Shown here piece after piece: positions 1-64,000 of a stretch of 64,000 nucleotides of DNA. This stretch comes from Bordetella parapertussis. GTDB lineage: Bacteria > Pseudomonadota > Gammaproteobacteria > Burkholderiales > SG8-41. Within the stretch, counting starts at the first letter, position 1; every line of letters starts with the position of its first letter. The stretch spans positions 3,155 through 67,154 of the forward strand of contig CAMDSO010000005.1 of NCBI GenBank assembly GCA_945906935.1. Direction: 5' to 3'. Below the pieces are notes generated by a model. It searched no databases. It was not told the DNA's origin and saw only the letters and a program-made list of their open reading frames with translations. A program made the translations under genes and the position numbers.

Positions 1-261
1 GCGTTGACGCGGATCGTCAGGGATCAGCCGGCTGACGGGGCTGGCGGCATCCAGATAATCGACGATCACGCGTGAATCAAACAGCGTGCTACCGTCGTCG
101 AGCACCAACACCGGTATTTTCCCGAGTGGGTTGAAATCGCTGACATGCGAGGCCGGGTTACCCGGGCTGTCGATCACGAATGCGTAATCGAGGCGTTTTT
201 CCGCCAGCACGATGCGTACTTTGCGGCAGAAGGGGCTGGCTGGTGTGGCAATCAGTTTCAT
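1..261 (-). CDS. Glutathione S-transferase family protein. Only the N-terminal part is present; the gene runs off the left edge.
   Basis: Hand translation of the minus strand from the ATG (complement of 259-261) gives MKLIATPASPFCRKVRIVLAEKRLDYAFVIDSPGNPASHVSDFNPLGKIPVLVLDDGSTLFDSRVIVDYLD... This is a thioredoxin-like GST N-domain pattern (SPF.RKVR, KIPVL..DG..L.DSRVI.DYL). It is absent from the ORF track because it is truncated. Confidence 0.7.
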   Translation of the reverse strand, partial: MKLIATPASPFCRKVRIVLAEKRLDYAFVIDSPGNPASHVSDFNPLGKIPVLVLDDGSTLFDSRVIVDYLDAASPVSRLIPDDPRQR

Positions 262-428
262 TATTCGGTGCCAATGGGAGAGCGGAAAATTTTAACATTG
301 CCGCCGCACCAACCAGACTGATCGCGGCTTGACACCGTGATACCTGCGTGTGAGCATCGCCCGCATGAAACCGGCGGTGTGGTTAGTTAGACAATTGATA
401 TGCAGAGGGCAAGGGGAGAGATCGAAAA

Positions 429-1457
429 ATGAACAAACCCAACATTGGAATTTTTGTCGTGCTGGCGGCATTGGTGCTGGCGCCGGGTGGCGTCATGGCG
501 CAGGCGCTGGAGAAGACCAAAATCACCATCGCCGTCGGCGGCAAGAACCTCTTCTATTATCTACCGCTGACGATCGCCGAGCGGCGCGGGTTTTTCAAAG
601 ACGAAGGTTTGAACGTTGAGATCGTTGATTTCCCTGGCGGCGCACGCGCACTGCAGGCGATGGTTGGCGGCAGCGCGGATATTGTGTCCGGCGCGTATGA
701 ACACACCATTAACATGCAGGCCAAGGGCATCAAGATCGTCGGCATCGCCCTGCAGGGCCGCTATTCGGGCATCGTGCTTGGCGTGCATAAAAATCGCGCC
801 GCCCAGTACAAGTCGCCGAAGGATTTGAAGGGCTGGAAGATCGGCGTCACCGCGCCGGGTTCGAGCACCAACATGATGGTGAGCAGCCTGCTGGCCAAGG
901 ACGGTCTCAAGCCGGATGCGGTGTCTATCATCGGCGTTGGTGCCACCGCCGGTGCGGTGGCGGCGCTGCGCAAGGGCGAACTCGATGCGATGTCGAATCT
1001 TGATCCGGTGATCTCGCGGCTCGAAGCCTCGGGCGACATAATCACAGTGGTCGATACGCGTACCGCCAAGGGCATGAAAGAAGTTTACGGCGGCGCTTAT
1101 CACGCCGGTTGTATTTATGCGCCGGCCGACTGGTTGAAGAAGAACCCCAACACCGCGCAGGCGGTGGTCAATGCAATGGTGCGGGCCGTGCGCTGGCTGC
1201 AGACGGCGCGTGCCGACGAGGTGGTGGCCACCGTGCCGCCCGAGTACTACGGCGACGATCCGACGCTCTACAAGGTGGCTCTGCTGAAGAGCACCGAGGG
1301 TTTCTCGCAGGACGGTCTGTTCACCGCGGAGGGAGCGAAGAACGTCTTCAATGTCTTGAACTCATTTGAACCGTCGGTGCAGGCGGCCAAGATTGATCTG
1401 AGCAAAACCTACGACAACAGCTTTGCACAACAAGCGCTGAAGAAAATCCGCTATTAG
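429..1457 (+). CDS. ABC transporter periplasmic substrate-binding protein, NMT1/SsuA/TauA-like (nitrate/sulfonate/bicarbonate family)
   Basis: 342-aa ORF with signal peptide MNKPNIGIFVVLAALVLAPGGVMA. A purine-rich GGGGAGAG lies upstream of the ATG at 429. It is the first gene of an SBP-ATPase-permease operon. The substrate cannot be read from the sequence. Confidence 0.8.
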   Translation: MNKPNIGIFVVLAALVLAPGGVMAQALEKTKITIAVGGKNLFYYLPLTIAERRGFFKDEGLNVEIVDFPGGARALQAMVGGSADIVSGAYEHTINMQAKGIKIVGIALQGRYSGIVLGVHKNRAAQYKSPKDLKGWKIGVTAPGSSTNMMVSSLLAKDGLKPDAVSIIGVGATAGAVAALRKGELDAMSNLDPVISRLEASGDIITVVDTRTAKGMKEVYGGAYHAGCIYAPADWLKKNPNTAQAVVNAMVRAVRWLQTARADEVVATVPPEYYGDDPTLYKVALLKSTEGFSQDGLFTAEGAKNVFNVLNSFEPSVQAAKIDLSKTYDNSFAQQALKKIRY

Positions 1458-1536
1458 GAAAAGGTTACGCGCCGGATGTGTGCGCGGTTGGCGGGCACGC
1501 CAGCGCCTCTGCAAATGACCACGGTGGCCGCCGCCC

Positions 1537-2355
<819 letters not shown>

Positions 2356-2385
2356 TGATCGCGGCGCAAAAAAACGGAATGTCTT

Positions 2386-3213
2386 ATGGCCGCTGACCGC
2401 AAGCGCGAGACACGCATGACGCGCGGCCACATGGCGCTGTATCACACGCTGCTGCTGGGTGTGTTGTTCCTTGTCTGGCATCTGCTGACCAATCCGTTGT
2501 TGGTGTCTGAGGAGTTCGCGCGTAACACCGCATTTTTCTTCGGTAAGCCCTTGCTGGTGCTGGAGCGGATCTGGGATTGGTTTGCCGGTGGCAAGATTTA
2601 CGAACATCTGCTGGTGACCTTGATCGAGACCCTGCTGGCTTTTGGTATCGGCACTGCGCTGGGTCTCGGCGTTGGTCTTTGGCTGGCGCTCTCGCCGCTG
2701 GCGTCTGCGCTGGCTGACCCTTACATCAAGGCGATGAATGCGATGCCGCGCGTGATTCTGGCGCCGATCTTTGCCGTTTGGTTCGGGCTTGGTATTTTGT
2801 CCAAGGTTGCGCTTGGCATCACGCTGGTGTTTTTCATCGTCTTCTTTAATGTGTATCAGGGTGTGCGTGAAGTGAGCCCGGTGGTGCTGAACAATGCGCG
2901 CATGCTCGGCGCAAGCGGCGGCCAGTTGTTGCGCACCGTCTATGTGCCGTCGGCCATGTCGTGGGTGTTTTCCAGTCTGCATACCGCAGTAGGCATGGCG
3001 TTTGTCGGCGCGGTGGTCGGAGAATATCTGGGGTCGGCGCGCGGCGTCGGTTATTTGATTTTGCAGGCCGAGGGCGCCTTCGATATCAACACCGTGTTTG
3101 CCGGCATCTTTGTACTGACCGGCTTTGCGCTGGTGCTCGATGCGCTGGTCAGCGCCATGGAGAAACGCCTGCTGGTGTGGCGGCCGACGCAGGGTGAAAC
3201 CGATCTGTTGTAG
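2386..3213 (+). CDS. ABC transporter permease (SsuC/TauC-like, binding-protein-dependent transport family)
   Basis: 275-aa polytopic hydrophobic ORF directly after the ATPase gene. It has the family-typical cytoplasmic loop ARMLGASGGQLLRTVYVPSAMSWVFSSL. The true start may be an internal Met (MTRGHMALYH). Confidence 0.85.
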   Translation: MAADRKRETRMTRGHMALYHTLLLGVLFLVWHLLTNPLLVSEEFARNTAFFFGKPLLVLERIWDWFAGGKIYEHLLVTLIETLLAFGIGTALGLGVGLWLALSPLASALADPYIKAMNAMPRVILAPIFAVWFGLGILSKVALGITLVFFIVFFNVYQGVREVSPVVLNNARMLGASGGQLLRTVYVPSAMSWVFSSLHTAVGMAFVGAVVGEYLGSARGVGYLILQAEGAFDINTVFAGIFVLTGFALVLDALVSAMEKRLLVWRPTQGETDLL

Positions 3214-3218
3214 GTACG

Positions 3219-3245
3219 CCCCGTAACGTTGTTAACAACGACGGG
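3219..3245. terminator. Imperfect palindrome between convergent genes; a possible weak bidirectional terminator
   Basis: The sequence is CCCGT-AA-CGTTGTT/AACAACG-ACGGG, and its core CGTTGTTAACAACG is a perfect 14-nt palindrome. It lies between the permease stop and the esterase stop. There is no U-tract. Confidence 0.35.
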
Positions 3246-3301
3246 ATCTGCGCAATGCGCGCGGGCGAGTCACCGCCCGTGCGCGATGTTTCCCCGGGGC
3301 T

Positions 3302-3970
3302 TTAGCGCAATACCGTTTGCAGCCACGCGCTGATATCGCGGATCTCTTCGAGGCACACCGAGTGCTGCATCGGATATCCATGCCAATCGACGCGGTAACC
3401 GGCGGCGTTCAGGGTCTGGCGCGAGCTCTCCGCCATCGCTATCGGGATGACCTGGTCATCATTGCCGTGTGCGTAGAACAGTGCAATGTCGCGATTGGCG
3501 GCAGCCGCTTCTGCCGGCAGGGTATGCGGCGCTGGTAAATAGGTCGACAGCGCCATGATGCCCGCGAGTGGTGCGGCATGACGCAGGCCGGTGTGCAGGG
3601 CGATCGCACCACCCTGCGAAAAGCCGGCAATCACAATCTTGTTTGCACGGATGCCGCGGCCGACTTCGCGCGCGATGAGTTTTTCGATTTCCGCCTGCGA
3701 GGCGCGCACGCCTTTCTCATCAGCCTGACGGCTTTTGCCTTCAAGGTCGCCATAGCTGATGTCATACCAGGCGCGCATCACATAGCCGTTGTTGATTGTC
3801 ACCGGGATCATCGGCGCGTGTGGAAAGACAAAGCGGATGGCCGACGCGCTGCCAAGGCGCAGTTCGGGCACCATGGGTGCGAAGTCATTGCCGTCGGCAC
3901 CGAGGCCGTGCATCCAGATCACTGTTGCAGTCGGGTTCGGTGCGGTTTCTATTTCGATGGTTTCTAGCAT
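3302..3970 (-). CDS. Carboxylesterase/phospholipase family alpha/beta hydrolase
   Basis: 222 aa with VIWMHGLGADGNDF, the nucleophile elbow GFSQGG, and C-terminal HG..D..V..... and H residues typical of the Abhydrolase_2 esterase family. No Shine-Dalgarno precedes the ATG (see findings). Confidence 0.8.
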   Translation of the reverse strand: MLETIEIETAPNPTATVIWMHGLGADGNDFAPMVPELRLGSASAIRFVFPHAPMIPVTINNGYVMRAWYDISYGDLEGKSRQADEKGVRASQAEIEKLIAREVGRGIRANKIVIAGFSQGGAIALHTGLRHAAPLAGIMALSTYLPAPHTLPAEAAAANRDIALFYAHGNDDQVIPIAMAESSRQTLNAAGYRVDWHGYPMQHSVCLEEIRDISAWLQTVLR

Positions 3971-3971
3971 G

Positions 3972-4010
3972 GGAGTGAGGTGTGAGGTGTTAGGAGTTAT
4001 GAGTTATGAG
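3972..4010. repeat. Degenerate heptad tandem repeat (GAGTGAGG TGTGAGG TGTTAGG AGTTATG AGTTATG), one arm of a long-range inverted repeat
   Basis: Read directly from the DNA. GGAGTGAGG (3972-3980) is the exact reverse complement of CCTCACTCC (4065-4073). On the minus-strand mRNA this stretch is the CU/A-rich leader abutting the esterase ATG. Confidence 0.5.
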
Positions 4011-4080
4011 AATACCCGTGGTGTTTCAATTTGGCTATGGTCATGAGAGAAGCCAGGTTTTACGCCTCACTCCTACCGCC

Positions 4081-4635
4081 CTACGATTTACCAGGCTTGA
4101 TCGCCGATTTCGGCCGGAATGCCTTGACGACGTTTTCGTTGGTTTCGATATACGGGCCGCCAATCAGGTCAACGCAGTAGGGCACGGCGGCAAACACGCC
4201 GTCGAGGGTTTCCTTGATCGCCTTCGGCTGGCCGGGCAGGTTCAGAATCAACGCCTGCTTGCGCACTACGCCGACCTGCCGCGAGAGGATCGCTGTCGGC
4301 ACATATTTCAAACTGACCTGACGCATTTGTTCGCCAAAGCCGGGCATCACCTTGTCGGCCACCGCGAGGGTTGCCTCGGGGGTGACATCACGCGGCGCCG
4401 GGCCGGTGCCGCCGGTGGTTAGCACCAGGTGACAATGTTCTTCATCGACCAGTGCCTTGAGGGTTTGCTCGATCACCGCCTGTTCGTCGGGGATCAGGCG
4501 GGTGACCATTTTCCAGGGGGAGGTGAGGGCGGCGCCAAACCATTCCTGCAGGGCGGGCAGGCCCTTGTCTTCATAGGCGCCGCTGGAGGCGCGGTCGCTA
4601 ATGGAGACGAGGCCAATCAGGAGTTCGTTGTGCAT
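4081..4635 (-). CDS. mog: Molybdopterin adenylyltransferase (MogA/MoaB family)
   Basis: 184 aa with ISDRAS..YEDKG and the MoCF-biosynthesis motif LVLTTGGTGPAPRDVTPEAT. Confidence 0.85.
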   Translation of the reverse strand: MHNELLIGLVSISDRASSGAYEDKGLPALQEWFGAALTSPWKMVTRLIPDEQAVIEQTLKALVDEEHCHLVLTTGGTGPAPRDVTPEATLAVADKVMPGFGEQMRQVSLKYVPTAILSRQVGVVRKQALILNLPGQPKAIKETLDGVFAAVPYCVDLIGGPYIETNENVVKAFRPKSAIKPGKS

Positions 4636-4695
4636 AGTCTGTGATGGAGTCGGAGGCGTGTTGATGTCAGGTAATCTATGTATGGAGGGACGCTA

Positions 4696-5244
4696 TCACT
4701 CGGTGTCGGTATGCGGCGATCCGTCGTCGGAATCCACGCCAGTGTTGTCGATGATGCCGCGTAGTGCACGAAACAGTTCGCGATATTTCTTCGGCGGACG
4801 TGCGTTCTCACGGTCGCGCCGCACACTTGAGATCAGCGAGCGCAGGCGTTGCAGATCGCCCTGCGGGTATTCGTCGGCGAACAGCGTCAGCGCATTGTCT
4901 TCGACGAGCAGGCGTTCGCGCCAGCCTTCGACCTGATGTTGCAGGGTGGTTGATTCGAGTGCGACGCCGCGCAGCATGTCGAGACGGGCACGGATCGGCG
5001 CCGGTTCGATGTCACGCATGAGCTTGCCGATGAATTGCATTTGCCGGCGGCGGCCTTCGAAATTATGGATGCGCTGTGCCTCGGCAATCGCCGCCACCAG
5101 GCGCTCGGGCAGGTTGAATTGCGCGAGTTGGCTGGCGCTCAGCTCGACCAGCTCGGTGCCCAGATCTTGCAGGGCGTGCACGTCGCGCTTGCGCTGCGAT
5201 TTGCTCGGGCGATCGTATTCGTATTCGTTTTCGGTGTCATTCAT
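4696..5244 (-). CDS. yjgA: YjgA/DarP (DUF615) ribosome-associated protein
   Basis: 182 aa with the N-terminal PSKSQRKRDVHALQDLGTELVELS pattern and a helical, charged remainder. It is divergent from pmbA, as in many proteobacteria. Confidence 0.8.
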   Translation of the reverse strand: MNDTENEYEYDRPSKSQRKRDVHALQDLGTELVELSASQLAQFNLPERLVAAIAEAQRIHNFEGRRRQMQFIGKLMRDIEPAPIRARLDMLRGVALESTTLQHQVEGWRERLLVEDNALTLFADEYPQGDLQRLRSLISSVRRDRENARPPKKYRELFRALRGIIDNTGVDSDDGSPHTDTE

Positions 5245-5301
5245 TCTGCGGTCACTGGTGGCAAGACTGGTATCATAACGGCTTTTTTACGGGCACCGTT
5301 G

Positions 5302-6666
5302 ATGACGACTGAAATCAAGGCACGATCGGCCGCTGCGGCGCTGGCGCACGAAGAGGCGCAATTGCGTGAGATCGCCGCCGACGTACTCCAATACGCGCGT
5401 GCTCAGGGCGCGAGTGCCGCCGAGGCCGAGGTTTCGGAGGGCGTTGGGCAGACGGTGACAGTGCGTTGCGGCGAGGTCGAGACGATCGAATACAACCGCG
5501 ACAAGGGCATCGGCGTGTCGGTGTATTTCGGCAAGCGTCGCGGTCACGCCAGCACCTCCGATTTTTCGCCGCAGGCGGTGCGTGCCACGGTCGATGCGGC
5601 CGTCTCCATTGCACGTTTTACTGCCAGCGATGATTACGCCGGGCTAGCCGATGAGGCGCTGCTGGCGCGCGAGATTCCCGATCTCGATCTGTTCCATCCG
5701 TGGAACCTGCTCGTCGAAGATGCGATTGAAATGGCGCAGACCTGCGAGAGCGCAGCTTTTGACGTCAGCAAGAAAATTGATAACTCAGAAGGCGCGACGG
5801 TGTCCTCGCAGCATTCGCATTTTGCCTACGGCAATTCACTCGGTTTTCTTTCCGGTTACCCGAGTTCGCGGCATTGGATCAGTTGCGCGGTGATTGCCGG
5901 CAAGGGTGACGCCATGCAGCGCGACGACTGGTACAGTTCGGCGCGCGATGCCTCACGGCTGGATGCGCCGGCGTTGATCGGCCGTACTGCTGGTGAGCGC
6001 GCGGTGCGCCGCCTTGGCGCCAAAAAGATTTCCACCATGCAGGTGCCGGTGTTGTTTGAAGCGCCGGTGGCAGCCTCCCTCATCGGCCATTTTGTCTCGG
6101 CGGTCAGCGGCGGCAGCCTGTATCGCAAATCGTCGTTTCTGCTTGACAGCCTGGGCAAGGAAATTTTCGCGCCCTGGATCCGCATTAAAGAGGACCCGCA
6201 TATACGCGGCGCGATGGCCAGCGGCCCCTTCGATGAAGAAGGTGTTGCCACCAAACAGCGCAGCGTGGTCGAGGGTGGCGTGGTGCAGGGCTATTTTCTT
6301 GGCAGTTATTCGGCGCGCAAACTCGGCATGCAGACCACCGGTAATGCCGGCGGTTGTCACAATCTTTTATTGGCCGACAGCGGCGAGGATTTTGCCGCGC
6401 TGTTACGCAAGATGGGGCGCGGCTTGCTGGTGACCGAACTGATGGGGCAGGGCATTAATATGGTGACCGGCGATTATTCGCGCGGCGCGGCCGGCTTCTG
6501 GGTGGAGAACGGCGAGATTACCCATGCCGTAGAGGAGATCACCATCGCCGGCAATCTGAAGGATATTTTTCGCGGCATCATCGGTGCCGGCACCGATGTG
6601 CTGAGTCGTGGTTCGAAACACTGCGGTTCGATTCTGATCGACCGCATGACCATCGCCGGCGAATAG
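5302..6666 (+). CDS. pmbA: Metalloprotease PmbA (TldE)
   Basis: The track ORF 5035-6666 has an implausible N-terminal extension that overlaps yjgA. Homology-like sequence begins at the internal ATG 5302 (MTTEIKARSAAAALAHEEAQLREIA...). The C-terminal GDYSRGAAGFWVENGEI motif marks the PmbA/TldD family. Confidence 0.9.
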   Translation: MTTEIKARSAAAALAHEEAQLREIAADVLQYARAQGASAAEAEVSEGVGQTVTVRCGEVETIEYNRDKGIGVSVYFGKRRGHASTSDFSPQAVRATVDAAVSIARFTASDDYAGLADEALLAREIPDLDLFHPWNLLVEDAIEMAQTCESAAFDVSKKIDNSEGATVSSQHSHFAYGNSLGFLSGYPSSRHWISCAVIAGKGDAMQRDDWYSSARDASRLDAPALIGRTAGERAVRRLGAKKISTMQVPVLFEAPVAASLIGHFVSAVSGGSLYRKSSFLLDSLGKEIFAPWIRIKEDPHIRGAMASGPFDEEGVATKQRSVVEGGVVQGYFLGSYSARKLGMQTTGNAGGCHNLLLADSGEDFAALLRKMGRGLLVTELMGQGINMVTGDYSRGAAGFWVENGEITHAVEEITIAGNLKDIFRGIIGAGTDVLSRGSKHCGSILIDRMTIAGE

Positions 6667-6723
6667 ACCGGTGTTTTTGCAGTCGGGCGGATATACGCTC
6701 GAAACACTTCAACGGAGGGGACG

Positions 6724-7809
6724 ATGAAACGACGTGCATTCCTGAAACAAGCCGCGGCAGGCGTGGCAGCAGGGGCGGTAGCGGCACCGGCGATTGCGCA
6801 ATCGCAGCCGGCGATCCAGTGGCGTCTGGCCTCGAGTTTTCCGAAAAGTCTCGACACGATTTACGGCGCCGCCGAGGTTTTTTCCAAGCGCCTCGCGGAA
6901 ATTACCGATAATAAATTTCAGGTTCGCGTTTTTGCCGCCGGTGAGATTGTGCCCGGCTTGCAGGTGCTCGATGCCGTGCAAAACGGCACCGTGGAAATGG
7001 GACACACCGCACCGTACTACTATGTTGGCAAGGATCCCGCATTTGCGATCGGTACCTGCCTGCCATTCGGTTTTAATGCCCGACAGCATATTGCCTGGAA
7101 ACTGTACGGCGGCGGTAATGAAGCCATGGCTTTGCTCTACAAGGATTACGGGGTGCATCATTTCGCCTGTGGCAACACCGGCGTGCAAATGGGCGGGTGG
7201 TTTCGCAAGGAGATCAAGACCGTGGCCGACCTCAAGGGCCTGAAAATGCGTATCGGCGGTCTCGCCGGTCAGGTCTTGGCCAAGCTCGGTGTGATCGGGC
7301 AACAGATCGCCGGTGGCGACATTTATCCGGCTTTGGAGCGTGGCACCATCGACGCCGCCGAATGGGTCGGCCCGTATGATGACGAAAAACTCGGCTTCAA
7401 CAAGGTTGCCAAGTTTTACTATTACCCCGGCTGGTGGGAGGGTGGTCCCGAGCTGTCGCTGTTCATCAACGAGAAAAAATGGGCGGAATTGCCGAAGCAT
7501 TATCAGGCCGCGGTTGAGGCGGCTGCGGCGGATGCGAATATGCATACCTTGGCGCGTTATGATGCGAAGAATCCCGAGGCGCTGATGCGGCTTGTCAAGG
7601 GTGGCACCCAGTTGAGGCCCTTTCCGCGTCCGGTCATGGAGGCCTGTGAAGCGGCTGCGTTTCAGCTCTATGATGAGTTGTCTGAAAAGAGTCCCCACTG
7701 GAAACGCATTTATCCGGGCTGGAAGAAATTCCGTGACGATCAGTATCTATGGTTCCGTGTCGCCGAATACGGTTTTGATTCCTTCGCCTATACGCCGCGC
7801 AAGAAATAG
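6724..7809 (+). CDS. TRAP transporter substrate-binding protein (DctP-type, twin-arginine leader)
   Basis: 361 aa with the Tat-like leader MKRRAFLKQAAAGVAAGAVAAPAIAQ. The sequence is then SFPKSLDTIYGAAEVFSKRLAEITDNKFQVRVFAAGEIVPG, typical of the mannitol/chloroaromatic-type TRAP SBP group. Confidence 0.85.
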   Translation: MKRRAFLKQAAAGVAAGAVAAPAIAQSQPAIQWRLASSFPKSLDTIYGAAEVFSKRLAEITDNKFQVRVFAAGEIVPGLQVLDAVQNGTVEMGHTAPYYYVGKDPAFAIGTCLPFGFNARQHIAWKLYGGGNEAMALLYKDYGVHHFACGNTGVQMGGWFRKEIKTVADLKGLKMRIGGLAGQVLAKLGVIGQQIAGGDIYPALERGTIDAAEWVGPYDDEKLGFNKVAKFYYYPGWWEGGPELSLFINEKKWAELPKHYQAAVEAAAADANMHTLARYDAKNPEALMRLVKGGTQLRPFPRPVMEACEAAAFQLYDELSEKSPHWKRIYPGWKKFRDDQYLWFRVAEYGFDSFAYTPRKK

Positions 7810-7820
7810 ATTTGCCCTGC

Positions 7821-7858
7821 GCCATAAAAAACCCCGCCATGGCGGGGTTTTTTATGGC
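7821..7858. terminator. Bidirectional intrinsic terminator: a 38-nt perfect palindrome
   Basis: GCCATAAAAAACCCCGCCATGGCGGGGTTTTTTATGGC is its own reverse complement. A GC stem is flanked by an A6 tract and a T6 tract. It lies exactly between the convergent TRAP SBP and TRAP large-permease genes. Confidence 0.85.
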
Positions 7859-7869
7859 GAGTGGCGAGA

Positions 7870-9522
7870 TCACTTGCTGTTGCGGATGGCTTTTTCGAGA
7901 TCCGCGGCGGCGCGATCCTCTTCGGCTTGCTCAGTGGCGGCCTTTTCCTCTTCCGCAGCGCTTTCGGCCGGAGGTGGTGACGCCGGTCTTTCAATGGCCG
8001 GGGCGGCGGCTGCCGGACCCTTGTCAATAAAACTGGTGACCAGCTGCGGGAAGGCGATAATGATGCCGACAAGGATCAGTTGCAATACCACCCACGGGAT
8101 CGCACCCCAGTAAATGTCAGAGCTTTTCACTTCTTTTGGTGCGATACCGCGCAGGTAGAACAGCGCAAAGCCGAACGGCGGGTGCATGAACGAGGTCTGC
8201 AGATTGGCGCCGAGTAAGACGCCGAACCAGATCAGATCGATGCCGAGTTTGTGGGCCACCGGTGCGAGCAGCGGAATGATGATGAAGGCGATTTCGAAAT
8301 AATCGAGGAAGAAGGCGAGAAAGAAGACGAACAGGTTGACGAAAATCAGGAAGCCCACCACGCCGCCCGGCAGTGATGTGAGCAAATCTTCGATCCACAG
8401 ATCGCCGTCGACACCGCGGAACACCAGGCCGAACACCGTCGAGCCGACGAGGATGAAGATCACCATCGTGCTGATGCGCATGGTCGACTGGCTCGCCTCC
8501 CAAATCAGTCCGCGCAGCTTGGCAATGAACACGGCCTCCAGCAACACCACGACCAGACCGGCATAGAGAACGATGAACAACGGCTTTTCGAGCATTAATA
8601 GCAGTCCGGCCGTGATCGCGCCGAGCATGTTCAGAGCGCTCAGCGACACCGTGGCGCCGAGGGCGATCAGGGCCGCGTACTTGCCGCGCGTCGAGAATTG
8701 ATCGCTGTGCAACACCGCCAGCACGATCGCGCCGACCGCACCCATTGCGCCGCCTTCGGTTGGTGTGGCAAGCCCCATCAGAATGGTGCCCAGCACGAGG
8801 AAGATCAGCACGATCGAGGGCACCATGCCCCACAGGCATTTGCGGATCAGCGGCCAGCCGTTGAGGGTGCGCGCCTCCGGCGGCAACGCCGGCATGTCGA
8901 GCGGACGCACGAAGCTGAGGACGGCGATATACCCGCAGAACAACAGCACCTGCACGATGCTCGGGCCGATCGCGCCGGCATACATATCGCCCACCGAGCG
9001 GCCGAGTTGGTCGGCCAGCACCACCAGCACGAGCGATGGCGGGATCAGTTGCGTGATGGTGCCTGAAGCGGCAATCACGCCAGTGGCGAGCCGCATGTTG
9101 TAGCCGTAGCGCATCATGATCGGCAGCGAGATGATGCCCATGGCGATGACCGAGGCGGCGACGGTGCCGGTGATGGCGCCGAGTATCGCGCCGACGATGA
9201 TCACCGCGTAGGCGAGGCCGCCGCGCACCGGACCGAATAACTGGCCCATGCTGTCGAGCAGGTCTTCGGCGAGTCCGCAGCGCTCGAGAATCGCGCCCAT
9301 GAAGGTGAAGAACGGGATCGCCAGCAGCAGGTCGTTGGAGATGATGCCGAACACACGCTCGGGCAGCGCCTGCAGCAGCGCGGTTTGAAAGAAGCCGAGT
9401 TCGATGGCGATGAAGCCGAAGAACAGGCCGACCGCCGCCAGTGAAAAAGCCACCGGGTAACCGATCAGCATGAACACGATCAATCCCCCGAACATCAGCG
9501 GGGCCATGATTTCGCGCGTCAT
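7870..9522 (-). CDS. TRAP transporter large permease (DctM family) with a C-terminal Ala/Glu/Pro-rich tail
   Basis: 550-aa polytopic ORF. Its ATG overlaps the stop of the upstream small-permease gene (ATGA). The last ~50 aa (DKGPAAAAPAIERPASPPPAESAAEEEKAATEQAEEDRAAADLEKAIRNSK) are non-membrane and low-complexity. Confidence 0.9.
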   Translation of the reverse strand: MTREIMAPLMFGGLIVFMLIGYPVAFSLAAVGLFFGFIAIELGFFQTALLQALPERVFGIISNDLLLAIPFFTFMGAILERCGLAEDLLDSMGQLFGPVRGGLAYAVIIVGAILGAITGTVAASVIAMGIISLPIMMRYGYNMRLATGVIAASGTITQLIPPSLVLVVLADQLGRSVGDMYAGAIGPSIVQVLLFCGYIAVLSFVRPLDMPALPPEARTLNGWPLIRKCLWGMVPSIVLIFLVLGTILMGLATPTEGGAMGAVGAIVLAVLHSDQFSTRGKYAALIALGATVSLSALNMLGAITAGLLLMLEKPLFIVLYAGLVVVLLEAVFIAKLRGLIWEASQSTMRISTMVIFILVGSTVFGLVFRGVDGDLWIEDLLTSLPGGVVGFLIFVNLFVFFLAFFLDYFEIAFIIIPLLAPVAHKLGIDLIWFGVLLGANLQTSFMHPPFGFALFYLRGIAPKEVKSSDIYWGAIPWVVLQLILVGIIIAFPQLVTSFIDKGPAAAAPAIERPASPPPAESAAEEEKAATEQAEEDRAAADLEKAIRNSK

Positions 9523-10058
9523 TGCAGCGGCCTTTCGTAGTCTACGTTGGCCGTCAGGTGGCCGGTCAGCATGGCGATGCGTTTGATGATTTCTGAAATG
9601 CCCTGCAAGGTCAGTAGCCAGAAGCCCAGCGGGATCATTAGTTTGATCGGCCAGCGCAGGAGGCCGCCGGCGTTGCTGGAGAATTCATTCTGCAGGAATG
9701 AATTGTGGAACATCGGCCATGCCATCCAGCTGATGATGATGGTTGCCGGTAACAAAAACAGCACACCGCCAATGAGGTCGATCCAGATCTGGGTGCGGGT
9801 GGAGAGGCGGCCGTAGAGGATGTCGACCCGCACATGCTCGTTTTTTTTCAGCGTGTAGGAAGCGCCGAGCAGGATCATGGCGCCGAACATATACCACTGG
9901 ATCTCCAGCCAGGCGTTTGAGCTGATACTGAATGAGTAGCGCGAAAAGGCGTTGCCGGCGCTGATCAGGCAGGATAACAGCACCAGCCAGTCGGCAAACA
10001 CCGATACCTTTTGATTGAGCCGGTCGATTGCTGACGAAACGGTTAGCAGCACTTCCAC
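9519..10058 (-). CDS. TRAP transporter small permease (DctQ family)
   Basis: Four hydrophobic segments, and translational coupling to the large permease. I prefer the GTG start at 10058 because GGAGA lies 8 nt upstream. The track ORF extends to 10142 with an Arg/Pro-rich N-terminus that looks non-coding. Confidence 0.75.
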   Translation of the reverse strand: MEVLLTVSSAIDRLNQKVSVFADWLVLLSCLISAGNAFSRYSFSISSNAWLEIQWYMFGAMILLGASYTLKKNEHVRVDILYGRLSTRTQIWIDLIGGVLFLLPATIIISWMAWPMFHNSFLQNEFSSNAGGLLRWPIKLMIPLGFWLLTLQGISEIIKRIAMLTGHLTANVDYERPLQ

Positions 10059-10230
10059 TGTCGATTTCTCCGTGCTTGGCGGTGCGGCGACACGCGCAGG
10101 CGCCCTCCCGCGATGATACGCAAATTGCCACCGCCACGGCAAAAAATAGAAGCCTGCACCACGTTCTCGGAGGGGGGGGTAATAATGATAAAATCACTCG
10201 CTTACGAACTTAACAGCGGCCAAACACACC

Positions 10231-11478
10231 ATGTTTTCATATCAAGACAAGATTGCCTCATTCGATCCCGAACTGTGGTCAGCGATTTCGCGCGAAGTGC
10301 AGCGCCAGGAAGACCACGTCGAGTTGATCGCCTCCGAGAACTACGCCAGTCCACGCGTGCTGGAAGCACAGGGTTCGGTATTGACCAACAAATACGCCGA
10401 GGGCTATCCCGGCAAGCGCTATTACGGCGGTTGCGAGTTTGTCGACGTCGCCGAGCAGCTGGCGATCGACCGCGCGAAAAAATTGTTCGGCGCCGAATAC
10501 GCCAACGTGCAGCCGCATTCGGGTTCGCAGGCCAACTTTGCCGTGTATACGGCGATGCTCAAACCCGGCGACACCATCCTCGGCATGTCGCTGGCCCACG
10601 GCGGGCATCTGACCCACGGTGCCTCGGTCAATCTTTCTGGCAAACTCTACAAAGTGGTCACCTACGGGCTTGATCCGAAAACCGAGGCGATTGATTACGT
10701 CGAGGTCGAGCGCCTGGCGCATGAACACAAACCGAAAATGATCGTCACCGGCGCTTCTGCTTATGCGCTGGTAATCGACTGGAAGCGTTTTCGCGCCATT
10801 GCCGACAGCGTCGGCGCCTTGCTGTTGTCGGATATCGCCCACTATTCTGGGCTGGTGGCGGCCGGCGTGTATCCCTCGCCAGTCGGCATTGCCGACTTTG
10901 TGACGAGCACCACGCACAAGACGTTACGTGGTCCGCGCGGCGGTTTGATTTTGTCTGGCGCGCAGCATGAGAAGGTGCTCAATTCGGCGATCTTTCCCGC
11001 GACGCAGGGTGGTCCGCTGATGCATGTGATCGCCGCCAAGGCGGTGGCTTTTCAGGAAGCGCTGCAGCCCGACTTCAAGGTCTACCAGCAAAAGGTGCTC
11101 GACAATGCAAAGACGCTGGCCGAGGGCCTGATCAAGCGCGGTCTGCGTATCGTCTCCGGGCGCACGGATTGCCATTTGTTCCTGCTCGATCTGCAGGCGA
11201 AGAACATCACCGGCAAGGAAGCCGAGAACGTGCTTGGGCGCGCGCATATCACCGTCAATAAAAACGCCATTCCGAACGATCCGCAAAAGCCGATGGTCAC
11301 CAGTGGCATACGCCTCGGTTCGCCGGCGATCACCACGCGTGGTTTTGGTGCCGCGGAAACCAGCCAGCTCGCCGGCCTGATTGCCGATGTGCTCGATGCG
11401 CCGGCCGACGAAGCGGTGATCGCGCGTGTTGCCAATGCGGTGAAGGCGATCTGCGCGAAGCTGCCGGTGTATGCGTGA
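10231..11478 (+). CDS. glyA: Serine hydroxymethyltransferase
   Basis: 415 aa with ELIASENY, the PLP-lysine motif [12 protein letters not shown], and full-length collinearity with GlyA. Confidence 0.97.
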
Positions 11479-11556
11479 GGCGTGATTGGTGAGGCCTGGG
11501 GCGGAGCGATCTTTGACGCGCAGGCGCAGCGGTTCAGCTTGCGCCCACCTCACGCC
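11479..11556. repeat. Imperfect extragenic palindrome directly after the glyA stop (arms GGCGTGA-TT-GGTG / CACC-TCACGCC)
   Basis: GGCGTGA (11479-11485) pairs with TCACGCC (11550-11556), and GGTG (11488-11491) pairs with CACC (11546-11549). It could be a glyA terminator-like or REP-like element. There is no U-tract. Confidence 0.4.
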
Positions 11557-11582
11557 TGACGCCTGGCGCATCACGAACTGAC

Positions 11583-12044
11583 ATGCATTGTCCGTTCTGT
11601 AAAGACGAAAACACGCAGGTCATCGACTCACGTGTCAGCGAGCCCGGCGATAGCATCCGCCGTCGCCGCCGTTGTCCGGCATGCAACAAGCGCTTCACGA
11701 CCTATGAAACGGTCGAGTTACGCCTGCCACAAGTCGTCAAGCAGGATGGTAGTCGTACTGAATTTGATCAGCAGAAATTGCGCACCGGCTTTATGCGCGC
11801 GCTACACAAGCGGCCGGTGCCGACGCCGCTGGTTGATGAGGCCATCCTCGCCATTACGCAGGAGTTGCTGGCGCTGGGCGAGCGCGAACTGCCGTCGCGG
11901 CGCGTTGGTGAGATGGTGATGAAGGAGCTCTACAAGCTCGACGACGTTGCTTATATTCGTTTCGCCTCGGTCTACAAGAGTTTCCAGGATATCGACGATT
12001 TTCAGGATGCCATCAAGGAAGTGCGTAAACCGGTTAAGAAGTGA
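11583..12044 (+). CDS. nrdR: Transcriptional repressor NrdR
   Basis: Starts MHCPFC, with a second Cys pair [12 protein letters not shown] (zinc ribbon) and an ATP-cone C-terminal part. The position between glyA and ribD is conserved. Confidence 0.95.
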
Positions 12045-12132
12045 AGTTTGAAGAGCCCTGGCCTCAAGAATCGAAGTGCATCAGGACCAAAGAAGCAGAG
12101 CTCACTCCTAACCCTTTACGCTTCACGCAATC

Positions 12133-13209
12133 ATGACTGACAACGATTACATGACACGCGCACTGGCGCTGGCTGCACGCGGTCTGTGGACGACCACGCC
12201 GAATCCGCGTGTCGGTTGTGTCATCGTGCGCGACGGCGAGGTCGTTGGCGAGGGCTGGCATGCGCGCGCCGGCGGGCCGCACGCCGAGGTCGTCGCCTTG
12301 CAGGCGGCTGGTGCGCGTGCGCGTGGCGCCACCGCCTACGTCACTCTCGAACCCTGTCATCACCACGGCCGCACACCGCCCTGCGATGAAGCACTGATCG
12401 CAGCCGGATTGCATCGCGTGGTGGCGGCGATGCAGGACCCCGATCCGCGTACCGCCGGGCAGGGGCTTGCGCGCTTGCGCGCTACGGGCATTCTTACCGA
12501 CTGTGGCGTCGGTAAGGACGCTGCGCGTGAACTCAACATCGGCTTTATCTCGCGGCTGACGCGCGGTCGTCCGTGGGTGCGCGTGAAGATCGCGGCCAGT
12601 CTGGACGGACGCACGGCGCTCAACAACGGTGCCAGCCAATGGATCACCGGCGCAGCGGCGCGACTCGATGGACATCAATGGCGGGCCCGCGCTTGTGCGC
12701 TGCTCACCGGCATCGGCACCGTGAAGAGTGACGATCCGCAACTCAATGTGCGCGAGGTGCCGACTACGCGTCAGCCGCTGCGCGTGATCATCGATAGCCG
12801 GCTGGAGACGCTACCGACGGCCAAGATTTTGGCTGGTGGCGGCAGCTTGCTGTTTTGCGCGCGCGATGATGCGGCGAAAAGCGCAGCCTTGCGCGAGGCC
12901 GGTGCGGAGATCGTTGTGCTGCCCAATACGGCGGGCAAGGTCGAACTGCCGGCGCTGCTGCAGGAGCTGGGCCGGCGCGGCATCAACGAACTGCACGTCG
13001 AGGCTGGTCACAAGCTCAACGGCTCGCTGATCCGCGAAGGTTGTGTCGACGAGTTGTTGTTGTATCTCGCGCCCTGTCTGCTCGGCGATCGCGCCCAGGG
13101 TATGGCTGATCTGGATGAACTAACCACGCTGCAGGCGCGACGCGCGCTACGCATACACGAAACGCGCATGATCGATGGTGATCTGCGCATCATTGTAAGG
13201 ATGGCATGA
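12133..13209 (+). CDS. ribD: Bifunctional diaminohydroxyphosphoribosylaminopyrimidine deaminase / 5-amino-6-(5-phosphoribosylamino)uracil reductase
   Basis: Deaminase zinc motifs HAEVVAL and EPCHHHGRTPPC, followed by a reductase domain (KIAASLDGRTA). 358 aa. Confidence 0.95.
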   Translation: MTDNDYMTRALALAARGLWTTTPNPRVGCVIVRDGEVVGEGWHARAGGPHAEVVALQAAGARARGATAYVTLEPCHHHGRTPPCDEALIAAGLHRVVAAMQDPDPRTAGQGLARLRATGILTDCGVGKDAARELNIGFISRLTRGRPWVRVKIAASLDGRTALNNGASQWITGAAARLDGHQWRARACALLTGIGTVKSDDPQLNVREVPTTRQPLRVIIDSRLETLPTAKILAGGGSLLFCARDDAAKSAALREAGAEIVVLPNTAGKVELPALLQELGRRGINELHVEAGHKLNGSLIREGCVDELLLYLAPCLLGDRAQGMADLDELTTLQARRALRIHETRMIDGDLRIIVRMA

Positions 13210-13799
13210 TGTTTACCGGCATTATTCAGGCGGTGGGCAAGGTTGGCGCGGTGTCGCCGACATCAGGGGGCGCGCGGGTCGGACTCGACAGCGGCGCGCT
13301 TGATCTTGGTGGCGTCAAACTCGGTGACAGTATCGCCGTCAACGGTGCTTGTCTCACCGTGGTCGGGCTGGCTACGCCGCGACTGGCATTCGACGTCTCG
13401 CGTGAAACGCTGGCCTGCACCGCCGGCTTTACGCCAGGGGCGGCGGTCAATCTGGAAAAATCGCTGCGCGTTGGCGACGGTCTCGACGGACATATTGTCA
13501 GCGGCCACATCGACGGCGTTGGCGTCGTCACGCGTATTACCGCCGAGGGGGACAACCGCAGAATCGCCTTCGAAGTGCCGCGCGAACTGGCAAAATACGT
13601 CGCCCGCAAGGGTTCGGTTGCGGTTGACGGCGTGAGTCTCACCGTCAACGCGGTAAATGGATGTGGGTTTGAGGTCAATTTGATTCCGCACACGCTGGCG
13701 CATACCAATCTCGGTGTGCTGGCGGCGGGCGCGAAAGTAAACATCGAAGTCGATACGCTGGCGCGCTACGCCGAGCGTTTGTCGCAATTTAAGGAGTGA
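13206..13799 (+). CDS. ribE: Riboflavin synthase
   Basis: Starts MFTGII, with internally duplicated lumazine-binding halves (GDSIAVNGACLTV / GSVAVDGVSLTV). There is an ATGA overlap with the ribD stop. Confidence 0.95.
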   Translation: MMFTGIIQAVGKVGAVSPTSGGARVGLDSGALDLGGVKLGDSIAVNGACLTVVGLATPRLAFDVSRETLACTAGFTPGAAVNLEKSLRVGDGLDGHIVSGHIDGVGVVTRITAEGDNRRIAFEVPRELAKYVARKGSVAVDGVSLTVNAVNGCGFEVNLIPHTLAHTNLGVLAAGAKVNIEVDTLARYAERLSQFKE

Positions 13800-13800
13800 C

Positions 13801-14901
13801 ATGGCAATCAGCCCCGTACCGGAAATCATCGCCGACATGCGTGCCGGCAAAATGGTCATTCTTGTTGACGAGGAAGACCGCGAGAACGAGGGTGACCTGG
13901 TGCAGGCCGCCGAGTTCGTTACGCCGGAGACGATCAATTTTATGGCGCGCTACGGGCGCGGCCTGATCTGCCTGACCCTGACCGAGGAAAAATGCCGGCA
14001 GCTCAATCTGCCTTTGATGGTCTCAAACAACAACTCGCCGCTGGGCACCAACTTTACCGTCTCGATTGAGGCCGCCGAGGGCGTGACGACGGGGATTTCG
14101 GCGGCCGATCGTGCGCGTACGGTGCAGACAGCGGTACGCGCCGACGCTGGCCCCGTGGATATCGTCCAGCCTGGGCATATTTTTCCGTTGAAGGCGCAGA
14201 ACGGAGGCGTGCTGGTGCGCGCCGGGCATACCGAGGCGGGTTGTGATCTGGCGCAGATGGCCGGTGTCGCGCCGGCCGCGGTGATTTGTGAAATCCTCAA
14301 GGAAGACGGCGAGATGGCACGCCTTCCGGATTTAATCGAGTTCGGCAAACAGCACGGCATCAAGATCGGCACCATCGCCGATTTGATTCAATATCGCAGT
14401 CGCACCGAATCGCTGGTGCAGCGCGTGTCCGAGCGCGAGGTCGATACCGTGCAGGGCAAATTCAAACTGGTGGTCTACAGCGACCGCATCGGCAACGCCA
14501 CGCATCTGGCCCTCGTGCGTGGCGAGATGCAGCCCGGCCGCGAGGCGCTGGTGCGCGTGCACGAGCCGCTGTCAGTGATTGATCTGCTCGATGTGAAGAG
14601 CGCCAGTCATTCGTGGAATTTCAACCGTGCGCTGGCGGCGGTGGCACGTTCCGAATGCGGCGTCATTGTTCTGTTGCACCGACCAGAGACCGCCGTCGAT
14701 CTGGCCGCGCGCGCGCTGCCTGGTGCGATTGCGGTGAATCCGAAAAACGCGCTGCGCACCTACGGTATCGGTGCACAGATACTGCGTGATTTGAAGGTGA
14801 CGAAAATGCGGTTGCTGTCCAAGCCGCGTAGAATGCCGAGCATGGCCGGTTTCGACCTGCAGGTCACCGGTTACCTGCAACCGGAAGACGAGCCGCTTTG
14901 A
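13801..14901 (+). CDS. ribBA: 3,4-dihydroxy-2-butanone-4-phosphate synthase fused to a degenerate GTP-cyclohydrolase-II-like domain
   Basis: The N-terminal half has the RibB motifs [12 protein letters not shown] and GHTEAG. The C-terminal half is RibA-like in length and pattern but has no Cys triad (see findings). Confidence 0.9.
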
Positions 14902-15009
14902 TTTTTTCGAGGGATAGACTTTTATCCTCGTGCTTCCCGCAGGGGAGTGCGGATGGAACGCAGCGCGCTGCCCTTTCGAGCGCCGCCGAACGACCAGGAA
15001 AGCGATGAC

Positions 15010-15486
15010 ATGTCCGATTACGATTCCATCGAAGAAATAGACATCAACAAGGACGGCGCGGGTCTGCGCATTGGCATCGTGGCGGCGCGTTTTAATGCCG
15101 ATGTCTCCGACGGCTTGCTCGCTGGCTGCACCGCTGAACTGGCGAAACTGGGGGTACGTCAGGCCGATATTCTGATCGTCACAGTGCCGGGTGCGCTCGA
15201 ACTGCCGCTGGCTTTGCAGACCATGGCCGAGAGTGACGAATACGATGCACTGGTTGCACTCGGCGCGGTGATCCGTGGCGAAACCTACCATTTCGAAATT
15301 GTGTCGAATGAATCAGCGCGCGGCATTATGGAAGTGCAGCTCGAAACCGGCGTGCCGATCGCCAATGGCGTGCTGACCACGGAAAACGACGAGCAGGCCG
15401 AAGTGCGCATGATGCAGAAGGGCGCTGATTGCGCCGCCGCGGCCGTTGAACTGGCCACTCTGCTTAAAACCATCGGCAAATCGTGA
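15010..15486 (+). CDS. ribH: 6,7-dimethyl-8-ribityllumazine synthase
   Basis: Motifs [11 protein letters not shown] and VPGALELP. I chose the internal ATG at 15010 ([16 protein letters not shown]...) over the track start at 14947 (GTG). The exact start is uncertain. Confidence 0.9.
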
Positions 15487-15962
15487 TGGCGGAAGAAGCG
15501 CTGCCCGCGGGCAGAACGGCACCGCGCCGCGTGGCGCCGCGCAGTGCACGCCGGCGTTCGCGCGAGTTTGCATTGCAGGGGCTTTATCAGTGGCAGCTGG
15601 CGGGCGCCGGCGTCAACGAGATCAAACAGCATCTGGCTACCGTCAAGGGTTTTGATCGTGCCGACGAAGCGTATTTTTCGGCATTGCTCTCGGGCGTCAT
15701 TGAATATGCGGCGAGTCTTGAAGTTGCGCTGCAACCGTATCTTGACCGCAAATTTGTCGAGTTAAGTCCGATCGAACGCGCGATCCTTTTGATTGCAGCG
15801 TTTGAGTTGTCCAACCTGCCGGAGGTGCCTTATCCAGTGGTGATCAACGAGGCGGTTGAGCTGGCAAAAAGTTATGGTGGCACCGATGGTCACAAATATG
15901 TGAACGGTGTTCTGGATAAACTGGCCGTGCTGGCGCGGCCCGGTGAAGTGCGTGCAAGGTAA
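15483..15962 (+). CDS. nusB: Transcription antitermination factor NusB
   Basis: Arg-rich N-terminus followed by [11 protein letters not shown], and C-terminal NGVLDK. Overlaps the ribH stop. Confidence 0.95.
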
Positions 15963-16222
15963 TGGGGTGCAGGATGAACGACAAGATTAAAACCAGAATC
16001 ATTATTTTTTATATCAGCGGCATCTTCAATGCGCTGCTTGGGTTGTATGTGGTGTTTGAAGGCCCGTCCTTTCTGCCTGAAGACCAGATCAAAATGCTGA
16101 CGCTGGTTTTTCTGGGCTTCGCGGTCGTGAACTTCTACATGGCTTCATATCTGAAACGGAAAGCAAGGGCAGCGTTGACCGCCAGCCAGTCGCAAAACGA
16201 CGGTGGCAAGCCGGCGGCCTGA
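15962..16222 (+). CDS. Hypothetical small membrane protein (two predicted TM helices)
   Basis: 86-aa ORF (82 aa from the second ATG at 15974). It has two hydrophobic stretches (IIIFYISGIFNALLGLYVVF and LTLVFLGFAVVNFYMASYL) and a basic, polar tail. GC content is visibly lower than in the flanking genes. Its ATG overlaps the nusB TAA by 1 nt. Confidence 0.5.
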   Translation: MGCRMNDKIKTRIIIFYISGIFNALLGLYVVFEGPSFLPEDQIKMLTLVFLGFAVVNFYMASYLKRKARAALTASQSQNDGGKPAA

Positions 16223-16382
16223 GCGCGCCTTAGTCACACAGGGGGTTTGCGCTTGATGTGCTGATGTGCTGAGGGGCTGGCGAGTGGCTGCCTGATTGGA
16301 TCACGTGACCGGTGCCCTATTTTACTGATCGCAAGTACGATGTGCCGCCACTACTGTCACGACATGGAGCCGTGTTTCCGCG

Positions 16383-17354
16383 ATGACACCTGAATTTGAC
16401 CTGATTGCCCGTTACTTCACCCATCCCGCACGCGGCGCGGTGCTCGGCGTGGGTGACGATTGCGCACTGATGCGGGCGCGCGCGGGTCACGAGCTAGCAG
16501 TCTCCGCCGACATGTTGGTCGAGGGCCGGCATTTTTTTCGCGGTGCCGATGCACGTGCGCTCGGACACAAAACGCTGGCGGTGAATCTCTCTGATATGGC
16601 GGCAATGGGGGCCACACCGCGCTGGGCCACGCTGGCGCTGGCCCTGCCGCGCGTGGATGCCGGCTGGCTGCGCGACTTTTCCGCTGGTTTCATGGCGCTG
16701 GCGCGCAAACACAAGGTGGATCTGGTGGGCGGCGATACGACCCGCGGCCCGCTTAATCTCTGCGTGCAAATCATGGGCGAGGTGCCGCGCGGCAAAGCCT
16801 TGCGTCGCGATGGTGCGCGCGCCGGCGATGAAGTCTGGGTGTCCGGTCGCATTGGTGATGCGGCGCTGGCGCTGGCGGCGTTGCAGCAAAAAATTCGCCT
16901 AAGCGCGGCGGAACGGGTGGCCTGTGAGAAACGTTTGCATCAGCCGCAGCCGCGCGTGGCGCTGGGGCTGGCGCTACGCGGCATCGCCCACAGCGCGATC
17001 GATATCTCCGACGGCCTGCTGGCTGACCTCGGGCATATTCTCGAGCGTTCGAAATGTGCCGCTGAGATCGAATTTGATGCGCTGCCTGTTTCTGCGCTGC
17101 TCTGCCGTCATCTTGAATCGGTGATCGGTTGTCGCGCTCTGCTTGCAGGGGGCGATGATTATGAATTGTGTTTTACCGCTTCCCTGCGCAATCATGCCCG
17201 TGTGCGGGCGGCAGCCTTGCGTGCCGGGGTCCGCGTTACGCCGGTCGGGCGGATCAAAGCGTTGCGGCGTGGCGTGCCTGCCTTGCTGGTGCGCGCGCCC
17301 GACGGCACGCCGCTGCGGCTCTCCGGGCACGGAGGCTTTGATCACTTTGGCTGA
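16383..17354 (+). CDS. thiL: Thiamine-monophosphate kinase
   Basis: Motifs GVGDDCAL and LVGGDTTRGP, and the AIR-synthase-like fold pattern. 323 aa. Confidence 0.9.
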   Translation: MTPEFDLIARYFTHPARGAVLGVGDDCALMRARAGHELAVSADMLVEGRHFFRGADARALGHKTLAVNLSDMAAMGATPRWATLALALPRVDAGWLRDFSAGFMALARKHKVDLVGGDTTRGPLNLCVQIMGEVPRGKALRRDGARAGDEVWVSGRIGDAALALAALQQKIRLSAAERVACEKRLHQPQPRVALGLALRGIAHSAIDISDGLLADLGHILERSKCAAEIEFDALPVSALLCRHLESVIGCRALLAGGDDYELCFTASLRNHARVRAAALRAGVRVTPVGRIKALRRGVPALLVRAPDGTPLRLSGHGGFDHFG

Positions 17355-17844
17355 ACCGGTGCGTGGTTTGAACATCCGTTTTTTGCTGCAACATCCGGCG
17401 CACTTCATTGCGCTCGGCGCCGGCAGCGGGCTGGTCCGTCATGCGCCCGGCACCGCCGGCACGCTGGCGGCGTTTCCGCTGTATGCGTTGTCGCTGGTTT
17501 ATTGCACGCCGCTACAGCAGCTCGTCCTGATTGCCGGTGCCTTTGTGTTGGGTATTTGGGCTTGCGCCCGCACTGGTGAGTCGCTGGGTGTGGCCGACCC
17601 CGGCGCGATCGTTTGGGATGAAATCGTCGCCTTCATGCTGGTTTTGTTTTTCACGCCGGTCGGTTATGTCTGGCAGTTCGCTGCTTTTGTGCTGTTTCGC
17701 TTTTTTGATATCGTCAAGCCGCAGCCGATTCGTTACTTTGACCGCAAACTGAAGAGCGGTTTTGGCGTGATGTTCGACGACTTTCTGGCGGCGTTTTATA
17801 CGCTGATCGTGCTGGCAATCGCACGCAATTTTTTTCCGGGGTGA
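17338..17844 (+). CDS. pgpA: Phosphatidylglycerophosphatase A
   Basis: Motifs GTAGTLAA.P...L and WDEIVAF, with a hydrophobic C-terminus. The track ORF (17143) starts inside thiL. The plausible starts are TTG 17338 or GTG 17359. Confidence 0.8.
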   Translation: MITLAEPVRGLNIRFLLQHPAHFIALGAGSGLVRHAPGTAGTLAAFPLYALSLVYCTPLQQLVLIAGAFVLGIWACARTGESLGVADPGAIVWDEIVAFMLVLFFTPVGYVWQFAAFVLFRFFDIVKPQPIRYFDRKLKSGFGVMFDDFLAAFYTLIVLAIARNFFPG

Positions 17845-18350
17845 TGATGGACCATGAACTCTACGAATTGGGCAAGCAGGTCGGCGCCGCGCTCAAAAAA
17901 AACGAATGTGTATTGACTACCGCCGAGTCCTGCACCGGCGGCTGGATTGGCGAAGTCGTCACCATGGTGTCCGGCAGCTCGGCGTGGTACGACCGCGGCT
18001 TTATTACGTATACCAATGCGGCCAAGCAGCAGATGCTTGGCGTTAAGGCGGAGACCTTACGCGAACACGGCGCGGTGTCCGAGCCGGTGGTGCGTGAAAT
18101 GGTTGCGGGCGCACTGGCGGCGAGTCGCGCCCACATCGCCGTTTCGGTCAGTGGCGTCGCCGGTCCCACCGGTGGCACAGCGGACAAACCAGTTGGCACG
18201 GTGTGTATCGGCTGGGCGCGCAAGGGCGGGGCGGTGGCAACTGAATTGCGTGCCGAGACCTGCCATTTCGACGGCGATCGTGAAGCGGTGCGCAGGCAGA
18301 GCGTTATCCGGGCGCTGCAGGGTGTGCTTGAGATGGCTGCAATAAATTAA
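17841..18350 (+). CDS. pncC: CinA C-terminal domain protein / nicotinamide-nucleotide amidohydrolase PncC
   Basis: 169 aa with TAESCTGG and SVSGVAGPTGG motifs. Located immediately upstream of recA, as is common. Confidence 0.85.
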   Translation: MMMDHELYELGKQVGAALKKNECVLTTAESCTGGWIGEVVTMVSGSSAWYDRGFITYTNAAKQQMLGVKAETLREHGAVSEPVVREMVAGALAASRAHIAVSVSGVAGPTGGTADKPVGTVCIGWARKGGAVATELRAETCHFDGDREAVRRQSVIRALQGVLEMAAIN

Positions 18351-18513
18351 GGGGTGCTTTTGTCTAGCTCATCCAGTGAGCTAGTGAGTGGGCATAATCG
18401 GTTGCATTGAACGGCGATTTAATACTGAAGACTTAGCTGTCATCCGGGCTTTTTAACGCCGCGTTGATCGTGATGGGTATGCGATAATCTTGAAGGCTTA
18501 ACTGGGGCAAATC

Positions 18514-19563
18514 ATGGACGAAAATAGAAGCAAGGCACTGGCGGCGGCGTTGTCGCAGATTGAAAAGCAGTTCGGCAAGGGTTCCATCATGCGTCTTGGT
18601 GAAGCCGATGTCGCCAGGGATATCCAGGTGGTGTCGACCGGCTCGCTGGGGCTCGATATCGCGCTGGGCGTGGGCGGTCTGCCGCGTGGCCGCATCATCG
18701 AAATCTACGGGCCGGAATCTTCGGGCAAAACGACGCTGACGCTGTCGGTGATTGCGCAAATGCAGAAGATCGGCGGCACCGCGGCCTTCATCGATGCCGA
18801 ACACGCGCTCGACCCGCAATACGCGCAGAAGCTCGGCGTCAATGTGCAGGATCTGCTGATCTCGCAGCCGGATAACGGTGAGCAGGGGCTTGAAATCGCC
18901 GACATGCTGGTGCGCTCCGGCTCGGTCGATATCGTTGTCGTCGACTCAGTGGCGGCGCTGACGCCGAAGTCTGAAATCGAAGGCGAGATGGGCCAGCCGC
19001 AGATGGGCCTGCATGCGCGCCTGATGTCGCAGGCGCTGCGCAAATTGACCGGCAATATCAGCCGTTCAAACACCACGGTCATCTTCATTAATCAAATCCG
19101 TATGAAGATCGGCGTCATGTTCGGCAACCCTGAAACTACCACCGGCGGCAATGCGCTTAAGTTCTATGCCTCGGTGCGGATCGACATCCGCCGCACTGGC
19201 GCTATCAAGAAGGGCGAAGAGGTCATCGGTTCGGAAACGCGCGCCAAGGTTGTGAAGAACAAGGTGGCGCCGCCGTTCAAGCAGGCCAACTTCGACATTC
19301 TCTATGGCGAAGGCATTTCGCGTGAAGGCGAGATCATCGAGCTTGGCGTCGAACACAAGATTATCGACAAGGCGGGCGCCTGGTACAGCTATGGCAAGGA
19401 ACGTATCGGCCAGGGCAAGGACAACACGCGCGAATATCTGCGTGATCATGCCGAGATGGCCAACGAGATCGACGCCAAGATCCGCGCCGCACTCGGTGTG
19501 ACGGCGGTGGCGGCTGGAGCCGGCGGTGGATCCGAACCAGCCGACGACGCAGAAGAAGAGTAA
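18514..19563 (+). CDS. recA: Recombinase RecA
   Basis: Motifs [18 protein letters not shown] and Walker [11 protein letters not shown], plus the L1/L2 regions. 349 aa. Confidence 0.98.
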
Positions 19564-20005
19564 GCAGGCACTCAGTCTGCGCGCGCGGGCCCTCGGCCTG
19601 CTCGCGCAGCGCGAGTACTCCAAGCTCGAGCTCGCGCGGCGCCTGGTGCAATACACCGAAGACCCCGATGAAATTCCGCCGTTGATCGAAGATTTTGTCG
19701 AGCGCGGCTGGTTGTCGGAAAAGCGTGTGGTCGAGCAGGTGGTGGCGACCCGCCGCAAACGCTTCGGCAGTCAGAAAATCACCCAGGAATTGCGTGATAA
19801 AGGGCTCTCCGACGAGGCCATTGCCGGTGCGCGCGCGACGCTGAAGGAAGGCGATCTTGAGGCGGCACGCGAAGTCTGGCGCCGTAAATTTCCCGAGCCG
19901 CCGCTAAACGCCAATGACAAAGCGCGCCAGATGCGCTTTTTACAGGGGCGCGGCTTCAGTCTCGATACTATCCGCAAGGTGATCGCAGGCCTTGACGACG
20001 ACTGA
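19526..20005 (+). CDS. recX: RecA regulator RecX
   Basis: 159-aa helical-repeat ORF ([21 protein letters not shown]...). The GTG start overlaps the recA 3' end. The exact start is uncertain. Confidence 0.85.
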
Positions 20006-20127
20006 ACGGGACTGCGACGGGGCGGTCTGACCTCAGCGTGCCAATGGCCGTGGGGTATTGATTTTTCACGCCATCCCCGGAAAGACCGGTTTAAAATCGC
20101 TCTTTCCTGAATTCCGGTCCCTCCCCC

Positions 20128-22731
20128 ATGAAAAGCAGCGAAATCCGCCAGCAGTTCCTCGACTATTACAAAAGCAAGGGTCACGCCATCGTCGCCTCCA
20201 GTCCGCTGGTGCCGGGCAACGATCCGACGCTGCTCTTCACCAACGCCGGCATGGTGCAGTTCAAGGACCTCTTTCTCGGTCATGAGCAGCGCGATTACAA
20301 GCGCGCCACCACTTCGCAGCGCTGCGTGCGCGCGGGCGGCAAGCATAATGATCTTGAGAACGTCGGTTACACCGCGCGCCATCACACCTTCTTTGAAATG
20401 CTGGGTAATTTCAGTTTCGGCGATTATTTCAAGAACGATGCCATTCATTTCGCGTGGGAACTCCTGACCGGCGTCTACAAGCTGCCGCAGGAAAAACTCT
20501 GGGTTACTGTCTACGAGACGGACGACGACGCGTATAACATCTGGGCGAATGAAATTCGCGTGCCGCGCGAGCGTATCACGCGCATCGGCGACAAGCCGGG
20601 CGGTGGTTCGGACAACTTCTGGCAGATGGGCGAAACCGGTCCCTGCGGCCCTTGCACAGAAATCTTTTTTGACCACGGTCCGGAAATCCCCGGTGGCCCG
20701 CCCGGCACGCCGGAAGCCGACGGCGACCGCTACATCGAAATCTGGAACCTCGTCTTCATGCAGTTCAACCGCGATGACGCGGGCACCCTGCATCCGTTGC
20801 CTAAACCGTCAGTCGATACCGGCATGGGCCTCGAGCGTATTGCCGCCGTGCTACAGGGCGTGCACTCGAATTACGAGATCGATCTGTTTCAGGATTTGAT
20901 CAAGGCCGCCGCGCGCGAAACCGGCTGCAGCGATTTGCACAACAATTCGTTGAAGGTGATCGCCGATCACATCCGCGCCTGTTCGTTCCTGCTTGTCGAT
21001 GGTGTGATCCCCGGCAACGAAGGCCGCGGTTACGTGCTGCGTCGTATCGTGCGTCGCGCCATCCGCCACGGTTACAAACTCGGTCAGAAGAAATCCTTCT
21101 TCCACAAAATCGTGCCGGATCTGGTCAAGGCGATGGGGGTGGCTTATCCGGAACTCGTTGCTACTGCCGACCGCGTCGGCCAGGTCTTGAAGCAGGAAGA
21201 AGAGCGTTTTGCCGAAACGCTGGAGAACGGCATGGCGGTGCTCGAAGGCGCGCTGCAGTCGGAAGACAAGATGCTCGATGGCGACACCGTGTTCCGCCTC
21301 TACGACACCTTCGGCTTTCCGCTCGATCTCACGGCCGATATCGCGCGCGAGCGCAACATCACCGTTGATTTCGCCGGCTTTGAGGCGGCGATGGGGCAGC
21401 AACGCGAACGCGCGCGCGCTGCCTCCAAGTTCGGCGGCCAGACGTCAGTCGAATATCGTGGCGGTAAAACCGAGTTTCACGGCTACGAAACGCTGGTGCA
21501 CGACGGCAATATTGTCGCCATTTACAAGAACGGCACTGCGGTTGAAGCGATCGAAACCGGCGACACGGCGATCATCGTCCTCGACAAGACGCCGTTCTAC
21601 GCCGAATCGGGCGGCCAGGTTGGTGACCGTGGGCAACTCGTCGCCACGCACGGCACCTTCCACGTCAGCGATACGCAGAAAATCCAGTCGGAAGTGTTCG
21701 GGCATCATGGCGTGCTGCATACCGGGCGACTGGCCGTTGGCGATGCGTTGAAGGGGCAGGTCGATACCAACGCGCGGGCGCGCACCATGCGCAACCACTC
21801 GGCCACCCACCTGATGCACAAGGCGCTGCGCGAAGTGCTCGGCGGCCATGTGGCGCAGAAGGGCTCGCTGGTTGATGCGGAGAAAACGCGTTTTGATTTC
21901 TCGCACAATGCATCATTGAGTGCCGACGAAATCCGCCGCGTTGAAACCATCGTCAACGCGGAAATTCTGACCAATGCGGCAACCAGTGCGCGCGTCATGA
22001 AGTTCGACGAAGCCGCCAAAGTCGGCGCGATGGCGCTGTTCGGTGAGAAATATGGCGATGAAGTGCGTGTGCTTGATATTGGCTCGTCGCGCGAACTGTG
22101 CGGCGGCACCCACGTTGCGCGTAGCGGCGATATCGGTCTCTTCAAGATCATTTCCGAAGGTGGTGTTGCCGCCGGGATACGCCGCGTTGAGGCGGTGACC
22201 GGTGAAGGCGCGCTGGCACTGGTGCAGCGTCAGGAAGAATTCCTGCAGCAGGCTGCGGCCGCGCTGAAAGCCCCGGTTGCTGAAGTGACGCAGAAGATCG
22301 GTCAGATCGTCGAGAACGTGAAGAATCTTGAAAAGGAACTCGCGCGTCTCAAATCCAAGCTCGCTTCAAGCCAGGGTGATGATCTTGCTGTTCAGGCCAT
22401 CGAGATCAAGGGCGCGAAGGTGCTCGCCGCGCTGATGGAAGGTGCGGATTCCAAGGCGCTGCGCGAAGCGATGGACAAGTTGAAAGACAAGTTCAAGTCC
22501 TGCGTGCTGCTGCTGGCGGCGACCGACGGCGGCAAGGTCTCGTTGATTGCCGGCGTTAGTGCAGATCTGACTTCTAAAGTGAAAGCCGGTGAACTCGTTA
22601 ACTTCGTCGCCCAACAGGTGGGTGGCAAGGGCGGTGGACGGCCGGACATGGCGCAGGCGGGCGGCACGGATGCCTCCAAGTTGCCAGAAGCGCTGGCATC
22701 GGTCAAAGGCTGGGTCGAACAGAAGCTCTAA
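20128..22731 (+). CDS. alaS: Alanine--tRNA ligase
   Basis: 867 aa with [10 protein letters not shown] and [10 protein letters not shown], the editing-domain HxxxH/CxxxH patterns ([14 protein letters not shown]) and a C-terminal DHHA1-like part. Confidence 0.98.
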
Positions 22732-22761
22732 CGATTTGTTACTTGTTTCGAAAACGATCGC

Positions 22762-22788
22762 GGCTGCCTTGTGCGGCCGTTTTTTTTT
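22762..22788 (+). terminator. Rho-independent terminator of alaS
   Basis: GGCTGC-cttgt-GCGGCC stem-loop (with one G.U pair) followed by G and T9. Confidence 0.75.
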
Positions 22789-22848
22789 CAGTGGTTGTCT
22801 GATCGTGCGCACCGAAGTGCGATGAACGTGTGGTCGTTCTGTTGCGGC

Positions 22849-23172
22849 CTATCGGTAGTGGATCGCCAGCCAGATCGACGGTTGCGCGGGGTCGGTCCAG
22901 TTGATGCGGTGGCGGCGGTGTGCGGTGATGTTGATCCAGTCGCCGGGTCGCATTTTACGCGGCGCGGTTTCATCTTCGAATTGAAGCTCGGCGGCACCGG
23001 ATAGCAATACCACCCACTCCGCCGTCTCCTGGTCGTACCAAAACCCCGGTGGGCTTGCCTGTCCGGTGGATACGATGCGCTCGACCGCAAACCCCGAACG
23101 GCATAGCAGCTCTTTGACGTGTTCCTGCGACTGTGCGGCGTTACCGGGATCGGTAAACAGGTTTCCGCTCAT
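22849..23172 (-). CDS. Small single-domain cupin protein
   Basis: 107 aa with a beta-barrel-type pattern (GFWYDQETAEWVVLLSGAAELQFED...PGDWINI.AH.RH). There is no classic HxH metal motif. Confidence 0.65.
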   Translation of the reverse strand: MSGNLFTDPGNAAQSQEHVKELLCRSGFAVERIVSTGQASPPGFWYDQETAEWVVLLSGAAELQFEDETAPRKMRPGDWINITAHRRHRINWTDPAQPSIWLAIHYR

Positions 23173-23217
23173 AGCCGGTTTTTCAATTCGGAATTGTTTT
23201 GAATGGTAGGTCAGTTG

Positions 23218-24198
23218 CTATTCCGGTTTCAAACCGAGTGCCGATAGCACTTTTGCCGTCTTCGGGCCGTCGATACGCACAGTATTGCGCATGCTCTCCG
23301 GGGTGGAGAGCAACGGCATGATGCCCAGATCGTTGTAGCGTTCCTTTAACTCGGGCAGGTTAACGATGCGGTGGATCTCGCTGTTCAGCTTTGCGACGAT
23401 AGCGGTGGGCAGGCTTTTGGGGGCGATCACGCCCCACCACTGTGTGGGTAATTCATCGCGGACGCCGGATTCGCTCATGGTCGACACGCCGGGTAGCGCC
23501 GGCGAGCGTTCGGCGGTGGTGACGGCCAGTGCACGCAGGCGGTTGCCACGGATTTGCGGCACGGCGGGCACCATGTCGGAGAAGGCCATTTCGATCTGGC
23601 CGCCGACCACATCGGCGACGGCGAGTACGGCGCCTTTGTACGGCACGTGGACGATGTCGAGCTTCTCGATCGATTTGAATACTTCAGCAACGATGTTGAC
23701 GGTGCTGCCGAGGCCGGCTGAACCGTAACTCAATTTATTCGGCTGTTTGCGCGCGAGCGCGATCAGTTCCTTGACGTTGCGCGCCGGCACCGCCGGATGC
23801 ACTACCAGCACGTGGCCGGAGTAGGCGATCAAGGTGATATGAGTAAAGTCGTTGAGCGGATCGAACGGCAGTTTCTTATACAGATATTGGTTGTTGACCA
23901 TCTGCGACTTGGTGGTCAGCAGCAGGGTGTAGCCGTCGGCGGGCGCCTTGGCAACGATCTCATGGCCGATGTTGCCGGCAGCGCCCGGACGGTTTTCAAC
24001 GATGACCTGTTTACCCAGCGACTCGCTGAGCTTCTGTGCCAGAACGCGCGCCATCACGTCGCTCGAACCGCCGGGTGGGTAGGGCGCCACGAAGCGCACC
24101 GGTTTGACCGGATAGGCGTCTTGCGCCTGCGCCACCAGTGTGAAGAACAGGGCGGCGCAAAGCATGACGGCGGTTGTTGCTGCGGTGATCATCTTCAT
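23218..24198 (-). CDS. Bug family (TctC-like) tripartite tricarboxylate transporter substrate-binding protein
   Basis: 326 aa with a signal peptide, then YPVKPVRFVAPYPPGGSSDV and the Bug C-terminal pattern. No tctA/tctB genes are nearby. Confidence 0.9.
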   Translation of the reverse strand: MKMITAATTAVMLCAALFFTLVAQAQDAYPVKPVRFVAPYPPGGSSDVMARVLAQKLSESLGKQVIVENRPGAAGNIGHEIVAKAPADGYTLLLTTKSQMVNNQYLYKKLPFDPLNDFTHITLIAYSGHVLVVHPAVPARNVKELIALARKQPNKLSYGSAGLGSTVNIVAEVFKSIEKLDIVHVPYKGAVLAVADVVGGQIEMAFSDMVPAVPQIRGNRLRALAVTTAERSPALPGVSTMSESGVRDELPTQWWGVIAPKSLPTAIVAKLNSEIHRIVNLPELKERYNDLGIMPLLSTPESMRNTVRIDGPKTAKVLSALGLKPE

Positions 24199-24400
24199 GA
24201 CGGTGCCTCCTGTGAACAGTTCATTATGCCCAGTTCGTCGGTGTTGTAAAAACGAGAGTGGGTCCGGGCGAGGTGTGGCCGTAGACTAGCGCAAAAATAT
24301 CGGTTGAGTTGTGCCAGCACAAAGTACGGCGCTGCTGCGAGAACAAACCGATCAAGCGCCATTACCCGTACAACAGGCTGATCTTAAGGAGGATCCCCCC

Positions 24401-25999
24401 ATGACACGCCTGTTATTGACCTCGTTACTGTGCTGTTTGCTTGTTGCCTCTGCGAGCGCGCCACCGGCCGCGCCTGACCACGTCGGCCGTGCAGTGGTGG
24501 CGATGGGCGGTGCCGGGGCGTTGGCGACGATCAAATCGCTGCAGCTCAAAGCCATCATGCGGCAGTGGGAGCCCGAGCAGTCCTACGTTGCCGGCGCTGA
24601 AATCAAATTTGCCGCCGAATCGCGCTTCGTACTACTGGTGGATGTTGTTGCTGATGCGGCGCGCATCGGCTGGGTGCGTAATCTGGTGTAGCCGACGACG
24701 CGCAGTTTCCGCTTTAGCGAGATTGTCACGCCACAGGCTGGTTATCTTGCCGGCATCGACAGCAGCACGCGGGTCAAACAAAACCTCGCCGCCAATCCGC
24801 CGGGCCATGCGATGTCGGGCCTGCGCCTGGTGGCGACGCAGCGCGAACTAAAACCTGCCTCGCCGTTGTTGCTTCTCGAAATGCATAACAATCCGCAACG
24901 CGTGACGCCGCATACGGACGTGGTGATCAACGAAGTGCGTTATCCGGCGGTCGATGTGCGGATCGGCGAGCGGTTGTTCACGGTGTTGTTTGATGCCGTC
25001 ACCGGTCTGCCGTCGCGGGTGCGCACGCTTGATTACGACAACGTTAACGGTGATTCAAGCTATGACCTCGTGTTCGCAGACTGGCGCCCCTATGGCGCGG
25101 TCCGCCTGCCGGCCGCGCGCCAGTATCAATTCAATGGCAAAACCATTGGCGATATACGTGTCACGGCGCTCACGATTAACACCCCCGTCGATGCGACTCG
25201 TTTTGCAATCCCCCCTGCCGTGCTGGCCACCGCCGCCACACCGGCCACTGGCAGGCTGCATTATCAGTGGGCGTTGCGCCGCCAGATCATCGGTACGCTG
25301 ATTGATTCGGATAACAGTGCCTATGACGAGCAATCGGTGGCCGCTCTCAAATTCACCGGGCTCGCCCCCGGTGTGCAGCATCAGGCCGCCGGCTCGGCGC
25401 ACGGCCTGATTGTTGAGATGCGCGATCACTTGATCGTCTTCGATGCGCCAACCACCGCCTGGCAGTCGAGCTGGACGATCAAGGCGGCGCAGGAAAAATA
25501 TCCGGGTAAGCCGATCCGCTATCTGTTGCTGACGCATCACCATATGGACCACGCCGGGGGCTTGCGCGCTTATGCGGCAGCTGCTGCGAGGCTGGTGGTT
25601 GGTGAGGGCAACGACGCGCACTTCCGCAAACTGCTGGTGGCGCCGGCTACGCTCAACCCCGATTTACCCGCCACGGATTTGTCGCGCACGCCACTGATGG
25701 AAGTCGACGGCGAACGGATTTTCAGCGATGGCCGGCACGCGGTGTGGGCGATCGTTGCTGCAACCAACACGCATGCGAAGGGCATGATGATCGGTTATGT
25801 CAGTGATGCGCGCATCGGCTGGGTGACTGATCTGTGGGCACCGGGCCGCGATGTCATCAAGGACTCACTCAATGCCAAGCAGCTTGCGGTGGTCAACACG
25901 GTGCGGAAGGCCGGCATTGCGCCGCTGCGCTTTGCCGGCGGGCATGGCGGGGTGGCGTCGTATCCGGAACTGGCGGCGGAGGTGCGCGCAGCGCAGTAG
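24401..25999 (+). pseudogene. Secreted MBL-fold metallo-hydrolase interrupted by one in-frame TAG (24689-24691)
   Basis: ATG 24401 follows AAGGAGG and opens with the signal peptide MTRLLLTSLLCCLLVASASA. Track ORFs 24311-24691 and 24812-25999 are in the same frame (offset 501 nt), and the 120 nt between them are open apart from the TAG. The downstream part carries LLLTHHHMDHAGG. Confidence 0.7.
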
Positions 26000-26036
26000 C
26001 GCGCATCTCCGCAAGCGGGTTGTCAGTGATAGCCGC

Positions 26037-27413
26037 CTAGTAAGGCAGCTTGGCATCCGGTTTCGCTGCCAGAATCACGCGGCGAAAATCTTCCTGTATG
26101 CGTTTCAAGGCGGCTGCGTTGTCCGCTTCGAAACGCAGCACGATCACCGGCGTGGTATTCGATGAGCGCGCCAGTCCGAAGCCGTCGGCGTATTCCACGC
26201 GCAGGCCGTCGATGGTGTTCACTTCCTGCGCGCCTTCGAAACGCGCAGTCTTTTGCATGCCGGCGATCAGTACGTAGTTCTCGCCTTCGTTGAGTTTGAT
26301 CTGCAGCTCGGGCGTGCTGATGGCGTCGGGCAGCGCGTGTAACGCCGCGCTTGGGTCGCTGCTGCGGCTCAGGATTTCAAGCAGGCGCGCAGCGGCATAC
26401 ATGCCGTCGTCGAAACCATACCAGCGTTCCTTGAAGAACACGTGGCCGCTCATTTCGCCGGCCAGCGCAGCACCGGTTTCTTTCAGCTTCGCTTTGATGA
26501 AGGAGTGGCCGGTTTTCCATAGCAGCGGTTTGCCGCCGTGTTGTTCGATCCAGGGCTTGAGGTTGCGCGTTGATTTGACGTCGTAAATGATGGTCGCACC
26601 GGCGTTGCGCTCGAGCACGTCGGCGGCAAACATCATCAACTGGCGGTCGGGGAAAATAATGTCGCCGCGGCGCGTTACCACGCCCAGGCGGTCGCCGTCG
26701 CCGTCAAAGGCGAGCCCAACCTCGGCGTCGCCTTTTTGCAGCGCAGTGATCAGGTCTTTGAGATTTTCCGGTACCGACGGATCGGGATGGTGGTTGGGGA
26801 AATTACCGTCCACTTCGCAGAACAGTTCTTCGACCGTGCAACCCAGACGACGGAATAGTTCGGGGGCGGTAGCGCCAGCCACGCCGTTGCCGCAATCGAC
26901 GGCAATTTTCAGCGGGCGGGCGAGCTTGATGCCGCCGACGATGCGTTCGAGATATTGCGCGGCGATACTCTCTTCGCGATAGCTGCCCGAACCGCTGGCG
27001 AGTTTGCCGGCTTCAGCGCGCGTACGCAGGGCGGTGATCGCCTCGCCCGACAACGAGACGCCGTCGAGCACGATCTTGATGCCGTTGTATTGCGGCGGGT
27101 TGTGCGAACCAGTGAGCATCGCGCCGGACTGGGTGTCGAAGTGGTGGGCGGCGAAATACAGCATGGGCGTGGCGACGCGGCCGACGTCGATGACGTTGAC
27201 GCCCGCAGCACGCAGACCCTTGGCCAGCGCGGCCGAGAGTTCGGGGCCCGACAAACGGCCGTCGCGGCCGATGCAGATGGTGTCGCGGCCGCGTTCAAGC
27301 AACTCGGAGCCGATCGAGCGGCCGATGACTTCGACAATTGGCGCGGTCAGGGTTTTGCCGACGATGCCGCGGATGTCATAGGCTTTGAAAATTTCATGCG
27401 GGAGTGTGGTCAT
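26037..27413 (-). CDS. Phosphomannomutase/phosphoglucomutase (alpha-D-phosphohexomutase family)
   Basis: Motifs FKAYDIRG, active-site loop TGSHNPPQYNG, metal loop FDGDGDRLG, and GEMSGH. Start is either ATG 27413 or GTG 27446. Confidence 0.9.
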   Translation of the reverse strand: MTTLPHEIFKAYDIRGIVGKTLTAPIVEVIGRSIGSELLERGRDTICIGRDGRLSGPELSAALAKGLRAAGVNVIDVGRVATPMLYFAAHHFDTQSGAMLTGSHNPPQYNGIKIVLDGVSLSGEAITALRTRAEAGKLASGSGSYREESIAAQYLERIVGGIKLARPLKIAVDCGNGVAGATAPELFRRLGCTVEELFCEVDGNFPNHHPDPSVPENLKDLITALQKGDAEVGLAFDGDGDRLGVVTRRGDIIFPDRQLMMFAADVLERNAGATIIYDVKSTRNLKPWIEQHGGKPLLWKTGHSFIKAKLKETGAALAGEMSGHVFFKERWYGFDDGMYAAARLLEILSRSSDPSAALHALPDAISTPELQIKLNEGENYVLIAGMQKTARFEGAQEVNTIDGLRVEYADGFGLARSSNTTPVIVLRFEADNAAALKRIQEDFRRVILAAKPDAKLPY

Positions 27414-27471
27414 GATGAAAGGCGATCCATGAAGAGGGTTGGTCACTGCGTGCTGGAATTATCGCATCGGA

Positions 27472-28533
27472 TTATGCGGCGTCGGCGAAAAAGCGCAGCA
27501 GCCGGTGCGGCAACCAGCGCGGATGGCCGGGGAAACGGCCACTGACAAAACCGACGTGGCCGCCGTCCGCAGGCGTTTCGAGTTGCACGAAGGGCGACAC
27601 TTCGTGTGCGGCGGGCAGCACTGCCACCGGCAGGAAGGGATCGTTGCGTGCATTGATCAGCAGCGTCGGCACGGCGATGCGCGTCAGCCATGGTTTGCTG
27701 CTCGCGCGTAGCCAGTAGTCGTCGCTGTCGCGGTAGCCGTGCAGCGGCGCGGTGATCAGGTCATCAAAGGCGCGCAGGGTTTGCGCGTTGAGCAAGGCCT
27801 CACGGTCGTATAGTCCCGGAAACTGCTCGAGTTTACGCAGCGCCTTGTGCTTCATGGTGCGCAAAAAGTTACGCGTATAGAGCAGATTGAAGCCGGCGTC
27901 GAGCGCGTTGCCGGCGGCGGTCAGATCGACCGGCGCTGACACCGCAGCGGCAGCTGTGATGATGCCGGCGGCAGCAAGGTTTTGTTCACCCAGCCATTTC
28001 AGCAGGGCGTTGCCACCGAGCGAGACGCCGCAGGCATACAGCGGCGCGTTGCCGTGGGCCTGGCGCAGGCGGCGCAGGATCCAGTCGATTTCGGGGCTGT
28101 CGCCCGAGTGGTAGGCGCGCGGCAGGCGGTTGAGTTCGCCGCCGCAGCCGCGAAAGTGCACCACCACGCCGCGCATGCCGGCGTCGCGTGCGGCGGCCAT
28201 CAGGGCGCGGGCGTAAGGACTCGACGAGTTGCCTTCGAGACCGTGAAACAGCACGAGCAGCGGTTGGGTTTGAGTTTGGTTTGGCGGCGGGTCGGCGGCG
28301 ACGGATGTGGTCTGCGCTGAGGCGATCCAATCGAGTTCGATGAAGTCGCCGTCGGGGGTATCCCAGCGCTGGCGCTGAAAATCAACGGTCGGACAGGGCG
28401 TGGCGAGCGCGGCGTAGATGGTTTGCAGATGGCCGCCGGGGAGCCAGCGTGGGGCGCGGTAGTCGTGTGACAGATTTGTCTTCACCTTGCCACGTCGCGC
28501 CGCAGATCCTTCGCTTGCATTGCCGGTTTCCAC
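27472..28533 (-). CDS. Alpha/beta hydrolase (YheT-like)
   Basis: 353 aa with the N-terminal WLPGGHLQTIY, then LFHGLEG and the nucleophile elbow GVSLGGN. Confidence 0.75.
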   Translation of the reverse strand: METGNASEGSAARRGKVKTNLSHDYRAPRWLPGGHLQTIYAALATPCPTVDFQRQRWDTPDGDFIELDWIASAQTTSVAADPPPNQTQTQPLLVLFHGLEGNSSSPYARALMAAARDAGMRGVVVHFRGCGGELNRLPRAYHSGDSPEIDWILRRLRQAHGNAPLYACGVSLGGNALLKWLGEQNLAAAGIITAAAAVSAPVDLTAAGNALDAGFNLLYTRNFLRTMKHKALRKLEQFPGLYDREALLNAQTLRAFDDLITAPLHGYRDSDDYWLRASSKPWLTRIAVPTLLINARNDPFLPVAVLPAAHEVSPFVQLETPADGGHVGFVSGRFPGHPRWLPHRLLRFFADAA

Positions 28534-28603
28534 AGATCAAGAGGCGGTCGCGATTGCCGCGACCCTGCGGCGGCGGCAATCACGGACAATCGGCGGATGG
28601 GGT

Positions 28604-29503
28604 TTATTTGAAACCGTAGAGCTGTGCCGGGTTATCGACCAGCACGCGTTGCAGTGTGGCGGCATCGCCACACCAGTCGCCGACCAGATCGAGCAAATCG
28701 CCGTCGTTGGGCATCAGGCCGTCCCAGATCGGATGCGGCCAGTTGCTGCCCCACAGCATGCGGTCGGGACGCGCGGCGAGCAATGCCTGCGCGATCGGTT
28801 GCATGTCGGCATAGGCCGGCGCACCGCTGTCGGACAGACGATAAAAACTCGACAACTTGACCCAGCAGTCGTTGCGTTGTTTGAGGATACGCAGCAGCGC
28901 CTGGAAACCCGGCGCTTGCACGCCCTCGCCACCGCGCACCCGTCCGAGGTGGTCGAAGACGATCGGCGTTGGATGGTCGAGCAGTTGTTGTTCGAGCGTG
29001 GCGATTTCACCGACCTTGTCGACGTGCAGTTGCACATGCCAGGCAAAGGGTTTGATAGTTTTGGCGATGACACCGAGAAATTCTGGTCCGCCGTAGCCCT
29101 TCACCATGGTCGACAGGCGCACACCGCGCATGCCGCCGTCGTGCAGCTTGCGTATCGTGCGCTCGTCCGCATCCGGGGCGACACCCGCCACCCCAAGGGC
29201 ACGTTTCTGGCCGAGCTTGGCGATCAGGTCCAGCGTCACCGTGTTGTCAAAACCGTAGGTGCTGGCGTTGACCTGCACCATGCGTTCGATGCCCAGCGTT
29301 TCGCTCATGCGCAGATAGTCGTTGAAGGTGCACAGCGTCGGCGTGTAGCTGCGCAGCGGTGTCAACGGATACTGCGTCTGGTCTTCAAAGACGTGGCAAT
29401 GGCAATCGATGGCGCCTGCCGGTACGGCGTAACGCGGCTTGCGTGGTTGTGGATCGGGGCCCTGGCAAAGCGGCGGATTTTTTGATATTGGTGCGTTGGA
29501 CAT
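28604..29503 (-). CDS. Amidohydrolase-2 family protein (LigI/2-pyrone-4,6-dicarboxylate-hydrolase-like)
   Basis: 299 aa with AIDCHCHVF near the N-terminus and a C-terminal LWGSNWPHP pattern typical of this TIM-barrel hydrolase family. Confidence 0.75.
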   Translation of the reverse strand: MSNAPISKNPPLCQGPDPQPRKPRYAVPAGAIDCHCHVFEDQTQYPLTPLRSYTPTLCTFNDYLRMSETLGIERMVQVNASTYGFDNTVTLDLIAKLGQKRALGVAGVAPDADERTIRKLHDGGMRGVRLSTMVKGYGGPEFLGVIAKTIKPFAWHVQLHVDKVGEIATLEQQLLDHPTPIVFDHLGRVRGGEGVQAPGFQALLRILKQRNDCWVKLSSFYRLSDSGAPAYADMQPIAQALLAARPDRMLWGSNWPHPIWDGLMPNDGDLLDLVGDWCGDAATLQRVLVDNPAQLYGFK

Positions 29504-29537
29504 TGTTATTGCACAGGCGTTATGGCGCCCTGCACTC

Positions 29538-30350
29538 TCAGTGACGGAAGGATGGATCGATACGGTCTAGTTTGCGCAGCAGTGCGGGCCATTCCATCAG
29601 GCCCCAGCGGCGGCGCGTGGTTGGCTGATAGCTGTGTTGGGTGAGGCGCACGACTTCGTTGGGTGGCAGGCGGATTTCGGCGTTGCACGACAGCGCCATC
29701 ACCTGCAACTGGCAGGCGCGTTCGAGGCGGAACATGCTGTTGAAGCATTCGGGGATCGAGGTGCCGACGGTCAGTAGACCGTGGTTGCGCAACACCATGG
29801 CTTCGCGGTCGCCAAGATCGGCAACCAGGCGCGCGCGCTCATCGAGGTTGAGCGCCGGGCCTTCGTAATCGTGATAGGCGATTTCGGCAAAACGCATCGA
29901 GCTTTGCGCGATCGGCATGATGCCCTTGTCCATCGCTGACACCGCCATGCCGGCCAGCGTGTGCGTGTGGATTACGCAATCGACATCGGGAAGCGCGCCG
30001 TGCACCGCGCTGTGGATCACATAACCGGCGCGGTTGACGTCGTAATCCGAGGCGTTGAATAGCACATTGCCGTCGATATCAACCTTGATCATCGATGATG
30101 CGGTCATCTCCTCGTAGAGCATGCCGTAGGGGTTGATGAGGAACTCGCCATGCCTGCCGGGTACGCGCGCCGAGATGTGGTTGGCTACCATCTCGGTCAT
30201 ACCGTATTCCGCCATCAACCGGTAGCAGGCGGCGAGGTTGACGCGCGCTTCCCATTCTTCGCCGCCGACCTGTGCGCGCACACTGCGCGGCTTTTTAGCC
30301 GGTGCGCTGACCTTCTTGTCCGCCGGCTTGCGAGTGCGTGCGACCGCCAT
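29538..30350 (-). CDS. Class II aldolase/adducin family protein
   Basis: 270 aa with the His cluster VIHSAVH...CVIHTHT. It has a basic N-terminal extension. Confidence 0.8.
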   Translation of the reverse strand: MAVARTRKPADKKVSAPAKKPRSVRAQVGGEEWEARVNLAACYRLMAEYGMTEMVANHISARVPGRHGEFLINPYGMLYEEMTASSMIKVDIDGNVLFNASDYDVNRAGYVIHSAVHGALPDVDCVIHTHTLAGMAVSAMDKGIMPIAQSSMRFAEIAYHDYEGPALNLDERARLVADLGDREAMVLRNHGLLTVGTSIPECFNSMFRLERACQLQVMALSCNAEIRLPPNEVVRLTQHSYQPTTRRRWGLMEWPALLRKLDRIDPSFRH

Positions 30351-30356
30351 GCCTGG

Positions 30357-31877
30357 TTATTTCTTCAGGCCGGTGGCGGCACTGGTGCCGGCCAGCTTGC
30401 CGAACACCGCACCCGAGGTCAGGCCCGTGCCGCCCGGATAGTTGTGATAGAAAATACCGCCGACGAGTTCGCCCGCTGCATACAAGCCGCGGATTGGCTG
30501 GCCCGCAGTATCCTCGACCTGGCCGCGATTTTCTTCATGCGTACTGATCTTCAGGCCGCCAAAGCTGAAGGTGACGCCGCAGGTCACGCCGTAGGCTTCG
30601 AACGGTGCTTCTTCGATGGTGTTGGCCCAGTTGGTTTTGTCGACTTTCAGGCCGACGGTGCGGCGGCCGTCTTTGATCGCCGAGTTGTACGGGGTCTCGG
30701 TCTGCACCGCCTTGTTGTATGCCTTGATTTCGCGCAGCGCGTTTTCGGCATTGACGCCTTCGAGCTTGGTGACCAATTCTTCGAGCGTGTTGGCACGCAC
30801 CTTGGTGACGCGCTTGATACGGTATTCGTCGCGCAGCGCCGGAATGATTTTTTGGTCGAAAATCTGCCAGGCAAACATGCCCGGCTGGCGCAGGATCACC
30901 GAGCCGTATTTGGCGTAGGTGTAGTTGCGGAAATCCGCGCCTTCATCGACGAAACGCTCGCCGTCGGCGTTGATCATGATGCCCCACGGGTAGCTGTGTT
31001 TTTGGAAGCCATCGCCGACGTCGAGGTCGCCGTAGGCCGGTGCGTTCATGTCCCAGCCCACCGCGTGGCAGCCCGACCAGTGGCCGTAGGGCTGTGCGCC
31101 GATGTCCAGCGCCATTTGGATGCCCACACCCATGTTGTAACGGGTGCCGCGCACCTTGGCCAGATCCCACGTCGGGCCGAGATAACGCGCACGCATTTCG
31201 GCGCTCGACTCAAACCCGCCAGCGGCGATCACCACCGCCTTGGCGCGGATGTCGATAAAGCGGCCATTCAGTTTGGCTTGCACGCCGCAGACCGCGCCGT
31301 CATCGGTGGTCAGCAGCGACGTCGCCGGTGTTTGGTAGAAAATCTTGATGCCTTCGCTCGCGCAGGCTTTGTGCTCGTTCTCGACGAGACCCTGACCGCC
31401 GCCCCAGGTTTCCGCGGCAAGGCCACCCCAGAACTTATATTTGTTGCCGATTTTGTGCGACTGGCGGCCGTAGCTGGCCTGGAATTTCACGCCTTTACGC
31501 GCCAGCCAGACGATGGTTTCGTAGCTTTTGGTGATCAGCAGTTCGCACAGATCGGGGTCGGTGCGGTATTGCGTGATGCGTCCCATGTCGTCGAAATACT
31601 GCTCGGCGGTATAGGTGCCGTAATCGTGCAGTTGTTTCTCTTCGGGTGTGAGGTCGGTGATGACCTCGGCGAGTTCGTCGACGTTGTTGAACACAAAACG
31701 CATCAGGCCGCCGGTGTAGCGGCTGTTGCCGCCGCATTCCTCGATGGGCGCCGATTCGAGCATGATGACGCTGGCGCCATTCTCGCGCGCGGCGAGTGCC
31801 GCGCTGGCAGCCGCGTTGCCCGCGCCGATGACGATGACGTCCGGATTGCCGAATTCTGCTGTCTTGTCGATGCTCAT
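30357..31877 (-). CDS. FAD-binding dehydrogenase (TcuA / fumarate-reductase-flavoprotein-like)
   Basis: The real start is the internal ATG at 31877 (MSIDKTAEFGNPDVIVIGAGNAAASAALAARENGASVIMLE, a Rossmann GxGxxA). The C-terminal YAAGE..GG motif is present. The track ORF extension to 32132 overlaps the next gene. Confidence 0.85.
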   Translation of the reverse strand: MSIDKTAEFGNPDVIVIGAGNAAASAALAARENGASVIMLESAPIEECGGNSRYTGGLMRFVFNNVDELAEVITDLTPEEKQLHDYGTYTAEQYFDDMGRITQYRTDPDLCELLITKSYETIVWLARKGVKFQASYGRQSHKIGNKYKFWGGLAAETWGGGQGLVENEHKACASEGIKIFYQTPATSLLTTDDGAVCGVQAKLNGRFIDIRAKAVVIAAGGFESSAEMRARYLGPTWDLAKVRGTRYNMGVGIQMALDIGAQPYGHWSGCHAVGWDMNAPAYGDLDVGDGFQKHSYPWGIMINADGERFVDEGADFRNYTYAKYGSVILRQPGMFAWQIFDQKIIPALRDEYRIKRVTKVRANTLEELVTKLEGVNAENALREIKAYNKAVQTETPYNSAIKDGRRTVGLKVDKTNWANTIEEAPFEAYGVTCGVTFSFGGLKISTHEENRGQVEDTAGQPIRGLYAAGELVGGIFYHNYPGGTGLTSGAVFGKLAGTSAATGLKK

Positions 31878-31944
31878 ACAGTCCTCTTGATCAGTCAATA
31901 AGTACCACGAAAGTGCAATGGGGTGCCGGCGCGGTGGGCCGCGA

Positions 31945-31988
31945 GCGGATGCCTTGCGGGGAGGCTCAATTATACCGCCGCGGATGCC
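31945..31988 (-). promoter_or_regulatory. Putative promoter of the FAD-dehydrogenase operon: a -10 TATAAT flanked by two GCGGATGCC direct repeats
   Basis: On the minus strand TATAAT is the complement of 31969-31974, about 90 nt upstream of ATG 31877. The 9-mer GCGGATGCC occurs at 31945-31953 and 31980-31988 (plus-strand reading). No -35 element is convincing. Confidence 0.3.
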
Positions 31989-32016
31989 GCATTGCAGCGG
32001 TGGCGCAGGGTGGCGC

Positions 32017-32445
32017 TTAGTGTAGTAGCTTGCCGCGCCGGCTTTCGGTTTCCAGGCGCGAGGGTGCGGGCGAGGCGTGGTGGACGACCATGCGCCAGCC
32101 GTTTTCAGTACGCTGGTAAATATTCGTCGCAATCATCGGGGGTGGCTGTTCGGTGCCACCGTCGATGCTGATTTGTTCGTAGACACTGTGCACGGTGAGT
32201 GTCATGCCGTCGATCTTCTGCAACTGGCGCAGCTTGATCCGCAGCACTGCACCGCCGTTGAAAATCTGCCGCCACGCTTCGCGCACCTGCTCGACACCGG
32301 TGAGGCGCATGCCGCCCGGGTGCACGCAGACGATCTCGTCGTCGTCCGCCCACACCGCCATCATGGCCTCGAGATCGGCTTTTTCGAGCGCGTCGTAAAA
32401 GGCGTTCTCGGTTTCCTGCGGGGTTGAAAAGGGCGGCTGTTTCAT
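32017..32445 (-). CDS. SnoaL-like / NTF2-fold (DUF4440-type) protein
   Basis: 142 aa with an N-terminal ENAFYDALEKADLEAMMAVWADDDEIVCVHPGG pattern typical of NTF2-like small proteins. Its ATG overlaps the waaF stop (ATGA). Confidence 0.65.
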   Translation of the reverse strand: MKQPPFSTPQETENAFYDALEKADLEAMMAVWADDDEIVCVHPGGMRLTGVEQVREAWRQIFNGGAVLRIKLRQLQKIDGMTLTVHSVYEQISIDGGTEQPPPMIATNIYQRTENGWRMVVHHASPAPSRLETESRRGKLLH

Positions 32446-33476
32446 GCCGCTGCCGCGCTGATGGCCTGCCAGACCGCATCAACCCCCAATTCACGCATGC
32501 ATTTGAAATGGCCGAGCGGACAAACGCGTTTGAAACAGGGGCTGCAGGGGAGGTCGATCTTGACGATGCGCGCCTGCGCAGATGGCGGCGGCGTGAAGGC
32601 CGGACTGCTCGAGCCGTAAATCGCCGTCAGCGGGCGCTCGAGGGCGGCGGCAACGTGCATCAAGCCCGAGTCGTTGCTGACGACGTGGCTGGCGCAGGAC
32701 ATGAGGTCGATCGCCTCGGCGAGCGTGGTCTTGCCACACAGATTGATGCCGATGCCGCCGGCAGCGGCGACGATATCGGCGCCGACCGCGGCATCTTTGG
32801 TCGAGCCAGCGATCCACACCTGCCAGCCATCGGCGTCGAAACGTTGTGCCAGCGCGCCGAAATATTCGACTGGCCAGCGCTTGGCGGGGCCGTACTCGGC
32901 GCCCGGGCACAAGACGGCGATTTTTGGTGTGGCCTTGAGTCCGAGTTTGAGCAGCGTGGTGGATCGCGCGATTGCATCAATTCGCAGCGACACTTCGGAT
33001 AGCGGTCGTATCTTCACGGGGCCGGCGTCTTCGGCCAGTGCGGCGAAGCGTTCGATCATTAGTGGCAGCGCTACTTTGTCGAGTGTGCGTGTGTCATTGA
33101 GCAGACCACGGCGCATTTCTCCGACATAGCCAGTGCGGCGTGGAATGCGCGCGAAAAACGGCACCAGCGCTGACTTCAGCGAGTTGGGCAGTACCACCGC
33201 CTGGGTGTATCCCCGGGGTGTCAGACTGCGGCCGAGCGCATAGCGTTTGCGCAGCGCGAGTTCGCCATGCGCGAAAGGCAGATCGTGCACGGCATCTACT
33301 TCCGGCATGCGTTCGTAGACGGCACGCGTCCACGGTGGCGCCAGCACCTCGATGAGGGTGTCGGGGTTGCGCGCTTGCAGACGGCGCAGCAAGGGCTGCG
33401 AGAGCACCGCATCGCCGACCCAGGCTGGCGCGACGATCAATATGTGCGGCCGTTTCGTCATGGTCATGGTAGGCAT
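32442..33476 (-). CDS. waaF: ADP-heptose--LPS heptosyltransferase II
   Basis: 344 aa with ILIVAPAWVGDAVLSQPL and SNDSGLMHVAAAL motifs of GT9 heptosyltransferases. Confidence 0.9.
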   Translation of the reverse strand: MPTMTMTKRPHILIVAPAWVGDAVLSQPLLRRLQARNPDTLIEVLAPPWTRAVYERMPEVDAVHDLPFAHGELALRKRYALGRSLTPRGYTQAVVLPNSLKSALVPFFARIPRRTGYVGEMRRGLLNDTRTLDKVALPLMIERFAALAEDAGPVKIRPLSEVSLRIDAIARSTTLLKLGLKATPKIAVLCPGAEYGPAKRWPVEYFGALAQRFDADGWQVWIAGSTKDAAVGADIVAAAGGIGINLCGKTTLAEAIDLMSCASHVVSNDSGLMHVAAALERPLTAIYGSSSPAFTPPPSAQARIVKIDLPCSPCFKRVCPLGHFKCMRELGVDAVWQAISAAAA

Positions 33477-33519
33477 GCCGCCGGCCGTCCGGCAGCCTTC
33501 GCCGTAATGACTGCGGCGA

Positions 33520-33726
33520 TCAGTGGTGGGCGGCGCCCGCGCCGCCCTTGAGCGTGTAGTGCGTGCCGCAATACGGACACAGCGCGGTGCCGGTTTTTTC
33601 CACTTGCAGAAACACCCGCGGATGCGCGTTCCACAAGAGCATCGCCGGCGTCGGGCAATGCAGCGGCAGGTCGGCTGCGGTAACTTCGATTTCGCGCTGC
33701 GTGTTTTCCGTTTGCGTGGTGCTCAT
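33520..33726 (-). CDS. Small zinc-finger (CHCC-type) domain protein
   Basis: 68 aa with LHCP...(24 aa)...CPYCG; the spacing fits a zinc-ribbon motif. Confidence 0.6.
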   Translation of the reverse strand: MSTTQTENTQREIEVTAADLPLHCPTPAMLLWNAHPRVFLQVEKTGTALCPYCGTHYTLKGGAGAAHH

Positions 33727-33749
33727 GGTGTGCTCGCTTTTTGACCGGG

Positions 33750-34676
33750 TTACTGGCCGACCGGCGACAGCCAGTGGCTGTACTGATTGTTTTTGCCGTT
33801 GACGACGTCGAAAAACGCTTTTTGCAATTTTGCCGTGATCGGGCCGATCTTGCCGCTGCCAATGACGCGGCCGTCGAGTTCGCGGATCGGTGTGACTTCG
33901 GCGGCGGTGCCGGTGAAGAAGGCCTCGTCGGCGATGTAGAGGTCGTCACGTGTAATGCGGCGTGACGCCACCGTATAGCCCATTTCTTCGGCCAGCGTGA
34001 TGATCGAGCCGCGCGTGATACCGATCAGCGCACTGCTGAGCTCCGGCTCATAAATCTTGCCGTCCTTGACCATGAACAGGTTCTCCCCCGAGCCTTCGGC
34101 GACAAAACCGTCGACGTCGAGCAGCAGGCCCTCGTCGTAACCGTGTTCGGTTGCTTCGAGGTTGGCGAGAATCGAGTTGGCGTAGGTGCCCGAATATTTG
34201 GCACGGCACATCGAGACATTGACGTGATGGCGCGCAAATGAAGAGGTCTTGACGCGGATGCCCTTTTCCAGCGCTTCCGGCCCGAGGTAAGCACCCCACG
34301 GCCACGCGGCGATCGCCACATGCACGCTGGCACCCTTGGGCGAAACGCCCATTTTTTCGGAACCGTAAAAACAAATTGGCCGCAGGTAACAGGAGTCGAG
34401 CGCGTTGGCGCGCACCACTTCCTTGTGCGCTTCCATGATCGTTTCGCGGTCGTACGGAATCTTCATCATATAGATGTGGGCCGAATTGAAGAGGCGGTCG
34501 GTATGCTCCTTCAAGCGGAAAATTGCGGCGCCCTGATCTGTTTGATAGGCGCGCATGCCCTCGAACACGGCCAGGCCGTAATGCAGTGAGTGTGTCAGCA
34601 CGTGGGTGTTCGCGCTGCGCCAGGGCACCAGTTTGCCGTCGTACCAGATGTGCCCGTCGCGGTCCGCCATCGACAT
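33750..34676 (-). CDS. ilvE: Branched-chain amino acid aminotransferase
   Basis: 308 aa with HYGLAVFEGMRAY, GSGENLF and GITR motifs of fold-type IV aminotransferases. Confidence 0.95.
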   Translation of the reverse strand: MSMADRDGHIWYDGKLVPWRSANTHVLTHSLHYGLAVFEGMRAYQTDQGAAIFRLKEHTDRLFNSAHIYMMKIPYDRETIMEAHKEVVRANALDSCYLRPICFYGSEKMGVSPKGASVHVAIAAWPWGAYLGPEALEKGIRVKTSSFARHHVNVSMCRAKYSGTYANSILANLEATEHGYDEGLLLDVDGFVAEGSGENLFMVKDGKIYEPELSSALIGITRGSIITLAEEMGYTVASRRITRDDLYIADEAFFTGTAAEVTPIRELDGRVIGSGKIGPITAKLQKAFFDVVNGKNNQYSHWLSPVGQ

Positions 34677-34777
34677 CGCGGATGCTCCTAAAGTAAGGTC
34701 GTAAAAACGAATTTTAGCGTATTTCCTCTTCGCTTGCCCCTGCTAGCGCTAACAACATACTGATGGTGTCGCGCCGG

Positions 34778-37480
34778 CTATGCGGTTGCGGTGGTGCCCA
34801 GCACCGATTTCCACAATGTAGTGACGGCGCGTTTTTCGTTGGCAATTTCAGCGTCATTGACACGTGCGTAACGGTCGCCTTGCAGGCGCAGCGCGTGCTG
34901 CAGGGTGCGATAACGACGGTAGGCCGCGCGCACCGCCTGTGCCGCGCCGTGCTCGATCAGGCCGAGGCTGGCGGCTAGTTTGAGCAGTGCCAGATTACCG
35001 ATGTTGCCGGTGAGTTCAGCGTGTTGATGGGCGTAGCCGATGACCAGATACTGCACGATGAATTCGACGTCGATGAGGCCGCCGCGGTCGTGTTTGATGT
35101 CGAACTGGCCGCTGGCGTTGGGGTGTGCTTCGAGCATGCTTTGCCGCATCGCGACGATATCCTGACGCAAGGGATCAAGTGCGCGGGGACGTCTCAACAC
35201 TTCTGCGCGCAGGGCCTCGAATACACGCCCCAGTTGGCGGTCGCCGGCGACAAAGCGCGCGCGCGTCAGCGCCTGGTGTTCCCACACCCAGGCGTGATCG
35301 TGTTGATAGGCGGCGAAGCTTTCGAGCGGGCTGACCAGGAGGCCGCTCGCACCGTCCGGACGCAGGCGCAGATCGGTTTCATAGAGCACGCCGGCGGCAG
35401 TCACGCTCGATAGCGCGCTGTTCATGCGTTGAGCGAGGCGCGCGTAGTTGACCGGTGCCTCGGCAGCGGTATCCTGATGCAAAAAAATCAGGTCGAGATC
35501 CGAGGCGTAACCGAGTTCTTTGCCACCGAGTTTGCCGTAGGCGACGATGATGAAGCGCGGTTCATCGCAATGCCGTCCCGTGAGGTCTTTCCAGGTCAGT
35601 TCCAGCGTCGCCGCCAGAATCAGATCAGCCAGCGCACTGAGGTGGTCAGAGAGCCGTTCCAGTGTCAGTTCGCCGCCGAGATCCAATGCCAGCAGGCGCA
35701 GGGTTTGCGTGTGCTTGAAGTGGCGCAGCGCGTCCATCTGGCGTTCGCGGTCACCGGCGGCTTCCGCCAGTTGGCGCTTCAGCGGCGCTTCCAGACGCGG
35801 CCAGTCGGGTTCCTCGTGCAGATTGCGCGAATCGAGCAATTCATCGAGCAGGATCGGGTGACGCGCCAGATAGCCCGCCGCCCACGGACTGGCGCCGGCG
35901 AGGTTGGCGCTGCGGGCGATGGTTTGCGGGTATTGCAGCAGCAGCGCGAGGTAGGATTCGCGCCGGCTGATGCTCTCGACCAGATGCAGCATGCGTTCGA
36001 GTGTGGCTTCGGGGTTCGGGCATTTCGCCGATTGCTCAACGATCAGCGGCACCAGGCGCGCCATGCGCGCGTGGCTGACTTCCGGCATCTGGCGGATGCG
36101 GTTGCTGTTGCGCAGGCCGTTGATCGCCGCCAGCGCTGCTGCGGGGTACGCGTACCCCAGTGCGCGTAGTTTTTCGCTCTGTTCGGCGTGTAACGCCGCG
36201 TCGTCACCACCGAGCCATACACAGGCGAGTGGATGATCTTCGCTACGTGCATCGGCGAAGATGCCTTCGAAGTGGCGCGTCACCGCGGCGCGGTGAGCGT
36301 CGAGTTCGCGCAGCATCGCCGGGTAGTCGGCGGCGTTCATCGCGGCGGCGATGAGCGTTTGATCCTCGCTGAGGGTGGGCAGCGCCTGGGTTTGTTTGTC
36401 GTCGAGATATTGCAGGCGGTGTTCGAGGCTGCGCAGGTAGGCGTAGGCTGCCATCAATTCGGTCACCGCGGCTGCCGGTAGCAGATTGCGTTCTGCAATC
36501 AAGGGTAGTACCTGCAGCGTGTTCACGGTGCGCAGCGCGTTGTCGCGTCCGCCGCGCACGAGCTGGAATAATTGCGCGATGAACTCGACTTCACGGATGC
36601 CGCCGGGTCCAAGTTTGATGTTGTCTTGCATGTCGCGCCGCTCGACTTCGCGCCGCACCTGCTGATGCAGATCGCGCAGCGATTCGAAAGCGCTGTAATC
36701 GAGGTGGCGCCGGAAGACAAAATGCGCGGCCAGCTCTGCGAGTTCAGAGGCGCGGTCGCCACACAGCACGCGCCCCTTGATCCATGCATAGCGTTCCCAT
36801 GCGCGGCCCTGGGTGATGAAATAGTTTTCGAACATCGCAAAACTACAGGCCAGCGGGCCGTCGGCGCCGAGCGGGCGCAGGCGCATATCAACGCGAAAGA
36901 CATAACCATCGGCGGTGATTTCATTGATGATGGTGATCAGGCGGCGACCCAGGCGCGCGAAGAACTCATGGTTGCTCATTGGCCGCGCGCCCTGCGTTTC
37001 GCCGTCCTCGGGGTAGGCGAACACCAGATCAATGTCGGAGGAGACGTTAAGTTCGTTGCCGCCGAGCTTGCCCATGCCGACGACGTGCAGGTGCTGGATC
37101 TGTCCGCTGTCGGCGCCGATCGGTACGCCGTAATCCGCTGCCAGTTGCGTTTCAAGATGGCTGACAGAGAGTTCGACGGCGATTTCCGCCAGCGTCGAGA
37201 TGGTGGTTACCACCTCTTCGAGGCTGGCAAGACCGCCCAGATCGCGTGTAATGAGGCGCAGCATGACGTGTTTGCGCAGCACCCGCAGCGCGCGCATTAA
37301 CGCGGCGTCGTCTGCGTTGTCGGCGGGCAGTCGTGCGAGCATGCTGCGGCGGTCGAGCGGTGCGGCAATCTCTGCTTCGCTCAGCAAATGCGGTTCGGCT
37401 TCGAGCAACCGGCGCGCGTAGCGAGAAAGGTCGCGGGCACGTGCGGCAGGCGGGCTGTTGGGGCCGATGTTTGCAGACAT
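34778..37480 (-). CDS. glnE: Bifunctional glutamine synthetase adenylyltransferase/adenylyl-removing enzyme
   Basis: 900 aa with two nucleotidyltransferase motifs: MGKLGGNELNVSSDIDLVF and YGKLGGKELGYASDLDLIF. Confidence 0.95.
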   Translation of the reverse strand: MSANIGPNSPPAARARDLSRYARRLLEAEPHLLSEAEIAAPLDRRSMLARLPADNADDAALMRALRVLRKHVMLRLITRDLGGLASLEEVVTTISTLAEIAVELSVSHLETQLAADYGVPIGADSGQIQHLHVVGMGKLGGNELNVSSDIDLVFAYPEDGETQGARPMSNHEFFARLGRRLITIINEITADGYVFRVDMRLRPLGADGPLACSFAMFENYFITQGRAWERYAWIKGRVLCGDRASELAELAAHFVFRRHLDYSAFESLRDLHQQVRREVERRDMQDNIKLGPGGIREVEFIAQLFQLVRGGRDNALRTVNTLQVLPLIAERNLLPAAAVTELMAAYAYLRSLEHRLQYLDDKQTQALPTLSEDQTLIAAAMNAADYPAMLRELDAHRAAVTRHFEGIFADARSEDHPLACVWLGGDDAALHAEQSEKLRALGYAYPAAALAAINGLRNSNRIRQMPEVSHARMARLVPLIVEQSAKCPNPEATLERMLHLVESISRRESYLALLLQYPQTIARSANLAGASPWAAGYLARHPILLDELLDSRNLHEEPDWPRLEAPLKRQLAEAAGDRERQMDALRHFKHTQTLRLLALDLGGELTLERLSDHLSALADLILAATLELTWKDLTGRHCDEPRFIIVAYGKLGGKELGYASDLDLIFLHQDTAAEAPVNYARLAQRMNSALSSVTAAGVLYETDLRLRPDGASGLLVSPLESFAAYQHDHAWVWEHQALTRARFVAGDRQLGRVFEALRAEVLRRPRALDPLRQDIVAMRQSMLEAHPNASGQFDIKHDRGGLIDVEFIVQYLVIGYAHQHAELTGNIGNLALLKLAASLGLIEHGAAQAVRAAYRRYRTLQHALRLQGDRYARVNDAEIANEKRAVTTLWKSVLGTTATA

Positions 37481-40400
37481 TTCAGGTTACAATCAGGAAA
37501 TAAATCATTATGTTGCCTCAACTTTCCGGATTCAAGCGCGCGCCGTGCCGGGCTTAAAAATTTTCAGGTGGCTGGGGATCAGTTCGCTGCTGGCTTACCG
37601 TGTGGTGAGCTGGGCGCTGCTTATTACCAGTTTCGTCTTCGCACTCATCGTTTGCGCCGCGCGTTTCTGGTTGTTGCCGAATATCGAGAGTTTTCGCGAA
37701 CCGATCGCGCAACATCTGAGCGCGGCAACCGGTCAGCGTGTCACGATCGGCAAGCTTGAGGGCCATTGGAGCGGCGTCAACCTCCAGCTTACGCTTAATG
37801 ACTTCGTATTGTTTGACCAGGCGAGTCAGCCCGCGCTCAAGCTCGCCCAGATCAACAGCGTGTTGTCATGGTGGTCACTGGTGTATTGGGAGCCGCGCTT
37901 TGATCTGATCGGCATCGACGGCCCCGATCTGGAAATCCGGCGCGATACGCGTGGTGTGATTTCCGTCGCCGGTATTGAAATGAGCAAGAGTGTCGACGGC
38001 GGCGGACTCTCCGACTGGCTGTTGCGCCAGGACGAAATCATCATCCACGGCGCCACCATCAAGTGGCAGGACGATTTGCGGCAGGCCACGCTGCTGGCGC
38101 TCACCAACGTCGATTTTCGTCTTGAGAATTTTGGCTCGCACCATCGGTTCGGCTTGCGTGCGGTGCCGCCCGAAAAGCTCGCCTCGCCGCTCGACGTTCG
38201 CGGCGATCTGACCGGCCGCGCGACTGAGGCGCTGGCGCAATGGAACGGTCAGTTGTTTGTGCAACTTGACTACACCGATATCGCGGCCTGGCGCGAGTGG
38301 GTTGAGTTTCCGGTCCAGTTGCCGCAGGGCGTCGGTGCGGTGCGCCTCTGGACCGCGCTGCAGAAAGGCGAGCCCTCTGAAATGACCGCTGACGTGCAGC
38401 TCGCACAGGTGCGTACGCGCCTCGCCGCGGAAGCGCGCGAGTTGCCGCTCGATGAGCTCAAGGGACGTATCAGCTGGAAACGGCTGGCCGACGGCTTTGA
38501 GGTAAAAACTTCCAAGCTCGGCATGTCCGCCAACGCACTGGTTCTGCAACCGATGGATTTGCTGCTGCGCTATCGCAATAGCAATAGTGTTCGCAACAAG
38601 CCTGCGAGCGGGGAATTGCAGTTAAATGCGGTTGATCTGGAGCCGCTGGCCGCATTCGCCGACAACCTGCCGATTGCGCCGGCGTTGTTGCGCGAATTTG
38701 ATCAATACAAGCCGCGCGGCAGTCTCTACGACATGACGCTGAGCTGGAGTGGCGAGTGGCCGCGGCCCGAGCAGTACACGCTCAAATCGCGGTTCGTTAA
38801 TTTGGGCGTTAATGCGGTTGGCCGCCTGCCCGGTTTGCAGAATGTCAGCGGCCAGATCGATTGCAACGAGAAGGGCGGCACGCTCGCGCTCAATACGCAG
38901 AATTCGACGCTAGAGCTGCCGCGGCTGTTCGCGCAGAAGCTGGCGTTCGATATGCTTAATGCGCAGGCCGGCTGGCAGTTAAACGGTACGCAATACGAGG
39001 TCAAACTCAATACCGTTGCATTTTCCAATCCCGGCGTGACCGGCACTCTTTCCGGCAGCTATCAGGCTGGCGCCGCGGGGCCTGGCCTGGCGGACATTGC
39101 GGCCAGCTTGACTCGTGTCGACGCACGCAGTGTTCTGTCTTATCTGCCGTTGCAGATGCCGGAAGAACCCAGGCAGTGGCTGGAGGCGTCGCTGCTTGGC
39201 GGCACCTCCAAGGACGTCAAAGTGCGCTTGCGCGGCCACCTCAAGGATTTCCCGTTTCGAGAAGGGCGTGGTGGTTTGTTTGAAGTCACCGCACGCGTCA
39301 ACGGCGGTGTGCTTGAATTTGCCAACAACTGGCCGCGTATCGAAAACGTTGACGCCGATCTGACCTTTCGCGGCAGACGCATGGACATTGTGGCGCGAGA
39401 GGGCAGCATACTCGGCGCGAAACTCGCGCGTGTGCGGGTGGAAATCGCCGATCTGACCAGCGCTGCCCGCACACTGACGGTGAATGGCGAGGCCGAGGGG
39501 CCGACGGCTGAATTTATCAATTTCATCGAGAAAAGTCCGGTCAGCGTCATGACGGACCGTTTTACCAGCGGTTTGCGCGCCGAGGGTGCCGGCAAGCTGG
39601 CGCTCAAGCTTTCCATTCCGCTGACCAACACGCGCGACACCCGCGTCGCCGGGACCTACCAGTTTTTGAATAACTCGATCGAGAGTGCGGAGTCGTTGTT
39701 TCCAACCGTCGAACAGGTCAATGCGCGGCTCGAATTTACCGACAGTAGTTTGCGGGTGGTTAACGGCACGCTGAATTTGCTTGGCGGTCCGGCTACTATC
39801 AACGTGGCGACCCTGCGCGACGGCACCCGGATCAACATTGCCGGGCGCGTCAATATGGATAGTGTGCGGCGTACCACCAATGCATTTTTTGCGCAGTCGC
39901 TGAGTGGGTCTACCGATTGGAAAGCCGCAGTGATTTTGCGCAAGCAGTTTACCGACATGGTGATTGAGTCCTCGCTGCAGGGGGTGACCTCGGCTCTGCC
40001 GGCCCCCTTCGCCAAAGCGCCCGCCGAGTTGTTGCCGCTGCGCTTTGAGCGCATCGTGGTCAACGCGCTGCAGGACCGTCTGCTTTTTTCCGTCGGCAAT
40101 GTGGTGGCGGCGCAATTGCAGCGCCGGCGTGATGGCGCGCGTTCGGTGTTCGAGCGCGGAGTGGTTAATTTCGGTGGTAGCGCCGCCGATTCCGATCGCC
40201 GCGGTCTGTGGATCACTGGCGGCTTGAAACAAATTGACCTCGATCAATGGCTAGCCCTGGTCAAGGCGGCGCCGTCCGGTAATACGCAGTTCGATGTCGC
40301 CGGGATCGATCTTAAGTTTGCCTCGCTCAATCTATTGGGGCGGCAGTTCAGCGAGCTGGCGGTGAACGGCACCTCGCAAGCGGGCAACTGGCAGGCCTCG

Positions 40401-41390
40401 GTGGCCGGGCGCGAAATGTTGGGCGACATCAGCTGGCGTCCACAGGGACGTGGCAGGGTGGTGGCGCGCATGAAGAATCTGGTGATCCCGCCGGCCACCG
40501 CTGGCGGGCGTCCTTCGGCTGACAAGGACCCGCCGACCGATATGCCGGGGATCGATATCGTGGCCGAACATTTTCAGCTCGGCACATCCAGCCTCGGCAG
40601 GCTGGAGTTGATCGCCGTGCCCGAAGGCCGCGACTGGAAGATCGAGCGTTTGCGCGTGTCGAATCCCGACGTAACGATACAGGCCGAGGGTTCCTGGCAG
40701 TCCTGGTTCAGTCAGCCGCGCACGATGGTCAACGTCAAGCTGGAAGTGAACGACATCGGTAAATTCCTCGCGCGCATGGGTTATCCCGAGGGCGTGCGTC
40801 GCGGCAGCGCAAAGTTCGAGGGGCCGCTGGCGTGGGCGGGCAGTCCGGCCGAGGTGGACTATCCGTCGCTCTCCGGTAATTTTGTGATTGAGGCGAACAA
40901 GGGGCAGTTTCTGAAACTCGATCCCGGGGTTGGCAAACTGCTTGGCATATTGAGTCTGCAGTCGTTGCCGCGCCGCCTCTCGCTTGATTTTCGCGATATC
41001 TTTACCGAGGGCCTCGCCTTTGATGAGATCGTTGGCGCGGTCAAGGTCAATCGCGGCATCGCCACTACCGAGAATTTGCGCATACAGGGCCCGGCGGTGC
41101 GTATTCTCATGAGCGGTGATGTCGACCTCAATGCAGAGACGCAAAAGTTGCGCGTCAAGGTCTTCCCCAGTGTGTCCGACAGCCTGTCGGTGGCCGGTGC
41201 GCTGGTGGCTGGACCGATCGCCGGGATTGCAGCCTACGTTGCGCAGAAGTTGTTGCGCGATCCGATCAACCAGATGGCGGCGTTTGAATACGGTGTGACC
41301 GGGACATGGAGCGATCCACAGATGGCGAAACTCGATTCCAGTCAGGCGGTGGAACTCGATAAAAGCGAAAAAGCGGGGAAGACCAAGTGA
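37458..41390 (+). CDS. yhdP: YhdP-family AsmA-like envelope protein (DUF3971/AsmA_2 type)
   Basis: 1310 aa with a single N-terminal TM segment (WALLITSFVFALIVCAARFWLL), a long beta-rich body, and a conserved C-terminal amphipathic end (GPIAGIAAYVAQKLLRDPINQMAAFEY.VTG.W.DP). The start is uncertain: TTG 37458, ATG 37467 or GTG 37545. The first two overlap the divergent glnE start. Confidence 0.85.
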   Translation: MGPMFADISGYNQEINHYVASTFRIQARAVPGLKIFRWLGISSLLAYRVVSWALLITSFVFALIVCAARFWLLPNIESFREPIAQHLSAATGQRVTIGKLEGHWSGVNLQLTLNDFVLFDQASQPALKLAQINSVLSWWSLVYWEPRFDLIGIDGPDLEIRRDTRGVISVAGIEMSKSVDGGGLSDWLLRQDEIIIHGATIKWQDDLRQATLLALTNVDFRLENFGSHHRFGLRAVPPEKLASPLDVRGDLTGRATEALAQWNGQLFVQLDYTDIAAWREWVEFPVQLPQGVGAVRLWTALQKGEPSEMTADVQLAQVRTRLAAEARELPLDELKGRISWKRLADGFEVKTSKLGMSANALVLQPMDLLLRYRNSNSVRNKPASGELQLNAVDLEPLAAFADNLPIAPALLREFDQYKPRGSLYDMTLSWSGEWPRPEQYTLKSRFVNLGVNAVGRLPGLQNVSGQIDCNEKGGTLALNTQNSTLELPRLFAQKLAFDMLNAQAGWQLNGTQYEVKLNTVAFSNPGVTGTLSGSYQAGAAGPGLADIAASLTRVDARSVLSYLPLQMPEEPRQWLEASLLGGTSKDVKVRLRGHLKDFPFREGRGGLFEVTARVNGGVLEFANNWPRIENVDADLTFRGRRMDIVAREGSILGAKLARVRVEIADLTSAARTLTVNGEAEGPTAEFINFIEKSPVSVMTDRFTSGLRAEGAGKLALKLSIPLTNTRDTRVAGTYQFLNNSIESAESLFPTVEQVNARLEFTDSSLRVVNGTLNLLGGPATINVATLRDGTRINIAGRVNMDSVRRTTNAFFAQSLSGSTDWKAAVILRKQFTDMVIESSLQGVTSALPAPFAKAPAELLPLRFERIVVNALQDRLLFSVGNVVAAQLQRRRDGARSVFERGVVNFGGSAADSDRRGLWITGGLKQIDLDQWLALVKAAPSGNTQFDVAGIDLKFASLNLLGRQFSELAVNGTSQAGNWQASVAGREMLGDISWRPQGRGRVVARMKNLVIPPATAGGRPSADKDPPTDMPGIDIVAEHFQLGTSSLGRLELIAVPEGRDWKIERLRVSNPDVTIQAEGSWQSWFSQPRTMVNVKLEVNDIGKFLARMGYPEGVRRGSAKFEGPLAWAGSPAEVDYPSLSGNFVIEANKGQFLKLDPGVGKLLGILSLQSLPRRLSLDFRDIFTEGLAFDEIVGAVKVNRGIATTENLRIQGPAVRILMSGDVDLNAETQKLRVKVFPSVSDSLSVAGALVAGPIAGIAAYVAQKLLRDPINQMAAFEYGVTGTWSDPQMAKLDSSQAVELDKSEKAGKTK

Positions 41391-41728
41391 CGTTCGGGAG
41401 GGGGCGACGCTTGCAGGCGGCTTGTTTGTTAGCAGCCCTCTCTGGCGCGCTGGGTGCCGAACCGCTGCTGGTGGCGCCAGGGTTGTGGGATCGGCCGCGT
41501 TCGGCGCGCGCCGTGCTCGATCAACCGGAGATACGCGAGGCGGTCAGGACCTATCTGGCGCAGGCCGGTTCGCGTATCGTCATTCATCACGGTCTTGGGC
41601 AGGAGCCGCTGTTGCAGGCCGAGGAGTTGCGGACCTGGCTGATGGCGTTGGCCGTTGATGCGGCCCGTATTACTTTAGTGAACGATTTGAAATCCAATCA
41701 GACCATGACCATAGAAGTGTTGAAATGA
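41387..41728 (+). CDS. Hypothetical small secreted protein, translationally coupled to yhdP
   Basis: 113 aa. A GTGA overlap joins it to the yhdP stop and an ATGA overlap joins it to the next gene. It has an N-terminal basic and hydrophobic signal-like segment (GRGRRLQAACLLAALSGALGA). I recognise no family. Confidence 0.55.
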   Translation: MTFGRGRRLQAACLLAALSGALGAEPLLVAPGLWDRPRSARAVLDQPEIREAVRTYLAQAGSRIVIHHGLGQEPLLQAEELRTWLMALAVDAARITLVNDLKSNQTMTIEVLK

Positions 41729-42606
41729 GTACTAAATCACTTTCCTCATTCGGCCGGGCGCGGCCGCACAAGGCGGCGCCGGCAGCGCTGGGCGTTGGTG
41801 GTGTACGCATCGCCGGCGTGCAAATGGCTTCCGGGCCCAAGGTTGCGGCGAATTTGAACGAAGCCGGGCGCCTGATTGCGATGGCGGCGGCGCAGGGCGC
41901 GCGTCTGGTTGCTCTACCCGAATATTTTGCCATCATGGGCATGCAGGAGACCGACAAGGTCAAGGTGCGTGAGGCCGAGGGTAAGGGGCCGATCCAGAAA
42001 TTTTTATCGGACACCGCGCGCGCGCACAAGATCTGGATCATCGGTGGCTCGGTACCGCTGGCCTGCGATGATCCGAAAAAGGTCCGTAATAGCTGTCTTG
42101 TTTATGACGATAAGGGCAAGCAGGTCGCACGCTATGACAAGATCCACCTGTTTGGTTTCAATATGGGTGACGAGAATTATTCCGAGGAGCGCACCATCGA
42201 GCCGGGCAGTACCGTGCAGACGCTGGAGACACCCTTCGGTCGCATTGGGCTGTCGATTTGTTACGACCTGCGTTTTCCTGAACTTTATCGCGCGATGAAA
42301 GAGGTCGACATTATCGTGGTGCCCTCAGCGTTCACGGAAACCACCGGCAAGGCGCATTGGGAAACACTGATCCGCGCGCGTGCCATCGAGAATCTCGCTT
42401 ATGTGCTGGCGCCGGCACAGGGCGGTTATCATCTCAACGGCCGCGAAACGCACGGTGACAGTATGATCGTTGATCCCTGGGGTGTGGTGCTCGACCGCTT
42501 GCCGCGCGGCTCCGGCGTGGTCAGCGCCGGCATCAATCCGCAATATCTGAAACGTTTGCGCGGCAATTTGCCAGCACTCAAACACCGTATTTTGCAGCGC
42601 ATCTGA
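41725..42606 (+). CDS. Carbon-nitrogen hydrolase family protein (nitrilase/omega-amidase-like)
   Basis: Catalytic-triad context LVALPEYF (Glu), YDKIHLF (Lys), ICYDLRFPE (Cys). The start could lie further downstream. Confidence 0.85.
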   Translation: MSTKSLSSFGRARPHKAAPAALGVGGVRIAGVQMASGPKVAANLNEAGRLIAMAAAQGARLVALPEYFAIMGMQETDKVKVREAEGKGPIQKFLSDTARAHKIWIIGGSVPLACDDPKKVRNSCLVYDDKGKQVARYDKIHLFGFNMGDENYSEERTIEPGSTVQTLETPFGRIGLSICYDLRFPELYRAMKEVDIIVVPSAFTETTGKAHWETLIRARAIENLAYVLAPAQGGYHLNGRETHGDSMIVDPWGVVLDRLPRGSGVVSAGINPQYLKRLRGNLPALKHRILQRI

Positions 42607-42662
42607 CCCTCTGCCGGTGCTTGCGCCGGCGCCCTTTACCGCAGCTTTGACCCAGGAAACGC

Positions 42663-44129
42663 ATGAACAAAGAAACCGCAACCATACACACCGTCGCCAG
42701 CGCTTTTGAAACCGCGCAGGCGACGCTGCTCGCACCGCATGCGCTCGATCAGAATTCGCTCGATCAGATCTTTGGTCAGATGCTGGCGCACAAGGTTGAT
42801 TTTGCCGACCTCTATTTTCAATACAGCCGCAGCGAGGGCTGGAGTCTTGAAGAGGGCATCGTCAAGTCGGGCAGTTTCAACATCGATCAGGGTGTCGGCG
42901 TGCGCGCTATCAGCGGCGAAAAAACCGCTTTCGCGTATTCAGACGACATCAGCCTCAATGCGCTGACTTCGGCGGCGCAGGCGACGCGTGCGATTGCGCG
43001 CCAGGGCGGCGGCGGTTCGACGCAGATCGCACACCGTGGCGGCGGCCACAATCTCTATGTGCCGCGCGATCCGCTGGCCAGCCTTGATGATGCGGCCAAG
43101 GTTTCGCTGCTGGAAAAAATCGAACGCAAGGCGCGCGCACTGGACCCGCGTGTGACGCAGGTGATGGCCAGTCTGGCCGGCGAGTACGAGGTGATGTTGG
43201 TAGCGCGCAGCGATGGCGTCACCGCCGCCGACGTGCGCCCGCTTACGCGTATTTCATTGCAGGTCATCGTCGAGCAGGACGGACGCCGCGAGCAGGGTGG
43301 CTTTGGTGGCGGCGGGCGTTTTGATTACGCCTATTTTACCGATGCGATGCTTGACGATTACGCGCAGAAGGCCGTCGCGCAGGCGCTGACTAATCTCGAG
43401 GCGAGACCGGCCCCCGCCGGGCCGATGACCGTCGTCCTGGGGCCAGGCTGGCCCGGCGTCTTGCTGCATGAAGCCATTGGTCACGGGCTCGAAGGTGATT
43501 TCAACCGCAAGGGCAGCTCTGCCTTCAGCGGTCGCATCGGCGAGCGCGTTGCCGCGCCCGGTGTGACGGTGGTTGATGACGGCACGCTGCAATCGCGGCG
43601 CGGTTCGCTCAATGTGGATGACGAAGGTAACCCGACGCAATGCAATGTGCTGATCGAAGACGGGGTCTTGAAGAACTACATGCAGGACAGTCTCAACGCA
43701 CGACTGATGGGCGTGCCGGTGACGGGCAACGGACGGCGTGAATCGTTTGCGCATATTCCAATGCCGCGCATGACCAATACCTATATGTTGAACGGGGACC
43801 GTGATCCGCAGGAAATCATCGCCTCGGTGAAGAACGGCTTATACGCTGTGAACTTCGCTGGCGGCCAGGTCGATATCACCAGCGGCAAGTTCGTGTTCTC
43901 CGCCTCCGAGGCTTATATGATCGAGGACGGCAAGGTGACTTATCCGGTCCGCGGCGCGACCTTGATCGGTAACGGCCCCGATGTGCTGACGCGCGTGTCG
44001 ATGATCGGCAATGACATGGCGCTAGATACTGGCGTGGGCACCTGCGGTAAGGAGGGCCAGAGCGTGCCGGTTGGTGTGGGACAGCCAACGCTGCGCATTG
44101 ACAATCTGACGGTCGGCGGCACCTCGTAA
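42663..44129 (+). CDS. tldD: Metalloprotease TldD
   Basis: 488 aa with the [11 protein letters not shown] zinc motif and the PmbA_TldD C-terminal pattern. Confidence 0.95.
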
Positions 44130-44139
44130 GGGGCGACTG

Positions 44140-44706
44140 ATGCGCAAGCTCGCCGATCTCGAGCGCGACCGCGCGCCGCAGAATACCGGCGACGACGAGG
44201 AAAACGTCCTGCCGCCGTTGCCGGCGGGCGCGAAGAATTACATGACCCCGGCGGGATACGCACGTCTGAAAAACGAATTGCAGGATTTGCTCGACCGTGA
44301 GCGTCCCGAAGTCGTCAGAACGGTGACGTGGGCGGCGTCGAACGGTGACCGTTCGGAAAACGCCGACTACCAGTATGGTAAACGCCGCCTGCGCCAGATC
44401 GATAGTCGTATTCGTTTTTTGACCCAACGTCTGGACATCGCCGAGGTCGTTAATCCGGCGCGCACCGGTGTCGAGCAGGTTTTCTTCGGTGCGACCGTCA
44501 CGTATTGCGATAGCAAGGGAGTCGAACGCACCGTCAGCATCGTCGGCCAGGATGAGGTTGATCCCGTGCGTGGCCATATCAGCTGGATTTCGCCGGTGGC
44601 GCGCGCACTGACCAAGGTAGGCGAGGGAGATGTAGTTACCTTACGTACGCCCGGTGGTGTCGAAGAACTCGAAATTATCCGCGTGTGTTACGTCGCGCTT
44701 GATTGA
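44140..44706 (+). CDS. greB: Transcription elongation factor GreB
   Basis: The core begins NYMTPAGYARLKNELQDLL (Gre coiled-coil), followed by an acidic DRSENADY loop and a C-terminal globular domain. It has a 34-aa N-terminal extension, or alternatively starts at ATG 44242. Confidence 0.85.
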   Translation: MRKLADLERDRAPQNTGDDEENVLPPLPAGAKNYMTPAGYARLKNELQDLLDRERPEVVRTVTWAASNGDRSENADYQYGKRRLRQIDSRIRFLTQRLDIAEVVNPARTGVEQVFFGATVTYCDSKGVERTVSIVGQDEVDPVRGHISWISPVARALTKVGEGDVVTLRTPGGVEELEIIRVCYVALD

Positions 44707-44798
44707 GTGCAGGCCTGCTCGGCTGCCGGGATAGCCCCGCAGTTGGGCTATAATCCGTCGATTTTTCTGAACTTGAACGGCGTTTAAACGGATCTGAC

Positions 44799-45869
44799 AT
44801 GCAGAAAACAGACGATTTGCGAATATTAGAAATCAAAGAGCTGGTCAAACCTGACGACGTGTTGCGCGAGCTGCCATTGACCAGCAAAGCCGCCGAGGTG
44901 ACCTTCGGTGCGCGGCAGGCGATCCATCGTATCCTGCATGGTGCCGATGACCGGTTGCTGGTGATTGCAGGGCCGTGCTCGATTCATGACGTCAAGGCTG
45001 CGCGCGAATACGCCTTGAAACTGAAGTCTGAGCGCGATCGTCTGCAGGATGATCTGCTGATACTGATGCGCGTTTATTTCGAAAAGCCACGTACCACCGT
45101 CGGCTGGAAGGGCTTGATCAACGACCCCAAGCTCGACGGCAGTTTCAATATCAACGAAGGCATTCGTATCGCGCGCGAACTGCTCGTCGGTATCAACGAA
45201 ATGGGGCTGCCGGCCGGCTGCGAATTTCTCGATATGATCACGCCGCAGTACATCGCCGATCTGGTGTCTTGGGGCGCCATCGGTGCGCGCACCACCGAGT
45301 CGCAGATACACCGCGAACTGGCCTCCGGGTTGTCGTGCCCGGTGGGTTTTAAGAACGGCACGGATGGCAACATCAAGATTGCCGTCGATGCGATTCGCGC
45401 CGCCCAAGCGCCGCATCATTTCCTCTCGGTGACCAAGGCAGGGCACTCGGCGATTGTGTCCACCGCCGGCAACGAGGATTGCCACATTATTCTGCGCGGC
45501 GGCAAGGCGCCGAACTACGATGCCGAAAACGTCGAAGTGGCGGCCAAGGGTCTTGCCGAAGCCGGTCTGGCGCAGCGCTTGATGGTCGATTTCAGCCACT
45601 CCAATTCGAGCAAGAATGCGCAGAAGCAGATGGATGTCGGCGCCGACATCGCACGCCAGTTGAGCGGCGGCGAGGAACGCATCTTCGGCATCATGGTGGA
45701 GAGTCATCTTAAGGCGGGGCGTCAGGATCTGGTGCCGGGCAAGCCGCTGGCCTACGGGCAGAGCATAACCGACGGCTGTATCAGCTGGGAGGATACCCAC
45801 GCGCTGCTCGATACGCTGGCCGAGGGCGTACGCCAGCGCCGCCTGAAGCGCGCCGAGGCCGATCAATAA
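44799..45869 (+). CDS. aroG: 3-deoxy-7-phosphoheptulonate (DAHP) synthase, class I
   Basis: 356 aa with IAGPCSIHD, KPRTTVGWKG and GARTTESQ motifs. The isoenzyme (feedback specificity) cannot be read from the sequence. Confidence 0.93.
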   Translation: MQKTDDLRILEIKELVKPDDVLRELPLTSKAAEVTFGARQAIHRILHGADDRLLVIAGPCSIHDVKAAREYALKLKSERDRLQDDLLILMRVYFEKPRTTVGWKGLINDPKLDGSFNINEGIRIARELLVGINEMGLPAGCEFLDMITPQYIADLVSWGAIGARTTESQIHRELASGLSCPVGFKNGTDGNIKIAVDAIRAAQAPHHFLSVTKAGHSAIVSTAGNEDCHIILRGGKAPNYDAENVEVAAKGLAEAGLAQRLMVDFSHSNSSKNAQKQMDVGADIARQLSGGEERIFGIMVESHLKAGRQDLVPGKPLAYGQSITDGCISWEDTHALLDTLAEGVRQRRLKRAEADQ

Positions 45870-45906
45870 GTTTTACAACCAGCAGGAGGATCTGGGGAGG
45901 CGGCCG

Positions 45907-46428
45907 GTGGCAGACGGGGAATCGGATCGCAAACGTCTCGAAAGCCTTGAAGACCTCGGTGACGGGGCGGCTTACGCTGGATCGATTCTTGGCCTGGTCA
46001 ACGAGTCGCAGTTCTTTGTCGACTTTACGCGCGAAGATATCGACATCCTCGCCTCCTACATGCACATCTACCGGGCCCGTCCGCAAATCACCATCCTGCA
46101 AGAGGGGGAGGTCGGCGACTACATGTTGATGCTGATCGATGGCGAGGTCGATATTTACAAAGCCAACCGTATCGGTGGCCAGCAGTACATGACTTCGGTG
46201 AAGGCTGGGACCACGCTAGGCGAAATGTCGATGATTGACGGCGCGCCGCGTTTTGCCACCTGCATTGCACTGCGGGTGACGACGCTGGGTAGACTGACAC
46301 GCGACGATATGGGCCGGATTATTCACGATCACCCAAGTCTGGGCGCGAAAATTCTGATCAAGCTGGTGACGCTGCTCTCACAGCGGCTGCGCCAGACCAG
46401 CGCGCAGCTCCTGCAATACATCAAATAG
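45907..46428 (+). CDS. Stand-alone cyclic-nucleotide-binding domain protein
   Basis: 173 aa with a GTG start after GGGGAGG. CNB-domain pattern: ILQEGEVGDYMLMLIDGEVDIY and the phosphate-binding-cassette-like GEMSMIDGAPRFAT. No output domain is present. Confidence 0.7.
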   Translation: MADGESDRKRLESLEDLGDGAAYAGSILGLVNESQFFVDFTREDIDILASYMHIYRARPQITILQEGEVGDYMLMLIDGEVDIYKANRIGGQQYMTSVKAGTTLGEMSMIDGAPRFATCIALRVTTLGRLTRDDMGRIIHDHPSLGAKILIKLVTLLSQRLRQTSAQLLQYIK

Positions 46429-46511
46429 CGCGGTGTCCGTCGTGCGGCGGTATAACCTGCAGCGCGGTCGATACGTTTCGTCGCCTGCCCGCAATGGTTC
46501 TTCGATGCTGC

Positions 46512-47513
46512 CTAATTCGATTCCTTGATGACGCGTTCGCGCGTCGCCTGCACCGGTCGCGCATTCATCGGATAGAGTCGTTCGAACAATCCGAGTTGGT
46601 TGGCCGAGGCCTGCACCGGTTGTTTCATGACGATCCACAACACGTCTTCGCTGCAAGGCGGGGTGGTCAGCGAACCCATGTAAGTGAAATATTTTTTGCT
46701 CTCCGGCAACATCTGAGCTGGATCGAGCTGTGCTGCCGCGCTGATTTCTTCACCTTTTTCGAGTGGCAGATTGTTCAGCACCGTTTGTATTGCCGGTTGA
46801 GCTACGCCGCCCTCGATTAACACCGCGATGACCGCCAGCCGTCCTTCGCTGTCCTTGTGCACCAAATGGACGACCATTTCAAACTGGCGACCGTCGATCA
46901 ATTCTTCGGCGGGTTTGTGAAAATGGAACTGAACGAGCCGAAAGCGCCGACCCATCACGCGCATTGAGTTCCAGCCGCCGACGTTGGCTTGTATGGTGTG
47001 TCCGTTATCGATCACCTTGAAGCTGCTTACGCGGTAATCGAAGGTGATCGGTTCGAGATCAAGTTTCATGCCTTCACGAATATCAATCGGTGATTGGCGC
47101 TCGCCCGCGCCGCATTTCGCGAACTCTGGCGAGAGGCGGGCCCAGGCGTGCGGGCCGTTCTCGCCCTCGTAAGACCAATTTGGAGCGCGGGGTGGCGGTG
47201 CTGCGGCAGGCACGGTTTCGGTGGGTTTTTCCACTAGCTTGGGTGGGGCTGCACGGGGTGCCGGTTTCGGTCGCGGCCGTGCCGCCGCCGCGACTTCGGC
47301 TGCAGCGCGTTCGTTGACCGCTGGGACGGTTGCCTTCTTTTCAGGTGCCGGCGGGGTTTTTTCCTGCGCAACTGATTTGGATGATTTTTTCTCTTCAGCA
47401 GGTGGCTTCGTGGCTTTCTTTTCCTCGGCTGCGGTAGCGGTATAGGCGGGGCCTGCCAGAATGAATCCAACTATACAGAGGACGGCCCGGCTTTTAAAAA
47501 ATTTCCAAATCAT
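46512..47513 (-). CDS. Alpha-class carbonic anhydrase with a long Pro/Ala/Lys/Glu-rich N-terminal linker
   Basis: Signal/anchor MIWKFFKSRAVLCIVGFILAG, then ~85 aa of low complexity, then NWSYEGENGPHAW, QSPIDI, the His ligands in QFHFH and VHLVH, and SLTTPPCSE. Confidence 0.9.
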   Translation of the reverse strand: MIWKFFKSRAVLCIVGFILAGPAYTATAAEEKKATKPPAEEKKSSKSVAQEKTPPAPEKKATVPAVNERAAAEVAAAARPRPKPAPRAAPPKLVEKPTETVPAAAPPPRAPNWSYEGENGPHAWARLSPEFAKCGAGERQSPIDIREGMKLDLEPITFDYRVSSFKVIDNGHTIQANVGGWNSMRVMGRRFRLVQFHFHKPAEELIDGRQFEMVVHLVHKDSEGRLAVIAVLIEGGVAQPAIQTVLNNLPLEKGEEISAAAQLDPAQMLPESKKYFTYMGSLTTPPCSEDVLWIVMKQPVQASANQLGLFERLYPMNARPVQATRERVIKESN

Positions 47514-47516
47514 GCT

Positions 47517-47570
47517 AATCCCTGTTTAAACAAAAACAATGCTGCTGGTTTAACGGTCTAAACAGGGATT
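47517..47570 (-). promoter_or_regulatory. 12-bp perfect inverted repeat (AATCCCTGTTTA ... TAAACAGGGATT) covering the carbonic-anhydrase Shine-Dalgarno
   Basis: The arms are 47517-47528 and 47559-47570, with a 30-nt spacer. In the minus-sense mRNA the 3' arm UAAACAGGGAUU ends 3 nt before the AUG and contains the only purine-rich SD candidate (AGGGA). Confidence 0.45.
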
Positions 47571-47660
47571 TCTTGAGCGGGCACGATTATGGCTGCATAA
47601 AAAAAACTGAAGCCGGTGACGGTGGGATGTTGGTAGCATAGAAACTATGAATACACAGCG

Positions 47661-50528
47661 ATGCCGTTGGCGTTTTTTCCAGTGAGTACGGGTTCTGCAG
47701 TGCCGTCCGTCGCCGCTACGCCGGAAGTCAAAACCACCACCTGTTACATGTGCGCCTGTCGCTGTGGTATCCGCGTGACGGTGAAAGACGGTGAGGTTCG
47801 TTATATTGAAGGCAACCCGGAGCATCCGCTCAACAAGGGCGTGATATGCGCCAAAGGCGCCTCCGGTATCATGAAACAGAATTCACCGGCGCGCCTGACG
47901 CGGCCGTTGAAACGCAAGGCCGGCAGCGAACGGGGGGGCGCGGAATTTGAGCCGATCTCCTGGGAAGAGGCGCTCGATACCATCGTGCGGCGCCTTTCAA
48001 AATTGCGCGCCACCGATCCTAAAAAATTCGCCTTCTTTACCGGTCGCGACCAGATGCAGGCGCTGACGGGTCTCTTCGCGCGCCAGTTCGGCACGCCGAA
48101 TTACGCAGCACATGGCGGCTTCTGCTCGGTTAACATGGCCGCCGGCATGATTTACACCATCGGCGGTTCGTTCTGGGAGTTTGGCGGCCCTGATCTCGAC
48201 CGCGCCAAACTCTTTGTCATGCTCGGCACTGCCGAGGATCATCATTCCAATCCGCTCAAAATCGCGATCTCCAAATTCAAACGCGAGGGCGGCCGTTTCA
48301 TTTCGGTTAACCCAGTGCGCACCGGTTATTCGGCGGTGGCCGATGAATGGGTACCGATCAAGCCGGGTACCGACGGCGCCTTGCTGATGGCCTTGTGTCA
48401 TGAAATTGTGCGCGAAGGTCTCTACGACCGCGATTTCCTGGCGCGTTATACCAACGCCGGTTATCTGGTGAATCTCGACACCGCGAGCAATGAATTCGGC
48501 TTGATGGCCTGTGACGCCGAAGATGCGGTGAAGAACCCGTTCCGTCGCCATAGCCAGTTATGGTGGGACCGTCATACCGGCCGCACGGTGGTCAACCATA
48601 CCGAAGGTGCCGATCCGGCACTGACCGGTGAATATCGACTCGCCGACGGCACGCCGGTGAAACCCGCTTTTGAACTACTGCGCGAGCGCCTGCGCGAATC
48701 AACGCCTGAGTGGGCGGCTGCCATAACCGGTATCTCGGCTGAACGTATCCGTGCATTGGCGCGCGAACTGGGCACCGTGGCGCGCGATCACAAGATCACA
48801 CTGCCCATCGCCTGGACCGATAGTTGGGGGCGCAAACACGATAGCGTCACCGGCAATCCCGTGGCCTTCCACGCGATGCGCGGACTGGCGGCGCATTCGA
48901 ATGGCTTTCAGACGGTGCGCGCGTTGTCTATCTTGATGTCGTTGCTCGGTACCATCGACCGGCCCGGTGGCTTTCGTCACAAGGCGCCGTTCCCGCGCAG
49001 CACGCCGCCGGTTTACGCGCGCAACCCGAACAAAGCCGAGGCGGTCAAGCCTGACATGCCGCTCGATGGCGCGGCCCTCGGATTCCCGGCGCGGCCCGAC
49101 GATTTGTTTGTCAATGCAGACGGCTCGCCGGTACGCATCGACAAGGCCTTCTCGTGGGAACATCCGCTGGCGGTCCACGGCATGATGCAAAACGTGATCA
49201 CTAATGCGTGGCGGGGTGACCCCTATCCGATCGATACGCTGATGATATTCATGGCCAACATGGCATGGAACTCGTCGATGAACACCAGTGAAGCGCGGCG
49301 CATGCTCAATGACAAGCATGCCGGTGGTGAATACAAAATCCCCTTCATTATTGTCTGCGACGCGTTTGAATCGGAAATGACGGCGTTCGCCGATTTGATC
49401 CTGCCGGACACGACTTATCTCGAACGCTACGACACCATGTCGATGCTCGACCGGCCGATTTCCGAGTTCGACGGGCCCTGCGATTCGGTGCGTGTGCCGG
49501 TGGTCGAGCCGAAGGGCGAATGCCGGCCGTTTCAAGAGGTGATTGTCGAACTCGCATCGCGCATGAAGTTTCCGGCCTTCACCAAGGCCGACGGCACGCG
49601 CAAGTTCAGCGGCTACAAGGACTTCATCGTCAACTTCGAAACTGAGCCCGGATCAGGCCAGGGTTTTCTCATCGGCTGGCGCGGTAAGGACGGTTCGAAA
49701 TCGCTGGTTGGCGAGCCCAATCCAGATCAGTGGGAGATGTACGCAAAGAACAACTGCTTCTACCATCACAAAATGCCCGAAGAGCATCAGTGGATGCGCA
49801 ACTGGAACCAGGGGTATCACGAGTGGGCGCAGAAAATGAAGCTGCGCAAATTCCCCGACCCGGTGGTGATCCAGCTCTATTGCGAAGTGCTGCAGAAATT
49901 CCGCCTCGCCGCCGAGGGCCGTGGCCCGGACATACGGCGGCCGCCGGAGGCGTTGCGCGAACGCGTGCACAAATACTTTGATCCGCTGCCGTTTTATTAC
50001 GCGCCGCTCGAAGCCCAAGCCACCGACCTCGATTTGTATCCGCTCAACGCGGTGACGCAGCGGCCGATGGCGATGTACCACTCCTGGGATTCACAGAATG
50101 CGTGGTTGCGACAGATACACACGCATAATTATTTGTATGTGAATCCACTGACGGCCGCGGCGCAGGGTATCGCCGACGGCGGCTGGATGTGGGTTGAATC
50201 GATGCACGGCAAGGTGCGCTGCATGTGCCGTTATAGTGAAGCTGTCGAGCCGGCTACCGTGTGGACCTGGAATGCGATCGGCAAGTCCAAGGGGGCCTGG
50301 GCCTTGAGTGGTGATGCCAATGAATCGCAGCGCGGCTTTTTGCTCAATCATCTGATTTCTGAAGAGCTGTCGTTGACGGATGGTGCGCGTTATTCGAATT
50401 CCGATCCGATCACCGGTCAGGCCGGCTGGTACGATGTGCGCGTCAACATTCGCGCCGCGCTAGCCGACGAGGCGGAGGTTGTGTTGCCGCAGTTCGCCGC
50501 ACCAGCGCACAACGCTGGGACCCACTGA
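47661..50528 (+). CDS. DMSO-reductase-family molybdopterin oxidoreductase, catalytic subunit, no Tat signal (SoeA-like architecture)
   Basis: 955 aa with the N-terminal [4Fe-4S] motif CYMCACRCG (C-x2-C-x3-C) about 28 residues from the start. No RR motif is present. An in-frame TAG at 47634-47636 excludes a longer N-terminus. Confidence 0.85.
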   Translation: MPLAFFPVSTGSAVPSVAATPEVKTTTCYMCACRCGIRVTVKDGEVRYIEGNPEHPLNKGVICAKGASGIMKQNSPARLTRPLKRKAGSERGGAEFEPISWEEALDTIVRRLSKLRATDPKKFAFFTGRDQMQALTGLFARQFGTPNYAAHGGFCSVNMAAGMIYTIGGSFWEFGGPDLDRAKLFVMLGTAEDHHSNPLKIAISKFKREGGRFISVNPVRTGYSAVADEWVPIKPGTDGALLMALCHEIVREGLYDRDFLARYTNAGYLVNLDTASNEFGLMACDAEDAVKNPFRRHSQLWWDRHTGRTVVNHTEGADPALTGEYRLADGTPVKPAFELLRERLRESTPEWAAAITGISAERIRALARELGTVARDHKITLPIAWTDSWGRKHDSVTGNPVAFHAMRGLAAHSNGFQTVRALSILMSLLGTIDRPGGFRHKAPFPRSTPPVYARNPNKAEAVKPDMPLDGAALGFPARPDDLFVNADGSPVRIDKAFSWEHPLAVHGMMQNVITNAWRGDPYPIDTLMIFMANMAWNSSMNTSEARRMLNDKHAGGEYKIPFIIVCDAFESEMTAFADLILPDTTYLERYDTMSMLDRPISEFDGPCDSVRVPVVEPKGECRPFQEVIVELASRMKFPAFTKADGTRKFSGYKDFIVNFETEPGSGQGFLIGWRGKDGSKSLVGEPNPDQWEMYAKNNCFYHHKMPEEHQWMRNWNQGYHEWAQKMKLRKFPDPVVIQLYCEVLQKFRLAAEGRGPDIRRPPEALRERVHKYFDPLPFYYAPLEAQATDLDLYPLNAVTQRPMAMYHSWDSQNAWLRQIHTHNYLYVNPLTAAAQGIADGGWMWVESMHGKVRCMCRYSEAVEPATVWTWNAIGKSKGAWALSGDANESQRGFLLNHLISEELSLTDGARYSNSDPITGQAGWYDVRVNIRAALADEAEVVLPQFAAPAHNAGTH

Positions 50529-50553
50529 TGAAGCTACCCCGGAAAGGAATGCG

Positions 50554-51258
50554 ATGACCCAGCTCGCATTGGTCATAGACCTCAATGTCTGCGTCGGCTG
50601 TCATGCCTGCGTCACCAGCTGCAAACAATGGAATGACAGCGGCAGCGCCGGTCCTCTGAGCGACCAGAATCCCTACGGCAAGGACCCGAGCGGCACGTTT
50701 TTCAATCGCGTGCAGACCTGGGAGGCCGGTGAGTTTCCGGCCACCGAGACGGTGCATTTTCCGAAATCCTGTTTGCATTGCGAGGATCCGCCCTGCGTGC
50801 CGGTGTGTCCGACGGGGGCGAGTTACAAACGGGCCGAAGACGGCATCGTTCTGATCGACTACGACAAATGCATCGGCTGTAAATACTGCGCATGGGCTTG
50901 TCCCTACGGTGCGCGCGAGGTCGACGAGCAGCAGCATGTGATGAAGAAGTGCACGCTATGCGTGGACCGTATTTATGATGACAAGCTGCCGGAGGCCGAA
51001 CGCAAGCCGGCCTGTGTGATCGCCTGCCCGACCAGCGCGCGGCTGTTTGGTGATGTGCATGATCCGGCCTCCGAGGTGTCCAAGGCCATCAGCGAGCGCG
51101 GCGGGTATGCGCTGATGCCCGAGTGGGAAACGAATCCAGCCAACCGCTATCTGCCACGCAAGCCGACCACCGCGGTGGCTGCGGCGCCGGCACAGGGCGA
51201 AGATCCGCGTGGCATCGACGGCGCGTTTGATCTGAACCCGACGGGGGGGCAGGTATGA
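50554..51258 (+). CDS. 4x[4Fe-4S] ferredoxin-type electron-transfer subunit (DmsB/PsrB/SoeB-like)
   Basis: The start at ATG 50554 follows GGAAAGGA. There are four Cys clusters: CVGCHACVTSC, CLHCEDPPCVPVCP, CIGCKYCAWACP and CTLC...CVIACP. Confidence 0.9.
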   Translation: MTQLALVIDLNVCVGCHACVTSCKQWNDSGSAGPLSDQNPYGKDPSGTFFNRVQTWEAGEFPATETVHFPKSCLHCEDPPCVPVCPTGASYKRAEDGIVLIDYDKCIGCKYCAWACPYGAREVDEQQHVMKKCTLCVDRIYDDKLPEAERKPACVIACPTSARLFGDVHDPASEVSKAISERGGYALMPEWETNPANRYLPRKPTTAVAAAPAQGEDPRGIDGAFDLNPTGGQV

Positions 51259-52193
51259 AGCCGGCGTGGTCTGTTATTTTTCTGACGACCTTGATCGGGG
51301 CCGGGCAGGGCTTGTTCCTGGCGATGGCCGGTGTCGAAGCTGCCGCGAGTGTAGGCATGATGGCGCCGGTGGCCGCTGATTTTTTTGTCACCGGCAGTTT
51401 TTTTGCGACCCTGTTGCTGGTGTGTGGATTGGGTGCCTCCTTCCTGCATCTTGGGCATCCCGAACGTGCGTGGCGGGCCGTCGTCATGTGGCGCACCTCG
51501 TGGTTGTCACGTGAAGTGATCGTGCTGCCGGCGTTTATCGCCGCGGTCATCGCTTACGGCTACGCGCATGCCGAGGGCTGGAATTGCACCGGCTGGATTG
51601 CCGCCGCCGGCTTGTTGTTGTGTATCGCCCTGTTTGTCTGCACGGCGATGATTTATAGCTGCCTGAAATTTCTGCAGGAGTGGCATACGCCGCTCACATG
51701 CGCGAACTTCTTTTTTCTGGGCGCGGCTTCTGGGACGTTATTGGCGGCTGCTCTTGCCGCAACAGCGTGGCCGCTGATCGTGCCGCGGCTGGCGGTGGCG
51801 GCGGCCGTGTTGATTGCGGCGGGCGCGGTGACGCGCAGTTTGTCACTTGTGCGCAATGCACGGTTACGGCCGAAATCCACAGTGCAAAGCGCGACTGGTA
51901 TCGTCAATCCGAAAATCGTGCAAAAGGCGCAGGGGGCGATGGGCGGCAGTTTCAATACCCGCGATTTTTTTCACGGCCGCAGTGCCGCGGCATTACGCCT
52001 GGTGAAATGGTTTTTTCTGCTGACGGTGTTCGTACTGCCGCTGGCGATGATACTGCTCGCGCTTGAGCAGGGGCGGTCGCAATGGCTAGTGGTTGTGTTT
52101 GGCCTGCAATATGCCGGCTTGCTGGCCGAGCGCTGGTTTTTCTTTGCGCAGGCGCGGCATCCGCAAAATCTTTATTATCAAGCCATCTCCTGA
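51255..52193 (+). CDS. DmsC-type polytopic membrane anchor subunit (SoeC-like)
   Basis: 312 aa with ~8 hydrophobic segments. It overlaps the stop of the FeS subunit gene (ATGA). Confidence 0.8.
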   Translation: MKPAWSVIFLTTLIGAGQGLFLAMAGVEAAASVGMMAPVAADFFVTGSFFATLLLVCGLGASFLHLGHPERAWRAVVMWRTSWLSREVIVLPAFIAAVIAYGYAHAEGWNCTGWIAAAGLLLCIALFVCTAMIYSCLKFLQEWHTPLTCANFFFLGAASGTLLAAALAATAWPLIVPRLAVAAAVLIAAGAVTRSLSLVRNARLRPKSTVQSATGIVNPKIVQKAQGAMGGSFNTRDFFHGRSAAALRLVKWFFLLTVFVLPLAMILLALEQGRSQWLVVVFGLQYAGLLAERWFFFAQARHPQNLYYQAIS

Positions 52194-52212
52194 TCCCTCT
52201 GGCTTGAAATTC

Positions 52213-53097
52213 ATGAAGTGGTTGTGGTGCCTCCTGTTTGCGGCGTATGGCGTCGCGGCGGTGGCCGGGGTTGTCGCCACCGACGACCGTGGCGTCACGC
52301 TGAACCTGCGCGCGCCCGCCACCCGCATTATTGCGCTGGCCCCTTCAATCACGGAAATGGTGTTCGCCGCCGGTGCCGGTGCGCAACTCGTGGCGGTGCC
52401 GCGCTACAGTGATTTTCCAGCGCAGGCCGCCGTGCTGCCGCAGATCGGTGACGCCTCGAGCATAGATGCCGAACGCATCGTCGCCCTGCGGCCGGATCTC
52501 GTCATCGGCTGGAAAAGCGGCAACCGTGCTGCCGATATCGCACGCCTGGAACGCCTCGGTCTGAAGCTGTTCCTCATCGAACCGCTGGTGCTCGATGACC
52601 TGCCGCGTGCGTTGAGGGCGATCGCGACGCTGGCCGGAACTCTGTCTGTGGCGGAGTCCGCCGCGGCTGCATTCGAGACGCGTGTGGCGGCCTTGCGTGC
52701 GCGTTATGCCGGCGCGACCAAGGTTCGCGTGTTCTACGAAATCTGGCATCAGCCCCTGATGACCGTGAACGACCGTCACATCATCAGCGATGTGTTGCGC
52801 GTTTGTGGCGGCGAGAATATTTTTGCGACGCTGCCGGTGTTGACGCCGGTGGTGTCCCTCGAGGATGTGATGGCACGTAAACCGCAGGTGGTGTTGGGTG
52901 GCGGATCGTCGTTGTCAGCGGATGAATTGGCGGCGTTGTGGCGCGCGCCGACACGCCTGACCGGGCTGCGCGATCTGCCGGTAAGGTATGTCAATCCGGA
53001 TGCGATACAACGGCAGACGCTGCGCGTGTTGACGGGCGCCGAGGAAGTCTGCCGGCATCTTGATTCAGTACGCGACGCGCTGCACGCGCAACGCTGA
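52213..53097 (+). CDS. BtuF-like periplasmic binding protein (cobalamin/iron-siderophore ABC SBP family)
   Basis: The real start is ATG 52213 (MKWLWCLLFAAYGVAAVAG signal). It has the RIIALAPSITEMVFAAGAGAQLVAV and DLVIGW patterns. No cognate permease or ATPase gene is in the window. Confidence 0.75.
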   Translation: MKWLWCLLFAAYGVAAVAGVVATDDRGVTLNLRAPATRIIALAPSITEMVFAAGAGAQLVAVPRYSDFPAQAAVLPQIGDASSIDAERIVALRPDLVIGWKSGNRAADIARLERLGLKLFLIEPLVLDDLPRALRAIATLAGTLSVAESAAAAFETRVAALRARYAGATKVRVFYEIWHQPLMTVNDRHIISDVLRVCGGENIFATLPVLTPVVSLEDVMARKPQVVLGGGSSLSADELAALWRAPTRLTGLRDLPVRYVNPDAIQRQTLRVLTGAEEVCRHLDSVRDALHAQR

Positions 53098-53103
53098 CTG
53101 GCC

Positions 53104-54084
53104 TCATTCGGCTTTCAGTCCCGCCGCCTTGATGACGCGGCCCCACTTGTCGATTTCGGATTGGATGAAGGCGCCGAATTGTTCTGGTGTGTTGCCGACC
53201 GGTTCGGCGCCGTCAGCGAGTAGGCGCTCGCGTATCTCTGGAATTTTCAGGATGGCGACGGTTTCTGCATTAAGTTTTGTGATCACGGCGCGCGCCGTGG
53301 CCTTGGGCGCCAGCATCCCGTACCAGGTGTAGGATTCATAACCCTTGACGCCGGCTTCATTCATGGTCGGTGTGTCGGGCAGCGTTTGCGAGCGGTGGGC
53401 GCCGCTCACTGCAAGCGCACGCACGCGACCGGTTTTGATCGAAGGCAGCGCGGTGTTGATTGAAATCGGCGTCAGCGGTACCTGTCCGCTGATCACATCA
53501 ATCAGTGCCGGTGAGGAGCCTTTATAGGGGATATGCGTCAGATCAATGCCGGCCATCAGCTTGAGTAACTCGCCGGCGAGATGTCCGCCGGTGCCGTTAC
53601 CCGCCGTGCCGAAAGTGATCTGGCCGGGTTTTGCCTTGGCCATCGTGATCAGATCCTGCAGAGTCTTCGCCGGAAAATTCGTTCCGGCGAGCAACACGAT
53701 CTGTTGCGAGGCAACGTGCGTGATTGGGGCGAAATCGCGTATCGGATCGTATGGCAGGTTGCGCGTCAGGCTGACGTTGGTGGCCATCGACGATATCGTT
53801 GCCATGATCAGGGTATAGCCGTCGGGCGCGGCGCGTGCGGTGAGTTCACCGGCAATCACGCCACCCGCGCCAGAGCGATTGTCGACCACTACTTGCTGAC
53901 CCCAGCGTTCACCGAGCCGCGCGCCGATGGTGCGGGCGAGCATGTCGACACTGCCACCGGGCGTGCTGGGCACAATGATGCGGATCGGTTTGCTTGGGTA
54001 AGTCTGGGCTGTACAAAATGCCGGCGATAGTGCCAACGTGAGCGTTGGCACGATTAGGGTCGCAAGGCTGACAACTTTAAACAT
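53104..54084 (-). CDS. Bug family (TctC-like) TTT substrate-binding protein
   Basis: 326 aa with a signal peptide, YPSKPIRIIVPSTPGGSVDM, and the C-terminal PEQFGAFIQSEIDKWGRVIKAAGLKAE. Confidence 0.9.
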   Translation of the reverse strand: MFKVVSLATLIVPTLTLALSPAFCTAQTYPSKPIRIIVPSTPGGSVDMLARTIGARLGERWGQQVVVDNRSGAGGVIAGELTARAAPDGYTLIMATISSMATNVSLTRNLPYDPIRDFAPITHVASQQIVLLAGTNFPAKTLQDLITMAKAKPGQITFGTAGNGTGGHLAGELLKLMAGIDLTHIPYKGSSPALIDVISGQVPLTPISINTALPSIKTGRVRALAVSGAHRSQTLPDTPTMNEAGVKGYESYTWYGMLAPKATARAVITKLNAETVAILKIPEIRERLLADGAEPVGNTPEQFGAFIQSEIDKWGRVIKAAGLKAE

Positions 54085-54327
54085 GAGTTAATCGTTCTGA
54101 AAATTTTGTCTGACGCTCATTCTAGGTCACGGCTTGCCAATCCCCAAGCATCCGCCGTGCAATTTTTCGCCGCCGCAGCCCTGCGTCTAGGCCAACTCAG
54201 CCGCTCCAGTCATACGTGTCGCAGGCGGAAGGCCGTTCTGAATATGGGATAATCATCGTCAGCCCGGAGTTTATTTTTTGCGCGTAGCAGTGGCGCCGCA
54301 TCGTTACGTAATACAAAGGAGATTTGT

Positions 54328-55224
54328 ATGGCAAGTAAAGGCCGCCAGTTCAAAGAGTTGATCAATGCCCCTGAGATTTTGATCCAGCCGGGCATCTATG
54401 ACGGATATACCGCGCGCTTGGTTGAGGCGAGCGGCTTTAAGGCTGCATCCATTTCCGGGGCTGGTGTGTCGGAGAGCCGCATGGGCTGGCCTGACCGCGG
54501 CATCATGACGTTCGACGAAAATCTCAACAACGCACGCCGCCTCGCCGACTGCACCGACAATCTGCTGTTGCGCGCCGATGCTGATACCGGATACGGCAAC
54601 GCGATGACCGTGCATTTTGTGGTTCGCGCCTTCGAGAAAGCCGGTATGGCCGCCTTGATGTTTGAAGATCAGGTGTGGCCGAAACGCTGTGGCCACATGG
54701 CTGGCAAGTCATGCATCCCCGCAGAAGAAATGGTACAGAAGGTCAAGGCTGCGGCCGATGCGCGGCGCGACGACGATTTTTGCATCGTTTCGCGCACCGA
54801 TGCGGCCGGTCCACATGGTGTTGATGAGGCGATTCGCCGCCTTAATTTATACGCCGAAGCGGGTGCCGATGTGCTCTATGCCGATGCGCTGTTGTCGAAG
54901 GAAGACATTGCCAAGGTGGCGAAGAATGTGCCGAAAAAACTCATCGTCAACATGGGTCTTGGACTGCGTTCGCGTGCCACCACGCCGTTGATGTCGCCGA
55001 AGGAACTTGAGGATCTGGGGGTGGGTGGTGTCAGCTATCCGCGCATACTGTCCACCGCGGCGTTGAAGGGCATGATGAACGCCATGGCGGTCTTCAAGGA
55101 AGAAGTGGTCAAGCATAACCGCGTGGTCGACCGTCCGGATCTGCTGGCATCGTTCGATGAACTGAACGACCTGATGGGCATGGAGCGTTTGGACGAGCTT
55201 GAGAAAAAATTTGTCGGTGGTTGA
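54328..55224 (+). CDS. PEP mutase / isocitrate lyase superfamily enzyme (methylisocitrate-lyase / dimethylmalate-lyase / oxaloacetate-decarboxylase-like)
   Basis: 298 aa with a start after AAAGGAG. Motifs: PGIYDG..A, DADTGYGN, and the flexible-loop motif EDQVWPKRCGHMAGK (the K-[RK]-C-G-H of this superfamily). Confidence 0.85.
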   Translation: MASKGRQFKELINAPEILIQPGIYDGYTARLVEASGFKAASISGAGVSESRMGWPDRGIMTFDENLNNARRLADCTDNLLLRADADTGYGNAMTVHFVVRAFEKAGMAALMFEDQVWPKRCGHMAGKSCIPAEEMVQKVKAAADARRDDDFCIVSRTDAAGPHGVDEAIRRLNLYAEAGADVLYADALLSKEDIAKVAKNVPKKLIVNMGLGLRSRATTPLMSPKELEDLGVGGVSYPRILSTAALKGMMNAMAVFKEEVVKHNRVVDRPDLLASFDELNDLMGMERLDELEKKFVGG

Positions 55225-55244
55225 TAGAAGGGGGTAACTGCGTT

Positions 55245-56498
55245 ATGGGTATGACCATCGCTGAGAAGATACTCGCGAAAAAGAGCGGTTTGAAAAAAGT
55301 CGGTGCGGGGGATCTCGTTACGGTTGCCGTTGATACAGTGATTTTGTTCGACAACAACTTCATGACCAATCGCTGGCGCGAAGTCCTGAAGGTGAACAAC
55401 CCCGACAGCATTGTCGTCGTCTTTGATCACCGCGTGCCGGCGGCCACACAAGCCTCGGCTACCGCACATGGCATTGGCCGCGAGTTTGTCGCGCGCTTTG
55501 GCATCAAGCGTTTTCATGATGTCGGTTACTCACAGGGTATCGCGCACCAGTTGGTGGCCGATCATGGCTACGGACTGCCGGGCAGTGTCTTGTTGTGCAG
55601 TGATTCGCATACCTGCTCGGGCGGGGTGTTCAATTGCATCGCGCGCGGCGTCGGCCAGCCCGACATTGTGTATGCGGCGTGCAAGAACGAAACCTGGTTC
55701 CGGGTCGGTGAAACCATTCGTTATGAACTCACCGGCGCATTGTCGCGTGCGGTGACGGCCAAGGACGCCTTTTTGCAAATCGCCGGTGAATATGGTGATC
55801 ACGCAACGATGAATGTCGAGTTCGGTGGCGCCGGCATGAAGAGTCTGAGCATCAACGCGCGCAAAACACTGACCACCATGGCGGCGGAACTGTCCGCCGA
55901 GTTCGCGACCTTCGAGCCCGATGACGTGATGCTGGAGTGGGTGCGTGCGCGTAATCCGGCCCCTTTCGAGGCTGTCTATGCGGACGCCGACGCCCGCTAT
56001 GCCGCCGTGCGCACGGTCGATCTTGGCGTGCTGACCCCGCTGGTGGCTTATCCGGACAGTGTGGTCAACAACTCGCGACCGGTTGGTGACGCGGCGGGGA
56101 CGAAGATCGATCAGGCGTTTATCGGTTCCTGTGCCAACGGCACCCTGGATGATCTGGAACTTGCGGCTTCCATCCTTGACGGACGCCGTGTTTCATCCAA
56201 GGTACGTTTGATTATCACGCCGGCGTCGCAACTCGTTTATCGCGAAGCACTCAAGAGCGGTGCGATTGCCAAACTGATCGATGCCGGCGCGGTGGTGACG
56301 CCGGCGACCTGCGGCGCCTGCGGCGGTGGACATCTGGGCGTGCTCGGACCGAACGAAACCTGCATCACGGCGACCACGCGCAATTTCAAAGGGCGTATGG
56401 GCGACCCTAGCGCAAAAATCTTTATGGGTTCGCCGGCAACGGTGGCGGCTTCCGCGATCACGGGCACGATTACCGACCCGCGCGAATTTCTGCAGTAA
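55245..56498 (+). CDS. Aconitase-family hydro-lyase large subunit, short LeuC/HacA/DmdA-like type
   Basis: ~417 aa with MTIAEKILAKKSG, and Cys ligands in SDSHT, GSCANG and CGACGGG contexts. Start is ATG 55245 or 55251; the track start is TTG 55221. Confidence 0.85.
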   Translation: MGMTIAEKILAKKSGLKKVGAGDLVTVAVDTVILFDNNFMTNRWREVLKVNNPDSIVVVFDHRVPAATQASATAHGIGREFVARFGIKRFHDVGYSQGIAHQLVADHGYGLPGSVLLCSDSHTCSGGVFNCIARGVGQPDIVYAACKNETWFRVGETIRYELTGALSRAVTAKDAFLQIAGEYGDHATMNVEFGGAGMKSLSINARKTLTTMAAELSAEFATFEPDDVMLEWVRARNPAPFEAVYADADARYAAVRTVDLGVLTPLVAYPDSVVNNSRPVGDAAGTKIDQAFIGSCANGTLDDLELAASILDGRRVSSKVRLIITPASQLVYREALKSGAIAKLIDAGAVVTPATCGACGGGHLGVLGPNETCITATTRNFKGRMGDPSAKIFMGSPATVAASAITGTITDPREFLQ

Positions 56499-56623
56499 AA
56501 ATTTTGCCACAGTGGGCGCAGTAGACGTAGAGCGAAGAAAACAGCTGATTGCATTTGCGAAGACGCGAGCACGTTTGGCGGTTTTTCGCCCTCAAAATTT
56601 TCTGCGGCTGAAAGCGAGGTTCT

Positions 56624-57136
56624 ATGAAATTTCAATCACGCGTCTGGAAGTTTGGCGACAACATCAACACCGATCTGATTCTGCCGGTGCAGGCTTTTTA
56701 TTTGATGCCGGCCGAGCAGGCGCAGTGGGTGTTCCGTGCCAACCGGCCAGGATGGTCGGAACAGGTGCAGGCGGGCGACATACTGGTTGGTGGACGTAAC
56801 TTCGGCATGGGTTCGAGCCGGCCGGCGGCGCGTTCACTGAAGAACCTTGGCTTGAGTTGTCTGGTTGCGCAATCGATCAATGGATTGTTTTTTCGCAATT
56901 GTGTGAACTTTGCATTTCCGGCGATGGAATGTGTGAATGTGTTTGCCACGTTTGAAGAAGGTGATGTTGCCGAGGTCGATTTCGATGCGGCGACCGTCAA
57001 AAACATCACCCGCGGCACCGCGCTGGAGGCGATCCCGCTGCCGCTCAAGCTGCTGGATCTGCTCAAGGCCGGCGGCATTTATGCGTTGCTCGAGAAGGAA
57101 GGTGCAATAGGTCCGAAGACCGCTGCGTCAGGCTGA
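56624..57136 (+). CDS. Aconitase-family hydro-lyase small subunit, short LeuD/HacB/DmdB-like type
   Basis: 170 aa with KFGDNINTD and GRNFGMGSSR motifs. It is separated from the large-subunit gene by an unusual 125-nt spacer. Confidence 0.85.
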   Translation: MKFQSRVWKFGDNINTDLILPVQAFYLMPAEQAQWVFRANRPGWSEQVQAGDILVGGRNFGMGSSRPAARSLKNLGLSCLVAQSINGLFFRNCVNFAFPAMECVNVFATFEEGDVAEVDFDAATVKNITRGTALEAIPLPLKLLDLLKAGGIYALLEKEGAIGPKTAASG

Positions 57137-57218
57137 GCCTCCGCGGCGTTTTGCTGACAGCCATCGAATGCCCCAGCTGTCAGCCGCAGGTCGTTGCCTG
57201 CCGGCGCAGCCAATACGA

Positions 57219-57473
57219 TTACTTCTTTTCCGTTTGCGCTTTCGGTTTACGACCAGGTGCGGCTGGCGGAATATAGCCGGCAATGCGGCACAGCACGGCT
57301 TCGATATGTTTGCCGTCGCGGAAGCGGATCGAGCGGCACACCATCACGTCACCCTTGGCGGAGAGGTCGGAGACCGCGACACGCACATTTTCAACCGACA
57401 TGCCGGTTGCTGCGGCAATTTCGGAGTCTAGCCGTTCGCCGTGATTCTTCAAGTAATCCAGGATTCGCTGCAT
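57219..57473 (-). CDS. Small winged-helix DNA-binding protein (FeoC-like wHTH)
   Basis: 84 aa from ATG 57473, with GGAG 9 nt upstream. The sequence MQRILDYLKNHGERLDSEIAAATGMSVENVRVAVSDLSAKGDV shows a wHTH pattern, followed by a basic tail. The track ORF starts 11 codons earlier. Confidence 0.6.
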   Translation of the reverse strand: MQRILDYLKNHGERLDSEIAAATGMSVENVRVAVSDLSAKGDVMVCRSIRFRDGKHIEAVLCRIAGYIPPAAPGRKPKAQTEKK

Positions 57474-57730
57474 CCGAAATGCTCCAGATTGTAGTTGTTT
57501 AGGCATTTAAGTCCTGCATCGTCGACAGGATGTTTTCCACACGTGCTGCAGTTTCGCAATGGACCCTGTTTGTGTTCCTGGGAGCGGGCGGGATACTGTA
57601 TCGCCCGTTTGAAAATCCGGTTTTGCACACGGGAAGCAACCCGTGGTTGCAGAATTTTGGCGCCGGTATGCGGTTTGATCCTCAGCTTACTCTACCGTGA
57701 GCCTGTGCTCTCTCGCGCAACCTGCTTGCT

Positions 57731-57766
57731 ACACCAACACAACAGGCGACCGCGCACGGCCGCCTG
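57731..57766 (-). terminator. Rho-independent terminator of cspA
   Basis: Minus-sense CAGGCGGCCG-ugcg-CGGUCGCCUG (10-bp stem with one G.U pair) followed by UUGUGUUGGUGU. Confidence 0.6.
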
Positions 57767-57777
57767 CCAGAAACTCT

Positions 57778-57987
57778 TTACACAGCCTTCAGATTCACGG
57801 CCGACGTCTTGCCGTTATTGCCGCGCTCGAGGTCGAACGAAACAGTCTGGTTCTCGCTCAGCGTCGAGAGGCCGGCTTTTTCCACGGCGGAAATATGGAC
57901 GAAAACGTCCTTCGATCCGTCTTGCGGTGCGATGAAGCCGAAGCCCTTGGTTGCATTGAAAAACTTTACGGTGCCCGTAGTAGACAT
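57778..57987 (-). CDS. cspA: Cold-shock protein (CspA family)
   Basis: 69 aa from ATG 57987: [35 protein letters not shown] with RNP1 KGFGFI and RNP2 VFVHI. The track ORF has a spurious 29-codon extension. Confidence 0.95.
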
Positions 57988-58319
57988 GGTGTTCCTAGTA
58001 TATGTAATGCAATAGGCCGCGCACGATATTGAGCGCGGCATCAAATGATCCATCGGGAAAAATCGCAAAAACATCCGGAACGGATGTCAGGAGAACTTGC
58101 CAATAACCAATCGACCACGGGAGTTTCCATGCTGCGGGCGTTTCTGACAAGCGGAATCTTCGCCTGCTTTGTGCTGCCGCAGACCGCGACCGTCTTCTTA
58201 AGCGGCCGACTTAGTGTCTGCAGTAGTTTGATTTATATGGTTATTGGTCTGATGTGCCGGTGTTTGCTTAGCGCCGCCCAGCCCCCTCGGCTGGACCGTC
58301 TAAAACCGCTTGCAGCGCC

Positions 58320-59294
58320 TTATTTAACATCAACGCCGGAAATCTTGACGATTTCGGTGATGGATTTCCTCTGGTCGGCGCGGAATTTATCCAGTTCGGC
58401 GCGATCGCTACCGACGATTTCGAGGCCAAGGCCCTTGAGTTGCTCGCCGAATTGCGGGTCTTTGACGATCTTGCTGATCGCGGCGCTGGCCTTGGCCAGT
58501 ATCGGCTCCGGCACGCCGGTCGGGGCGACCACGCTGTACCAGGCGAGCGTTTGATAGCCCGGAATGGCTTCGGAGATCGAGGGTACGTCGGGCAGCAGCT
58601 GGCTGCGGCGCGGTCCGGTCACGCCGAGCGCCCGCACGCGGCCGGATTGCACCGCACCGAGCATTGCCGGCACCACGCCATAGGTCAGATTGACTTCCTT
58701 GCCCATGGTCGCGGCCATCGCTTCGGCCACGCCCTTGTACGGAACGTGCAGCATGTCGGTACCGGTGAGTTTGGTGAACAGAACGCCAGACAGATGCTCC
58801 GACGCGCCGGTGCCTGCCGAACCGTACTTAAGCGGCGTTTTCTTCGCCGCTTCGATGAGCTCCTTGATCGACTTCGCCGGAATTTCGGGATTGACGACTA
58901 GTACGAACGAGGTCGTCCCGATCAGGCTCAGCGAGACGAAATCTTTTTCGAGGTTGAACTTGACGTTCGGGAACACCGCGGTGGCAACCAATAATTGCGA
59001 GGTCAGCATCATCCATGTGTAGCCGTCGGCTGGCGCTTGCAGCACCAGATCGGCACTGAGGACGCCGGCGACGCCGGGCCGTGAGTCAACCACCACGCGC
59101 TGGCCCCAGGCGCCGAAAAGGCGGTCGGCCAGTGCGCGCGAAATGATGTCTGGTCCTGAACCTGGCGCGCTACCGATGACGAGTCGGACCGGTTTTTCAG
59201 GAAAGCTGGTCTGCGCGGCGGAGGCACCGGTGCAGAAGGCAGTGACGAGCACAAGGGAAGATACAACGACGGTCATAAATTTTCGAGTGCGCAT
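58320..59294 (-). CDS. Bug family (TctC-like) TTT substrate-binding protein
   Basis: The start at ATG 59294 (MRTRKFMTVVVSSLVLVTAFCTGASA) follows AAGGA. It has the FPEKPVRLVIGSAPGSGPDI and HVPYKG patterns. Confidence 0.9.
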   Translation of the reverse strand: MRTRKFMTVVVSSLVLVTAFCTGASAAQTSFPEKPVRLVIGSAPGSGPDIISRALADRLFGAWGQRVVVDSRPGVAGVLSADLVLQAPADGYTWMMLTSQLLVATAVFPNVKFNLEKDFVSLSLIGTTSFVLVVNPEIPAKSIKELIEAAKKTPLKYGSAGTGASEHLSGVLFTKLTGTDMLHVPYKGVAEAMAATMGKEVNLTYGVVPAMLGAVQSGRVRALGVTGPRRSQLLPDVPSISEAIPGYQTLAWYSVVAPTGVPEPILAKASAAISKIVKDPQFGEQLKGLGLEIVGSDRAELDKFRADQRKSITEIVKISGVDVK

Positions 59295-59465
59295 TTTTTT
59301 CCTTGGTAAACGTTCGACTGGATTTGCTGCGTGCAAGGGCGGGGCCGAAGGCGAGATTTTAGTCTAACCGCAGCGGTGCTGCAGAAGCCAGTGACAGGCC
59401 GGGGTAAGGGCGCTGCCAGCTATGCTAGGATAGCCCAAAACTACGCGCTTGCGCCGGAGAGTCCA

Positions 59466-60371
59466 ATGTCATCGGTTTTGCCAAACACTGCTGTTCAATA
59501 CGTCTACGATTTTGCGCTGCTGGATCAAGTCCCTGCGGGGACGACCAGTGCACGCGTGGCGGCTAAACGCCTGTTGTCAGGGCCGACTTTGCAGACCGGC
59601 AAATCGTCAACGGTCGGTGCCGTCCTGACAGGACTTCACTTGATCGTCACGCTGGGGCGCCAGACTCGTGGCTCTGGTGCCAAGGCGCATACCCACCCGA
59701 ACGAACAGGTCAACTACATCGTGCGGGGCGTGATGACCGGCGAGATCGAAGGTGAGCAGGTCTTCGCCCCGGTCGATACGCTGCTGCATACGCCGTCGCG
59801 CGCCGTGCATACCGGCATGGCCTGTCCCGACGAGGATCTGGTCTTCTTTGCCATGAAAGACACCCGTCATGGTATCGTCGGGCCACCCGTCGATGGCCAA
59901 TACAACGGCCCCAATTTTTTGCCCGGCTTCGGTACTCGTGCGACCGAAACTGCGCAATCGACAGCGCAATTAATGGCGGCCTGCCGTGGAGATACGGCCG
60001 GTGAAAAGACGCGCTACATCTACGATTTCGCACGGCTTGCCGAAAAACCCGGACGCGTTGCCAGCGCCCAGGTCACCCCTAGTGTGGCCGCAGGCATCTG
60101 GACGGGCGATCTGGTCAGCGGCGAGACCTTGCACGTGGCGCGCCTGCGTGCGGCCGCAGGCTTGCGGGGCGCAGTACATAGTCATGCGAATGAACAGTTC
60201 GTATTTGTTGCGGCGGGTGAGGTCGTGGCCGAAGTCGACGGCATCGAACATCGTGTTGGCCGGCACTGTACGCTACATGTGCCGCCCGGCATGCCGCACA
60301 GTCTCAGCCCCGCCGGGCAGGACGCCTTGATCATCGTTTCGCAGGATACCCATCACGCTTTTGCCGGCTGA
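59466..60371 (+). CDS. Bicupin protein, domain order A-B
   Basis: 301 aa from ATG 59466. The first barrel has GSGAKAHTHPNEQVNYIVRG ... KDTRHGIVGPPVDG..GPNFLPGFG. The second barrel has AVHSHANEQFVFVAAG ... LHVPPGMPHSL. Confidence 0.8.
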   Translation: MSSVLPNTAVQYVYDFALLDQVPAGTTSARVAAKRLLSGPTLQTGKSSTVGAVLTGLHLIVTLGRQTRGSGAKAHTHPNEQVNYIVRGVMTGEIEGEQVFAPVDTLLHTPSRAVHTGMACPDEDLVFFAMKDTRHGIVGPPVDGQYNGPNFLPGFGTRATETAQSTAQLMAACRGDTAGEKTRYIYDFARLAEKPGRVASAQVTPSVAAGIWTGDLVSGETLHVARLRAAAGLRGAVHSHANEQFVFVAAGEVVAEVDGIEHRVGRHCTLHVPPGMPHSLSPAGQDALIIVSQDTHHAFAG

Positions 60372-60386
60372 CACTGGCGCAGTTAC

Positions 60387-60565
60387 TTATTCCAGCTTGA
60401 TGCTGGCTTTGTGTATGAGGCTGCCGTAGCGCGCGTTATCTTCGCGCACAAATTCGCCAAATTTCTTGGTGAACGTCGCACTGGATTGGCGCCGATTTGT
60501 AGCAACTGCCGCGATGCTGCGGGCGTCGCGATGGCGCGGTTGGCCGTTGCGGATAGCTCTGCGCC
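60387..60565 (-). pseudogene. C-terminal remnant of a Bug-family gene, frameshifted and 5'-truncated
   Basis: Two minus-strand frames together read ...LSATANRAIATPAASRQLLQIGANPV / (frameshift near 60480) / ATFTKKFGEFVREDNARYGSLIHKASIKLE*. This parallels the C-termini of the intact copies (e.g. LNAETVAILKIPEIRERLLADGAEPVGNTPEQFGAFIQSEIDKWGRVIKAAGLKAE*). Confidence 0.65.
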
Positions 60566-60644
60566 ACTGCGTTGACCGCGCGCCAAGCAAACACGATGGC
60601 AACGTTGAGCAGGTGCTACCACATGAGTGTGTATGGCATGCTGC

Positions 60645-61613
60645 TTACTCGGGCTTGAGTCCAGCGAGCTTGACCATTTTGCCCATCTGTACAAAATCAT
60701 CACTGATGATGCGGGTGAAATCGGCGACGCTCGAATACGCGGGTTCCTCGCCCTGCGCCATGTAGAGCTGGCGCAGGTCGGTAGTGCCGAGAACATCGCG
60801 CATCACGCCATTGAGTTTGTCGACCACGGGGCGCGGTGTCGCGCGCGGCGCCAGCACACCGTTCCAGCCGTAATAACGAAAACCGGCGACCCCCGCTTCA
60901 GCGATGGTAGGCAGCTCGGGCGTTAGTGCGGAGCGTTTATCACCGCCGGTGGCGAGGCAGCGTACGCGGCCAGCTTTGACATGGCTGCCGTAAGCGCCAT
61001 AGGGCCCCATGGTCCATTGCGACTCGCCCTGCACCAAGGCCAGGGCCGACGGCCCGCCGCCTTTGTAGGGAATATGGTTGCCTTCAATTCCCGCCAGGGT
61101 GGCGAACATCAGCCCGCCCAAATGGCTGGTCGAGCCGATGCCGGCCGAGGCCATGTTGAGTTGGCCCGGTTTTGATTTCGCCAGGTCGATAAATTCGCGC
61201 AGCGTTTTTACCGGCAGGCCGGCATGCACGCAGAGCGCGGTTTCAGTTTTGACGAATACCGACACCGGCAGAAAATCCTTCAGCGGATCGAAGCCGACTT
61301 TTGCGTAGACATGCGGCGCGATGGTCATCACCGCCGCGGTGACGGTTATTAGCGTATAGCCATCGGCCACCGCACGCGCCGAGGTTTCCACGCCGAGCGT
61401 ACCGCCAGCCCCTGGCCGGTTGTCGATGACGATCTGTTGGCCGAGTCGCTCGGACATGCGGGTAAAAACGATGCGCCCGTAGATGTCGCTGGCACTGCCC
61501 GGCGCATTGGCGACGATCATGCGGATCGGGCGGTTGGGATAGGGGTCGGCTGCCGCCACCGATGCGGCTGCAAGCGCGTTGATCGCGCCAAATAATAAAT
61601 ACTGGTAACGCAT
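60645..61613 (-). CDS. Bug family (TctC-like) TTT substrate-binding protein
   Basis: The start at ATG 61613 (MRYQYLLFGAINALAAASVAAA) follows GGAGA. It has YPNRPIRMIVANAPGSASDI, and the C-terminus ends KLAGLKPE. Confidence 0.9.
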   Translation of the reverse strand: MRYQYLLFGAINALAAASVAAADPYPNRPIRMIVANAPGSASDIYGRIVFTRMSERLGQQIVIDNRPGAGGTLGVETSARAVADGYTLITVTAAVMTIAPHVYAKVGFDPLKDFLPVSVFVKTETALCVHAGLPVKTLREFIDLAKSKPGQLNMASAGIGSTSHLGGLMFATLAGIEGNHIPYKGGGPSALALVQGESQWTMGPYGAYGSHVKAGRVRCLATGGDKRSALTPELPTIAEAGVAGFRYYGWNGVLAPRATPRPVVDKLNGVMRDVLGTTDLRQLYMAQGEEPAYSSVADFTRIISDDFVQMGKMVKLAGLKPE

Positions 61614-61791
61614 ACGTTCTCCATGACTGACACGAATAGTCTCGCACATCTGCCGCATTGCGCCTAGCAATACTGCTATGCGCGCCTGCACTGCCACGGG
61701 TTTGGCGTGACTTTCGGTGTGGTGCGATAATCGAAGCAAACACGCGCGCTGTTGTTCTTCAATCACAAGCGTGTTCTCCCGGAGGATCTTG

Positions 61792-62691
61792 ATGTCCGCA
61801 ACCGAGCACGCACAGCACTGCTATGTATATGACCTTGTTACGCCAGGGCCGCCGCCAGCCGTGGCTTGCAGTGCGCTGTTGGATCAGCGCAGCAGCGGTT
61901 CATTAAGCGGCGTATCCGTCGAGGGCGCTCGCGCCAGTGTCGCACTGTTGCAGGCGCGGCGCGGTGCGGGTTGTTCGGTGCAAGTATCGGCGGCAGAGAA
62001 ATTTTTTTTCGTGCTGGAAGGTGCGCTGACGGCTGATCTCGACGGGCGCCTGCATGAAGTGCCGGCGCAACATGCACTGCATGTGCCCGCTGGCATGCCG
62101 CATTCCCTGCGTGCGGGATGCGACACACGCTTTATCCTGGCGCTCTCGCGCAACGCCGCCGCCATGGCCGGTGTGTTTGATGATGCCGGCTGGGTCGAGC
62201 ATGCCAATGCCGCGACCCAGTCTGTCACGCGGCAGAGTGGCGACGTGGTGATGCGTTATGTTTACCCGATTGATGAACTCAGCGCGGTGCCGCCCGGTGC
62301 GTCGAGCGCGAAAGTTGTGCCGAAGAATTTCGTCTCCGGGAAATCGAGTTCGTTTGGCGCCGCCTTGAGTGGCGCCGCACTGCACGTTGGTGTCATTCAC
62401 AAGGCGCGCGGTTCGGGCGCCAAGCTGCACACCCATCAGAACGAGCAATTCAATGTCGTTCTGCAAGGAAGGTTGCTTGGCGAGATCGCTGCTGCGCCGA
62501 TGGATGTGGCGCCTTACGGTCTAGTGCATATGCCGGCCGGTGTGCCTCATTGCACCATGGCCAGCGCCGACGGCGATATCGCGGTGTTTGTGGTCAAGGA
62601 TACGAGCCACGGTTTATCCGGCCCGCCGGTCGACGGCATCGAAGACGGTCCACGTTATCTGCCGGGCTTCGGGCCGCGCGCCAGCGTTTAA
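61792..62691 (+). CDS. Bicupin protein, domain order B-A (permuted relative to 59466-60371)
   Basis: 299 aa from ATG 61792, which follows GGAGGA. The first barrel has ...FFFVLEG...LHVPAGMPHSL with no HxH. The second barrel has GSGAKLHTHQNEQFNVVLQG ... KDTSHGLSGPPVDG..GPRYLPGFG. Confidence 0.8.
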   Translation: MSATEHAQHCYVYDLVTPGPPPAVACSALLDQRSSGSLSGVSVEGARASVALLQARRGAGCSVQVSAAEKFFFVLEGALTADLDGRLHEVPAQHALHVPAGMPHSLRAGCDTRFILALSRNAAAMAGVFDDAGWVEHANAATQSVTRQSGDVVMRYVYPIDELSAVPPGASSAKVVPKNFVSGKSSSFGAALSGAALHVGVIHKARGSGAKLHTHQNEQFNVVLQGRLLGEIAAAPMDVAPYGLVHMPAGVPHCTMASADGDIAVFVVKDTSHGLSGPPVDGIEDGPRYLPGFGPRASV

Positions 62692-62704
62692 TCAGGAGTT
62701 TGTA

Positions 62705-63883
62705 ATGGATGTACGTTTAGCCGAAGAACAGCTGGCATGGCAGGCCAAGGCGCGGCAATTTGCAGAAGAGGTGCTGCGTCCGCATTCGCTCGCCCGCGAC
62801 CAAATTGCCGATCCGCGTGCAGCATTCGACTGGGAAATTGTCAAGGAAGGTTCGCGCCTGGGCTTTCGTACCGCGGTGGTGGCCAAGGCGTGGGGTGGTC
62901 ACGGCATTGATCTGGTGACGCAGGCGCTGGTTATCATGGAACTCGCGCGCGGCGACAGCGCAATGGCGAAAACCTTCAGCCAGTGCTGGAAATGGAGTCA
63001 TCTGATTGCTGCGTTTTGTTCGCCCGACCAGAAGGATCGTTATCTCAAAAAGTTTCTCGACGACGATACTTTTTTGCTCGGGCACGCCGGCACCGAACCG
63101 AACTCCGGCTCCGATCACCGGCTGCCGCCCGAAGATGATCCGAAATCCGGCTGGCGTCTGAAGGCCGAGCGCCGTGGCGACGAGTGGATTTTGAACGGCG
63201 AGAAATGTTTCATCGCCAACGGTTCGGTGGCGAAGCTGTTTTTCGTCGATGCGCGCACCAATCCGAATGTCAGCATCCGCGAGGGCGGCACCGAGTTTTT
63301 GATTCCGATCGACACGCCCGGGCTGCGCATTGGCAAGGTCTTCAACAAGCGCGGCTGGCGTTTTTACCAGAACGCCGAATTGATATTCGAGGATGCGCGC
63401 GTGCCGCACGCCAATGTGGTGGGTGAAGTCAACGGCGCTTACAAGACCCGCCACGGCACCTTTGGCGACCTTGAACTCTCGGCCAATGCCGTGGGCGTTT
63501 GCGATGACGCGCTGGAGATGGCGATGACGCATGCGCGCACGCACCTTCCGCAGTCGCGTTACTTCAAGGACAACCAGCACGTGCAACTGAAGATTTCCGA
63601 AATGCACATGCTGACCGAGGCGTTGCGCTCGTTTGTGATGCGCGTGGCCGGTGAGGGCGATGCGAAGATCGGGAACCATTCGGTCAACAACGTGTTGCTG
63701 ATGAACTTTGCCACCGACGTGGTGCAGAAGGTGACCGCGCTCAATCTTGAGGTGATCGGTGCGCGCGGCGGTGGGATTCCGGCGCGTGCCGACAAGATTG
63801 CGCGCGATGCGGTGATCTGGACGCATCTGGCCGGCGATTCGATCCAGCGCATGAAAGCGGTGCGCCGCCTGAAGTGGAACTGA
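62705..63883 (+). CDS. Acyl-CoA dehydrogenase family protein
   Basis: 392 aa from ATG 62705. It shows the typical three-domain ACAD pattern (AEEVLRP...; GTEPNSGSD; W.LNGEK.FI.NG; a C-terminal helical domain with a conserved G...IW). Confidence 0.85.
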   Translation: MDVRLAEEQLAWQAKARQFAEEVLRPHSLARDQIADPRAAFDWEIVKEGSRLGFRTAVVAKAWGGHGIDLVTQALVIMELARGDSAMAKTFSQCWKWSHLIAAFCSPDQKDRYLKKFLDDDTFLLGHAGTEPNSGSDHRLPPEDDPKSGWRLKAERRGDEWILNGEKCFIANGSVAKLFFVDARTNPNVSIREGGTEFLIPIDTPGLRIGKVFNKRGWRFYQNAELIFEDARVPHANVVGEVNGAYKTRHGTFGDLELSANAVGVCDDALEMAMTHARTHLPQSRYFKDNQHVQLKISEMHMLTEALRSFVMRVAGEGDAKIGNHSVNNVLLMNFATDVVQKVTALNLEVIGARGGGIPARADKIARDAVIWTHLAGDSIQRMKAVRRLKWN

Positions 63884-63905
63884 ACATCAACGGAGAACAA
63901 GGGTC

Positions 63906-64000
63906 ATGCTGAAAATAGGAATTTTGCTGGGTGACGATATCGGCCTCGAAGTGGTGCCCGAAGCGGTCAAGGTGATGAAGGCGGCAGCGGCGAAAACCGG
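63906..64000 (+). CDS. Isocitrate/isopropylmalate dehydrogenase family protein. N-terminal 31 codons only; the gene runs off the right edge.
   Basis: Hand translation gives MLKIGILLGDDIGLEVVPEAVKVMKAAAAKT. This matches the family N-terminus (K-I-x-x-L-x-G-D-x-I-G-x-E-V). Confidence 0.6.
   Translation, partial: MLKIGILLGDDIGLEVVPEAVKVMKAAAAKT

Follow-up and report, generated by a model that had tools for sequence, protein, structure and literature searches.

The last 11 kb (53104-64000) of the window, by which we mean the whole analysed stretch of 64,000 nucleotides, consist of separable modules and not of a single pathway. Their core is an operon of three genes for a C-C lyase and the LeuC-like and LeuD-like subunits of a hydratase. 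This trio is a real, conserved unit, and its hydratase subunits are not a leucine-biosynthesis pair. Together with the binding protein BugA it probably hydrates and then cleaves an organic acid, and the other genes would form separate or second-tier modules. The host was read as an uncultured Betaproteobacteria/Burkholderiales bacterium and the region as a chromosomal catabolic neighbourhood. The trio is conserved in dozens of uncultured Burkholderiales from freshwater and soil.

Conservation was surveyed across MAG genomes, taken at species level, that encode a LeuC-like protein of >=70% identity. The lyase gene (54328-55224, forward strand; 298 aa; PF13714, E=3.2e-48) belongs to the PEP-mutase/isocitrate-lyase superfamily, and its product has the catalytic loop KRCGH at residues 119-123. 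It lies directly upstream of the LeuC-like gene (55245-56498, forward; 417 aa) in 44 of 48 genomes, and the LeuD-like gene (56624-57136, forward; 170 aa) lies directly downstream of the latter in 50 of 53. In 28 of 32, a Bug gene is no more than 3.5 kb away from the trio. The trio is regarded as a conserved unit because of these three counts. The operon of short aconitase-family subunits and KRCGH lyase pointed out in a preliminary description of this DNA is confirmed. BugA (53104-54084, reverse strand; 326 aa; PF03401, E=1.4e-75), a Bug/TctC periplasmic solute-binding protein, is divergent from the lyase operon, and copies at >=55% identity occur in 21/36 related loci. The 243 nt between BugA and the lyase gene (54085-54327) are, by position, a presumed promoter region; a consensus promoter scan of the locus returned a number of sites no higher than chance. 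Many relatives carry a second PEPM paralogue at this intergenic site.

The hydratase subunits had been taken to be distinct from leucine enzymes, and the family models agree. The LeuC-like protein, an aconitase-family Fe-S hydro-lyase large subunit of archaeal IPMI/HACN type by its subfamily models, passes NF001614 (438 bits, cut-off 385), TIGR01343 (418.5, cut-off 385.7) and TIGR02086 (416.4, cut-off 410.15). It stays below the cut-offs of TIGR00170 leuC (183 vs 560) and TIGR02083 (367 vs 611), and the leuC, LEU2 and HacA equivalogs are all failed. The LeuD-like small subunit passes TIGR02087 (121.2 bits, cut-off 108.95) and the NCBIfam 'LeuD/DmdB family' model, and fails TIGR02084 leuD (124 vs 246) and the HacB equivalogs. 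That the pair serves the cell as its biosynthetic isopropylmalate/citramalate isomerase, next to unrelated genes, is highly improbable. The closest solved structures are indeed those of a biosynthetic isomerase, the IPM/citramalate isomerase of Methanocaldococcus jannaschii (4nqy/4kp1 for LeuC-like, 1.4e-99; MJ1277, 3vba, for LeuD-like, 7.2e-39), and JGI labels the LeuC-like protein '3-isopropylmalate/(R)-2-methylmalate dehydratase'. However, apart from every leuC and leuD equivalog cut-off being failed, in more than 40 species the pair is a fixed neighbour of a C-C lyase gene and a Bug gene. It is flanked by neither leuA nor leuB, the nearby Iso_dh gene reaching 193 vs 353 for leuB, and at least five MAGs hold two subfamily paralogues on different contigs (L028/L031, L035/L064, L040/L074, L071/L076, L070/L077).

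The 125-nt spacer between the two subunit genes (56499-56623) had been described as unusual. It is present, but it is not characteristic of the operon. In L011 and L097, intact hairpin elements occupy this site and can be aligned with the spacer, whose own folding is not significant (z=-0.36), compared to z of -5.7 to -6.7 for the intact copies. Spacer length is bimodal across relatives, with the element present or absent even among close ones. Judged by these results, the spacer is what is left of a dispersed hairpin repeat, a dead and degraded copy.

The lyase falls below the NCBIfam cut-offs for prpB, CPEP mutase and PEP mutase. Its best solved relative is the petal death protein (1zlp, E=6.8e-58 over residues 10-295), followed by PrpB (3eoo). 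The catalytic Cys, Lys and Arg and the Mg ligands are conserved. The orthogroup has a conserved active-site signature of its own, consisting of D186 and a 4-residue insertion after the NM motif with two invariant Arg (R214/R216). A variant methylcitrate/isocitrate-type system acting on a tricarboxylate was weighed, in which a (methyl-/homo-)aconitate-type acid would be hydrated and cleavage by the lyase would yield succinate or glutarate together with pyruvate or glyoxylate. Among the NCBIfam models PrpB scores highest (232 bits), and R239 of the YPR motif aligns with Arg231 of Coxiella PrpB, a product-contacting residue. This arginine and the two in the inserted active-site loop could indicate an extra carboxylate, i.e., a tricarboxylate. 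The name of the Bug/TctC proteins refers to tricarboxylate transport, Iso_dh is closest to homoisocitrate dehydrogenase, and the acyl-CoA synthetase-ACAD-SDR block of relatives could handle a dicarboxylate product. Even so, the explanation is unlikely. The lyase is far under both PrpB cut-offs (232 vs 354; 199 vs 353), and prpC, prpD, acnD and prpF were absent from every surveyed neighbourhood. The residue aligned to Coxiella PrpB Glu182 is Asp in 41 of 42 orthologues, and in the Coxiella enzyme the E182Q mutation abolishes activity (10.1101/2025.01.06.631558). Moreover, the hint from the lyase arginines conflicts with the specificity loop of the LeuD-like subunit (PVQAFYLMP), which is hydrophobic like that of IPM/citramalate isomerase, aligns with PARYLVYTKP of MJ1277 and lacks the Arg-Thr of the homoaconitase loop (2pkp).

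The preferred reading remains hydration followed by cleavage, as in a Dml/DmdAB-like system. The substrate and the direction of the reaction are inferred from family membership, because no enzyme of the orthogroup has been characterised. BugA is probably the periplasmic receptor for an organic acid. The heterodimeric [4Fe-4S] hydro-lyase would then hydrate, or isomerise via, a cis-unsaturated alkyl-substituted C4-dicarboxylate of the citraconate, alkylmaleate or alkylmalate type, as suggested by its IPM/citramalate-isomerase subfamily and the hydrophobic loop. The KRCGH lyase may subsequently split the C2-C3 bond of the 2-hydroxy-3-substituted succinate formed. Since the Mg and Cys catalytic set is conserved, a 2-oxo acid (glyoxylate or pyruvate) and a carboxylic acid are the predicted products. 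In many relatives, an ADP-forming acyl-CoA synthetase-ACAD-SDR block lies upstream and could process the carboxylic-acid product; the window's own locus is without this CoA-ligase block. The earlier proposal of uptake, hydration and cleavage is reasonable for the trio because a Bug gene is its regular neighbour, but it does not extend to the ACAD and Iso_dh genes as further steps.

At a second tier, the trio has conserved partners in the cupin family and in a GlcG/HbpS-like gene. HbpS-like and cupin genes co-occur in 20/20 survey loci having either, and four independently retrieved bicupin homologues all lie beside the trio, between LeuD and HbpS. The cupins and bicupins, with a 3-His-1-Glu-type motif, and the GlcG/HbpS-like protein make up a second-tier module that belongs with the trio. 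This partnership had been missed in the preliminary description. Bicupin A (59466-60371, forward; 301 aa; Cupin_2, E=1.7e-17) has two metal-site cupin domains; H75, H77, E80 and H115 are invariant. A PDB sequence search with it gave no match, and its AF2 model (pLDDT 86, pTM 0.88) matched the generic bicupin fold only. In bicupin B (61792-62691, forward; 299 aa), the metal motif of the N-domain is lost, VSAAEKF standing in place of HxHxxxE, and the domain order is swapped relative to bicupin A. Residues 7-160 of bicupin A match approximately residues 151-298 of bicupin B at 45% identity, and the remaining domains match crosswise at ~35%.

Bicupin B is the first of five closely spaced genes on the same strand (bicupinB-ACAD-Iso_dh-BugD-BugE). 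The ACAD (62705-63883, forward; 392 aa) is an acyl-CoA-dehydrogenase-fold flavoprotein with the N, M and C domains of Pfam Acyl-CoA_dh; it reaches no NCBIfam equivalog (best 165 vs 640), and MCAD E376 aligns with an Ala. Iso_dh, a beta-decarboxylating dehydrogenase, runs off the window after its first 32 codons (63905-64000, forward; translation MLKIGILLGDDIGLEV...), and is complete on the matching metagenome contig L007 (351 aa; PF00180). It stays below all NCBIfam cut-offs, including LEU3_arch (286 vs 410) and TTC (227 vs 470), and its best PDB match is the Thermus homoisocitrate dehydrogenase (2e-64). It has to be asked whether the whole 11 kb encode one pathway, in which the three Bug proteins import one substrate class and the trio, bicupins, ACAD and Iso_dh act sequentially. 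All genes do lie inside the 11 kb, the bicupin family co-localises with the trio in several species, and one relative (L097) shares the arrangement of trio, bicupin, ACAD, Iso_dh and HbpS. In that relative, however, the ACAD is a remnant of 169 aa while the rest persists. The neighbourhood survey, which bore out the co-conservation of trio and Bug gene, found window-type ACAD and Iso_dh in 0/30 related trio loci with >=8 kb of downstream sequence, and the ACAD-Iso_dh-TctC block is also present at other sites that lack the trio. Close relatives also vary in what lies between LeuD and HbpS: L095 and L099 have amidase, AstE-like and ECF-sigma genes there. A single pathway is therefore quite unlikely. 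In this lineage, the operon from bicupin B to BugE came to lie in the variable LeuD-HbpS slot as a Bug-linked module of its own.

Another lineage-specific resident of this slot is the pair of an 84-aa probable winged-helix protein (57219-57473, reverse) and cspA (57778-57987, reverse; CspA/CspE-like, 69 aa; PF00313, E=1.1e-23), kept together there in the close relatives L011, L012, L095, L097 and L099. NCBI and JGI label identical proteins ArsR/MarR, but no Pfam or NCBIfam threshold is reached and the wHTH matches are sub-threshold (E 0.004-0.2). The cspA gene and leader match the Rfam cspA thermoregulator below threshold (28.6 vs 78 bits). The slot further contains BugB (58320-59294, reverse; PF03401, E=1.9e-57; 35% identical to BugA), divergent from bicupin A, and BugC (60645-61613, reverse; PF03401, E=4.9e-65), divergent from bicupin B. 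Between them lies a frameshifted C-terminal Bug remnant (~60387-60560, reverse; tblastn E=3e-06 with the intact L095 gene), whose ...RYGSLIHKASIKLE tail is in another frame; relatives such as L095 carry an intact Bug gene at this site.

The preliminary description thus holds for the gene inventory, with every gene present at or near its position, and for three intact Bug genes and a decayed copy, but not for an acquired island. The stretch before 53.1 kb does not consist of housekeeping genes alone: next to the 11 kb, on their upstream side, are genes for a DmsABC-type molybdoenzyme and a Peripla_BP_2 protein, and another Bug gene, the fourth, is located at 23221-24198. The flanks are syntenic in relatives, GC is 0.55-0.62 on both sides of 53.1 kb without a break, and neither tRNA nor mobility genes were found at the locus. 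For these reasons, the locus is a plastic slot of the chromosome.

Several known systems resemble parts of the region. Orphan Bug (TctC-family) binding proteins reportedly occur in Bordetella and other Burkholderiales; the window paralogues, 33-42% identical to each other, likewise lie beside catabolic genes. Within the 11 kb, neither TctA/TctB nor LysR/IclR/GntR domains were found, as had been noted, but their absence is ordinary for Bug genes. For both hydratase subunits, the M. jannaschii IPM/citramalate isomerase (MJ0499/MJ1277; 4kp1, 4nqy, 3vba) is the closest solved relative. It has similar subunit lengths and shares the three cluster cysteines (C296, C356 and C359, invariant in the LeuC-like protein) and a hydrophobic small-subunit loop, although the two loops read differently (PVQ-AFYLMP vs PARYLVYTKP) and the isomerase is biosynthetic, whereas the context of the window pair is catabolic. 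The lyase has the DxDTG, EDQxxxKRCGH and RTDA motifs in common with the petal death protein of Dianthus caryophyllus, which is said to be a broad-specificity 2-alkylmalate lyase and oxaloacetate acetylhydrolase. The two differ in YADAL (Asp) vs FVEAP (Glu), in the inserted arginine loop and in YPR vs AHS, and the plant enzyme has no hydratase partner.

PrpB with AcnD/PrpF or PrpD/AcnB in the methylcitrate cycle follows the same logic of hydration before cleavage, but there the hydratases are of the AcnD/AcnB or PrpD type and not of the LeuCD type, and the window lyase departs from PrpB in its scores, its Asp, its loop insertion and its neighbours. The best reading of the trio is by analogy with nicotinate fermentation in Eubacterium barkeri, which reportedly uses the dimethylmaleate hydratase DmdAB and the 2,3-dimethylmalate lyase Dml. 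The window differs in its betaproteobacterial host, in its linkage to Bug, cupin and GlcG/HbpS-like genes and in having no nicotinate-fermentation genes near the trio, and the one Dml of known structure (A. niger, 3fa3; 3.9e-40) is a weaker lyase match than the petal death protein or PrpB. Compared by description, both systems combine a short LeuC/LeuD-type two-subunit hydratase with a PEPM/ICL lyase with a catalytic Cys loop, and the consecutive hydration and cleavage of E. barkeri is what we propose for the window.

The region at 53104-64000 of the window contains a conserved unit of three genes on the plus strand, namely a predicted lyase of the PEP mutase/isocitrate lyase (PEPM/ICL) superfamily (54328-55224, 298 aa), a LeuC-like large subunit (55245-56498, 417 aa) and a LeuD-like small subunit (56624-57136, 170 aa). 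Window proteins were searched by tblastn against 80 species-level loci, and loci with a LeuC-like gene at least 70% identical and sufficient flanking sequence were counted. A lyase orthologue (at least 60% identity) lies directly 5' of the LeuC-like gene on the same strand in 44 of 48 loci, and LeuD follows directly 3' in 50 of 53. The preliminary description had named a lack of co-conservation in relatives as grounds for abandoning its reading; these counts show that the trio is kept together. A gene for a Bug/TctC periplasmic binding protein is found within 3.5 kb of the LeuC-like gene in 28 of 32 loci, and a copy resembling BugA, the Bug gene at 53104-54084 (minus strand), stands beside it in 21 of 36 (at least 55% identity). 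As a distant case, a Leucobacter MAG (L087) has a PEPM gene, 38% identical, together with a LeuCD-like pair. LeuC-like homologues number in the thousands at E ≤1e-30, the best 120 of these being 74-98% identical. When one genome for each GTDB species was scanned, all matches were MAGs labelled Betaproteobacteria or Burkholderiales, the best 93% identical, from lakes, reservoirs, groundwater and soil. Many relatives also carry, between BugA and the lyase and on the opposite strand, a second, divergent PEPM/ICL paralogue that is absent from the window (L014, L018, L020, L022, L042, L045, L049, L051, L054, L056, L059, L060, L076, L090). It is 33-36% identical, has Glu at the PrpB-182 position and is without the loop insertion of the lyase described below.

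The genes around the trio were mapped by ORF listing, Pfam and NCBIfam scans and the precomputed annotation of identical metagenome contigs; all were concordant and bore out the gene inventory described earlier. Downstream of LeuD, the minus strand carries an 84-aa ORF for a probable wHTH protein (57219-57473), the cold-shock gene cspA (57778-57987) and a second Bug gene, BugB (58320-59294). These are followed by bicupin A (59466-60371, plus), the frameshifted C-terminal part of another Bug gene (about 60387-60560, minus), BugC (60645-61613, minus), bicupin B (61792-62691, plus), an acyl-CoA dehydrogenase gene (ACAD; 62705-63883, plus) and an Iso_dh gene that starts at 63905 on the plus strand and runs past the window end. 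The window proteins occur identically on metagenome contigs, of which the 86.8-kb contig ERZ27280264:k141_393201 continues the map with the complete Iso_dh (351 aa), two more TctC genes (BugD and BugE) and a GlcG/HbpS-like gene. PF03401 is full-length in the three intact Bug genes (254.8, 195.3 and 220.2 bits vs a cut-off of 27). Domain scans confirmed that TctA and TctB are missing from the 11 kb, as well as from the next 10 kb downstream, and that the 11 kb contain no LysR, IclR or GntR domain. The wHTH assignment of the 84-aa protein held in so far as its weak matches are all to winged-helix families; no curated threshold was reached, and identical proteins are named ArsR or MarR by NCBI and JGI. 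Scans for consensus promoters and terminators gave site numbers no higher than in shuffles. The content before 53.1 kb had been described as housekeeping only, which does not hold. At 23.2 kb there is a fourth Bug gene, and directly upstream of the region, at 47661-53097, are found a Peripla_BP_2 binding protein and a DmsABC-type molybdopterin oxidoreductase with a 955-aa catalytic subunit (N-terminal Fe4S4 domain), a 4Fe-4S subunit and a DmsC-like membrane subunit.

Model scores and motifs assign the first gene of the trio to the lyase branch of the PEPM/ICL superfamily, with its predicted Mg ligands and Cys gating loop. PF13714 scores 164.9 bits vs 31.5, and DADTGYG, EDQVWPKRCGH and SRTDA are invariant or near-invariant among 42 orthologues. 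A role in phosphonate biosynthesis was rejected on the KRCGH lyase loop and on the scores for PEP mutase (97.5 vs 319.55), phosphonopyruvate hydrolase (102.2 vs 374.4) and CPEP mutase (212.6 vs 420.05). The protein also stays below the PrpB cut-offs (TIGR02317, 232.4 vs 354.4; NF008455, 198.8 vs 353), and methylcitrate-cycle neighbours (prpC with prpD or acnD/prpF) were found neither in the window nor in the next 10 kb or the surveyed relatives. Among solved structures, the petal death protein (PDP, 1zlp; E=6.8e-58) is its best relative, followed by several PrpB entries; dimethylmalate lyase (Dml) of A. niger (3fa3, E=3.9e-40) ranks behind these, in a comparison that did not include Dml of E. 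barkeri. PDP is a broad 2-alkylmalate lyase, and Dml converts (2R,3S)-2,3-dimethylmalate to propionate and pyruvate. The likeness to Dml and dimethylmaleate hydratase (DmdAB) suggested earlier stands as regards the genes for a DmdAB-type two-subunit hydratase directly 3' of the lyase, in the window as in related loci, and the logic of hydration before cleavage. It does not extend to the lyase itself, whose closest solved relative is PDP and not the A. niger Dml. Membership in Dml is not established. Literature on dimethylmaleate hydratase, dimethylmalate lyase, maleate hydratase and PDP yielded only mis-annotated PrpB genes and nothing on the cluster.

Several positions set the lyase orthologues apart. 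The residue aligned with Glu182 of Coxiella PrpB is Asp (D186) in 41 of 42 orthologues; in the Coxiella enzyme, the E182Q exchange abolished activity (10.1101/2025.01.06.631558). All 42 share a four-residue insertion after the NM motif, in which R214 and R216 are invariant, and Arg239 of the YPR motif aligns with the product-contacting Arg231 of Coxiella PrpB. Together, Asp186, the R214/R216 insertion and Arg239 make up a signature that defines a separate lyase orthogroup. This signature would allow for an additional anionic group on the substrate.

By their model scores and residues, the two hydratase genes belong to the short two-subunit IPMI/HACN (archaeal-type) subfamily of aconitases. The large subunit exceeds subfamily cut-offs only (NF001614, 438.2 vs 385; TIGR01343, hacA_fam, 418.5 vs 385.7; TIGR02086, IPMI_arch, 416.4 vs 410.15), the small subunit exceeds that of the 'LeuD/DmdB family' model TIGR02087 (121.2 vs 108.95), and the predicted cluster cysteines C296, C356 and C359 of the large subunit are invariant. 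The pair had been set apart from leucine enzymes by its short length, and the leuC and leuD equivalogs agree with this: their cut-offs are missed by the large subunit (TIGR00170, proteobacterial leuC, 183.1 vs 560.25; TIGR02083, LEU2, 367.1 vs 610.65) and by the small one (TIGR02084, 123.8 vs 245.85; TIGR00171, 29.2 vs 116.25). The homoaconitase equivalogs failed as well (HacA NF040615, 341.3 vs 550; HacB NF040625, 112.7 vs 230). With the respective cut-offs for leucine biosynthesis, PrpB and homoaconitase not reached, these identities were rejected for the trio, which falls outside PrpB, LeuCD and HacAB. No second leuCD copy was found in the 64-kb window or the 87-kb contig. At least five MAGs carry two paralogues of the LeuC-like subfamily on different contigs, a pattern typical of catabolic expansions.

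The closest solved structures for both subunits are those of the M. jannaschii isopropylmalate/citramalate isomerase. The specificity loop of the small subunit reads PVQAFYLMP and aligns with the hydrophobic PARYLVYTKP of that isomerase; homoaconitase has Arg-Thr in its loop (YLRTTDP), where the LeuD-like protein has AFYLMP instead. Work by Drevland and by Jeyakanthan reportedly established that the small-subunit loop selects the substituent. The hydrophobic loop would therefore favour a substrate with an alkyl side chain over one with a carboxyalkyl side chain.

The gap of 125 nt between LeuC and LeuD (56499-56623) had been singled out as unusual. Over about 85 loci, this gap is bimodal, with a short class of -4 to about 30 nt and a long class of about 80 to 300 nt; the two are found side by side among close relatives, with 6 nt in L012, 16 nt in L095, 119 nt in L011 and 136 nt in L097. 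The long gaps are hairpin elements whose arms consist of two to four tandem units of 7-10 nt and their reverse complements. The unit is not the same in all genomes and can differ inside a single locus (GCCACAGAG, CGCAAAGGA, CCGCCAAG, CGCCGATAAA, GTGAATR...). In folding, intact copies far surpass shuffles (z -5.7 to -6.7). The window spacer aligns with the elements of L011 and L097; its right arm is degraded, and with z -0.36 it folds no better than shuffles. An Rfam scan found no riboswitch or other RNA in the spacer; the only match was sub-threshold, to the cspA thermoregulator RF01766 at 57738-58131 on the minus strand (28.6 bits vs a gathering threshold of 78, E=3e-4), and covers cspA with the long leader 5' of it. 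The spacer was rejected as a structured regulatory RNA on the shuffle-like folding of the window copy, the absence of the spacer from close relatives and the occurrence of similar elements at unrelated intergenic sites of the same loci. The spacer is present as described. It represents a defunct copy of a dispersed repeat, variably present among relatives, and not a feature of the operon.

The hairpin elements form a family whose members are dispersed, intergenic and about 80-250 nt long, with 7-bp helices parted by small internal loops. They occur at window 56499-56623 and 11473-11562, L011:11255-11372, L053:11255-11390, L020:11255-11400 and in many other loci; in about 1.3 Mb of related loci, 65 copies passed a strict detector. 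The folding z-scores of intact copies range from -3.5 to -6.7, insertion at the LeuC-LeuD junction recurs, and no named repeat family was matched.

The region as a whole had been read as an accessory island encoding one pathway, which is right only in part. Relatives share a common frame, DmsABC-PBP-BugA ... lyase-LeuCD ... HbpS-GT61-DHDPS-ILVD-HpcH, and L011, L095, L097 and L099 have both flanks and core in common with the window. GC is uniform over the window with no compositional break, the window contains no tRNA, and there are no mobility genes. What varies is the content between LeuD and the HbpS-like gene. All close relatives have wHTH-cspA-Bug there; L095 and L099 additionally have amidase, AstE-like and Bug genes, L099 an ECF-sigma-like and a YCII gene, L096 multiple bicupins and a TRAP transporter, and the window and L097 the bicupin/ACAD/Iso_dh set. 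The decayed Bug copy noted earlier is real, and the remnant at 60.4 kb sits exactly at the site of an intact Bug gene in L095; it is a scar of turnover in this slot. The region is a plastic slot, not an island. Beyond the HbpS-like gene, L007, a contig that matches the window and extends downstream, carries at 14909-21179 GT61 and DHDPS-like genes (both minus strand), an ILVD/EDD-family dehydratase, an MFS transporter and an HpcH/HpaI aldolase. This set looks like a route that pairs a sugar-acid dehydratase with an aldolase, and it is kept in L095 and L099.

A single pathway across the 11 kb is likewise not upheld. Bicupin B, ACAD, Iso_dh, BugD and BugE lie on one strand with gaps of 13, 21, 43 and -4 nt, and the window-type ACAD and Iso_dh were found in none of 30 trio loci with at least 8 kb of downstream sequence. 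An 83%-identical ACAD belongs to a TctC-x-x-ACAD-Iso_dh-TctC block that has neither lyase nor LeuCD within 7 kb, and other homologues lie in ACAD-ACAD-TctC or TctC-cupin-ACAD arrays. Only L097 shares the arrangement of the window, and its ACAD is truncated. The ACAD-Iso_dh operon is thus separate from the trio. A reading of LeuCD and Iso_dh as maleate hydratase (HbzIJ) and D-malate dehydrogenase was dropped because Iso_dh is not co-conserved with the trio and the lyase would be left without a role. Iso_dh contains PF00180 and stays below the cut-offs of LEU3_arch (285.9 vs 409.8), TTC (227 vs 470.4) and leuB (192.6 vs 353.2). The ACAD has three ACAD domains and reached no NCBIfam equivalog. 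It has Ala at the position of the catalytic Glu376 of MCAD (…IWTHLAGDSIQR), and the Glu of its GDLE motif may occupy the IVD-type base position (IVD-254), where the alignment has a two-residue gap. Homologues of this ACAD repeatedly adjoin Bug genes and cupins, with no CoA ligase beside them.

The cupins are linked to the trio itself. When the genes of the 80 loci were called with a GC3 filter and clustered, a recurrent larger layout emerged: MFS(-) | ADP-forming acyl-CoA synthetase-ACAD-SDR | Bug(-) PEPM-paralogue(-), then lyase-LeuC-LeuD-HbpS-like-cupin (about 150 aa)-D-Ser-dehydratase-like-HIBADH-like. The family names are backed by precomputed Pfam annotation of two long contigs. The HbpS-like and cupin genes co-occur in 20 of 20 loci having either, and the small cupin is homologous to one bicupin domain of the window (common motif HxHPNEQ...KD..HG). 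In an independent protein search, bicupin A homologues lay beside the trio, between LeuD and the HbpS-like gene, in 4 of 4 contigs examined, which ties the cupin family to the trio. Bicupin A itself has two Cupin_2 stretches, and its N-domain has four invariant putative metal ligands, H75, H77, E80 and H115. Its sequence had no match in the PDB, and NCBIfam models gave no specific family. Its AF2 model (pLDDT 86) is consistent with a two-barrel cupin fold with a metal motif: Foldseek matched it with probability 1.0 to generic bicupins (quercetinase, oxalate decarboxylase, salicylate/gentisate dioxygenase, BacB) at TM about 0.5-0.6 and 10-17% identity, which confirms the predicted fold and assigns no function. 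Bicupins A and B carry homologous domains in opposite order (A N-domain vs B C-domain about 45% identical, A C-domain vs B N-domain about 35%), and the N-domain of B reads VSAAEKF and is without the HxH...E metal motif. The upstream block of ADP-forming acyl-CoA synthetase (about 707 aa), ACAD (379 aa) and SDR (258 aa) lies 4-8 kb 5' of the trio in L091/L092, L093 and about 16 survey loci and is absent from the window. Its ACAD is only 23-28% identical to that of the window, and in L093 Amdase/maleate-isomerase-family genes stand beside the block.

Three steps make up the mechanism with the best support. BugA would capture an organic acid in the periplasm, the Fe-S enzyme would hydrate or isomerise an alkyl-substituted maleate or malate-type acid, and the Cys-loop lyase would cleave C2-C3 to a 2-oxo acid and a carboxylic acid. 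In many relatives, the carboxylic acid could pass to the adjacent CoA-ligase/ACAD/SDR block for processing. It is quite possible, if somewhat short of probable, that the trio, the HbpS-like gene, the cupins and a dedicated Bug receptor form an undescribed catabolic route for a substituted maleate/malate-type acid that no characterised ICL-family lyase accepts as substrate, with Asp186 and the R214/R216 insertion as specificity determinants, and that this route is widespread among uncultured Burkholderiales of freshwater, groundwater and soil. If so, the route could mark these bacteria as users of a certain class of dissolved organic acids.

The operon is among the more strongly conserved gene sets without annotated function met here in uncultured Burkholderiales. 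Identification of the substrate would assign a function to many metagenomic 'isopropylmalate dehydratase' and 'methylisocitrate lyase-like' annotations, which are almost certainly wrong. It would also supply a ligand for one orphan Bug receptor and show on which low-molecular-weight acid these abundant heterotrophs feed. The finding holds and is of moderate interest: a widespread catabolic operon, and not a new kind of system. No new principle is involved, because hydration by an aconitase-family enzyme followed by cleavage by an ICL-family enzyme is already known. This hydrate-then-cleave logic is shared with DmdAB/Dml and aconitase/PrpB; unlike those systems, the operon represents a new orthogroup and has Bug, GlcG/HbpS-like and cupin genes as its partners.
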